A stretch of DNA of 64,000 nucleotides from Lingula anatina (taxonomy: Eukaryota; Animalia; Brachiopoda), in assembly GCA_051362555.1 (NCBI GenBank), contig CM120645.1:9424001-9488000 (forward strand). Reading direction: 5' to 3'. The position numbers and the translations under genes were made by a program. This document shows, piece by piece, positions 1 through 64,000 of this stretch. Numbering within the stretch: position 1 is the stretch's first letter; each line of letters opens with the position of its first letter. The notes under the pieces were generated by a model that ran no database searches, had not been told where the DNA came from, and was given only the letters and a program-made list of their open reading frames with translations.

Positions 1-300
1 ACTGTTGATACATACATTAAGTGGCATCTTTTAAGTTCTTTGCCTGAGCTATGTTAAATACACCATTTAAAATACAATGAAGTGAAATAAATCATGCCAT
101 TGGTCTACTGATAATCATCATGCCTGAAAAACTCACAACACAAATTCGCTTTCGATATGAATATACTGTCCCCAACCTTCCTAATTATCCTGATTTCACA
201 ATAACTTTATATAAAGGAGTAAAACAATAAAATAAAAGACCCCAAAATATGTCAATAAATGAAAACAAAACTCCATCTGTTTCCGAGTGCATCAGCTCAC

Positions 301-479
301 CCTATTATTAAAAATATCACCACAGCCGAGAGAAAATAGTTGGTCTGATAGTACAGCAAGTTGTTGATCATTCGGTTGTTCCATCGTGTTGGGTCTCTCA
401 AAGACGGCACCTGAAACCTGGCAGATTCCAGCAAAAAATCTGAGAGAGGCCGCAGCGGGGCGAGCTCCACCTCGTCCAT
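301..479 (-). CDS. ARL6IP5: PRA1 family protein 3 (ARL6IP5/JWA/PRAF3), first coding exon; the rest of the gene lies left of the window
   Basis: ATG at 479 gives MDEVELAPLRPLSDFLLESARFQVPSLRDPTRWNNRMINNLLYYQTNYFL, the PRA1-family N-terminus (LAPLR...RWNNR..NNLLYYQTNY). The exon ends at a GTGAG donor (296-300 on the minus strand). Confidence 0.93.
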
Positions 480-680
480 ATCGATTCTCAGAATTAGGTC
501 AAGGCCGCTTATGTGCATGTTGAATAAAAGCTTGGAAAGTATAGATTTCATCAATATATTCATTGAAAAAGATCTTATATTAAATATATTAATTTTAACT
601 TCAATGTGACCTTGATGTTGGGAAAATATCATTACATTTTAGGGAAATTGAAGAATAGCTTAAGCTGCAATTTATACAAC
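480..680. promoter_or_regulatory. Putative bidirectional promoter and 5' UTRs shared by ARL6IP5 and UBA3
   Basis: Only ~200 bp separate the divergent ATGs at 479 (-) and 681 (+). Confidence 0.7.
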
Positions 681-3600
681 ATGGCTGAAGAACCGTGAGT
701 CCCAGTCTTTACATTTCATTCAGGAAAAATTAAGTTATTGGCGTTTAGAAAACCTTTTTTGACGATTTTAATCACACAGAAATTTTCATCTTTTTAACCT
801 TGTTGTTTGTTAAATTAAAAAATACCATGTTAATCTTTGGTTTTTAAGGATTTTGCCAATCCTGTCGAGCCGGTATGGTCTTGTCAAACAATACTCAGTA
901 CTCTCTAGTATCAATATCTGTAATCTGCCTCAGGCGTTTTCAGTATACGTATATAGATTCACCATGATGCAATATGTAAATATGAAGACTTGAATAGAAA
1001 TTATAGAAGTAGTTCCTTGGTTAACTTACAGTAATACCGTGCTAGGGAGGAGAGAGTTTTAATATCAATTTTTCATGATATGAAATGTTCTGGTACTTGG
1101 TTAGGCCTGTTGCAGGTGAGTCACACAAAATGGTGTCAATATTAATGTTATTATTACTTACAGAATGGCTTTAGATCCCGTGGATTGGCACGGCCGCTGG
1201 AATCACATTAAAAAGCTACTGGAACGAGGTGGGCCCTTCGCACATCCAGACTTTGAAGCCAGCCCTGAGGTACAGTTTACAATTACCGGCATGGTTTGGA
1301 TTAAAGATTAGCACAATGGAATAATATTAATAACTTCATGTTAATTAAAACTTAATGATGCATAGCTGGACAAAAAAAGCAAGGAGAAAATGTTGGACAA
1401 AGGGGAAGGGGAGAGGATGCATATTTTAAATAAACTTCTGGTTTAACACTATTTTGGGCATTTAGAATTAAATAAAATCCAATTACATGTACAATAGATA
1501 CAGCATGTGGAGTTTTTAATGAAAATAAAAGAAAATGTCTGAACTGTGTAATTCCAATTTTTCACCATTTTATTTCTATAACATCTACACAGAGTAGATG
1601 TTGAGCTAAAGGAAATTCACCCTTTTTTGATTAACATATTTCTTTAAAAAGAGAGTTGGTTTTTATTCCAGACATTGGGATTTATACTGGAATCATGCAA
1701 GATATTAGTAATTGGTGCTGGAGGTTTAGGTTGTGAACTTCTCAAAGATCTGGTAAGAAACTATAAAACATATTAATATATCCCTGCTCTCCTTGGATAA
1801 TATATTTGACATAATAGAATAGATACTAGATTCCCGTTTTTCTGGAAAATAAGTAAAAGCTAAATTAGAGTTGTACTTTACTCAGGGATCTTGTATTTAC
1901 CAGGACTCCAAAAATAGTTAGATCTCCAAACTTTCTTACAAACAATCACTATCATGTCTTCTAACTCATATCAGCAAATATTGAAAACTTTTTTCACTGT
2001 TATTTTCAGGCCCTTCTTGGGTTTCGGAAAATTGATGTCATTGACATGGACACAATAGATGTCTCCAATCTCAATAGACAGTTTCTGTTCAGGTATTTCT
2101 GTGTGATGGCTGTATCATTTTGTTGAACTTATATGTCTCCCATAACAAGTGCAGATGCAGAAAATGACCACACTTCTTGTTCTAAGGGTTTTATATTTGA
2201 TTTGTCAATCTTATGTTTGATTTTAACTTAAACACCAATTATGTTCATTTGCCCTTATTCAACACGAAGGCCATTTGAGAATATTTCATGAATTTTTCTC
2301 CCTTTTTTATGATAGCATTTTCAATCAGTCAGCAAAATCAATATTAAATTGAATGATAGTTTGGAGGATGGTGGTAAATTGTATTTTTAAGATTGTTTTC
2401 CTTTTTAAAAGATGTCTAATGATTAAAATCCAATGCTTCCAGGAGATCAGATGTGGGCAAACCAAAGGCGGAATGTGCCGCAGCATTTGTCAACGCCAGA
2501 GTGCCTGGTTGTGAAGTTACACCGTATCCTTTCTGTCGTTAAAAATAGAGTCCAGTTTGTGGCTGTCATGTACCTCACCTTTGTTTGGTTTTTGAATTAT
2601 GTTAAGATTTGAATAGATTGGTGATTTTAGATGTTAGGTGATTGTGTTAATATAACAAATCTACATGTAGATGCAGAAAAAACACGCTTCTCATTTTAAG
2701 GTTTTTATGTTTGATTTGTCAAGCTAATATTTGATTTAAAACTTTACACTAATTTCAAAACTTTTTAACCGAGTTAAGACTTTTTAAAAATAATTCTGCT
2801 ATTGGTTCAGTTCAAAAACCATACTCAGACTTTACATATTTCCTTGACAACGTCCTTGCAGTCATTATGCCAAAATCCAGGACTTTGACAGTTCATTCTA
2901 CAGGCGTAAGTGTACCCTGCCAAAGTTTAAAGAAAGCAATTTGAAAATTAAAAAAAAAAAAAAGAAAGAAAAACAGAAAGAATAAAGAGGGAAAAGATGA
3001 TACGTAGTATATGACAAAAATAAATAAACTGTCTAGAGTTCCAGATATTAGTTGAAAATGCTTTTAATCCACAACTCATTTTTCTGTTTAAAGTACATGT
3101 ACTAAGTGGCATAATAATAATAAATGCTACCATTTCTATGTGCCATGTTGCCATTCAGAGGAAGGGCTCTCTATGGAAGAAAATTTATGTGAAACACTGT
3201 TATAAGTTAAATGATCTATCAGATTCAATAATATTACTAATTAACAGGTAATAGTAACAATAATAGAAGTAATAATAATAGTAATAAGTAACAATAAGCT
3301 TTAATGTTTGTAAAATTAAATGATGAAATTAAATTTTTGCTCTTTTAATTTTTCAGAATTTCACATATTAGTATGTGGTTTAGATTCTATAGTTGCCAGA
3401 AGATGGATCAATGGGATGCTGGTAAGGAGCCTATTGAAATTATTGTTGATTATTCTGTGACTTCTCCAAAATGCCACTAAATCCTGTCTAGAAAATTCAG
3501 TGTTTAAGTTACTAATTTCATCATGTTTGTCGTGTAAAAATATGTTCAGCTGTCTCTTTTTCCAGTAATGAGTATTTCCAGTAATTCATTTTTAATTTGA

Positions 3601-6514
3601 AAAGAAATCCAATCTTTACTTGATGCAGATAATCATTACAAAATTATACCTTTCAGATCAGTTTGTTAAACTACGAGGACGGCATGGTGGACCAGCAGTC
3701 GATCATCCCCATGGTAGATGGCGGCACTGAAGGTTTTAAAGGAAATGGCAGGGTGATCCTGCCTGGGATGACGGCCTGTGTGGAGTGTACTTTAGAGCTG
3801 TATCCACCCCAGGTATGTGTGTGTTTGTGTGCATGTGTGTCCTCTCTAGAGCTTTATCCACCACAAGTGTATGAGTGTGATATATATTTTTGTGCTAGAG
3901 ATATGAAGTATCATGAATGATTATGGGTTTATTAAAAGTTGCAATTTTTTATATTATATATATTTTAAACTTGCAGGTGAATTTCCCCATGTGTACTATA
4001 GCCCACACACCTCGTCTACCTGAACACTGTATAGAGTATGCCAGGGTGCTACTCTGGCCACAGGAAAAACCATTTGGAGGTATGCAGGAGAATGGTGAAG
4101 TGTAGCTTCAGAATCGTGTAAAATCCTTAATCTGTACTTAAAGAAAAAATTAACAAAACATGGTAATAAAGAAAATTGACTTAACTTGATTCTCATGTAC
4201 ATTAGCAACCTATATCTTTGTAGAAAAAAATGCTTAGTTTATTGCCTGGTTGCTAAGATATGAAGGAATGTTTTGACATCTTTGTACTTGAAAGAGATAA
4301 AATGTGCTCAGTAATTGAAATGGCAACAAAATCATCCAGTAGAATTGTCCACATTGTTACACATAATGCAGTGAATCACCATTTCTTCAACACTCACTCT
4401 GCCTCATATGAGAAGTTATACGGGTGCCTTGATGACTATATTCCAGAGGAAGTAAACATAGACGGAGATGACCCTCAGCACATTAAGTGGATATTTGAGA
4501 AGTCGTTGGAGAGGGCCAGGGAGTACCAGATAACAGGGGTAACGTACCGCCTTACACAGGGAGTAGTCAAGAGGATAATCCCTGCTGTAGCCTCCACCAA
4601 TGCTGTCATATCAGGTGTGTCATCTCTACCTGTCTGTTTGTCTGGAAACCCATCTACATAAACAATACCAACACTGCTTACACAGATATTATATATAAGG
4701 CATATTTTAATTGTTATTTATGAATAAAACCTAGGGAACTTGCCTGTGATATCAGCATTCCAGTGTCACTTCCAGTAACTTAATTAAAAGTTCTCTGAAT
4801 CTCAAGTAGATCAGTAGGAGTCTGTTTATATTGAGTGGGGGTAGCAAATTAAACCGTGTCTGTCATGACTGACAATTGCCATCCTGCATGCATTAATTTT
4901 TTTTTTACCAATCAACACTAGGCTACTAGTTTTGAAAGGCATTTAATGATTTTTATTTAGCTTTTATCCTTGAGCTGTATCACTTTTTAACACAGCCTTA
5001 AAATTATTTTATTCTTACAACTTATACAGTTTTTAACACAATGACCCTTTTACAAGACAATCCATTCCCAGTAGAGTATATTTGATATGTTTATTGGCTA
5101 AATTAATCTTTATCTATTTATGGTCTTGTTTTCCAGCTGCATGTGCCACGGAGGTGTTCAAGTTGGCGACCAGTTGCTGTCCCCCGCTGAACAATTATGT
5201 CAATTTTAATGACACGGAAGGAGTGTATACGTATACATTTGAGATTGAAAGAAAAGAGGACTGTCCCGTTTGTTCTCAAGTGCCACAACCCTTAAACTTC
5301 TCAGAGGACTCAAAACTACAGGAAATAATTGATTATCTCACAGAAAGTACAACTTAGTAAGTTTCCAAGTTATATCAAAGGTGTTATAATATGCACATCT
5401 TTGCGTTTTTTATTTATTTATTTTTTTTTTTTTATTAAGTTTTTGTGAATGTTTAGGCGAAAGAAGTTTTTTAACCTGTACATAATATATGGTACACTGT
5501 TGTTCAAGATTTTGTCAATATCTTTTTACTTTTCAGTCAAATGAAGTCTCCTGGCATAACGACAATGATAGATGGCAAAAATAGGACCCTGTACATGCAA
5601 ACTATACAATCTATACGACAGAGAACGAAAGAAAATTTGAAGAAATCTCTTCAAGGTAATTCACAAAAGATCATACACTGAATTTACAGTAGTTGACCTT
5701 CAGGAAAAAAATGCATATTTGCTACTCAGGAACTTTTATGTGATTAAAGGTTTACTTTTTTGGGAACTCCCACACCAAATTAAAATTTGTTTAAATTGGA
5801 AAAAAATGCTGTCCTACTTATGAATTATTGCTCAATCTGTCCCTGCACTTGAATGACACATTTTATACCATTTTTTTTTTAAATATAGTTATTTAGTTCT
5901 AAATGTGTACCATATTGTAATGTTTAGACTAATATGTCTTTCTGTACATTTTGGAAGGAAATATTGATATCAGATACTTTTATTTGATTTAACAGTTTTA
6001 AAAAGACCGTTAAAGGTCTGAATTAGGAGACATAATATGATTTTGGGACATTTTCAAATGTGGGTAGTTTAATATATGATAATTATCAAACACAAGCCGA
6101 AATACATTCATACTGTTGGCTTACGGCCAACCTGGATGTAGGCCTTCATCAGACTGATGTGAGCAGAGGTTGACACTCACTGACCGCTAGGTAGTATTGC
6201 GGCCAGGACCATCTTATAAATGTCAGGTAGATTGACCCCCATGGGTGGCTGGTGACAGCTGATGTTGATAGCCTCTCATATCTTGCGTGGGATGTTAGAT
6301 TACTCAGGTTCAAGTATCTTGGTTTTTAAACCAAATTTTTTAAAATTCCGGTCAATACTGTTGCTGGTTCCATAAGCTAACGGTATGAATGTATTTTAGC
6401 TTGTGTTTGATACTTATTATAAATGATAATAAAGACCAAGTTCATACTATTGATGGAAAATTTTTTTTTATTTTTTTATTTTTTACGAACAAACAATTAT
6501 ATTAAAACTTGCAG

Positions 6515-6554
<40 letters not shown>

Positions 6555-6703
6555 AGATGGCATGTTTTGTGGTATACTTATTATGTATTTTCCTTCCAGA
6601 ACTTGGTCTCACCCACGGCCAGGAGATATACGTAGCTGATCCAACAACACCCAATGCCTTAGTATTCAAACTGAACTTTACCACTGACATGGAGCACAAA
6701 TAG
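681..6703 (+). CDS. UBA3: NEDD8-activating enzyme E1 catalytic subunit UBA3, 13 coding exons
   Basis: Exons 681-694, 1164-1269, 1672-1752, 2010-2092, 2443-2523, 2862-2905, 3357-3421, 3657-3812, 3977-4079, 4447-4614, 5137-5356, 5537-5655 and 6600-6703 join in frame with GT-AG introns. Motifs: [60 protein letters not shown], catalytic [25 protein letters not shown]. Stop TAG at 6701-6703. Confidence 0.97.
2524..2861 (+). other. U12-type (minor spliceosome) GT-AG intron in UBA3
   Basis: The 5' splice site is GTATCCTTTC. The branch site TCCTTGAC at 2841-2848 lies ~13 nt before the CAG acceptor. The frame is continuous across the junction ([12 protein letters not shown]). Confidence 0.92.
6075..6421. 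mobile_element. MITE-like element with ~50 bp imperfect terminal inverted repeats in the last UBA3 intron
   Basis: Left TATGATAATTATCAAACACAAGCCGAAATACATTCATACTGTTGGCTTACGG matches the reverse complement of right CCATAAGCTAACGGTATGAATGTATTTTAGCTTGTGTTTGATACTTATTATA. Confidence 0.7.
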
Positions 6704-8645
6704 GGAAGAGGAAAAAATAAAAACAATTCCTTGTTTTTTTTTTTCATCAAGTGAGGACCAAGTCAAGTGAACATGTGATTTTGTCTTTATCATATATAAA
6801 TATATATCGTGCGGGCAGATAGTCTGTCATCTGTGTCAGTACTTTCCAGGGTCTTGCTTTCTCAAGGTTGCCAACTGAACGGTCTTCAAAAGACATATTT
6901 TTGTTGCTGCAACAGTCATCATGTTATGTGCAAATTGAAATAAGTAAACTCGGAGAATGAATAATAGTAAGGGAAGAAGTGCTATATAAAGAACTGCATC
7001 TGGAACAATTACACTTTCAAGTGAATTTCAGGACAAGAATTTTGGAATTAATCTCACTGCACTCCAAAGCCAAATAATTTTTAAATATTTACGTTAATTC
7101 GACGGGACTTTTTTTGAAAAAATATTAAATGATTTGATCCTAAAAGAGCAGACCTGACTCTACAGATGGGATGAAGTCCGAAGTTCACAACGATTGAAAT
7201 GCTTTCAAATGCATATACTTAAATGCCATACAAATACATACGTGAAGTTTTACGTTTAACTTAATCATGGAAGAATGATAACAAGAAGATGTGTCAGTTT
7301 TAGAAATAATGTATTAACTTGAACAAGTTTCATATTAAAAGAGAAAAAAGAAATCACGATGAGCATATCTTGGAACAATATTGTGTACCTGCATGTATAT
7401 ATCATCATTGTGACAAGTAATCAAAGTAAAAAGGTAGACCTACATGTCTTTTATTATTATTATTTTTTTTTTTTTTACATCGTGATTAAACACCGCCTTT
7501 CTATTTTTTTACCACTTCAAACTATCTTAAAAAATAAGTGTAAGGTAACCAGCCGAAGCCTCCAGGTACAAGCCTACAGCCGGCAGTTTCAAAGGGAGTG
7601 GGGTGTCTTTTTCTAAATTCTGAAAACGTGGACCCTGTTACCCCTTTGTTGGCCAATCTGAAATATGACCTAAAACCTAGATCAAATTCTGATTCAGACT
7701 TTTTTTCCTGCCAAAAGCGCGCTCTTTTCGAACTTCCTCACCCCCCGCCAACCTCATACCTCTACGGGGCAAACACGATGGACACGCGTACTGCTGTAAA
7801 CACTGCTGTTGAACTCACGTTAATCTCTGATAATGTGCTAATATTATACCGTGTCCTCAATATTCACTTCGCGTGCTTTACCTCAAACCTGGACCAGAAT
7901 GTTCTGATGCTGTAAGTTCACTAACTGCAACAACTCAAGGGGGTGCTTGTTATAGTGTATATATCAATTAAAACATTTTTTTCTTTATAATGTACTTGAA
8001 TCATTTATCTGTTTATTTATGGTAGGCTCTGTTCTTATTCCAAGTTTTATTATCTTCACTTTCTGCTAAATACAAGAATAAGAAAGATATTTTTAAAGGT
8101 GAGAGTCGTTCTTCAACTATAAGTAAATTGTAAATATTCAACAAAAACCCCATATGCCTGAAATTTTTGAAAAACTGCCAAGAATACGTAAATGGAAGGT
8201 GTTACCTAACAATCTATTGAGGGTCACAGTTGTTAAAGTTGTGCATGTTTAAGGGGATTTTTTGTGAAAGAAAATTAACAATAATAGCCCAATCTCTTCA
8301 ATCTTTCATGGTGCGACCTAACAGGTGGCAGATACACATAGCAGATAGCTTAATCCTCGTATCCTTAAACTGACCTCACTCTTGGGAAGTTCGGGTCTCT
8401 GCCTAAATCTCCATAACAGTTTCGAAATAGCAAGTTTGAAGAAAGTCACGAAAAACATGATAGGGACACGGTCGCCCTGACATTCCGAAAAGCTCCTACA
8501 CGGATAGCAAATTAAAATTGCCGGTTTCACCACGACAAAGTACTCAAATTCAGGGTACAGTAACGAGTGATCGACTCCTACGCTAAGGCACGCCTGCAGC
8601 AGGTTTCTGCTGAAAGCGAGCCACGCGGGCAGGGCCTCTAAGGGG

Positions 8646-8728
8646 TATAAATGGGGGCTACTCCGTGACGATCGGCACACTGTTCCTGCGGTTTACAGAT
8701 ATTTGCGCCGATCACATTCTTCTTCCAG
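8646..8728 (+). promoter_or_regulatory. TATA box and short non-coding exon 1 of peptide gene copy A
   Basis: TATAAA at 8646-8651 is followed by a conserved block ending TCTTCCAG|GTAGGT. The same block occurs at 13621-13703 (C), 20566-20648 (D) and inverted at 12961-13043 (B). Confidence 0.75.
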
Positions 8729-8780
8729 GTAGGTTCTTACGCCGAGAAAAGGACATTCGTAAATATATATATATAATAAT

Positions 8781-8828
<48 letters not shown>

Positions 8829-9287
8829 ATAATTTTTATTTATTATTATTATTTTTTTATATATGTTCGTCTATTTCAACTTGACCTATTCAAACATACG
8901 CGTCAGGGCCTACTTTATTACATTTTTTGCATTTTGGAATTGTGTCTCCATAATGAGGCATGATGTCCGGTCATTTCTTTTAAATGAAATTATGCTATGA
9001 AAGGGCGCAGGCCCAATGTACCATGATTTTATTTCTTCTAGTTTTATATCTATTTCTGCATGCACACTCGGTTTTTTCTCTACAACTCTGGTGGAAATCA
9101 AATTGCAATGCAGTGAAAACTTCAATTTACGACAATCGTCAGTTTCTTAGATTTCCCATCTGTGATTTTTTCAACCAAATCAAAGTCACTCGATAAATTT
9201 TTTACCTCCTAATCACAAATTATTGACCGATCCTATCCTTGGACTTGGGTTTGATGTTTTATATCAATTCTTTAGATAAAGCACTTA

Positions 9288-9502
9288 GGGCGTATTCCCA
9301 TAGATTTTAGATCGATCTATCCCCGCGGGGAGTCTCACTAGATTACTGTCAGATAATCCGGCTTAAATGTCCGTCCCGCCTACCACTAGCTGTAAGGGGG
9401 TAATTAACTTTCGTGCCCGCTCGGCTGACAGCTATTTAGCGTGAACCCCCAGGGAGTTAGGTCGATCTCAAGTAGATCGATCTAATCTCTGGGAATGGGG
9501 TC
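9288..9502. mobile_element. Tourist/PIF-Harbinger-like MITE with TTA target-site duplication, in intron 1 of peptide copy A
   Basis: TTA flanks at 9285-9287 and 9503-9505; imperfect TIRs (ATTCCCATAGAT...ATCTCTGGGAAT). It is absent from the paralogous site in copy B, which has a single CACTTAGAT. A second copy lies at 53611-53842. Confidence 0.85.
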
Positions 9503-9789
9503 TTAGATCGCCTTGTCATCCCGAGCATTTTAAACGGAAATATGGACAATGTTTGCTTTTTTAGAGGTGTTTTATCGTATTAATTATTTTAATTAGTTTG
9601 CACTAATTAGTTTGCACTAATAAGGAAAGATACATAGCTAAGCAGGATACGTGATTGTGGACACAAATGTATTACTTTGGGACATTTTTAAACGCAGATT
9701 CGGTCTTTAAAACATGAAATCAAATGTTCGTCGCAACCTTTCTTTTAAATGTCTAGTTCTTGTCATCTTTAGTTTCAGCCAACGTTAAG

Positions 9790-10499
9790 ATGAAGGTTCT
9801 GTGTGTTGCTGTACTTTGCCTTGTCGCGACATTCGCCTCCGCCAAGTCTCTTGACGAGAGAGTGGGTAAGAGAAATTTACAAATACTGGCTTAATGCACT
9901 TTTATTTACTCCTGGTATTCATGAATTGTCAAACTGTAATATTTTACCTCGATTTGTAATTTAATGCCAACCTGATGTGCCTACACTACTATCAACGCCT
10001 CATCAACACACCGCGCTACGATCTAACTGAACGGTTTTCTAATATTCGTTTCTATTGCAATGTGTCTTGATACTGTTCAAGACATTATCGCCCAAAGTAC
10101 ATTTTATCTCCTTTTCAACAGTTCCTCAGAAAAGCCGTTTTGTAGACAAAATGAATAGCCATTCTGTAGCAAATAAATTAAAACCAATTCCCCCAACTTC
10201 TTAACTTTCCGTTTTCAGCCCGCATGTTGATGGAAGATGAAGAATTCAAGAGGGGTCTCAAGTCAACAGTTTGCAACGCCATCGAGAACGTCATCAACAA
10301 TTTTGCCCCTGATCTTATCAAGTTCGGCTGCAACAACGTGGACGAAAATGCTATCTGTGGTCTGGTAGTGAATGCCGTCGGCGGCTATTTTGGCGCGACC
10401 AAAGCAACATGTAAGCTGATCATTCCCGACAGTCTCATGAAGAGCCTGCAGAATCAGTGTAGGCAACTCGGCAGCTTTAACAACGTGAACGTCTGCTAG
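9790..10499 (+). CDS. Secreted 6-Cys prepro-peptide, copy A (118 aa), family unrecognised
   Basis: Exon 9790-9865 (MKVLCVAVLCLVATFASAKSLDERV, donor G|GTAAG) plus exon 10219-10499 (ARMLMEDEEFKR/GLKSTVC...NVNVC*). Phase-1 intron with canonical sites; structure conserved in three paralogs. Confidence 0.88.
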
Positions 10500-11460
10500 A
10501 CGGGCAAAGCCGACCGGCAAAATATCAGCGCGCTTCTACATTTAAATTTGTGCAACATTTGCTGAACTGTTTGGGATGGAAGACATAACGAGTTGAAGTG
10601 CGAACGAGTACAGTTATATAAAAGATCACTTTAATTTTGGCGGCCATTTTGTTTGAGCTGAATAGCCCTTATTTGCTTTTTGTGAATTTTGCTCAATTTA
10701 TGCCGTGCTAATAACAACAATGGCTTCTTATTAATTTTTTTCTTGTTTTAGTCCTTATTAATTTCTACAAATTTTAAAATACTAAAATACGTGTTACAAT
10801 TTGCGTTTTAATCAATTTAATTATATCCATTCCTACTAAAACATGATTATTCCACTTATGTTGTGTTGCTAAAGCTTTCCTCTAAAACATTTATTGGATT
10901 TTTATATATTTTTTTTTTCGGGGGGGGGGGGGGGGGGAGGGGGGGAGGTGTAAAAAAGACAAGGCATTTCATACTTATAGTACTTTCAAACTTATCAAGT
11001 AAAAACTGTTTCAAGTCAAAACGAAATACGTTGGCCTAACTGGAGCAAATACTGGATATTACCCGTATTTCCCACGCGCTTCCACTAAAAGTTTAAATTG
11101 GGCACTTGGAATTATAAATTATTGTAAGATCACCGACCGCAGTCTCAAAGTACAGGCCCATACCCGGGAATTTCAAAGGAAGTGGGCGTCTTTATCTGAA
11201 TTCTGAAGAAATAGATTATGTTATCCCCTCACCTGACCTAACTTATAAAATGACATAGAACCTAGATCAGATTCTGGTGCAGATTAAATTTTTTTCTGGC
11301 AAAATGCGCTTCTTTCAGTTGCTGTCAAATTATGTAACTTACCATGTTGAAAAATGTAATAATAAGAAGAAAAAGAAGAAGAAGAAGAAGAAGAATAAAA
11401 GTCTCAAATGTTCAGTAGTCTTTACATGGGTAAAATAAACAGAATAAGACGAATAAAGTC

Positions 11461-11462
11461 AA

Positions 11463-11509
<47 letters not shown>

Positions 11510-11511
11510 AT
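11461..11511. repeat. (AATA)n microsatellite
   Basis: Direct read of the sequence; it contains multiple AATAAA hexamers downstream of copy A. Confidence 0.9.
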
Positions 11512-12248
11512 AGGCAGTTTAGATATTATAATATTAAATTGTAAAGTATATTTAACATTTTAAGATATTAAAATAGATAGTACAAAGTTAAGATAACAGC
11601 CAGTCAAATCAGTTATAAAACTTTCTGAAAATGAGTTTTTAAATCTTCTTTAAAGTTGTACTGAGACTCCATAGATAAAACCTTCATTTCGTGTCCTTTC
11701 ATCACAGACAATCTTCGACGACACTCACCTCAAAATACATTTGGTAAAACAAAATAAACGGCTTCTAGCTGTTGCCTATTTTTGGTGGTTTACGCTCCTA
11801 TTGCAAACGGACGGAGGGGCGGTCAATGTGAAGTACAGCACGTGCTCAGGACGACCTTCACATTTTCTAGAACAACGAGAAAATCAAGTGACTGAAAAAA
11901 AAAACATGCTCAGGACGATACGAATGTGTTTCCTCGGTCACTAGACATTCCTGATTAAAACGGGGTGGCAATATCTGTACCACAGTCTTTAAAATAATTA
12001 CTCCAATCATTACTAAAAAGCCATAATTCAACAAAATCCCAATCTTCTTAAAATCTTTGAAATATTACCGAGAATGTGTAAAAGGTAGGTGTTACCCAAC
12101 AATGACTTGGGATAATAGTTTATAATTGTGCAAGTTTAATGATTTTTTTGTCAAAGAAACTTATTGCTCCTGCTCTTCAATCATTTTTATCCTGCGACCT
12201 TGAGGCCCATTCATGCTGGACGGCGTCATTTCTGCGTCCCTTCTGCGA

Positions 12249-13043
12249 TCAAAAATGTGGTCTGGACTTGTCGGAGGCGAATGTTGCGGCGAGGCAAAGT
12301 ACAACTACGCACAGAACCTTCATTTTAACGTTGACTGAAACTGAACATGACAAGTATATTTAAAATACATTTCGAACATTTAAAATAAAAGTTGAGACGA
12401 ACAATTGAACTGCTGTTTTAAAGATCGACTCTCTGCGTTTGAAAATATCCCAAAGTAATATGTTTGTGTCCACAATCACGTATCCTGCTCAGCTATGCAT
12501 CTTTCCTAATTCGGATAAATTAATTAAAACGATAAAACACCTCTCATAAAGGAACCCATTGTCCATATTTTTGTTTAAAATGCACGGGATGACAAGGCAA
12601 TCTAAGTGAGTGACCAGTACTTTATTTAAAAACTTGATATAAAACATCGAACTCAAGTCCAAGGATAAGATCGATCATTAATTTGTGATTACGAGGTAAT
12701 AAATTTATCGAGGAAAATGCAGCAATAGATATAAACCTAGATTTTAAAAAAATCATGTTACAGATAATTGGCCTGGGCCTGTGTCCTTTCATTGCATAAT
12801 TTCATTAAAAGGAAATTACCGGGCATGTCTGCACTTTAGAGGCACGATGTGAAACTTATATAAACAGTAGGTCCTGACACGAAATTTTTAATAAGTCAAG
12901 TTAAAATAGAAGAATATGTAAAAAAAATACGAATGTCTATTCCTCGGCGTTAGAACCTACCTGGAAGAAGAATGCGATCAGCGTCAATATCTGTTAACCG
13001 CAGGAACAGTGTGCCGATCTTCACGGAGAAGTCCCAATTTATA
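12249..13043 (-). pseudogene. Inverted, 3'-truncated copy B of the peptide gene (promoter, exon 1, intron 1 and signal peptide only)
   Basis: Minus-strand TATAAA at 13038-13043, donor at 12961/12960, ATG at 12323 giving MKVLCVVVLCLAATFASDKS. Homology is lost at ~12265 and the frame stops (RPHF*) at 12249. No exon 3 is present. Confidence 0.85.
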
Positions 13044-14412
13044 CCCCCCTGGAGACCCTGGCCGTGGCTCGGTTCCAGAAGCAACCCGCTGCAGGCGCGC
13101 CTTAGCGTAGGAGTCCGTCACACCTGTCTGCAGCACCCTATCTTTGATTTCGTTGTTGTGTGGTCATACAAGCAATTTTAATTTGCTATCAGAACGTTCT
13201 TTGAACGTTCTTTGTGCGATCTTAGCGATCATCGAGCGTTCTTTAAGCGTCCAAAGGTGACCAGGCCAGTTCCATGGTCCCACAAAGGACGCAGATGTGT
13301 AAAGGGGGTTTTACAAATGGTCGATACACGTAGAGACAGCTTAATTCCCGCTCTTGGGAAGTTCGGGTCTGCGGCTCAATCTTCAGAGACAGTTTCGAGA
13401 TATGAGGCTTAAAAAAGTCACGAAAACATGGTAGGGAAATGATCACCCTGACATTCAAAAAAGTTTATCTCCTGGTGGCAAATTAAAATTGCCGGTTTCA
13501 CCACCTAACAATGAACTCAAATGCAGGGTACTGTAGACACGCGTGATCGACTCCTACGACAAGGCGCGCCTGTAGTGAGTTGCTTCTGGAAGCGAGCCAC
13601 GGTCAGGGTCTCCAGGGGGATATAAAATGGGACTTCTCCGTGAAGATAGGCACACTGTTCCTGCGGTTAACAGATATTAACGCTGATCACATTCTTCTTC
13701 CAGGTAGGTTCTTACCCCGAGAAATAGACATTCGTATTTGTTTTACACATTCTTCTATTTCATTGACTTTATGCGTCAAGGCCTACTTTATTATATTTAT
13801 CACATTCAGGAACCGTGCCTCTGAACTGAGGCATGTCCGTTTATTTCTTTTTAATGAAATTATGCTATGAAAGGGAGAAAGAAACTTACGAAAAAAGTTA
13901 CGACAAACGTCAGTAAGTCAAAGGTTTCCTATCTGGGATTTTCTCGCCAAATCAAATTTTTCTTGGATAGGTTTTTTTCCCTCCTAATCACAAATTTTTG
14001 ATCGACCCTTGGGTTCGATGTTTTATACCTAAATTTCTAATAAAGTAATCTAGTTTTAAATGACTGGTCACTCAATTAGACCACCTTCTCATCCGGCACA
14101 TCTCAAGGGGTAATATGGACAATGGGTACTTGTATTAGAGGGATTTTTAGATCGCCTTGTCTTCCCGTGCATTTCAAAAGGACATATAGACAGTGGGTAC
14201 TTTTATTAGCGGGATTTCCTCGTTTTAATTAATTTTTCTGAATTATGAAAGATAATCGCTCAACAGGATACCTGACTGTGGACACAAAAATATTATTTCG
14301 GGACAATTTCAAACGCAGAGTCGATCTTTAAAACAACAATTCAAATATCCGTCGCAGCTTTTCTTTTAAATGTCTCATTCTTGTTTCATCTTCAGTTTCA
14401 GTCAACGTTAAG

Positions 14413-15292
14413 ATGAAGGTTCTGTGCGTTGTTGTTGTACTTTGCCTTGCCGCGACATTCGCGTCCGCCAATTCTCTTGACGAGAGAGTGGGTAAGAGAG
14501 ATTCACAAATACTGGCGTTTAACTCTTAAATTAGCTCTTTTTAGTCACGGTATTTATTAGTGTCAAACTGTAATTTTAAATAGATTTTTAATTGAATACC
14601 AGGGGCGGATCCAGAGATATTTTCTGACAGTCTTCCAAATTATCTTTGTTGATCCATCCTCCATTTTTGACCGTCTTCCGACAGAAAACATTAGATACCT
14701 GACAATATAAACTTGAAAATCTGACCGTCTTCTGGAAGACCCAGAAGACGGTCTAAATCCGCCCCTGAATACCACCCTAACGTGCCTACACTACACTCAA
14801 GGTCTTATCAACACAACTTGCTAGGTCTTACTGAGCGGATTACTAATATTTGTTGCAAAGTGTCTTGTTACTGTTGAAGACACGATCATTCAAATTCGTT
14901 CTATTCCCTTCACAAAAATTGTAGACAAAATATAGACAAAAGGAAAAGCCATTCTATTGGCAAAAAAATTAAAACCCAATTCCCCGCAACTTTGTAACTT
15001 CCCCTTTTCAGCCCGTATGCTGATGGAAGACGAAGAATTCAAGAGGAGTTTCTGGACCAAGATCTGCGACGCCATCGAGAACGTCATCAACTCTTTAATC
15101 CCTGATATCGTCAAGTTAGGCTGCGACAGCGTGAGTGAGGACTTTATCTGTGATCTGGTGGTGAAAGCCGTTGGCGGCTATTTTGGAGCGACCAAAGCAA
15201 CTTGTAAAGCTATCATTCCCGACAAGTCCATTGAAGACCTGAAAAATCAGTGCAAGATATACGGCACCTTTAACGGCGTGAATATCTGCTAG
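14413..15292 (+). CDS. Secreted 6-Cys prepro-peptide, copy C (119 aa)
   Basis: Exon 14413-14491 (MKVLCVVVVLCLAATFASANSLDERV) plus exon 15012-15292 (ARMLMEDEEFKR/SFWTKIC...GVNIC*); canonical splice sites; TATA at 13621. Confidence 0.88.
14600..14767. mobile_element. 168-bp non-autonomous DNA transposon (CAGGGGCGGA...TCCGCCCCTG) with 5-bp TSD AATAC, in intron 2 of copy C
   Basis: TIRs are visible; AATAC lies on both flanks (14595-14599, 14768-14772). It is absent from copies A and D. A near-identical copy lies at 45521-45688. Confidence 0.9.
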
Positions 15293-16258
15293 ACGGGCAA
15301 ATCCGATCAGCAAAATGTTAGCACGCTTCTACATTAAAATTTTTGCAACATTTCTTTAACTGTGTTTGAGATAGAAAACATTACGAGATGAAGAGCGAAC
15401 GAGTATACTAGCTTAACAGACCATGTTAATTTGGGTGGGCATTTTGTTCGGGCCGAGTAGCCCTTACTTGATATTTGTGAATTTTGCTCAATTTCTACCG
15501 AGCTAATAACAACAGCAGCTTATTATTAATTTTCTTGCTTTAGTCTTCATTAATTTCTGCCAATATTAATATTTTAAAAACGAGTTGCATTTTGCGTTTT
15601 TATCAGTTTAAGCCAGTCCTACCAATATTTTATCATTCCACTTAAATTGTGTTGCTTAAGCTTACTTCTAAAACAATTAATTGGAAATTTGTATAAGAAG
15701 TATTTTTCTGAGGGGGGGGGGGAGTGTCAAAAAGACAAAACATTTCATACATATAATATTTTCAAACTTATCAAGTAAAAGACTGTTTCAAGTCAAAATG
15801 AAATACTTTGGCGTACGTGGAACAATTACCGGATATTACCCCTGTCTTTCCCACGTGCTTCCACTAAGAGTTTAAATTGGGCACTTGCAATTATGAATAG
15901 TTGTAAGTTTACCGACCGCAGCTTCAAAGTACAGGCCTATTGCCGGCAGCAATTTTAAAGGAAGTGGGGTGTCTATTTTCTGAATTCTGGAGAAATAGAT
16001 TCTGTTACCCCCTCAGCTGACCTAACTTATAAAATGACATACGCCCGTATTCTATAAGGTCACTCACACTCACACTCATAGAGTGCCACTTGACACTCAA
16101 TGAGTGTCACTCAAGACTCAATGAGTGAAAGGTTTACCTCAGACTTGAACCTTCCACAGACCTCACTCACACTCATTCAAGTTATTAATTTTGAGTGATG
16201 GTTGAGTGTGTGGTACACCTCCCTCAACATTCACTCAGTTCAATGTTTGTTTACCAAA

Positions 16259-17285
16259 ATGGCGGATGTGTGGCTAAATATAATTGAAAACAATAATAGA
16301 TTACAACATGTTGGCGGTCAAGTGCGAAGAGAGTACAATTTTGACTATGAAAAGTACACTGACGAGGAGTTCAGAAGACGTTACAGACTGACCAAAGACG
16401 CCTTCCAGGAATTGTTGCGTTTGGTAACACCAATGATAGCCCCTCATAATGAAAGAGGCAATCCAATCCCTGCAGATATACAGCTGCTACTTACACTGCG
16501 TTTCTATGCCACTGGCACCTTCCAGATGGCTTGTGGAGATCTCTGTGACATTTCCCAGTCATCTGCAAGTCGTATCATCAAAAGAGTATCAGAAGGTATT
16601 GCTTCGCTTAAACCACAATTCATACGGTTTCCTGAAGGACAAGAACTTCAAAATATGAAGCTAGGATTTTGGAGGATAGCCGGTTTTCCAGGCGTTGTGG
16701 GTCTATCGACTGCACTCACATCAAAATACCATTTCCAGGTGGTGTGGATGCAGAACTGTACAGAAACCGGAAGGGCTACTTCTCTATCAACGTTCAGGCT
16801 GTATGTGGTTCCAATTTGGAGATGTTGCATATCGTGGCCCGGTGGCCTGGCAGTGTACATGATGCACGAATATTTGACAACAGTCATCTGTGTGCACAAC
16901 TTGAAAGAGGGGATATAGAAGGTATTCTGCTAGGCGATGGGGGTTACGCGTGTCGTCCATATTTGATGACTCCAATAATAAACCCACTTACAAGGCCAGA
17001 GCGTTGTTACAATGCTTCTCAGATACGTACCCGAAACACAGTTGAACGAATGTTTGGTACATTTGTTTCCCTGCCTCAGCATGTCCCTTCGCACAAAACT
17101 ACAGACCACTTTGACCATCATTATCGCCACGGCAACTCTGTATAACTTTGTAAGAGCCAGGAATGACCCCATGGATGAGCCACCTCCGCAGAATGCACCG
17201 AACCAAGTTGTAGCAGTTTCCTGTTCCAGCTAGAGGATTGGGCAATGCAGCCAGACGTACCATAATACAGCAACATTTCTCATAA
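16259..17285 (+). pseudogene. Harbinger (HARBI1-like) DDE transposase, frameshifted
   Basis: Motifs EEFRRRYRLTK, QLLLTLRFYATG, IDCTHI, NRKGYFSINVQAVC, WPGSVHDARIF, LLGDGGY, RNTVERMFG and C-terminal GNAARRTIIQQHFS*. Frame breaks near 16700, 17060 and 17220. Confidence 0.92.
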
Positions 17286-17364
17286 AAGGACAACAACAAA
17301 GTAAGTATTTGCGTGAACTATTTATTGAGTCAATACCAAATCATACAATAATGGCAGCAGTTCT

Positions 17365-18264
17365 TTAAGCATCTACTGATTCATCACGCATTTGGATTTC
17401 AGTTTTCTTCTTCTTTTCGCCCTGTTTATTCCAGTAACTTAACTCAGCATCAAGCACTTCCATTTTTCTTTTAAGTTCTTCTTCCATGTACATGTACTCC
17501 ATATTCTTCTTCAGGTACTCGAGTTCAGCACGGTGTTGTTCTTGCTGCATTGCCAAGCATCGGGATTGAGCAGGAGTGACCTGGGTTTTCCTGGGTTGCT
17601 TTCCAGTCTCATCTAGATCTGTAATAGTGACAGTTGATGGAGTGGGTTCATCATCAACATGGCTATCATGTTGAATGTCATGCTGATCGTCGCGTACAGC
17701 ATCTTGTTTATCTGTAATGAAGTATTGCAATAAAGTAACCATTTTACAGTTATACTTTGTCATAAACATTCAAATAACTTAATAGTGTGCGGAAAATATG
17801 ACAATCTATTTATACAGGCGATTACAATATCATCAATAGCAGTAATAATAAACAGCATTCTAGGTAACTACTACGAATAAATACCTTGCTCCACATTGTC
17901 ATTATCATAGGGGTTGGACAAACTGTCGATCTGTGATGGTATAATGGCTGCTACAGCAGAGGCAGTTTCATCCGCAACCCTTCTTCGACCGCCACCAGTC
18001 AGCTTTGCTTCCCTCTTTTCCTTTGCAATAGACTTCTTAGCCCTAGAATTTATATTTTCCCAGCATTTTTTTAGTTGCTTGCTGTCCCGTTTCTTCACCC
18101 CACTTTGCGAGTTGAACTCCTCTGACAAGCTTTCCCATGTATCGTTTTTCTGCTTGATCATTTTGAAGTCATTTTTTTTACATTCCAGAACGGATTTGTT
18201 TTTGTCCACTATTAAATTCAGTCAGTAGAGACTTCTCTAGCTCAGAGAAGTATTGTCTGGACAT
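17365..18264 (-). pseudogene. Harbinger Myb/SANT-like DNA-binding protein, 2 exons (18264-17885, 17711-17365), with one apparent frameshift near 18213
   Basis: MSRQYFSELEKSLL...KNKSVLECKK...KNDTWESLSEEFNS...RDSKQLKKCWENIN...TGGG is a typical Myb/SANT-like (MSANTD-type) domain. GT-AG intron; coiled-coil-like C-terminus. Confidence 0.85.
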
Positions 18265-21163
18265 GGTGACAGCAGTCAGACTGACTAAAGTGATATGCAC
18301 ACTCAATACAAGGAACTATTACTCAAGTGTCACTTAACTGAGTCACAGTTGAGTGAGCTTAGTGAAAGTGAACACATGTAACATTCAATGAGTGTGAGTA
18401 GTCACTCATTTTATTGAGATCACACTCACACTCACACTTGAGTTACTCTTCAGCCACACTTGAGTGAAACTCAGTTAAGTGTGAGTAGAGTGTGAGTGTG
18501 AGTGACCTTATAGAATACGGGCGATAGAGTCTAGATCAAATTTTGGTGCATATTAGACCTTTTCTGGCAAAAAACGCTCCTTTCAGTTGCTGTCAAGTTT
18601 TGTGAATTACCATGTTGGAACAAATAATAATAATAATAATAATAATAATTATAATAATAATAATAATAATAATAACAAATATTATTATTATTATATTCCA
18701 AAATCCGCAGAAAATGTTTAGTAGACTTTACATGGGTAAAATGAACAGAATTAGATGAATAAAGATAATAAGTAATAAATAGGCAGTTAACATGTTAAGA
18801 TATCAAAATGTGTGGTTTAATATAAATAAATATATGGACAGTTAAAATTTAAGATAGATAGCACAATGTTAAGATAACAGCCAGTGAAATCAGTTATAAA
18901 ACTTTTTTGAAAATGAAAGTTTTAAATTCTTCTTTAAAGTTGTCCTGAAACTCTATAGATAAAACGTGACTTTGGCGTTCTATCATCACAGACAATCTTC
19001 AACGACACTCACCTCAAAATACATTTGGTAAAACAAAATAAACGGCTTCCAGCTGATGGGTGTTTTACACTCCTGTTGGAGTTGGAGGGGGGGGCGGTGA
19101 ATGTGCAGGACGCCACGTGCTCAAGACGACCATCACATTGGCTCGGTTAAACAGAAGGTCTAGTGACTAAAAAAAAAATTGCTCAGGACAACACGAATGT
19201 CTTTTCTCGGTGACTAGACGTTACCGATTAAAACGGGTAACAGTTAATGCACTACACTCTTTAACTCTTTTAAAATAAATTCTCCAATCATTTCTAAATA
19301 GTTATTATTCAACAAAATCCCCATCTTTTTAAAATTTTTGAAATATTACCGAGAATATGTAAAAGGTAGGTGTTACTTAACAATCTATTGGGGTAGTTTA
19401 AAACTGTGCAAGTTAAATGGCTTTTTTGTCGTTGTTTGGTCGTCGTTCAATTTATTCTGACCCTTTATATTTTTCCATCAGTTCTAACTCGATCACCCTG
19501 GTCACCCAATTAAGAACATCTCCAGAAAACGAAACGTATAATTAGGAATAGCCTTTTTTTCAACTACAATAATGCTTTCAACTACAATAATACTGGTCTG
19601 CATGGACTGATAATAAGCCATATTATCATTGTTGTCCTTATAAGACGGATGGACAGGGGCCGAAGACGAGAAAGGCAGGCTGACAAGATATAGAATTTTT
19701 GAATCTGCAAAAAATTGCGACAAGAACTACATCTTGAAAAAAAAACCCAAAATGTTCGTTCTATAATTGCCCTCAAATATGGATCGGTTCAAGAATTTTA
19801 GGGGAAAAATACCAACTGGAGGCTGGTATGAGACCAGTAGTAGCTGTTACCCTAAGATTTCCTGTCTCTGGTGAAAAACACCTAGTGAGGCCCCGTAAGA
19901 GAGTAAAATATAATACTTTACTTGCCGAAAACAGGCCGATCGTTGAACATTCATTCTGCAACCAAACCATGCTTGTGCCTCCTTTCTGCTACCACGGCGA
20001 TGCGTGTGCGCCCTCTCTGCGTCTCTTGAGCGACCTGCATGTACTTGCAGCGTCCATCCTCCATTGCGTTCCCTGTGCGATTCTTGAGGACATGCGCATA
20101 ACTTCGCGACGATCATGGGGTCCCCTGCGATGCTTGAACGTTTTTTGTGCGATCTTAGCGATCACCGTGCGTTCTTTGAGCGTCCAACGGCGGCCTGGCC
20201 AGTTCCATGGTCCCTCAAAGAACGCAGAAAGGATCCCGCCCAGTGGAAAGGGGGGTTTACAAATGGTTGATACACGCATCAGACAGCTTAATCTCCCGTA
20301 TCCTTAAACTGACCTCACTTTTGGGACGTTCGGGTCTGCGGCTCAATCTTCAGAGATAGTTTCGAGATATGAGGCTTAAAAAGTCACGAAAAACATGAAG
20401 GGGAAACGATCACCCCGACATTCAGAAAAGTTCCTCACCTGATAGCAAATCAAATTTGCCAGTTTCGCCACCTAACAATGAACTCAAAGACAGGGTGCTG
20501 TAGACACACGCGTGATCGACTCCTACGTTAAGGCACGCCTGCTGGAGCCGAGCTACGGCCAGGGATATAAATTGGGGCTTCTCCGTGAAGATTGACACAC
20601 TGTTCCTGCGGTTAATAGATATTTGCGCTGTTCACACCCGTCTTCCAGGTAGGTAATTACGCCGATGAATAGATACAATATAGATACAATGCAGTGAAAA
20701 CGTACGAAAAAATGTGACGACGATCGTCATATAGTCAATAGATTTTTCTTCCAAATCAAATTTTCCTCGATAAATTTATCCCTCCTAACCACAAATTATT
20801 GATTAACCACATCGACTTGGCTTCTATGTTTTAAACCTAAATTTCTAATGAATTAATCTAGTTTTGAATGCCTGTCACTCAATTAGATCGCCTACTCATC
20901 AGGCACATTTCAAAAAGTAATATGGGCAATGGGTACTTTTATTAGACGGACTTTATTGCTTTAATTAATATTTCCGAAAAAGAAAATACATAGCCAAGCA
21001 GGATACATGATTGTAGACACAAAAATATAACTTTGGGATATTATCAAAATCAGAGCGTCATTATTTTAACATCAATTCAAATGTCCGTCGCAACTTTTCT
21101 TTTAAATGTTCAAAATGTTCTTTAAATATTATTGTCTCATCTTCAGTTTCAGTCAACGTTAAG

Positions 21164-21878
21164 ATGAAGGTTCTGTGCGTTGTTGTACTTTGCCTTGCCG
21201 CGACATTTGCGTCCGCCAAGACACTTGACGAGAGAGTGGGTAAGAGGGATTTACAAATACTGGCGTTTAAATCTTAGACTAGCTCTTTTTAGTCATGGTA
21301 TACATGAATTGTCAAACTGTAATTTTTAAATCGAGTTGTAATTAAATGTCACCCTATAATGTGCCTACACTACTCAAGGGATCATCAACACAGCTTGTTA
21401 TACATGAACGATCTGACTGAACGCATTGCTAGTATTCGTTTCAATTGCAACGTGCCTTGATGCTGTTGAATACACGTTTATTCAAATTCATTCGATCTCC
21501 TTTACAAAAGTTCCTTAGAAACCAATTTTGTAGACAAAATGAATCTTTCCATTACAAAAAAAAAATCGTTACGTTAAAACCTAGTTCCTTCAACTTCGTA
21601 ACTTCCCCTTTTCAGCCCGCATGTTGATGGAAGATGAAGAATTCAAGAGGAGTCTCAGGACCAAGGTCTGCGACGCCATCGAGAGCGTCATCAGCAGAGT
21701 TCTCAGCTGCGACAACGTGTCTGAAGACCGTATCTGTGGTCTGGTGGTGAACGTCGTTGGCAGCTATTTTGGAGCGACCAAAGCAGCTTGTAAACTTGCC
21801 ATTCCCAACAGCCTCATTAACACCCTGCAGGCTCAGTGCAGTAAAGTCGGCAGCTTTGAAAACGTGAACGTCTGCTAG
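21164..21878 (+). CDS. Secreted 6-Cys prepro-peptide, copy D (112 aa)
   Basis: Exon 21164-21239 (MKVLCVVVLCLAATFASAKTLDERV) plus exon 21616-21878 (ARMLMEDEEFKR/SLRTKVC...NVNVC*). It has an in-frame 6-aa deletion between Cys1 and Cys2 relative to A and C. Confidence 0.88.
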
Positions 21879-22383
21879 ACGGGTAAAGCCGACCGGCAAA
21901 ATATCAACACGCTTCTACATTAAAATTTGTGCAACATTTGCTGAACTGTGTTTGAAATGAAAGACATTACGAGTTGAAAGACGAACGAATTTTGCTAAAT
22001 TTCTGCCGAGCTAATAACAATAGCTTCTTATTAACTTTCTTTTTGTTCTCATTAATTTTTACAAATTTTAAAATACTAAAAAACGTGTTACATTTTGCTT
22101 TTTTTATAAATTAATTTTAGCCAGCCCTACCAAAACATGAATATTCCACTTACATTGTGTGGCTAAAGGTTACCTCCAAAACATTTTATTCGATTTTTAT
22201 AAAATATTTTTCTAGAGGGGAGTAGATGTCAAAAAGGCAAAACATTACATACATATAAAACATGTAGAATATTGCACTTCTATTTTTTTACAACAAACAA
22301 ACAATGTACGGAATAACCATCGGTCCTTTTATTAAAACAAATAACAGATCAACTGACGCCTTTAAAGATCAACAGAGAAGTCT

Positions 22384-23167
22384 TTAGAAAAATCTTGGCC
22401 CGAAGCCGCCACCACCGTACGAAGGTCTTGGGTTTCTTACTCCCGGTCCAGGGCGTGGTCTTGGAAGCAACCCCGGGCCCAGGAGAGGGTCAAATCTGGG
22501 CTGTGGGAGGCTGAAGACTGGCCCACTTCCTGGAACGAAAATAAGGCTTCGTTCACATGCAATGTCTATTTTCTAAATTCTATTTTCTATTCGCGCTATC
22601 TTATGATCACGGTCTGTGCACTGAATATCCCGCCGCGTAATTACTGGCAGCGCGAGCCAGTTACTTATAGTAACTTATAGTAACTGGCTCGCGCTGCCAG
22701 TAATTACGCCGCGGGATATTCAGTGCACAGACCGTGATCATAAGACATGCCGCAAATAGAAAATAGAATTTAGAAAATAGACATTGCATGTGAACGAAGC
22801 CTAACCTTCTTAATAATTTATATAAGGCCAATGTTACTATGAAAAGAAAATTGCTGGGAGGTTGATTTGTTATGTTTGTCGGAACAAGGAAATTGAAAAT
22901 GGCCATTATATTATTCACGGATATACCCTACCATCTACCTTGTATTGAGTTTGTGGACTTTGAGGGATGTACAATTGCGTATGCATAGCAAAAATGGTGC
23001 AAGCAAAAATACTCAAAAGCGCGCACACACACACACATGCTTAAACCATTTTTTCTACACTCTCTCCTAAAGCCACACCCGTGCGAAATCCCGCTCACTA
23101 TCACACACTAATCGCCATGCTTCATATTCTTCCTTCTAAAACTCGTGCACACAAAAACACACATGCA

Positions 23168-23202
<35 letters not shown>

Positions 23203-26200
23203 CCAACCTAATTGATAACAACCTGAATTCTACCAAGGAGTTATAAGAGTTATAACTCCTTGATTCTACCTACCACCAAACGGATCAAGATCATAGTCTC
23301 CTCCCCTGAACCCTGGGGGGTGGACCCCGGGGGCAAAAGGCAGGGGTGGTACGCCAAAACGATGAGGCATTCCAGGAAGGACCAACCTGACCTGCTCCCT
23401 GGCGGCTTTTCTTTCAAGATATCTCTGCTTGTACAACTGAAAGAATGTTAAAGCAGCGTTTCCCCAATTCTTTTGCCTTAAATAACAACTTAATTACCTA
23501 TATGAAATTAATCAAATATAGCCATGTTCCAGATATTGGGATTTCTTTTAATTCTTAGGCTAGCAATATTTATAACACTCGATTTCTTCATCTAAACTTA
23601 CCTGATACCAATTATGTGACAAGCTATTGTCCCTGTAACCTGAAAGCAAGGAAGATTATTTTATGTTGATTATGTAAACAGCAATAACAGATAAATGCTC
23701 AAGACTTCTTACAGAACAAAATATTGTAAAAATGAGGGTAAAGGCTCGTTTCACGACCCCTATTAAAATTGACAGTTAAGGTGGACCAATTTGCAGCCAG
23801 CACACAAAATTAAAATAAATAAAGAAAGAAATATATAAAGAAATAAATAAGAGGTCGAGAAAATGTCCTGGGCAAGCAACAAAACCCACTGAAACTGGAA
23901 TGTTTGAGGAAATACCAAATAATATTTATAAACAAAGTTTTCTGCCCAATGGATTCAGCAGAGGTTATTCTGTACACAGCAACAATAATAAGTAAAATCT
24001 AAATGCAACTATAGACACAAGTTTTTGATTTTTACAGAAAAATGTCCTTATAAATAAATTTAACAGTGCTATCATTTCACGTACTTCCAAAAGTTTTGAG
24101 ATACAACCGCCTCCAAAGAGATGGTTCTCTTGTCATCGTCTTCAGTTCCTTACACACCCGCGCCATGACACACAGCGATGGGGCATCCAAGTAACTCATT
24201 ATAAGAACCTAATATACAAACAAAACAAACCTTTTTTTATGTTTCAATAAATCACCTGCTCTCCAATCCCATCCTACTGAAAAGATAATAGCCAAGTTCC
24301 CTAGCTAAAGAAAATCAACTTGGCCATTAAAAAATTCATTTATTTTTTAGAAAATGTGACTAGCATGGGTCTTCAAGCCCGTGGAACTTCAAAGTCACAC
24401 ATTGAAAATGCCAATATGTGAAAAATTAAATTTTCACAAAATAACTGTTTAACTGGCAGTAAGAATTACCAAACAGACTGTATTTCCTACTGAAGCTGTA
24501 TTTTAGTCCCATGTTTCTTTCCTGTAAGTTTGAGAACAGTAAATGACATGGTTTTTCTTAAATGGTCATCATGGGAGCAGTGCCCAAAATAGTTTTTTTT
24601 TTTCAAATTTTGATGCAATATTACATAATGTTTAACAGCTTAATGACCATCAACTTAAATAAAAAAATATTAGTATTATGGATATTCAGAAAATGTGACT
24701 AGCAAAGGTCTTCAGGCCCATGGAACTTCAAAGTCACAACTTGAAAATGCCAAAATGTAAACGAGACAGCACTGTTCTGAAATGTTTTTTTTTCTCCATT
24801 TTTAACAATTTTTAACATAAAACAAAATTAACAGTTTTCTGCCGTTTTTATATGATCAACTAAGAAAATTGATGAGATGGGAAAAATATCAACAGAGCAG
24901 TGTTAAATGTCCAATCTCTTCCATTCTGAGATTCTGAACATAGTGAATGATTGAATCTGACAAACTGCAATGATATGAGTTTATTTCCATTTTTGAAACT
25001 TTATTACACAATACACGATAACAAGTTTACCATCATTTTTACATAATCAACTAATAATGTTGTAAAATTGCAGGAAATGCCAAACACACACTTTTACGTA
25101 TCTTATTAGTTCAATAATGAAACTGTTTACATGCCTAATAATTGAATCTGAGGAAATGTGAAAAAACTGCATTTCTTTAAAATAATGCCCCCAATTATGC
25201 TGATTTATGAACTCAACCTGCGTTTTAGCAGGAATGACCACTCCTGTGAGTTTAATGACAATTGGCCTATCTGTTTTTCTTATATTGTGTTTACAGTGTT
25301 GTATATATGCTGAAAAGTGAAAAAAAAAGCATAACTACTAAAATAGTAGCCTGATCATGCTGATTTTCGAACTTGACCTGCGTTATAGTAAGATCGATTA
25401 CTCCAGGACCTGTGAGTTTCATGACAAAAAGCTTATTGGTTTTCCTTGAAATGTGTTTACAGTGTTGCATATATGCTGAAAAGTGAAAAAACAGCATAAC
25501 TTCTACATTAATGGCCCAATCATGCTGATTTTCGAACATGACCTGCATTTTATGAATATTCATCAGCTCTGTAAATATACAGCCAAAAAGTAAAACTGCC
25601 TTCCACTTATCATGTTTACAATGAAAGTGCATGGCGCCGGCGACAGCGACAGTGACGGCAATGACGGCGACGACAGACGCAGGTGATGGCAATATGTACA
25701 GACACATCTGTACATATTAACTGTACTGTTTGAGAACAGTAAGTGACATAGTTTTTCTTAAATGGCCATCATGGGAGCAGTGTCCAAGATAGTTTTTTTT
25801 CAAATTTTGATGCAATATTACATAATGTTAAACAGCATAATGACCATCAATTTTTAATAATAAAATATTAGTATCATGGACAAATAGTAAACGTGACTAA
25901 CAAAGGTTTTTAGGCCCATGGAACTTCAAAGTCACACCTTAAAAATGCCAAAATGTAAACAAGACTGCACTGTTCTGAAATGGGTTTATTTCCATTTTTA
26001 ACACTTATTTAACATAAAACAAAATTAATAGGTTACTGCCATTTTTATATGATCAACTAAGAAAATTGATGAGATGTGAAAAATATCAATAGAACAGTGT
26101 TAAATGTCCAATTTCTTCCATTCTGAGATTCTGAACATAGTGAATGATTGAATCTGACAAACTGCAATGATATGAGTTTATTTCCATTTTTGACACTTTA

Positions 26201-28895
26201 TTACACAATACACGATAACAAGTTTACCATCATTTTTAAATAATCAACTAACAATGTTGTAAAGATGCAGGAAATGTCAAACAAACACTTTTACGTATCT
26301 TATTACTTAAATAATAAGGCTATTAACATGCCTAAGAATTAAATCTGAGGAAATCTGAGGAAATGAAAAAAAAAATGCATAACTTCTAAAATAATGCCCC
26401 GATTATGCTGATTTTCGAACTCAACCTGCGTTTTAGTAAGACTGACCATTCCTGTGAGTTTAATGACAATTGGGCTTTCTTTTTTTCTTATATTGTGTTT
26501 ACAGTGTTGCATATATGCTGAACAACGAAAAAAACCGCATAACTACTAAAATAGTGGCCCAATCATGCTGATTTTCGAACTTGACCTGTGTTTTAGTAAG
26601 ATTGATTACTCCTGTGAGTTTCATGACAACAGGCCTAACGGTTTTCCTTAAAATGTGTTTACAAGGTTGCATATATGCTGAAAAGTGAAAAAACAGTATA
26701 ACTTCTACAATAATGGCCCGATCATGCTGATTTTCGAACTTGACCTGCGTTTTATGAATATTCATCAGCTCTGTAAATATACAGCCAAAAAGCAAAACTG
26801 CCTTCCACTTATCGTGTTTACAAGGAAAGTGCACGGCGACGGCATCGGCGACGACAGACACAGGTGATGGCAATATGTACAGACACATCTGTGTCTGTAC
26901 ATAAAAAAAGCATATTAACACTAGACATATTCCAGCTATTTCTCAACTACAAAAAGAAATTTAATTAATCCAACAAAAAGCAATTAGATATATCAAAACT
27001 GATATTATCTTTAATTTATTATTATCATTATTGCACCTTGTCTCAAAGTAAAATATATGACAGGGCTTCAGTGTGTTCACATGACTGCAAGTGTGCAATG
27101 AAAGACAGTAATTACAGAACTGCATCTCATTCTCCATACATCTAAGGGATCATTCACATTAAAACTATTAGTCTACCAATATACATGTAGGTAACTCTGC
27201 AGAGACTCTCGCTCACTGTAATCAGTTGAACAGATTAAGACTCTTCGTCTTGTTTCCAGCATACTCATGTAATCACCATCTTTTCTGTTTTCTACTCAAC
27301 ACCAAGAGGTGTGCTTGTTTATTAAACAACCTGCATTCAGCACGGGTACCCACAGAGTTGGATCGACCTAGGTAGATCCACAGTTTCAAGAGCCCTAAGC
27401 AAGGAAAAGGTATTGAGCACTTACCTTCAACTCTGGGAGAAGTCCCATGAAGCCATGAAGTGTTGGTAGACTTAATGCTGAAGAAGAATAGTAATGCAGT
27501 TCTAGTGCATGTATCTAGAGGCAACTCAATGTATTTTTTCTTTGACGTCACATCCTATAAACTTTGTTATATTAAAATGCAAAGTTGTAAACGTGTTTCA
27601 AATCAGTTAAAACTCTTTTAACACTTTTTATTTCAATTTAACATGAATGTAAAATAAAGTTTGATACAGTTTTCAATCTTGAATGACACCTAAAAAATGC
27701 AAACATACATTAAATACTGAACCATAAAGCAAAAAAAAAAAAAACATCAATAAAATTACCAACAATATCTTAGCTGCTTATTTACCTACCTTGTCTCAGT
27801 CTTCCTAATAAAACATAGGCAATATTGTCCTTGAAGAGTCGAGATAATTTTGGCAACTGTCGGAAAGCTTGACATGCATCTAAAATGAGAAAATCAATGA
27901 AATCTCCACCTCCACTTGGACTGTCATTTTACATTGAATCTTAGGGTACATTTGCAATAGATATACCACACTGGCCAGTGCACACTAACTCCATGGGGAC
28001 TCTCGCTGAATGCAATCAGATTAACATGCCTCCTCTTGTTTCTAACATACTTGTGTAAAATCACCAGCTTTTCTGTATTCTATTCAATACCATACCACAG
28101 CAAATAAAAGAAAAAAATAAGAGTTATATAAAACTAAAATGTGACACATGCAGTTCACATGATCAGGACTCTCAATTCTAAGTGTGGAAAGAACATTTAA
28201 TGTAAAATTTTACCACAGGGTGTGTCCCTCATATAGTCTGTCACACTCATGGTCATGTCACAGGTGTCCCCATCCTCAGATATCAGACCTGTAGAGCATA
28301 TAGAACAGAAATGAATTCAAATTGTGGTATTTTTCATTAAATTCAACTAAAATTGATGTACTACCGCACACATCCCAAGAATTGTTTTGTTGATGTAATC
28401 TGAAAAAATAAGTTATATGGACAAACGGTGCTCTGACTGCTTCAAACTTAAACATGCAAGAACAAACAACCATCTAGTTTTGAAGTCTTAAATTTGAGCA
28501 TCTTAAAAATGGTTATATGTCTGGAAGTAAAATCTAACAGTGTGTATTTGGTGCATAGATCCTGCATACAAGAACTGACCAAATGCACAAGTCCTGCAAT
28601 CTAGAACCTACTACGTACATACATGTAGGCCCTATTATCTAAAACCTACCATGTATAGCAAGAGTGGACCCAAGGGTCACCCCCACTAACGTGCAGGTCA
28701 GTTCTGGACACGAGTGGTGTGAGTAGGTCAGTTTAAAGCTCCCACCAGCTGACCTCCAGCCTTCAGGCATGTGCTGAGATGTATGCCGCTCAGAACTGGA
28801 AGTGCTGGCCTTGTCCATCTTGTCAGGGTCGCGCCGACTGCTGCCCTGTGGTGATATGGATAGTATGTATGGATTATAACTGGATAATCCAATAA

Positions 28896-28932
<37 letters not shown>

Positions 28933-30934
28933 CACATACACACACAGCACAACACAACATATGCATACCAGTCCACACACACATTTACATGTGTATGTTG
29001 ATAAAGTAATCAAACGTTGCCAATGTCACAAGTTTTCTTTGTAAATTTCCTACATAAAAATTTTTACTAATGCAAAAGAATTCTCCTTGAACACTGGCAA
29101 TGGCTAAAAGTATTTTAGACATAACAGAACTCTGAATTAATCTCAGCAAAAAACACCCAAATCCAATAATTATATCTCACGTGACTGACAGCCGTGAACC
29201 CAGTTTCCACCATTAACACGTGAAGTACTACCCACAATGCCTCAGCCTTGCTGGTCACTTGCGCTGACTGGTACGTGCTCTGTAACAGATGCGGGACGGC
29301 ACTGTTGGTGGAATCTCTAAATTGGCAGAGCATCAAAAAATTATTAGGACAGAGTCATATAAGAAAATATGCATGGTTGTACATGGTAAAATATGTTTTA
29401 AAATAAAAGAAATATCAGATGTATGTGTTTAATACAATACAATACAATACAATACACATAGAAGACAATCTTATATCCAAGAATTCAAGGTCTGACAAAA
29501 CCGAACATTGACAGATGACGTCATCACCAAACACCCATCAAAGATGCATGACAGTTTTGTAGCTAAGGCCCACTTTTTTCAGAAAAAGAACCCTGGTTAC
29601 CCACTTTGAAAATGCTGCCTATGGGCCAGATAATTATATATTTCCTGCCAGACACAACATGTAGTATTAACCAACCTGCAGTGGATGGGTTCCTCTAAAT
29701 ATCTATTAACCACATGCTCCTCGGACTGCCCAGTGTCCAGACACTGTCCACCTGTGTCCATATCCTCTTCAAAACCTCCCCGCCCAGGGGACACAGGATC
29801 TGACCCCCTAGGGGCAACATTTGCCACATCACTATGTGAGGGCCTTAGTCTCTTATTCTGACCATCTGAGCTTCCCTCAGTGGATGAATTACTGTGACTT
29901 GGCCTGGGTTCATGGTTGTGGGTGGTTGTGGAGCTACTTGAAGGCTGGATGTAGAAAATAAAGACCGGCTACATTATTTTTAGTCAGCTTAATTATTTTA
30001 GCATGGTTCACATGTATTATACAGATTTAACAGTTAAACCTATCTACCAGTAGGTACTGCATCCAAAATGATCATTTGGCTCTAAGAGCATGGATTTAAT
30101 TGATTTTAGAAGAATGGAATTTAAGAATTGACCCCGAGCACATGTATTATTACTGTTCATCCAAAAATCAGCCTGTTATCAACACACATTACAACTATCA
30201 TTACAAAAATTTCCTATGGGAATCCTACAAGACACTTCAGGAATTTTATCAGACATCCTATAGAACATCTATAGGAAGTACTGTTAGTATGTCCTATACG
30301 ACCCTTGCTGTAGGATTCCTATATATTACAGGGTTTTGAGCCAATTTGAGTTTTCAAGTGGATTCTATTTGTGATGAATGAAAATAATCAGGCAATCATT
30401 TGATAGGCAAATTTTTTGTAAGGGCAAATAAAATGCAATATATCTTTCCATGTATATACAGAGTACCTGTTCAACTCCATGGCCTGAAGAACCAGGTGCC
30501 CCAGTGTTAACACTGTCTGGTGGCAGGACACCCGCCCTCAATAACACTTTGATCAAGTCTCCTGACACTACACCCAGCTCTGTTAATTTCTTGTCATCAC
30601 CATCTTCTATGGGATCTTTGCCGTTCAAAGTCAGGAAAAAACTATCTCTGAAATATGTCAGCATGGAGGAACAGTGACAAGGTAAAACGGAAAGTTAAAC
30701 TTAATGGCTAAAAGTACCTGAAAATTCGGGTACTTGTGCAGTATGCCAACACACACACACACGCACACACATACACACACACACACTTATGCGACATCGA
30801 TTGGGCTTTACAAATTACACTTACTCCTGCAAGTTGAAAACTTCTCCAACGTTGTTCTTTAGTACTCCTAAAGTCGCGTCATTTTCTGGGCTGACTACAA
30901 CTGTCCTTGATTGAAGGCGTACCCGCAATTTCAT
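22384..30934 (-). CDS. FBXO7: F-box only protein 7 (UBL, FP/PI31-like, F-box and proline-rich tail), 12 coding exons
   Basis: Exons 30934-30825, 30647-30467, 29944-29676, 29316-~29181, 28845-28650, 28288-28214, 27879-27790, 27477-27425, 24208-24085, 23639-23602, 23436-23274 and 22529-22384. Motifs: MKLRVRLQSRT, LTLNGKDP..LTELGVVSGDLI, LHVLMVETGF, LPKLSRLFKD, F-box LLPELKVLIMSYLDAPSLCVMARVCKEL, GGDYDL, PRFDP. AATAAA (-) at 22328-22333. Confidence 0.92.
22545..22801. mobile_element. Fully palindromic (foldback) MITE with TAA TSD, Tourist/PIF-Harbinger-like
   Basis: The left ~120 bp are the near-perfect reverse complement of the right ~120 bp (GGCTTCGTTCACATGC...GCATGTGAACGAAGCC). TAA lies at 22542-22544 and 22802-22804. 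Confidence 0.9.
24528..26891. repeat. Two tandem ~1.2-kb copies of an interspersed repeat with internal subrepeats, in an FBXO7 intron
   Basis: GTTTGAGAACAGTAA..GACAT starts at ~24528 and ~25728. Both units end in GCGACGACAGAC.CAGGTGATGGCAATATGTACAGACACATCTG. The motif ATGCTGATTTTCGAAC recurs several times within each unit. Confidence 0.85.
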
Positions 30935-32304
30935 GCCAAACTGACGATTTTGTGTTTGCTATGGTGAACGAAAGTGAAGACAAAATGCTCGCTAGGTAGC
31001 GCATTGCCAAGACAAGCCACATTGATCGCCGCGCTAGAACTACTGACAGTTTCGGCCCTTTTCTTTAACCAGGCTGTAACGTCACAGGCAGAGATTAAAA
31101 TATTGGATTGTTTGATGAAAGTGAAATGGAAGTATGGCATATCTCTTTAAGAAGGTATGGTTTTATCATAGAAAGTAGAGGGAATGTTTTGTCTTAAGTA
31201 AGCCCAAGAATTATTGATAGAAAAATATACACGATACAATCGCTGCTAGAGGTACACTGTTTATAGGCCCTACCGGTAAAATTCTTTTGTGTAAAAAATT
31301 GAGCAAGATTGTGTTTACGGACTATTAAAGGTCTTATTAAAATAAGCCAATACCACAGAAATATAAGGATATATTTCTAAATTCAGACTTTCAACGCAGA
31401 AACTCGCCATAGAAAAGGGGTGAGAAAAAAAAAGAAAGAAAAGAAAATTCTTAAAATATGCATCCGAATTAAGATTAGCGTCACTTTGAGATTTTGCTTT
31501 TTTTTTAATTTTATCATTTTGTGTGATATCCTATTATATCCTATAATATTGTCTACCATTCAGATGAACTGTAGGGCTGAAAGATCAATAAATGTTATTA
31601 TTAATTAAATTAAATTTTGCGACCAATTTTCAAAGTTTTGAATCCTACATTCCCCACAGCTGTCAGTTAGGACCTACATGTACTAGTACCTGTTGAAGGA
31701 AGCAGAAGCTAGGGAGGTGTAAGGGGGTATTTATAGGCCTAAATTTTACAAACTTTACAGAAGCAACCTCGATCAGCCTGTGAAACCGACTCATTCGTCG
31801 TACATTTATTTTAGTAAACTTTATTTTATTTTAATTTTAATAAATTTATTTATTATAGGCCTAATTAAAATTATTACCTTTGACTGTGTTGAACCTTTCC
31901 GTATCGGGAACGTCGTTAACCACGCACGTTGTAAACCATGCACGTTTACGAACTCAGATAAACATAACTGACCGATGACTCAATAAAGGACACCTATAGA
32001 TTGTCCTGTATGAGAGCCATTGCCAGAGACCGCTAACACAATAACCGGTGAATAAAGTCCACGTGTTGCCGAGTCAGATACAGCGGTCAGACAGATGGAC
32101 AGCGTCTAGGTCGGCGTGGCCTTGGTTGCTGTAATCAAAAGTCAACGTGACATGCTGAATACAAAGACTAAATAAAAACAAATTTTGAAAGTGCTTTCGA
32201 TACATTTTTGCCAAAGTGTTCTTTTAAAAATCCACCCTTTTTTCATTTATTCAAAATTCCATGTGGTTTATCATTTTGGTCCAATAATTCGACCATTTAG
32301 GTTT

Positions 32305-32318
32305 CAGGTCCGAAGCCG

Positions 32319-32356
<38 letters not shown>

Positions 32357-32497
32357 TCGAAAGAACCCCTTTCTTTGCTGGGAAATGGTCCACTCTGGGT
32401 AAATTTGATCTAAGTGAACTAAGGTTTCATTACAAAAGGCCCAACTTTTCAGATAAAGACCCCCCCCCCCCTTTTACAATTGCTGGCTACGGGCCTG
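32305..32497. mobile_element. Short non-autonomous DNA transposon (CAGG...CCTG ends, poly-G/poly-C tracts) with near 5-bp TSD
   Basis: Ends CAGGTCCGAAGCC and GGCTACGGGCCTG; flanks GGTTT and GGTCT. Confidence 0.65.
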
Positions 32498-32543
32498 GGT
32501 CTGTATCCTGTAGCTAGGTCATTAAGACCCAGTTAATTAGACC

Positions 32544-32817
32544 AAGTGGCAGATATAGAGGGGGGGTCAGGGTGGTCCTGACGGCCCCCTCCCCCCTGCG
32601 GTTTCTGAAAAATATATCTCACAATATTTCCCTCTTTAAAGTAGAATTTTTACTAGCTAAATTATAGTTCTAAATCGCACAAAAGGGCACTGTTTGCTCT
32701 TCAAAACACCAAAAAGAAAAAAAAAACACACCAAAGGGGCGATGATCGGCATCGCATCCGAGACCTGTCGTTCCTCTCCCCCCCCCCCCCCTTCAAATAA
32801 TCCTGGATCCGCCCCTG
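32544..32817. mobile_element. Non-autonomous DNA transposon related at its termini to the CAGGGGCGGA family, 5-bp TSD AGACC
   Basis: Left AAGTGGCAGATATAG, right CTGGATCCGCCCCTG; AGACC at 32539-32543 and 32818-32822. Confidence 0.65.
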
Positions 32818-34194
32818 AGACCCAGACTTCTGGTTCTAGCTGGACTGCTGCCAGCCCCGCCGACTGACCAGACTGGTCAACAGTGGTCAAGGCCGTTACT
32901 GTTATCTTGTTATCTGAAACACGTTTTCCTGATCACACTTTGACTCCCGTTCGATCGGTCCCATCAAACTACATATCACCCTCCCTCACTATGTGGCTAT
33001 ATCGCCTAGAATGACAATATTCATTTTTATTTTAACATGTTGTGAACTTGTATGTTGTATGTCACAGAAGTCATGAATTGCAATCAATCAAACACTCATT
33101 GATTTTTAAAACTGAAAAGAAAAACTTTTCCTTGGGCGGACAATTGCTTGTTTTTTGTTGTTGTTTTTTTTCCTTTCAATATTCTGAATTTTTGTCGTCT
33201 CTCCAAAATACCAATATCTATCAACGTTTCAGTTTACGACATGAAATTTTGATTTGGATGCTGTTATGGATGAGAGTGGGTGTTTTTATGGATGAGTCCG
33301 TTTTTTTTACCCTTCGCGGGGCCCAGAGGGCAGTGTCCCGCCGGGGGGGGGTTTCGCACGGGCCTCTTTCGTCTGCAGTTCTTTCGCGTGCACTAAGATG
33401 AAATGTAGTCCTAAAATTTTTAAGATTCGCAACCTTCGCACAAATTTTACAGTTGTGCTTTATTTCATAGCTCATCGCAATGCCGCAATCTCTGCTGTAG
33501 AGCTAATAAATATTTTGATAAGACAACCCCCTCCTAAATATACTGGATGTCAATATTTATGTGTCGTTTGTTTTGTTATTCTGACCCTTGGTTAACGTGA
33601 CAATCAAACTCGCACCCTAATCGATAGCTGCAGATTAATTGCTTCTCAGGTGTTAATTTCACGTTAAGACTTTATTAAGTATTGTTCTGTGAGGTTCATA
33701 CACGAAGGGAACCAAACCAAAATGAATCGCAGGTCAGATCCGAAAAAATAAAAAATCTGAATGAAGGGGGTAAAAGAAACGCAGTCATTTACATAATGCA
33801 CAAGAGGAGACATGCAAAAATTAAAGCCATTTCACAAAATATAAATGTTACCAGCTAATGAATAGTCAGATAAATATTTGTGGATGTCTAGTGATAAAAT
33901 AATCTCCGTGATCCTGGCCATTGGTGGAGGATGGGCTTTTGTCCACTAGGCTGTTCCGTCTGAATCCATAGCGAGAGCAAAGTCCTATAAACAATTTACG
34001 TCACATAGGTAACTTATTTAAGGTCCGTGTCAAACCACCGTTTGTGGTCATTGGTAAATTGGTATGTGAAAAGGCTACACATCTGTTACGAGATCGCCCA
34101 TACAGTGAAGAACGTGTAGGTAAATTAAAGTTCTTCCCATATTAAAATTAAGTTTGTGTTTTTACATTTTTTACATAAGTGCTTTTTCATGATA

Positions 34195-34410
34195 TTTTTA
34201 AGTAACTCTATCAGAACATAGCTACTGTACATAGACATATTTATAAGGCACAGTGTCTACATTTTTTCTATAAAAGTGGTTTACAGGATGCTTATAAGTA
34301 ACTCTATAGGAACATAGTTACATACGTGTAGATATTTTAATAAGGTGGTATGTCAACATTTTTACAAAAGTACTTTTACAAGATATCTATAATGAGTAAC
34401 TTTAGAAGAT
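34195..34410. repeat. Degenerate tandem repeat, ~97-bp unit, about 2.2 copies
   Basis: AAGTAACTCTAT..GAACATAG recurs at ~34200 and ~34296, and partially at ~34395. Confidence 0.6.
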
Positions 34411-35317
34411 GATTGTGGGATCAAGTTTCCGGCAGAAGTGACGCGCAGACGTGTATCATACGGATTTCCCTCCCTTCCGTATAGAAACCTCAAGGGCAAT
34501 GACGCGAGTAATACAGTCTTTAGCGCTACATTTGTTAATCTAATTATCGACACGGTGTGGTATTTTTGTGTTTACCTGTTAAAGACATGGGAAAGAATAT
34601 TTTGTCACGGTTCAAAATTGGCCGAATATAATTGGCAGAATATAAAATGACTTATCAATAAGCCAACTGACAACCAAAGGCAACATTCAATTATATGTGA
34701 TGCCCCAAATTATTAATAAAATTGAAATCAAGGTTTACTAACAGTCATAAGCCAAACAATTAGCAACTGAATTCAATTAATTCCTTTACTGTTGCATATG
34801 TTTTTCACCTTGTATATGGTAACATAATATAATTGATAAATTACACTAAATCATAAATTATGCAAATGTATATTTCGCTGTTAAAGTAGCTATTTAAAGA
34901 TAAACAAGTTAGAATGGTGTGAAGTACAATAATAGTAAAAAAGCAAAAATCTGCTATAGTATAACACAATGGGTCTATCATTTTCATAATTTTTACTAAA
35001 AAAAACTTTTTAAAAACTCGGTAGTCTATTTCTGAGATAAGAGAAAATGCATGTAATTTGGTAGTGTATTTTTAATGAAAGTGTATCACAGGTAGAAAGA
35101 ATGGGTAATGTTATATGTTAAACATTTAACTTCGCACACCTGAGGACGTTCATGTCTGAGTACACGTTTTACCATGCGGCGGTGACAGCATCAGGGCAAC
35201 ATATCCCGTGAAATAGTTACACACAGGAGGGGCTGGCAGGAAACACGGGCTGCTTTCACATTTGGTCATGGTGGACCGAAAATTTGGCTGTATGCGTCAA
35301 TACAAGAGACATATTTC

Positions 35318-35575
35318 GTTCGTAATGAAACCATTGTACCAGGTTCTTCGATTTGAACCAACTCCGAGCGGACTTTCGCTAAATGCAATCAGATCAAAAG
35401 ATTAACACGCCCCCTACTGGCGTTGAGTAGAAAGGAAAAAAAGCTGGTGATTATACGCGTACGTTGGAAACAATAAGAGGTATGTTTATCTGTTAAACTG
35501 ATTGCATTCAGCGAGAGTCCCCGTGAGTTAGTTCGAACTACCTAGTACGATAGTTGTATTGTGAACGCATCCCTA
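35318..35575. mobile_element. Old MITE-like element with internal inverted repeats; partial relatives at ~27140-27305 and ~27940-28092
   Basis: GGACTTTCGCTAAATGCAATCAG pairs with CTGATTGCATTCAGCGAGAGTCC. The same core (ACTCTCGCT..ATGCAATCAG...ATCACCAGCTTTT) occurs in two FBXO7 introns. Boundaries are approximate. Confidence 0.55.
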
Positions 35576-37986
35576 ATCATCCTAGGTCGTCTCAGTCCGA
35601 TGTCATGATCTTAACTTGAATAAAACTTAATTAGTGCTAAAGGAAATTCCACCGTTCTTAGCATGGGGAATTAATTAAGACGATACGGTTCATAACGAAG
35701 CATCACTTAATGACTGTGTCAGGTGTTACTGAGGTAGATTACGTAATAGCTACCCCCATAAGCAGATGTCTGCTGCTCAGCTAAAAAATTCCTTCACTCA
35801 TTAATAACAAATCTTATTACATACTTAATAATTTAATAATAATATAATATATTATATAAAGTCTAAAATCCATAAAATATGTTCTGTAGACTCTACAAAC
35901 TAAAAACTTAAAACACAGTTAGATGAATTGAATTAATAAAATTATGACTTAATAGTCTGAGTTAAGATTTATTTAATACTGATTAATTATAATTTTATAA
36001 TAATAATCAAAACAACTGAATATAAACGCCGTGTAGTCTGTAAAAAATATAGACCTAATATTTACGCGTAGTTCGGCAATAAAGATAAAACCTGAGCTCT
36101 CGTGAGAGGCTCTCCCCTGGATTGACTAAGGTCATATAGGCGGTTCTATAGGGCAAGGTTCAAAATTTCATTTATACACGCATACTATCATTAACCAGAA
36201 ACGTGGCAGTCACGGAATCTGTGAATGTGACGTGCATTAATTTAATATAGGACTTCGTAACATAGAGACGCTACGTGGGTATGGTTGACGTTAGGGACGA
36301 AAAACCCCTTCAACATTAGCCCTTTTGTTCAGAAACAAATAATTTGATATATTTGTGATTGCGTAGCTCGTTTGTTGCTGTCACGGATGCCGACGTACAA
36401 AGGTGAGTAAATGGTTAAATCTGGGAAGGGCGGATCGCCTCTCCACAGGTAAAGCATTTACACCCTCTCCTCGGAATTTTTTCCAAATTTGCGAAAAAAG
36501 ATTATTGTGACCGTAATGTTTTGTATTTTTTCAAAGCTGAGTTATGTACAAGATAAGAGTGTAAATAGGCCAACATGTATATTGTAATGTAGCATAAAGA
36601 CTACCGGTAAGTCAAGAAAAAAGACGTGGAAATTCAGGTTTTCCGAAAAAGAACCAACCTAATGAAGTTCTGCATGTATTTTTCTGCCGGAAGATTTGGT
36701 TAAAGCCACATTTCCTTGTGCGTCACTGAATTTTGTTAATATTAGATAAAAAATGGGCAGTGCATGCGAAAAGAGTCTAGAGATCTTAATGCCAAAACAG
36801 AAGGTCTCGGTTTGCTCGACTATGTTTGTGTGTGTGTGTGTGTGTGTGTGTGGTTGCTAAGTATAAAATAACTTGAAAAAAGCAGATTTGAGAGGATAAT
36901 TCTATATTTCTAAAATACACAGAGTCAGTCGAGTCTACCATGTTTCATTTGATAATATCCATACAAATACATTTCTAATTATATGCATGATATGTATGCA
37001 AAATTAGCCACGCCAGCGGATACGCATTGTGCATCTACTGGTCATTTGGGGACGTATTTATTGATAATGGTCATTAGTGGTCATTGTCTACAGCAAATAC
37101 TTCCTATTACATAAGACCATAGTGCCACAGGAGATACCAACAGCGATGATTGCACAAATTATGCACACTATACCCAGCTGTGCACCTGAAACGACCGCTC
37201 ACTGGATTTTTGCGCGACCCCCCCCCCCCCCCCCCAAGTTCCGGTGTTGAATATTTATGGAGCTTTCCGACCTCTGCACCAAGTTCCAAACTCATACGCA
37301 ATAAAAAGTTCTTTTAAAAGTCGCCGCTTTCTTCAGGTCGAGTTTTATTTGAAAAAGCTTGAAAAACGCTTACAAATGGTCAATGATCTGTGTTCAGGTA
37401 AATCATTATTAGTTTATACGCGTTTAATCTGTGCCACAGTAGATTTTCAACCAAGGCATGAACAGTAGCATACTGAAAGAGGGGTGACAGGATAGTCAAT
37501 CCATAATATTTGCACAGTTTCGATCAGTACATTCTACATCTAGGGACAATATTTGCACAAACTATCTTCAACATGCCTTCACGTATCACCTACGCAGCAC
37601 GCTTCATCGGGTCGACTCTGTCGATCCATGCCTTTGACACGTGAACGCGTACAATAAAGCTTTTACTCGTGTTAATAGAAATATAATAGAAAAAGAAAAC
37701 AACGAAAGAAAATTTAAAAATATAAACTTTCTTTTGTAAAATTTTTCATGTTTTCACGCAATGACTTACGTTTATCAATTACTGGCAGTAATATTAATCT
37801 AGCACCCACGCAACATATTTCCTAGTGCGAATTATTTTTTCCTGAACATTTTCTATACTTATAACAGGCATGGTTTTTCGTATGTACACTTGTTGATACA
37901 TAATAATTTATCTTATTCCAGACAGCTCCAGCGTTTACCTGGTCCAAAGTAAAAAGAAGCCCACCTATTCAGTCTCTAGAGCGACC

Positions 37987-38745
37987 ATGTCTTTTGCCTT
38001 CAACTTCGCCAAGGCAGCGGTGGGCTCTGTTAACGGGTATCTGGACCATTATAACCCGCTAAACAAACTTTTAAAGAGCGAGCCAGTGAAAGTGCTGCAG
38101 AAGGACGGGATAGTGGCGGCGGTGTGTGCTTCAGCCCTCAGCCTGGCTTTTCGGTTCGACTTCACGGGTCTTCTCGACCCTGGGGTCGCCACCAGAGACG
38201 CTGTGCCACCAGATGGCTCCACTAACAGTGACGCTACGGAGTCTGGAGAAGAAGGGGACACGGCGGAAACGGATTCTGCTTTCTCGTCTGCGTCCTCGGA
38301 CTGGACGGGGAAGTCGCTACTGAAAAGCATCTCAGCACAAACTTTAGAGTATGTTAAGACTTTTGTATCAAAACTCATAGAGACGCCACTGTTCGTGCTT
38401 TTTGTTGCTATGTTAGGATTCATGGGGTTTGTCTTCGTCACTTCCTTTACAATTATTATAGGTGTCATAGCACTCTTCGCATTTATCATGACTGTGGTCT
38501 TCTTCAGCATGGCGTTTCTGTCAACAATGGGCTTTTTCTGCCTCTTTGTGGCTATTACAGAATTCAGGAAGAAAGGGGGTCAAGCGAGTGAAACGAGAGA
38601 ACTCTTGTCTTTCACGGAATCGCTCCTCCGACAGACAGGAGCTGCCGACAAAATGAGCCATAACGCACCGTTTTCAACGCCGTCAACGCCATTTTCAACG
38701 CCATCCTCCTCGCCTTTTAAAAGAAAACTAGACTTTGAAGCGTAA
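37987..38745 (+). CDS. Uncharacterised 252-aa protein with a long hydrophobic segment (single coding exon)
   Basis: Long GC-richer ORF in AT-rich surroundings, Kozak-like ACCATGT, and a splice acceptor TTATTCCAG at 37921 just upstream (candidate upstream donor AAAG|GTGAGT at ~36402). The ~55-residue stretch PLFVLFVAMLG...FFCLFVAIT is uncharged. Confidence 0.75.
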   Translation: MSFAFNFAKAAVGSVNGYLDHYNPLNKLLKSEPVKVLQKDGIVAAVCASALSLAFRFDFTGLLDPGVATRDAVPPDGSTNSDATESGEEGDTAETDSAFSSASSDWTGKSLLKSISAQTLEYVKTFVSKLIETPLFVLFVAMLGFMGFVFVTSFTIIIGVIALFAFIMTVVFFSMAFLSTMGFFCLFVAITEFRKKGGQASETRELLSFTESLLRQTGAADKMSHNAPFSTPSTPFSTPSSSPFKRKLDFEA

Positions 38746-39915
38746 CGCTCTATAAAGGCCTACTTGTGAACACCTCAAGCAATTATTTTAACTTTTAAAT
38801 ATTTATTAAAATTCTATGTTTTTGGCACTTGCCATTATAGTTTATAGGAGGACAAAGTAGAAACGTGAAACGCTTTGTCGCTGTGGTAGAACATTGTAAT
38901 ATCTTTAAGTGAATGAGAAATTAATTATTAATATTAATATCAATACTAGTGTTTTATCAAATAATATTTTTAAGCGACTTTGGTGTCGTTTTAATTACCT
39001 ATGCAGCAAAGTCAATTAGCAGTCTTTTAAACGCCCGCGATAAGCAAAAATGAGAACCACTTAATACATGTATATTCATGGTCTAACTCCTTCCTACAAC
39101 GTATTTTAGATATAAAAAAGAAATGAACGGCCCCTCAGTCGTTGAAATATAAAAGATAATGAACAAATGATTGGCATAAGAGGTGATCTAAGTTTCACGA
39201 ACCAACGTAAAAATCAAGTGATAATCTGGGGGAGTTCTACATGTACCGAATTGCAGTGTATTTGTAAAAGTGTAGCTAGCCACATAAACCACGTTTTCCC
39301 ATTTTTGTATTGCTTTATTGGCCGATTCATGATCAAAAAACGATAACGACTCATTAACGGTCTGAAGGAATTTGAGTTATTGGGGCTAAGGCATAAATAA
39401 AAATATTTAAAATCCCAAGCACGTTAGATACGCTCCATGAATAAAAAAAATCAGATTAATAGCCAGTAAAAACTATTTGTATTGTAATTTAAAGAGCAGG
39501 AAAAGATTTAAAGAAAAGATGATTGGGTTAAATCCATTTTAAGAATAATAATAAAAAAGGGGCTTGTCTAAGGTTATTTTTAAAGTTTATTATTATAGAC
39601 AGTAAAACAAAAAAGTTATGTAAAACATTATTTATTATTTTATTGCATTCCCAAATAAAATGTTACCTTTACATTTACATTCCAGCTATGCTATTAGCCG
39701 ACATTTTGCACAGAAACTGCAAACGCCACCAGAATGTCAGGGCGGAATTTCTATTTCTCTGGTTTCAGTGTTACGTACCTTTTGTTTCAGAAGGGCAGGT
39801 AAATTAGCATAGTTTTGAATAAGGGGGGTAATCCCCACTAGGGGTTCAATGCTGTCTGCTTCCAATTACCATTTTTAATTTCCACAAATATTTTAAATTT
39901 CACATGGCCCCTTTG

Positions 39916-42047
39916 TCACAAACTCGGTTTCTCGTACAGGAAAATAGCCTCACAAACCAGAAGAAACCCAACAACAAACTGGGCGCTTATTTTAAAAACG
40001 CCAGAAAAGAAAACCGAGGAAATGAATGTCGTGATCAAGATAGAGAGCACCCCGACGTATAATTTAACTATGTTGTCCAACTTCTTTATAACTATAGCAA
40101 CGACACAGCCTGTGATTACAGAGAACAACAAGTACAGAACTAGGAGGAAAACAACAGCTGTTCCATGGGTACCTGAAATTAATAAAAAAATTATTTGATG
40201 CATTACAATAATTGTATTGCGTGCTTAGAGGTTGCGTTGGTTCCCAGTCAGAATAATACATCTGTCATTTCACTGTCGACTGGTCTTTAATTATTGCAGC
40301 ATGTTTCCTCTGTTTCCAACCGAGTCACAGAGTTGCCAGTCGAAAATGACAAAATGTCATTGAATTGTTAATTACATATATGTATAACTATACTGGCGAG
40401 TCCAGGATATTGCAGAATGGGGGAGCGGCATTCACTATTTTATTTATTTGCCTCACTTCGCTTCTGACTTGGGTTCGATTACTAAGTGAAGCACATTCTC
40501 TTTTATGGATAGCATTATCAGTTAAGGTCTGGGTTAGAGTAATAATATTTAAGTATTAATATGAATCTGACACAATAAGAACAAGAAAACAAGAAATATA
40601 ACCGGCATAACGTATATACAAGAATTATACCTGGATCATTTATTTAAACAATTTTAGAATAGAATCGAATTTCATTAAGCAAGGGATTTGAAAGGAATAA
40701 ATGGGCCTGGATGATTTTCATTTTATTAATTTGAACACGAATAGCATTTTCAAAATTCATACTTTAGTTAAACCATCAGCAAAAATAAATAAATAAATAA
40801 TAATAATAATGATCATAATAAATAAAAAGACCAACCACCATTTGTAAACCTAGTGATACCGACCCTTTTGTAGGTGCTACTTAATTTATAAGAGTAAGAC
40901 TAATCTCAATCTGGAATGTGAAATGCTATACGTACTTGCATGAAACAGCGGCCACGAGGTGGATGAGGTCCTCAGTTCCACTGCGCTAAAACATGAAGTC
41001 ACGACTGCACCAAAGAAGTACAACTGCATTTGCTGTTCAATAAAACTTCGATGGTCATTTTTGAAAAGGTACTGAAAAAGATCATAATAAAAGTTCAATA
41101 TTACAAAGCTTGAAAACGAAAGAGGCAAATTTCGTTTACATATAGGTACATTTAGTTTTTTCTCATCTTTTGTTCTGTTGAAATGATCGAGACTTTGTCG
41201 ATAAAACCATTGTCTTCAAATGCTGAAATTTGCCTGAAATCCACATGGGATAGAGGGAGATGCACCGTATAACATGTAGTTTTAACAAACAGTCTTACAG
41301 GGAATCCACCTTTTCTTTTTACAAACAAAATCTTTCACACATATATTTGTGACCTAATTGACAATTGTGTGAGAATGATATTTTTATCTGCTTCACATAA
41401 ACAATATTTTGCTTGAAGGATAAAAAACGTAACATAAAGTTAAATGTCACTGAATATTGTAGTACCTCTGTCAATATGGCTGCCGCTACACATAGCAAAG
41501 ATTTAATCGCTGCCAAGGCAATGGCCGCCGGGTGAATATAGTTTCCTTTCAGTGTGTCTCCTGTGCTTTTTGTAACAACTATCCCGCCAATCAGTAAGAC
41601 CAAGGCCAGCCACTGTATCTTTGTGATGCTACGTTTAAAAATCCACCTGTACGTTAGTGCCGCAAAGATCAACCGCATTTGTATTAAAACTGCCCATACT
41701 GGGGGAGAGGTGTAGTGCAATGCGTACACGTTGATGTTATTTGTAGAACCGTATAAAACGGCCGGTAGGGCAAAATATACCGAAAAGCGTGTCTGGAAAA
41801 GATTTCCCTGGAGTAGCATTATCGTCACCATGGTGATTAATTTCAATACTTCCGCCCATGCCACGAGTGTAGTCGCTGGTATTGGGTAAATGTTGTTATT
41901 GTAATACTTCATTGCGTACAACGTATACAACTTCCCCACGGCCGAGAGAAGAAAGGCCCCACAGTATAAGATTGCACTGCCACTGCCAACTTTTTCCCGC
42001 TCCATTGAGAGGGGTCGTCTGCTGCGTGTAGCTCCAGAGTTATCCAT
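39916..42047 (-). CDS. SLC35A-family nucleotide-sugar transporter, 3 exons
   Basis: Exons 42047-41466, 41071-40936 and 40172-39916 are phase-compatible. Motifs AEVLKL, FALPAVLYGSTNN, QWLALVLLIGG, QQMQLYFFG and GCVVAIVIKKLDNIVK are typical of the Nuc_sug_transp family. The exact paralog cannot be assigned by eye. Confidence 0.88.
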
Positions 42048-42921
42048 CTCTCCTGTCGGTCTACCATTTTGTCATTTTCCTCTTTTCCTTGACTTAGGCC
42101 TACTAGTTAGATCTATGCGTGGCTAAGGGCTATGCATTATTCACCGTCAGCGAGTGGGTTATATTTTTGCAAAACTACAATATATCAACGCATTATCAAC
42201 TATAACCCGCATGTACAGTGAATCCTTTATGTATGTGCAGGAAAATAGGCTGTGGTTTGAAAAGCATATAATAATACCACGCTCCATATAGGCCTATAGG
42301 CCTACCTTTCCACAGATATTAAAATTTATGTGCACCGCTGGAAGCAAAGCCTCGGGCAAGCGCATTGCGACACGTAGGCCTATAGATAACATGAAGTTGT
42401 AAATGAATTTGTAAATTTGCCGTAAAAGGGCCCTTAATATACTATTAAAAAGATAGTAAGGGATTTTCCAGTTAGCCTCTGTGTCTCTGTTCGCAGCATT
42501 ATTTAAAAAGTCACAGACGAATTTTGATAAAATATTCAGTGTAGCAAATAGGCCAAGGAAAAATGATAAGTTTTAGCTAGGGGGTGATGCGGATTACCAC
42601 TATATAGCGCGATCTGCGTTGAAGCTGCATAAACAGAAATGTTCCCTCTTTACATTTCAATTTGATATTACATATGTATCGCTAGACCTCTTTATGGAAA
42701 AATAATTAGATTTACAACTATGTAACATATTACAACTGTTTATTGCATTATTTTCATATTACGACGTCTCTTAAACATCGTGGACGTCTTGAGCGTGAAG
42801 CGCGAGAAGATGACGCAAACAATAACGAAATAAATCCATGGAGACATTGTAAATAGTTTCAGTTGGGCGTATGGCAGTGTGAAAGCTTACCAGCGGGGCT
42901 ACACCGGTAAAACATACCCTC

Positions 42922-44674
42922 ATGCTGTCAGCAGAGGATGGTTGTAAGGAGATTGGCCAGGAACTGCCGACAGTCGCGGTATATAGGGGTTTCCATATAG
43001 AATACGTGTATGAGACGTACATGTAGAATCTAACACAGGTTTTCATTTTATTTCGATATGATCGATTATCGAATCCTGCACAAACTTTTGTCTTTTAATT
43101 TAAAAAAATATTTTACAGGTAAAAGAAAATAGCTCAGCTACTGGAAATGAAGGCAGACAACGGCACGTAGCAGTAATAGACCTAGAGGGATATGAGGATG
43201 AAATTATTGTTCCTGATATCACAAGAAAAAGTGAAAAAGTCAAGTTTAAAGCAAAGTCATTTTCAGACGGACAGTCAGTGACCAGCAAGGAAAGTGCAAT
43301 ATGCCGTATATGTCAACTGAATGATAAAGAATCGGGTAAGATCAAAGCTTTGTCATATTTGCACAAACACATATAGGTTCAGAGTCGTCTCGTTTGTAAC
43401 AATAACATTTACCTACAGTAAATAAACGATTCTGTTTACTACTATAATATACATGTATATAAGGAATAAACTAGATATTCCCAGTACCAATCTCATTTAA
43501 AATTCAATCAACTGAAGAATCATACAATTGTTTGCTAACAATCAAGAATATAATTTCCAGAGATTAACTGTGGGGCATATTTGTCATGGCCTTGATAGAA
43601 ACTATTTCCAATATTTTTTTTTCCTAAAGATGACCCTTTCATGGAATCTCCGTGCCGTTGCCAGGGCAGTCTGGGACTGATCCATCACAGCTGTCTCACG
43701 CGCTGGGTGACAGTGAAAGGGAACAAGACGTGCGAACTCTGTGGCCAGACTTTCCGAGGTATTCCGGAGCCCGTTTGGGGTAGGCAGCGTTCGAGCCAAA
43801 GATCCATAGACTCGAGCGACTCTATTCTGCAGCACGCCCTAGAAAATGCGACCACCGTCGTAAGTTGATCATAGAAATATTCTAAGTTTTCCTTATTTTT
43901 TATTTTTTCAATTGCTATATGAAAAGTGGATCTGAGTTGATTAATCATTATCTGTTTGTATATCTTTCTTTAAATTTCTTACTGTTTGTCTGCCTGTCTC
44001 TTTCCTTCTTTCCTTCCTTCCTTCCTTCCTTCCTTCTTTCTTATAATGTAGATTAAAGAGGATGTCATCTGTATTTCTAGAGCTGCGACTGCTGTAACTG
44101 GTGCGACTTTCGACGGAAAAGAAAGTGGGTGGCGCTTATAGTAGTGACGCTATCCGTCCTCCTCGGTGCGTCTATATTCTTAACCTACACCGCCAAACTG
44201 AATTACGATGCCACCATTGACAATGCTTACGCCTCTACGAACGACCAAAGAGACGCCAGAGTCATACTGTCCCTGTGCGTATGTTGTCTGAGTTTCTTTT
44301 CAACTGTGGAGGTGGTGCTGCTGTTAGTCTGGGCGTTCGGAGAGTGTCTTTTTTACTGCATTGACGCCATGAACCGGGACATGTTGGAAGAGTACATAGC
44401 GACTGTGGAAGCCATGAGGCATGGGCGTAACCTGGATGACGATACTTCTGGAAGTCTGACCAGTGACGAAAGCAGCACAAGTTCAGGGACTGTGGATGAT
44501 ATCGATCCTAATGGCGCAGCGCCACCTACAGAAGTAACCGCCACGAACAACATGGCTCCACCCACCTGTGACGTTGCGACAACTGGCAATGACGTCATAA
44601 CCGTGAATATGACGACACAAAGAAGTGACAGCGGCTCAGCAGAAAATGGAGGTTGCCACGAAGAAACTGTTTAA
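42922..44674 (+). CDS. MARCH-type RING-CH membrane E3 ubiquitin ligase, paralog 1
   Basis: Exons 42922-42978 (less certain), 43119-43335, 43630-43859 and 44081-44674. C4HC3 RING-CH: CRICQ...PCRCQGSLGLIHHSCLTRW...CELC, followed by two hydrophobic helices. Confidence 0.88.
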
Positions 44675-45275
44675 TCACTTTAACTTGCGGCTTTCTTTCA
44701 GTCGAATGGATATAAATCTTTATAACACACAAATTGGAATTTCTAAATGCAATCATGAACGATTTTGGGGTCATAACAAATCAACTTCATTTGTTGATAA
44801 GTAGAGACTGAGTCCAGTATGCGACGTTTACAGCAAGTAGGGGCCTACACTTTGTAAAAAAAATGTTGCAGCCGTGCACAGAGAGGGTCTGAAATCATGG
44901 CGAAAAAGGATAATATTTATGGTCTAGACGACGGAAATAAAAAATGGTTACGAAACCCCTTCTGTATACAAAAGTTTTAATGAGTGGATGACTGGATTGT
45001 TGAATTAGGTGAAAATTGCATTGTGCCTTCAAATTAAAATCTATTTAAGTGTTTTTCAACAGCATCATTCTGTTATATGTTTTAACTTACGATTTCACTG
45101 CAAGTTACGAGCCACGTGGCCGACTGCAATATTGTTTTGTTACCGGGGTACTATGATTTTGGTGCTGTGCTTGTGTGATAATGAGTAGTACTGGTACTTG
45201 GTGAAAACGGAACTGATTAAATCAACGAATTTAAAAGCTACATTACTTTTGTTATTTCTATCTTTCTGCTTTCTG

Positions 45276-45306
<31 letters not shown>

Positions 45307-45520
45307 ACAAGAACATGACTAAAACGTTTTCTTCGTCTACGTCAAGCACTGCTTCACTTCGTGGCTATCTGTAGAATGTTGCATATTTCTGTGCATATAT
45401 CTTATGAGTAGAAAATGAAAAGGTTTTTGAATCCTTCTGCTAAAACTTAAAATCTCAACTGATAGGCCTACCTATGCAATGAATACCCTTTAACTTACCA
45501 GATAAAGGGTAAGTAATAAG

Positions 45521-45688
45521 CAGGGGCGGATCCAGAAATATTTCCTGACAGTCTTCCATATTATATTTGGTTATCCATTTTCCATTTTTGACCGTCTTCC
45601 GACAGAAAAAATTAGATACCCTTCAATGTAAACTTGAAAATCTGACCGTCTTCCGGAAGACCCAGAAGACGGCCTAAATCCGCCCCTG
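45521..45688. mobile_element. Second copy of the 168-bp CAGGGGCGGA MITE, 5-bp TSD ATAAG
   Basis: Near-identical to 14600-14767; ATAAG at 45516-45520 and 45689-45693. Confidence 0.9.
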
Positions 45689-45864
45689 ATAAGGTAGGCC
45701 AATTTACAATTTTAAGTCTTATAGAAACAGAAACAGCTGTTGCTACATCAAAACGAGTCGTCAGTGACAATCGAATCAAATCAAATGCAGAGCACTAAAT
45801 GACATCTGGCGGCAGTGAAATTCACAGTGGAGTTAACTGTAATGTTGTAACAAACGCCCTGTTA

Positions 45865-45914
45865 TGACGTCACACGAAACCGTCAAATAACGACGCTGCT
45901 GATTGTTGACGTCA
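45865..45914. promoter_or_regulatory. Two perfect CRE palindromes (TGACGTCA) upstream of MARCH paralog 2
   Basis: TGACGTCA at 45865-45872 and 45907-45914, about 180-230 bp before the ATG at 46092. Confidence 0.55.
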
Positions 45915-46091
45915 CAAGTGATGCGCTAGTGAACGGTAACCACACAACCAAAAAACCCACCATCGGCATCACACGGCATGGAGAAGAAGATGTAATTCAC
46001 GTTAAAGACAAAAGAGCTTCCTTCCAATTATAGGTCTTTATTCAGTGGGAAATGAGTTACTAGTGTTTGCGTTACGCGTATCAACATTGCC

Positions 46092-48284
46092 ATGTCGTCT
46101 GAAGAAACATTGCCACCAGTGGAAAATCGGGTAGGTCTAATGTAGGGCCTACATGTATAAAACACCTTTCATTAAAATGATATACATGCAAATACAGCTG
46201 TACATAAAAGCAGTTATAATAAATAAATATGGAGCTGTACACATAAGCTGTAAGGAATAAATAAACTTAAAAAATAAGTAATAATGAATAAATAAATGAA
46301 TTAAAAAATAGATAAATTAATTAATTAACAAATAAATCAAATTGAAAATGATTGACAGTAATTTCCCTAATTTCTGGCATCTGAGAGAGGTTTTATACGA
46401 AAACTGAAAAAAACATGGTATCTTAAAGTTTTGAATATAATCCTTAATTTTATTTTCTGTTTAAGGAAGGGCAACCCGTCAGAAACAGCTCAGACCACAG
46501 CCGTCAAAGTACCACCAGCGGAACGAGTGCAATAGAGATAGAGGTCGCTGACGACGGCCAGAGTACCAGTGGGTCTGCGACACCAGCAAGCGGAGCCCAA
46601 TCCAGAGAAAAGATCAGAAAGAAGAAGGGAGGAATGAAAACAGTGACAGATGACGACTTGTCTATCAGATCTGCCAGTGACACCAGCAAGGGAAGTGTTG
46701 TGTGCCGCATCTGTCAGCTCAGTGAAAGGGAGTCAAGTAAGTACCGCAGATTTGTGAAAACGATACTTATCAGCGAAAATACAAAAGACAAATTTATCAT
46801 TATGAAAGCAAGGGCATATTGTCCGATAGAAAATGCAGCAGACGTGTGATTGACACGCTACCGATATTCTTCAATGTAACCCTCTGTTATCGTAGACGTA
46901 TTACCATTGGGCAGGTGTTAAGATAATTCCTTTTATAGCTTTTTCAACATTCCCATATATATTGTTTGTGCACTTTTTAATAACGAAATTTGCGGCAGCC
47001 ACAGTGAATAGAAACTGATAATGAAGTCTGAAAGTATTTCATATAACTTAAGTAGAGCCAATTACATGTACATATATTTAGGTTCTAGTTTTTTTTTTCT
47101 TTTTTTTCTAATCTTTAAATGAACCACAAAAATATCTCACTGTATCATTCCAGATGACCCATTAATAGAAACCCCGTGTTCGTGTCATGGCAGTCTCGGC
47201 CACATCCACACCGCATGCCTCACCAAGTGGGTGACCGTTAAACGCGACCGGACGTGTGAGCTGTGTGGTCAGAGTTTCCAAGGAATTCCCTCCCCTCGGG
47301 GAAGAAGACGCGGGAACGTCCTGAGAGCCATAGCATCGGATGATTCTATATTTGATTTCGCAACGGCCGTCGAGGCGGCAAGTAATTCGGTGGGTGATAT
47401 ACATGTACATGTATAATATATCAAATTTGAAAGGATTATTTATTTATATGTGCGTATTAAAAGTATTTCGTAAGGCGATTCTTCACAGTGTACAAGTGAG
47501 CATGTTCTATAACTAACTTCCGATACTGACGTTGTCCTACTTAACATTTCGTCATGATACAAAACTCGGATCATTGGCATGGGTGTTTTTATTGCGCATA
47601 TGGCGTGGTAGTAATATATACTTTCTCTATGAATTACGCTAAAATGTAATTATATATAGCAAAAGCAACATATGTTTTTCAATTATCAAAAACAAGTGAA
47701 TAAGTAGCTATCTACTGCTGTTTTTCACTTTCATTTTATTTTGAAAAAAATGTAATGTATAATTATTTCTTTTTCAGGAATACAGCCTTATGAATTATCT
47801 CGATTTTCGCGCAAAAAGAAGCTGGGTAGCGTTGATCATAATACTTCTCATTGTATTCGTTGGTGCCTCGTCATTCCTCTCTCAACACGCTAGGGTCAGC
47901 TATGACGACGTTCATCTCGACCCTTCCTCCACCAGAAACGAACGAGACGAGGCCAGGCTCATCATGGGCGTGTGTCTCGCCTTTCTGGTTTTCTTTGGAA
48001 CTTTGGCGGGAGCTCTTCTTTTATTCTGGATGATAGGAGAGTGTTATTTTCTCTGGAGAGATTCCATGAACGAAGAATTACTCATCGAATACCGACAGGT
48101 GGTTGCCGAGATGCGCGCCCGAAGACTGGCGGAGATAAACGAGGCGCTGAGTCAGCTGCAGAACAACGATGTCGAAGCGGCTGCTGGTACTGCTGCTGGT
48201 ACTGACAATCCAGTGGCACCATCTGCCGGAGAAAATTCAAACGAACAACATACAAACAACTCCCATTCTGTTTTTATAGTTTAG
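46092..48284 (+). CDS. MARCH-type RING-CH membrane E3 ubiquitin ligase, paralog 2
   Basis: Exons 46092-46130, 46466-46736, 47154-47389 and 47778-48284. CRICQ...PCSCHGSLGHIHTACLTKW...CELC plus two TM helices; same intron positions and phases as paralog 1. Confidence 0.9.
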
Positions 48285-48936
48285 TCTTTTAGTGTTCCTA
48301 TTACGCCAACAGATAAATAAGTTAAACACGAACGTACTGTTTATATATCCGTCCTCATTACTTAACCAGAGAATTTAACAGGGTAGATAGACTTTATAAA
48401 GGACAGTAGGCTATACTTTTTTCATTAAACTTGAAGGATTTCAAAATTTGATCTGAAAGACATTCTAAATTTACTAGAAGCATGTTGCGGCAAATTAAAT
48501 AGAGAGGACGAGTGGCCTTATTTTTGGTCAAAAGTCATCCCCGATAAATTCATATTGCCTATGTGCATATAGGGGGCCTATGTATACAATGTAAATATAA
48601 ATCTAAGTGTTTAAATATGTTTTAGGCGTTATTGTTATTTACAGTCTAGAAACAGGTATAAATGACTAGCTAAAACAAAACAATAAGTAAACTTTGTGAT
48701 AGAAATGTACAGTAAGCGACTTTCAAGGATCGCCACACTTTCAGCATCATATTTGGCTATAAAATTAGAATATTTGACCCAGTTTATGTGTATGCAAATA
48801 TAGGGCTTCGCTGGAAACGGAGACAATATCTAGTCTACTCTGATTAGTTTGTGCAGAGAAGAGATTAATTTGACTACAAATCAAAACAATATTATCAGTG
48901 GGAAAAGCAGGCCTCATTTAATAAAGGTTGTGGTCC

Positions 48937-48938
<2 letters not shown>

Positions 48939-49010
<72 letters not shown>

Positions 49011-49026
49011 CATTATTATTATTATT
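48939..49026. repeat. (AAT)n followed directly by (ATT)n: a self-complementary microsatellite upstream of BICD
   Basis: Direct read of the sequence. Confidence 0.85.
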
Positions 49027-49249
49027 CAACCGCGTAGACAATTTAATGTCTGTTGGGTTGATGCCGATATCCATGTCTCAACTAACACAGCACGAGTTTG
49101 ACGATCAGAAATTGATAATTTGCTTTTCTGTTCGGCCTGTCTTGTCATGTGACCAGGTGGAATTTCAATATGGCTGCTGGGACTTCGAATTTCGTTCTAC
49201 TTCGAGAATTTTTCGTAATTTTACTGTAAGATCAACTTAAAATTGCAGA

Positions 49250-52200
49250 ATGTCTTCATCTGGTGACCACTTAGAGACAGTAGAGGAGTTAAGACAAGAG
49301 ATCGAACGCTTACAGAATGAGCTGTCGGAAACTACTCAGGAGAAAGTGCAAGCTGCTGAATACGGATTGGCAGTGTTGGAGGAAAAACAGCTTCTGCAAG
49401 CTCAAGTTGAGGAAGTTGAGAGCTTATACGAAGCAACAAAACACGAACTAGAAACAGTGAGAGGGGTAAGCGATGTGTGAGACTCGTTCTAGATTAAAAT
49501 GATAATGGTTTGTTGTTGAAAATCTGCCGAGGAATCTAGGTGGGTGTTTAAGAAGAATGTTGTAGCTTATGTCCCTTTCAGCTACTGTCTTTAACCTTGG
49601 TGCGTCTCATGTCGGGTAATCAGGACACAATACATATTGGAAGCTACTTGGTGCAATATAAAACTGAACATATGAACACGGAAAAGTCTCTTTCCTAATC
49701 TATCGGACTCCAATCTGAGGACAGGAAAGGCTTAATCTCTAATTAAGATAACATTTAAGTTGAAGAGATGCTTCTTAAAAACAGTGTGATATCCTCTCAT
49801 AAGATAAGGTTAGTGTAGAGGCTGATCTTGGTGTGGATAAAGAGAGTGTGGTATGAGTATGGTATAGGGTATTTAAGTATAAGTTGTTATGATATTCCTG
49901 ATTAGTATACAGGGAATGGGAGATAAAATAGGTTTACTAGTATTATGTTGGTAGATAGATTACACAAGGAAAAAGGTTTGGATTGAGAGTTTATGTCATC
50001 CATAATATGGTGTGAGGTATTGAAAGGTATTTTATATAGGGTTTTGACACCAAATCAAATTTTTCTCGAGCATGAACAAGTCGTCCAGCCGTAAAAAACT
50101 TAAACAGGCCGTTCAGCAAATTGAAGAGGCTGTCCAAGTGACGTCTGAGTGGTTTCCTGGTCATAGATATATATCAGATGTGTGGATATAGATTTAGATA
50201 TGGTTTTAAAGAAGAAATGTGTTGATAATGATGAAGTGTACTGTCAGTCCAGGATTCTGGTGGGATACTTGTAACATTACAATAATTAAAGTACTTGATC
50301 CATGTTGTCTCAGTATATAAATATTTTGATAGCCCGTTTTTGTTGTAATGATGGTGATTATTCTGATATATATCAGTAATAATCCACACAATAATAGTAT
50401 TGTACTGACACCATCGTCTTGGGGGACAAAAAGTGACAACATGGCCATTTAAGCGAGAGATTTTTACAGAAAAAATGTAAGAAAGCAATGCTATCAAAAA
50501 TGCACTTCTTTACAAGTACATGAAAGAGATTTTTTCACTTTGATGCAGTTCCTTTTAACATTTGCCAAGTAGCCATTGCTAGTGTATTTGAGCTGGGAAA
50601 AATGTGCCACAGTCTTTCTTTTAAGCATTATTTTCAGGTCTGCCTTTCCCTGTCCAACTTGGCAACTGTTAAAATGACATTCAGACTCAGTCTACGAAGA
50701 TAACACTGGTCTTGTGCCAAATGCGAGTACAGTTGAGGCCTAGTCTGTTATATTCTGTTAATTTGTTCAGATGCTGGTCTGCTATAGGCCAATGTATAGG
50801 TATAACCTGGTTTGCTGAAAGGGCTGGCAGTCAAAAACAGATCTTGACACAGATTGCAGAATAGTAGTGCAATTTCTGGTGTAACGCTACTGGTAACTGC
50901 CTCTTTGCTGCTTCTCCATCCTCTTTGATCTTTTATTGTAGTTCTGTTTTTTTCACCCTGACCTATGACTTATGCATTAATAGGTAAAGGACCTACTTGT
51001 CCCAACCACAGATATATAAAATGCACACTAGTTTCACTTCATATGAGACACTAGCTGAAACAGTGATGTAATATGTGAATACAGACACAGCTATTGATCC
51101 AGTCCTCTGCCTCCCTGGCAGTGCTGTGAATGGAGACTTTCCGTGCGGGTACCTTGGGCAATTGTCTCTATTGGATTTTAAATGGAAGAGTTTAGTTTAA
51201 GTAGCAAGTGGAAACATTATCCCAGGAAAGCTGTTAATATAAAAGCTAAATTGATAATCTGATATGATTTAGTGGGTGCACCATTGAATGCTGTATTTAT
51301 AAGCACTTAATTCATCTGTCATTACTAGCAAATGCCCATGGCTGCATATAACTGGTATGACAGGCTCCCTGTATTTGCCAAGCATGCTAATTTTAACACA
51401 CATATTTGCTTTATGCTCATTTGCAAATTCACCTCACCCATATCCATGTATCCATGATGTGAGAATTCTTTTTAGATTTGTTAGAACCTTTTCTCGCAGT
51501 GCATCTGAACCAGGGTATCTTATGTAAATTAAACTTTTCCTGTAGGTTGAAGTTAATTTGCCATTTGAAAGTAGCTAGTCCACCTTCATTCTTAACCAAG
51601 TTTTCAATTTTATTCAACCTGCCAACCTGTTGTCTTACTGTCTAAAATAACAATGTCAAGTAGCTGACAAAAGGCAGCCGATACTAGCACTGTTAAGTGG
51701 GTAGTGCACACAGGAAAACCATAAACCATAGATTGTGCCTAATCTGTTTTATCAGATAACCAGATTACAAAGACACCTTATGCATTTTCTCCGTAATCTG
51801 TTAAGTGCATAAGGTGTGTATTTTTACAGATCATCTTCCTCTATCATGTTGTGTGTCACAAACCTTAATATCTTATGGTGCTCTGGGCTTAATGTCAGGG
51901 TTAGAATGGTATGAATTATTTTATAATTGGTAGTATCACCTGAATAAAGGAAAACATTCATTTATTAGGTTTGATAATTTTATGAACCATGTTGTACTGA
52001 AGCTGGGAGACACTAAAGCTCAGAATGTTATGAATTTAGAAAGGTAGTTTTGAGTATATTTTGCAGACAATGAGAATGTCAAACAACAGACTGACTATAG
52101 GGGTAGCATTATGATGAATTATTATGGAGCCTCCAAGCAGACCTGTAATAGTGTGTAGGGTGAGGCATGGTTTAAATAGGTCAGTAAATTTAAAGAGACA

Positions 52201-55200
52201 TATTCACACATGACTCACATTTAAATGCCTTGAACCTTTCTAGGGTCATTATAGCCTGCATATTTCTAGTGGAATATAAATGGTCCATTTGAAATTGAAA
52301 TGTTACTCAAAACCATTTTTTTTCAGACTACTGTTTCTTCTGTTACTCAGAATTTTATGTGTCATGAAACTGAGCAGTCGTTTTGTGTTTTCATTATCCA
52401 AAGATTTTGAATTTTTTTTCATAAAACTGATTTACTTTAATTTTTGGGCCAATATTCAGATATAATTGTGCTGAATTTGCTAGCCGCAGAAGCGTGAATG
52501 TTAAGTGAAAAGCAAGCCAAATTAGCACTTAATGGTATTATTGATCTGTTTTTTAACAATCAGATAAGAAATTGGACCGGGTCGGCATTGCCTTTAGTTT
52601 ACACTTGCTCCTGTATGTCATTAATAAGTAATGAAGACTTTCGTAGGGCTCCCTGTTTTCTTTATTTCAGTCAATTAAACATTATAAAGAATCAGTTTAC
52701 AATGCTGTGGGCATATTCACTTCTCTATTGGTGTGAGAGGAGCTAATTTTGTTATATGTAAGGTGGCTAGTGTAGTTAGTTAGGGGCAGTTTTGTCCAGT
52801 GTTGGGAATATTTTCAGGTATTGAAAGGGTTTGGACAATTCACAGAACAGATCTAATAGATTATTTTATTATATTTTTCCAGCTGAGTTAAGAAAAAATA
52901 CAATTACCCCTGGTCACCAAAGTGCAAAAAAATTGGAGTTTTTTTTTTCAATATCTGGTATCTGTTTTGGATTTTAGGTTCAGAAGTGTGCGATTTGTAT
53001 AGGGATCTCTTTATCATAATTCTGTTAATACATCTTTTAGACCAGCTTCCATGTTCAGCATGGAGCAAGTCATAAGTGTTCAATGATCCCAATATGGCAT
53101 ACAAATACTTAATATATAATATGTAATACATAATATTATATATACAGTAATTTAAAGTATGACATACTTCACTGTATGATAAAACTCAATGATAAAACAA
53201 ATGCCTTACATCAAAATTGAACACAAGTCAATATTGGTAATATTTTATAAATACCTTTTTTTTTCTTTTTTTTTACCTTCTAGACTAGTCTAGTATGTAG
53301 TATTTGTTCTGCACAGCTGTGAGCAGGCCAGGTATTATGTCTGGGGCAGGCTGCTTGTTATATTTAGCTTCACACTACAGTCTAGAGGCTCATTCCCAAT
53401 GTAACTATAGTTCTACCTAGATAGATTCAGCTATGCAGGGAATCTTACTGAATGAAATCAAATTGACAGTTTTTAAACTGTTAAAACATGCCTTCTTTTT
53501 GCATTGAGTAGAATGCAGAGAAGATGTGATTATACAAGTACACTGGAAACAGAAGGTGTGTTAATCTGCTTTTTGTACAGTTGATGCCAGTATGGTCTGT
53601 TGTAGAGTTAGACCCCATTTCCATAGATTTGATTAGATCGATCTATCCCTGTGGGGAGTCTCACTAGATTACTGTCAGCTTAGCCGGCTTAAGCATCTGT
53701 CACACCTACTGAAAGCTGTAAGGGGGTAATTAACTATGGTGCGCGTTCGGCTGACTGCAATTTTTTTAGCGTGAATCCCCAGGGAGTTAGGTCGATCTAA
53801 ATCTTAATCCCTGGATCGATCTAAATCTCTGGGAATACACCCTTAGAGATGTGCATACTAGTAGACTGAGATGGGCATTAGGCTATACACATGCATAGTC
53901 TGCAAAAGATATATATGCATAGTCTGTACTAGACACATGCAGAGTATGCATAAAGCATGTGCCTGGTCTGACCTAATTGCCCAGTTGGCATGAATTTTTC
54001 AGCCAAATAATATTTAGGCAAATGAGGATATTTGATGCAGTGACTTGTATTCCCAAATACTAATAGTTTCATTTTTGTCTTAAGGAAAATTGTACTAAAG
54101 CATATGCTCCCCCTCTGCAATATAAAGACTAAGTATTTAGCTTACTGATAATATATGGTATAGTTTTTAGTGCCAGGTAAAGTAGAAAAAAACTTGGCGT
54201 TGTGACTAATACACATGTCTGTGGCTTTGAAGGTTGGAGATGAATTAAAGCAGAGGAAGCAGTAGGTCTTGCTGAGGGCTGTAGAGTGGCTGATTCACCA
54301 AAAAAAAACTTAGCCCTGCATTATAACCAGCTGTTAGTATGCATTTCTACATCTTGACAGCTCCCAAACTCCCCGTTGTCTTTAACAGTCAGTCTTCTGT
54401 TAATAGGCCTTTAATAGGTGAATGATAAATTATTGTGCAATTTGAATATAAATTAAGTAATTTATAGTGGTGAAAATGATAGTACAAAGCTTTGGAGAGA
54501 TCATTGTGTAGTGTTTTAGATAAAATAATTCTAATCATATACTGTTATACTGAGAGTGTTAGAATTAATGTAGCCAGTCAGTAATAGCATTCGGTCTAGT
54601 TTCTAGTCATCTCTACGTATATAAATATACATTAAATACAGAAAGCATATTATTATGCAGGGACTCTTAGTAAACACCTACTAGTAGCGAATAAAGCACA
54701 TAGTGCTATGGTCACATGACATCTTTAGATATATACCACTACTACTGTAGTCATTGAATGGGATGTGCTATGCACATGGTAGACTTGGGGCCTATAGCCT
54801 CGTTCATTCTCAGAATTCAACATTCTTCCAATGGCTTGGAGGTGTGTTGTAGACCGTATCATATCATAGGAGTTGATCTCATAGGAATGTTACTCATCAG
54901 TTTTCTCAGTGTGCTGGCACTAGATGATGGCCATCTAACACAGAGATTGTGTATCATACTATGGGTAGAATTTTTATATTATATGAATGTCCCCCGCCCC
55001 CTCTCCCTCTCCCTCTCTCTCTTACAACATCAATTTTAATAGTTTTACTACTTGTTACTATTAACATACATGTACTAGATGATATTGAAGGCCAGAAAAA
55101 TGTTGCTGGTTGTGTTTAGTGTAATGAAACATGTCACACCACCTTACAGAAATTTATTTTTGATTATCAAGGTTCCATGGCATTAAAGGTCTATGATTGA

Positions 55201-55245
55201 CACAAAATATAAACATTATTATATTGAAATATACCTATATATATA

Positions 55246-55295
<50 letters not shown>

Positions 55296-58200
55296 CTCGT
55301 GTCCTGGCCTGGTAATAAATTAGAAGGTATTTCAGGTGAAGTGTCTGATAAGACTGCTTCCCCTCAGGTGTAGTGTGGCGTCTAGGTGAAGATGTAGATC
55401 TTAAGGTGTTCTTACCTGTGTAAAGGTATGGGGATGTCATGCTTGGCTTCCTGTCCTGTATGTAATCAGGTGGGAGAATCTAGACACCTCTGTTGGGGCA
55501 GATGGTTGGTTTACATGCAGGGTTATTTCTCTGTGTGGTGGAGAGGTGAAATGCTGCATGCGTGAGTGAAATATGGAATGTCACTCCCCCCCCCCCCCCC
55601 ACCACCACCTTATGCCCTTTTCTGTAAAACTTAAAAGGAATGTGTCGCTTGTTATCCTTCTCCTCCTTCTTTCTCTCTCTCTCTCTCTTTTTTTCTCTCT
55701 CTCTTTCTCTCAAAAAAGAAATGAAAAAAGAAAAGAAAATTAGTCTTTTCTTTAGCAATCGCTATGCTATTAACTGTTTTTATTATTATTATTGCGTTAT
55801 ATAATCTTCTGCTGTCTACTTCAGAAACTTGACCAACTTCAAGTGTCCCAGAAGAAGCAGAGTCAGGTTGGAGTGAGACATGAGGAAAGTCTTCTACACG
55901 AGACGGTCACCAGGGAGGAAGAACTACAGGCTTACATACGGGAGCTGGAACTGGACTGCAAGGCAGCCAAACAGGCTTTTGAAAGGTAGGGTGGGTGGGG
56001 GTTGCTTCTTGGTGAAGCTCATTATTTTTAAAATGAAAAAAAAGGAGAAAAAGAAGTTTGTTGTCCAATGATGTCCAGTTCCAGATTTAACCAGACCTTT
56101 TAACCTGAAAGATGGGGCAAATTTTATAAATAGAGATCAGTAGTTTGTAATGCTGTTCACTTTTTGATACTGAGCAAATATGAAATTATAACCAGTCTTT
56201 TAATCTGTAACTGCTACTAATAAGACTTGTAAACTTTTTTCAACCAGGCTAAAGACAGAGAATGAGCGCCTCCAGGCCTTGTCTAATGAACTATCCCAGC
56301 AGGGAGAGTCAACACAGAGCCAGTGTGCACAGCTGCGGAAAGAGAACAAGGAACTGAAACATCGAGAAAATCGCAATCTCACAGATTATGCAGAGCTGGA
56401 AGAAGAGAATGTTTCGTTGCAGAAACAGGTTCTTCAGCTTAAGCAGGCACAGGTGGATTACGAAGGCATGAAACACGAGCGCAAACGTCTCCAGGAGGAC
56501 GTGGAGTACCTTACTGCTCAGGTGGAAGAAATGGCACACCTGAAAAATATTGTGGAGAAAAATCTAGAAGAGGCCCTCGCTGCAGTTCAGCTTGAGCGTG
56601 AACAGAGGCACTCTCTGAAAAAAGAACTCGATCAGCGCATTGAAAATGAAAGGTTAAAACTGATGCAGAGTAGTTACAATGCCCAATTCAGTGGGCTGGA
56701 TTTTAATGATGGTTTCAAACTCGGTGGACACGACGAAAACAACCACGAGTTTGAGATCGATCACAACAGTGATCAGCCAGCCCTGAAAAGGATCGAGGCA
56801 GACTTTTTAGTGTCGACACCAAAAATTGCCCCTGTTACGCCAGTCCAGGGGGACTTGTTCAGCGAGATCCACCTCACGGAGGTGAGAAAGCTGGAGGAGA
56901 CCCTAGAACAGACTGAACTGGAAAAATCAGAGATTTCACGGAATTTCGAAGAATCTCAATCACAGCTGGAGGAGCTGAAGAAGGAATTGGAACTTCAAAA
57001 GGAGAAGGTTCAGTCCCTTCAGGCCCACATTAATGCAGTGTCCACTGTCCAAGATGCCAAGTCCCTGGTGGCTGAACTGGACGACATGGCAATTGTCGAC
57101 GGGGACGAAAACATAGAGGGTATGACAGAAAGTGAGAAAGAAATTCACAAGCTCAGAAAAGCACTTCGTAAACAGGAACTCCAATACTCCACTGCTGTGC
57201 AGCAAATAAATGAACTTCAGGCAGCCATGACTGGCGTCAAAGCTGCCGATTCTGGCGATGACCACAAGGATGCAATGTCAAAGCTCCAGTCTAAGCTAAG
57301 GGAGTATGAAGACACCATGCAAAATCTCCGAACTGACCTCAGTGCTGCAACAGGTGTTCTGGGTAATACTCAAGAGGAGCTGATTCGTGTGGTGGAGGAA
57401 CTGGCACAGCTGTATCACCACGTGTGCGAAGTGAATGGTCAGACGCCGAGCAGGATAATGTTGGAGCACATCAAGGGAATGAGCAGTTTCACTCGCAGGG
57501 ACAGCAGCAAGGATCTGGAGGAAAGCGGCAAAGAGGGTTCTCCTGCTGATACTTCTGAGAATGCAGACAACAAAGGTTGGATGTTCAGATACCTTGATAT
57601 TATTTTAACCTGGAAAGATGGTAGATGAAAAGAACAAAAGGTCCTTGGTTTTGAAAATTCATTGTATTTTAGTGAAAAATATGTATGATTTTGATTTTTC
57701 CTTTTCCACATTCAGAGCTGTGCTCAGTCTTCCTTTTTTTCTGACACTTGAAACTTTTTTGGGAGTTCATTGTAAGTGGAGTGGAAGTTAAGAGAGTAGA
57801 CTGATTCTGTAAGATTCTATTTTCTCAAGAACACGACTGAATTTTTGTCTTCCCCTTACAGGTGACTCCCAGCAGCCAGAGAAAAAGGAAGAAGAGTCTT
57901 CTTCCAGCAGTTCTGCTCCATCAGGAGACCCCATGGCATGCTGCAAGCTGACAGAAACTCTGCAAGACCAGGTAAAGCACCTGAGTCGTGCTGTCAAACG
58001 CACAATAGAGGCAGCACAGAAGAACAAAGATGGCGATAACATGACGTCTGACGTCGAAGAGCTCCAGGACCAGATTGTGAAGCTCAAAGCCATGTTGTCC
58101 ACCAAAAGGGAACAGATTGCTACACTGCGCAGCGTCCTCAAGGCCAACAAGAACACCGCAGAAATCGCCCTCCAGAATCTCAAGTCCAAGTACGAGAACG

Positions 58201-58577
58201 AGAAGTCCATAGTGACCGACACCATGATGAAGCTGAGGAATGAACTGAAGGCATTGAAGGAGGATGCTGCCACGTTTTCATCCCTGCGCGCCATGTTTGC
58301 TCAGCGTTGTGATGAGTACGTCACACAGCTAGACGAGATGCAACGCCAACTGTCCGCAGCCGAAGAGGAGAAAAAGACCCTAAACTCCCTCCTGAGAATG
58401 GCAATACAGCAGAAGTTGGCTCTGACTCAGAGACTGGAGGACCTGGAGTTTGACCGCGAGCGTCGCAACGTGCGCAGCCGCCAGGGAGGGCGAGGAAAAC
58501 CCAGCGGCAGAGTAAGTCACAACAGTCACTCTCCTTACGATGACCGCCATGCACGTTATCCCAAAAGGGACTACTAA
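49250..58577 (+). CDS. BICD: Protein bicaudal D (dynein adaptor), 4 coding exons in the read-through isoform
   Basis: Exons 49250-49465, 55825-55985, 56248-57575 and 57862-58577. Motifs [112 protein letters not shown]. Confidence 0.97.
53611..53842. mobile_element. Second copy of the TTA-TSD MITE, in BICD intron 1
   Basis: TTA at 53608-53610 and 53843-53845; the internal sequence matches 9288-9502. Confidence 0.85.
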
Positions 58578-60410
58578 CCCCCCTCTACTGTAGGTCCACA
58601 GTGATGGTGGTTGGTTAACGATGAACTGACTTATAACCCATGCCCAGTGTCCAGCCGTGGTCAGTCTCCTGCCACTGACCGGAACAGTAGTTGATTGTTG
58701 GCTCTCAGTTGAGGTGCCCATAACACATTTCGAGAGTTTGGTCTCAGTTAGGTTTTTCTTTTTCTCATGCATTCGCTTGCCGTAAATATAAGATACGCCA
58801 GTTTTGCCGGTGGCTAATGAGGAGACCAGACTCTTTTATATTTCGGTTGGTGGCACCCGTCTCTGATTGAGCCAGAGAAGAGAAAGGCTGGAGTGGTGGC
58901 GAGATGCTCTTAAACCTGAGGAGATAAGAAAGCAAGGCATATTAGTTTTTGTAAGTCATTGTTACATCAATGTGTAAGCCGAGAATATCACTACCATAGT
59001 AGTCATTAACTAAACGCTTATAACTAATATGTGAATGAATGTTTTCACTTTGTAAATACAGACCGGTTATTTAATTTGTGAAATATTTTGATTTAGACTT
59101 GCCTTGCCTTCTTTTCTCTTCATAAAAATGAGCTAAAAACAACTAACAGTCCAGACCATTGGGACATTTACAAGGCTTGGGACGACCATGGTCAAGCAGT
59201 AAGCATCGTTTTGGTGGTCAAGATGACCATGGTTGTGTCCTTGGAGCCCATAACTGAAGTTTGCCTCAGCAAACCAGAATTTCACAAAGGTTTAATTGGA
59301 GGGCTAGAAATGCACTTTGATACAAGTATTAGCCTGGGCTATTACTTTGTGAGCACAGCCATCTAATTTGGCTGTAAATGATTGCAAAGCATGGTTTCTA
59401 GTCTAAAAGTTTCACTGGAGGGAGAGAAAAAAAAGTAAAATTTGTTATGTATATCATCCTGTACAAGTGAATTCTATCTGGAAAAGTAACATATTGCAAG
59501 AAATTTTAAAATTGATGGTGAAAGTGTTAGCACTCTTCACTATTGCCTTTGTTGTTTATGATGCCCAGAATAAGGCAAATAACATCACTGCATGAATAAT
59601 TGGAATTATTTATCAAAAAGATAACTTATTAATTTTAGAAAAGAGCTATTAGTGATAACAATTAACAATGATGTTTTTGTTAAGTTTAAACTCTGGTTAT
59701 CAGTGTTTAGAAAGGAGGTGGTGGCTTAACATGAATTGTATACAATTTCCATTTATGTAATTTCCCTTCCAGTATTTATTGTCATAGTTATAACTAATAT
59801 ACTGTATTCTCTTTTAGTATTATCGCTACTCATACTACTAGGTAGGGTCATTGTATAATATTAAGTTATGCATGCTGATGACGGCAGGGCTGCACCCCGG
59901 GGCTCAGGTCAACACACACAGAGATATCCCTTTATGCATTCGTAGGGAATGATTCCTGGCAAAATGATCTGAACCTTGGGGCGATGCCTGCCGAATAATG
60001 TGACTGTACTATTACATTTCAGTTACATTGTGTGACAATCTGGATTCTGTTCTTATATTGATTTGGTTACAAGGTTGGAGACTTGTATTTTTGTTTTTAC
60101 TTACTGTTAATATTGAAGATGTGAACTGTCATCTTACTTAACCTGCCAGTCTAACTGCAAAGGAACTGTTCTTCCCTATAGCACTGTCAGTTAATATTCC
60201 ATATAAGATTTACAGGCACTCCTATAGTATGTAACTTTATATTATAACATTGTAGACACTGTAAATGACACATTGTTTTACAATGTTTCACGATTTTGAT
60301 AAACTTTTTTTTAAAAAAAGAAAAATTCTCTCCTTGGTGGTGGGCTGTTGGATTGAAGGTTTTTTTTTATCACAAATTCACGTGCCGTTTTTGTTTTTCT
60401 TCTTTCTCAG

Positions 60411-60452
60411 CGAAATCGCCGTGAGCGTGATCATCGTGATCAGTGGCACTAA
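60411..60452 (+). CDS. BICD: Candidate alternative BICD C-terminal exon (RNRRERDHRDQWH*)
   Basis: Strong acceptor TTTTTCTTCTTTCTCAG at 60410. It is phase-0 compatible with the internal donor AGA|GTAAGT at 58511/58512, and is followed by a donor AAG|GTAACC at ~60466. Confidence 0.55.
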   Translation, partial: RNRRERDHRDQWH

Positions 60453-60506
60453 CCACCCAGGGGAAGGTAACCAGTTATATTGAGAGATATAATTTTATCA
60501 TTTTGG

Positions 60507-60640
<134 letters not shown>

Positions 60641-63600
60641 TGGGTGTAATGTTTGATGCTAAGGGATTTCATTTACTTATACTTCGTATGTGTAGCAGTA
60701 TACGCACACCTATAAGATCTTGTTTCTATGGCATGAAAACAATGGAATTTTTTTTCAATTTTTGATCAGTGAATGGACTGTGTATGGACTTGACAGTGTG
60801 TATAGGTTGAGGACGGTTCCTTTGTATTGGTACATTGTCAGGGGTGGCAGGTTTACAAATGGATAAACAGTTATGGCTTTTGGCAAGTTGCTTATAGTTT
60901 TAACTACGTACATTTATGACATGTATATGTTGATTTTGAAAATATGTTCTATGATATGTGCATTTTAAAGTGTTGTGTATAATTACTGTTGAACTGTTTG
61001 TGTTATTATCGATACACAGTGACAATTATTTGTACTTCCTTTTTTACATCAGACAAGTTCAGATTCAGAAGAAGAAGCGCCATCATGAAAGAAAGAAAGA
61101 AGAGAGGATGTTAAGGCTAAGCTTGATTGTGCTTTACATGTCTCAAATGCATGAACTGCTATGAGTTTGTGCAGACGGCAGTGTGAGCATGAAATCTTAC
61201 TGTAGGTGGCACTTGTAGTGCCAAGATGAGACCAAACATGATACAGCTCTGCTCAAAGTACTGATGTGGTATAACTTTTTGGTTGAAATTATATAAAAAT
61301 ACACGAGTAAGAACTTGTACAATGGCTTTAAATGATCATTGAAGTTTTAAAGCGTATTGTGATTATAAGGGTTCGGGTGAGCAGATTCAGGAACAACCCC
61401 AGACAAGAGCAGTGCTGTAGACATTGTAAATGCAGTGCTGTATGACTGTATTCTACGTAGCTTGATGGCAGCAATGTATGGTGTACACCTTATACCCTGA
61501 AGTTCAGATGCTTTGTGTAGGTGTAGCACGTGTAACTTTATGATAGCAGTGCATGGTGTACACATCACATTGCTCCATGGCAACACTGCATAGTGTGCAC
61601 CTTACACCCTGAAATTCAGAACATTGATAGAGAAATGCCTAAATTAACCTCCAAGACGTCTGATGTTTAGACCACTTTTTAAATTCTGTTAACTGGACAC
61701 AGTTTTGGCATAGAATGAAATGTTATTCTCTCTTGATGTTCTTGAACTGTGGAGCTTTGGGCTTCTCCAGGTACACTTGAAATGAGTTATGTATGTCACT
61801 GAGGAATTCAAAAATTTGTGTATCTGTTATGATAAAAAGATACCAACACAAACAGTCATTGAGATTTAAAAAGACTAATCACTTTGTGTAGAGTTATAAA
61901 TAACACAATGATTTGTTCCACATACGATTGATAAACCAAGTCATGATGTTATATTGCTACTAGTACTAATATATTGTACATTAATGCATCAAGAGATGCT
62001 CTAATAATTTGATATCGGCTTTTTTGTAAATGTGCAATTTTGTAATGGATCTTTTCCTTCCAGCTGTTCTCCTGTTCGTTTATTTAATTAATCTCTGATC
62101 ATTTAGTCTTTCATCTTATCAGCTGAGTGGATGTGTTCTCCCTGAAGTTTAAACACAAGGAACACAAAACGAAGTGCCATGTTACCCTGTGGGCAGAATG
62201 TGTACACAGGAGCAGTCAAATTACACTTACTTTTTTTTCGAAAATTATTTAATGAACGGTCATGTATTATCAGATACTTGTTCTGAAAATGAGGCCAGGT
62301 CAGTAGTTGATATGTATATTTATTGAGACGAAGTGAAGTGAAAGGTTTTATGTATTTAAAGTGAAATTTTCAGTAGTGTCTGGGCAAAGAAATATTATCA
62401 AAAATTTTTGTGGGTGGGTGGGTGGGATTCGACTACTAGTTTTGATTGTCTTTCAGTGTAATTTGGAAGCATCAGCAGAAATGTTTGAGGTTACTTTTAA
62501 AATGACATTCAAATGGGAATTTTAATCACCAGCAAGATTTTAATGTATAATATTAACAAGACAAACTGGTAGAGCTTTTAATATAAATTATTATGTGCAC
62601 ACTTTTAGTTACTTTGTTTTAGATTAGTCAAGGCATTTTACTGTTAGAAACAGTCCACACTTCTGTTACCAACTTGTAGGTTATGAAGCACGAGTTCAAA
62701 ATACAGGTAGTTCTGTTTCTGTAGAGTATGTAGATTTATTTGAGTTTGACAGGTTCCTTCTAAAGCTAAATGCAAAATTTAAGTCCGGTCTCCTAACCTT
62801 GTGTATATGCTCATCAACTGTGCAAGGTCTGGTAAAAGTTGAAGTTAAAAAGATAAAAATCTGTTGAGTCGAAAAGCAGAAGTTGATAAGCATGTATTCA
62901 CAATTTCATTATGGATGCACAAGGTTAGTTCTAGTTAGTTCTGTCTTAAAATACTCATTATTAAAACATAAGTTTCCATCTTTTGTGAACCAGTTTTCAA
63001 TTTTAAACATAGGATGTGGTGGTTTTGTTTGAAACATTTAACTAACTGGATGGATAATCTAACCTAACATGTCTTGATGTAAATGAATGTGATATTTTTT
63101 GCAAATGTGATGACAGTTTGTGGCATTGCACCAAGGTTTGTAATCTCCAGGGATTTGATGTGTAGGTGGATGTGGGCAAACTGTCACTTTGTAATATCTA
63201 GTTGATCAAACCTAGGTAAAAATATTCAGGCACCTTCAATGCACCTTTTATGTACAATGCCGTAAAACAGGTTTTAAAAATTTACAGACGAAGAATTAAG
63301 TTTTTAAGATCAATATTCTCTTATTGTTCAATTTAAATGTTAATTGTGGATTAAATTCACTACCATTTTACCATACGTACGACCCACCATTTACAATAAT
63401 AATAATAATACAAACAGGTGATATTTACTTGGTTACAAGTTATATGTATTTACAATTGTCTGTAATTCATGGAATTGTTACAATGTATCACATAATTGTT
63501 ACAATGTATCATGTATTTGTTACAATATATCTATATGTATATGGTTTGTGTAGAATTGGCCCTGCTAGCACTGCCAGAGCTTTGTTGATAGGCTGTCTTG

Positions 63601-64000
63601 GATTTGAGGTGAAGGCTGTACAATGGGTGGGAATGTCGTCTGCACCAGTCTGAACTCCATATAGAAATAAACTCAAATGTTATACACACATGGTGTTGAT
63701 TTCATGTATAGAATCTTGTTGATTTCCAATAAATTTTGTTTGAAATCGTATTAAATTGAAGTCAAATGATAAATTGAAAAGGATTTGGAAGCCATTTTGA
63801 AAATTTCGCAAATTTAGATAATGAGTGAAAATGCTTATTTGAGATTATGCTTGCAGTCTGATAGAAGTAACTTTGCAATTTAAAATAAAAGGTAGCTTGA
63901 CATATGAACAGTTGTTGCATGTAAAATACAGAGAACTTTGTGGTCTAATAGTAACCTGCACAGCAGGGTTTATTTGTTCCATTTCTAGAAACTGAAAAAA

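Follow-up and report, generated by a model that had tools for sequence, protein, structure and literature searches.

A tandem cluster of already annotated yet undescribed genes for predicted secreted six-cysteine prepro-peptides in the brachiopod Lingula anatina

Introduction

A 64-kb stretch of the Lingula anatina genome (the window) contains a cluster of small, similar genes that would encode secreted, cysteine-rich peptides, which raises the question of whether these genes constitute a real peptide family and, if so, what such peptides might do. A sequence-only reading of the locus had described three intact paralogs, each with a TATA box, a non-coding first exon, an exon for the signal peptide and a pro-region that ends in KR; all of these features are present in the sequence. 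Here we describe the genes and their precursors, the searches for relatives, the predicted fold, the divergence among the paralogs and the available RNA data, and weigh the functional readings that they allow.

Results

Three intact paralogs and a truncated copy form the cluster

Direct reading of the 64-kb window shows three intact plus-strand genes in tandem (A, C and D), in each of which a TATA box precedes a short non-coding first exon, the exon for the signal peptide and a terminal exon. The features of the cluster, including an inverted fragment (B) and two mobile elements that the sequence-only reading had not described, are as follows.

8646..8728, plus strand: gene A, TATA box (8646-8652) and non-coding exon 1 with a putative start site and a donor after 8728; conserved in C, D and B
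9790..9865, plus strand: gene A, coding part of exon 2, predicted signal peptide and start of the pro-region, phase-1 GT donor
10219..10499, plus strand: gene A, exon 3, acidic pro-region ending in KR (10219-10253), 81-aa six-Cys domain (10254-10496), stop
12249..13190, minus strand: fragment B, inverted copy of the promoter, exon 1, intron 1 and signal exon; donor 12961, ATG 12323
13621..13703, plus strand: gene C, TATA box and non-coding exon 1
14413..14491, plus strand: gene C, coding part of exon 2, predicted signal peptide
14600..14767, no strand assigned: short element with inverted repeats, inserted into intron 2 of C and present again at 45521-45689 (91%)
15012..15292, plus strand: gene C, exon 3, pro-region ending in KR, 81-aa six-Cys domain (15047-15289), stop
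16042..18523, no strand assigned: PIF/Harbinger-type transposon within the C repeat unit, between C and D; 36-bp terminal inverted repeats, ATA target duplication
20566..20648, plus strand: gene D, TATA box and non-coding exon 1
21164..21239, plus strand: gene D, coding part of exon 2, predicted signal peptide
21616..21878, plus strand: gene D, exon 3, pro-region ending in KR, 75-aa six-Cys domain (21651-21875), stop

The exon-1 donor CCAG/GTAGGT occurs at 8728 (A), 13703 (C) and 20648 (D), and comparison by eye shows that the gene D donor is joined to exon 2 in a longer database model, P0003. In-frame splicing over GT-AG phase-1 introns yields open precursors of 118 (A), 119 (C) and 112 aa (D). 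Paralog-to-paralog tblastn gave E values of 1e-32 to 1e-40, indicating similarity above chance, and a tblastn search of the window found no extra exon-3 copy beyond those of A, C and D.

Judged from the sequence, the cluster originated when a unit of about 4 kb, flanks included, was duplicated in tandem; the copies are 73-81% identical. Similarity of fragment B to the genes runs from 13190 to about 12265 on the minus strand; the fragment has a TATA box, reaches a stop after 24 codons, lacks an exon-2 donor and exon 3, and is a truncated pseudogene lying head to head with C. The Harbinger-type transposon carries a frameshifted DDE_Tnp_4 transposase on the plus strand and a Myb/SANT gene on the minus strand. 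The genes flanking the cluster are of housekeeping types and give no clue to function.

The precursors share a prepro layout and six invariant cysteines

The precursors have hydrophobic N-termini in which 11-residue Kyte-Doolittle means reach 3.3-3.6, and it is this hydropathy profile on which the signal-peptide call is based. The pro-region is acidic in A, C and D and ends in KR in four of four precursors, namely these three and a further Lingula paralog described below. The mature domains comprise 81 (A), 81 (C) and 75 residues (D), or 8-9 kDa, and end in Cys. Cys spacing is 18-8-17-15-11 in A and C, whereas the first gap is 12 in D, which has a 6-residue in-frame deletion within helix 1; all six Cys are invariant across the family members. 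Net charge of the mature domain (K+R-D-E) is +1 (A), -2 (C) and +1 (D). Recomputation from the spliced precursors gave the same domain sizes, spacing, C-terminal Cys and charges as had been reported from the sequence alone.

Hydrophobic residues make up about 47-50% of the family sequences, and the hydrophobic moment exceeds that of shuffled sequences in three of the four members, which is only a hint on membrane binding. The hydrophobic periodicity that had been proposed for the paralogs is borne out for A (p 0.001) and for C (p<0.001), whereas D stays within the range of shuffled sequences (p 0.36).

The family is annotated, undescribed and known from Lingula

Two of the spliced products are letter-identical to Lingula anatina RefSeq proteins annotated as 'uncharacterized', A to XP_013419791.1 (LOC106180364) and D to XP_013393893.1 (LOC106161480). 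Gene C was not returned as a protein in the collection searches, and neither gene C nor the clustering is reflected in the RefSeq Lingula protein records. A phmmer search over 1.84 billion representatives found a fourth paralog, XP_013418617.1 (LOC106179504; 128 aa), which is encoded outside the 64-kb window. Its layout and pro-region end are as in A, C and D, its Cys spacing is 18-9-18-19-12, and its mature domain is 31-37% identical to the window paralogs.

No relatives outside Lingula were found in the single-sequence and profile searches or in the phmmer search, which returned three Lingula proteins only. A four-sequence profile, applied to 2375 candidates of near length and 7995 of longer length, added no member at either length range; for the longer lengths this counts as weak evidence. 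The family as sampled has four known members, all from Lingula, and this taxonomic range is a lower bound because other brachiopods are thinly sampled.

Comparison of the domains with Pfam, both as the three exon-3 products and as the full precursors of A, C and D, matched no family at E<=10. The earlier claim that the family is unrecognised is upheld in this sense, but A and D were already present in RefSeq. Searches of PDB sequences returned nothing beyond talin (E 0.23) and a regulator (E 2), and NCBIfam searches gave no family assignment; a bacterial lipoprotein model at E 0.004 was rejected, as it matched only one of the four members. We also rejected as chance matches P0004 (E 7e-7), a repetitive 527-aa protein lacking the signal and KR layout, and P0007 (E 7.4). 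In the ESM Atlas there was no usable match for C, and A gave three unnamed clusters at 0.80-0.82 with all structure rows below threshold. Literature searches on the accession and locus numbers, or on Lingula together with saposin, returned no paper on the family, a Lingula immune-gene survey and a SAPLIP review being outside their scope; the family also goes unmentioned in the accessible portion of PMC6425005. Overall, the sequence comparisons indicate a real family of predicted secreted six-Cys prepro-peptides, restricted to Lingula in these searches, that is already annotated yet undescribed.

The predicted fold is helical and the cysteine pattern is not that of saposins

Predicted structures contain four to five helices in saposin order, and both models are all-helical with no strands of 3 or more residues. 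Structural scores against saposin-like proteins are weak and do not exceed those against unrelated bundles, and Foldseek searches of PDB and viral sets gave no match at E<=0.001. The earlier interpretation, which proposed a helical bundle of saposin-like size, is partly supported: the helices and their order are predicted by the models, and the fold scores do not set saposins apart from other bundles.

The SAPLIP Cys pattern, given in the consulted part of PMC3184995 as C-x2-C-x23-28-C-x8-13-C-x23-26-C-x5-7-C, fits none of the four mature domains, in agreement with the earlier statement that the spacing lies outside canonical saposin-B. The circularly permuted version also fits none of the four, leaving a swaposin reading without support. 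Unlike saposin D, granulysin/NK-lysin, caenopore-5 and hookworm Na-SLP-1, the Lingula domain has no N-terminal CxxC and no C-terminal C-x5-7-C, and both Lingula models have an irregular tail where the saposin fold has its last helix. Neither SapB_1 nor SapB_2 was matched in Pfam at E<=10 by the exon-3 products or full precursors of A, C and D. Since the defining Cys pattern is absent, the family should not be filed as saposin-like, though it may work like a saposin-like protein.

Big defensins consist of a signal, a pro-region, a dibasic site and a six-Cys mature peptide (PMC7203481, as excerpted), and they and other prepro antimicrobial peptides resemble the Lingula precursors in this layout and in having tandem paralogs. 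However, their Cys residues form a C-terminal beta-defensin-like cluster behind a Cys-free hydrophobic N-terminal region, whereas the Lingula Cys are spread over the whole domain (positions 7, 26, 35, 53, 69 and 81 of the 81-aa form), which in addition is strand-free in the models, not cationic and not matched in Pfam. The spacing is unlike that of defensins, in agreement with the sequence-only reading.

Small, secreted, helical proteins with six Cys also include Aplysia attractin and enticin, Euplotes Er, CHH/ITP and insect odorant-binding proteins, and in CHH the pro-peptide ends in KR and the six Cys include an internal C-x2-C. The Lingula domain differs from CHH/ITP-type and other helical pheromones and hormones in having no CxxC or Cx3C and no Pfam or PDB sequence match; the CHH-type CxxC is absent from four of four Lingula members. 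Attractin, odorant-binding proteins, CHH and defensin do not appear among the 50 VIA matches listed per model, which does not exclude them.

The mature domain diverges at about the rate of the intron

Pairwise differences among A, C and D are 5-9% in the signal exon, 0-9% in the pro-region, 18-21% in intron 2 and 21-26% in the mature domain, and Nei-Gojobori dN/dS is 0.65 (A-C), 0.62 (A-D) and 3.0 (C-D). This indicates that the prepro part is constrained and the Cys frame invariant, with the remaining sites changing at about the neutral DNA rate. In the C-D pair, 48 differences are non-synonymous and 5 are synonymous (Fisher p 0.02 without correction for three tests), which suggests positive selection in this pair only, with gene conversion as an alternative.

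Sampled RNA reads are nearly absent from the coding exons of C and D

We mapped 6-30% of each of eight of the nine listed same-label RNA runs, all of unspecified tissue origin, without a housekeeping control; four were mapped to 12200-16000 at 90% and four others to 20300-22300 at 80%, gene A lying outside the mapped regions. In 12200-16000 about one read fell on exon 3 of C (run X2), and thousands of reads were confined to the repeat within intron 2 of C. In 20300-22300 one partial read fell in the 3' flank of gene D, and the D coding exons had no reads in the four runs at 80% in this control-free sampling. No spliced reads were found for the C and D regions in the sampled 6-30% of the eight runs, again with no housekeeping control. 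The mapping is compatible with both expression and its absence at C and D.

Discussion

We tentatively favor, at somewhat less than even confidence, the reading that the A, C and D precursors yield a secreted, KR-cut, three-disulfide helical bundle that acts as a membrane-disturbing host-defence effector. The precursors would enter the secretory path and lose the signal after about residue 18-19. A convertase would then cut at KR, more probably PC1/PC2 in secretory granules than furin because there is no P4 Arg. The acidic pro-region may aid folding or storage. The helix limits would fit nested bridges C1-C6, C2-C5 and C3-C4. Of these, C3-C4 would close the hairpin of helices 2 and 3, with the Cys on each helix lying one turn more distal than in saposins (17-18 versus 8-13 residues apart), C2-C5 would span the hinge, and C1-C6 would hold the C-terminal tail against helix 1. 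Nesting of this kind is a feature of saposin-like proteins, in which bridges join helix 1 to the C-terminus, helix 1 to helix 5 and helix 2 to helix 3. Amphipathic helix 1, and not a net positive charge, would bring the domain into contact with membranes. The neutral-to-acidic charge, the weak fold scores and the case of Na-SLP-1, which binds membranes without killing (PMC3184995, same part), speak against a defence effector.

A more specific version of the defence reading is doubtful. Here the family would comprise brachiopod-specific, convertase-processed, membrane-active effectors built on a re-wired saposin-type bundle, in which the hairpin bridge is shifted by one turn and a hinge-crossing bridge replaces the terminal bridge, and which would kill or deter without cationic charge and escape both saposin profiles and Cys-pattern screens.

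It is also possible, though rather unlikely, that the mature peptide acts on a receptor, as a pheromone carried in water, a factor in gamete recognition or a peptide hormone, with paralog specificities diverging. Molluscs and ciliates have small helical pheromones with three disulfides, and the near-neutral to acidic charge, the prohormone-type KR site and a conserved, surface-sized G-x-[YW]-F, A-T motif around the helix 2/3 turn in four of four members are consistent with a ligand, as is the near absence of signal in the eight RNA runs, which fits tissue- or season-restricted expression. However, no hormone or pheromone family was matched in Pfam, the CHH-type CxxC is missing, and the family has no relative outside Lingula whereas hormones are usually conserved phylum-wide.

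We give still less weight to a non-lytic lipid or small-molecule binder of saposin-like fold, for example a carrier, surfactant or lipid-hydrolase cofactor in mucus, gut or coelomic fluid. This draws on the same weak saposin-like matches as the effector reading, on the hydrophobic content and on the neutral or acidic charge, in which the domain resembles saposin C, an acidic protein whose binding is pH-dependent and occurs at low pH (PMC8878781, in the part available). The weakness of the fold match counts against it, and an arms race would account more readily than a housekeeping carrier for tandem duplication with mature divergence at or above the intron rate.

That the cluster is decaying, with duplicates barely or no longer expressed and a mature domain drifting near neutrally, appears quite improbable. 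The roughly one coding-exon read in eight runs, the truncated copy, the two transposon insertions and the similarity of mature and intron DNA divergence would all be expected of decay. Nevertheless, the three intact genes have no stop or frameshift after about 20% divergence, the six Cys, splice sites, TATA box and prepro-region are all kept, the sole indel is in frame, and the RNA mapping lacked a positive control. Equally improbable is a structural secretion (a shell matrix, periostracum, chaetal or pedicle adhesive protein): Lingula shell proteins do include many small, lineage-specific secreted ones, some tandemly duplicated (PMC4595640, in the portion seen), but of the 14 shell-matrix proteins without homology that its Supplementary Table 26 lists, not one fits any of the four precursors when length and Ala/Gly/acidic content only are compared, low-complexity repeats are absent, and pro-region processing is unusual for such proteins.

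Orphan clusters of Cys-rich secreted peptides are common in invertebrates and no general principle is altered by this one. The family is small, single-domain and easily expressed, so its fold, disulfides and activity can be tested directly. If the peptides were a pheromone or hormone they would provide a rare handle on brachiopod chemical signalling. If the defence reading is true, the cluster would provide a candidate effector in a phylum for which descriptions of secreted peptides are scarce, and saposin-type folds could hide under another Cys pattern, with the consequence that pattern-based screens would undercount them.

Transposable elements and other repeats in and near the cluster

We next describe the repeated sequences in and near the cluster of six-Cys prepro-peptide genes (the intact tandem paralogs A, C and D, and the inverted truncated copy B). 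Three mobile or inverted-repeat elements were recognized:

16042-18523: PIF/Harbinger-type transposon
14600-14767 (within gene C) and 45521-45689: short inverted-repeat element, 91% identity between copies
9294-9496 (intron 1 of gene A) and 53617-53836: inverted-repeat element of ~200 bp, 80% identity between copies

The ends of the first of these are perfect inverted repeats of 36 bp that are bordered by an ATA target duplication; the paralogous empty site near 11255 has a single ATA. The element carries a DDE_Tnp_4 transposase (E 7e-24) with a frameshift near 16700, as well as a Myb/SANT gene (E 2e-15) that is convergent with the transposase.

The short element in gene C has AATAC on each side, and 2,000-4,000 RNA reads per run map to it with unrelated flanks, indicating that this element is widespread in transcripts. 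Directly downstream of gene D there is also a near-perfect (93%) palindrome of 260 bp at 22544-22802. Finally, degenerate repeated units with similar translations are present on the minus strand at 25047-26942; these gave no match in a Pfam search and probably constitute a tandem repeat.

Neighbouring genes

Outside of the cluster the window contains the following genes and open frames:

within 297-7000, left of the cluster, minus strand: PRA1-family gene (E 1e-15)
within 297-7000, left of the cluster, plus strand: exons of a ThiF/E1-like enzyme (E 6e-4)
37897-38745: open frame of 282 aa with a long hydrophobic stretch
39900-42071, minus strand: nucleotide-sugar transporter, adjoining the RINGv genes
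43100-48300: tandem pair of RINGv (MARCH-like) genes (E 4e-13 and 1e-10), including transmembrane exons
56204-58577: Bicaudal-D exons (E 9e-69 and 4e-90)

The ThiF/E1-like enzyme resembles UBA3. A Pfam search with the 282-aa frame gave no family above the cut-off.

Database records and arrangement of the paralogs

Genes A and D are separated by 11 kb in the window, and the database proteins identical to them (P0001 and P0002) sit on contigs of differing size, 111 kb and 369 kb, respectively. Gene C had no record among the database matches. This split of the A and D records, together with the missing C record, suggests either that the assembly is broken within the cluster or that further copies of identical sequence exist. 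Two longer models, P0003 for gene D and P0006 for the fourth paralog, extend upstream of the signal peptide through the TATA region and look like over-extended predictions.

Copy B and gene C are arranged head to head (12249-13700), and their TATA boxes are ~580 bp apart. Copy B may still give rise to a transcript, either one that encodes only the signal peptide or a non-coding one.
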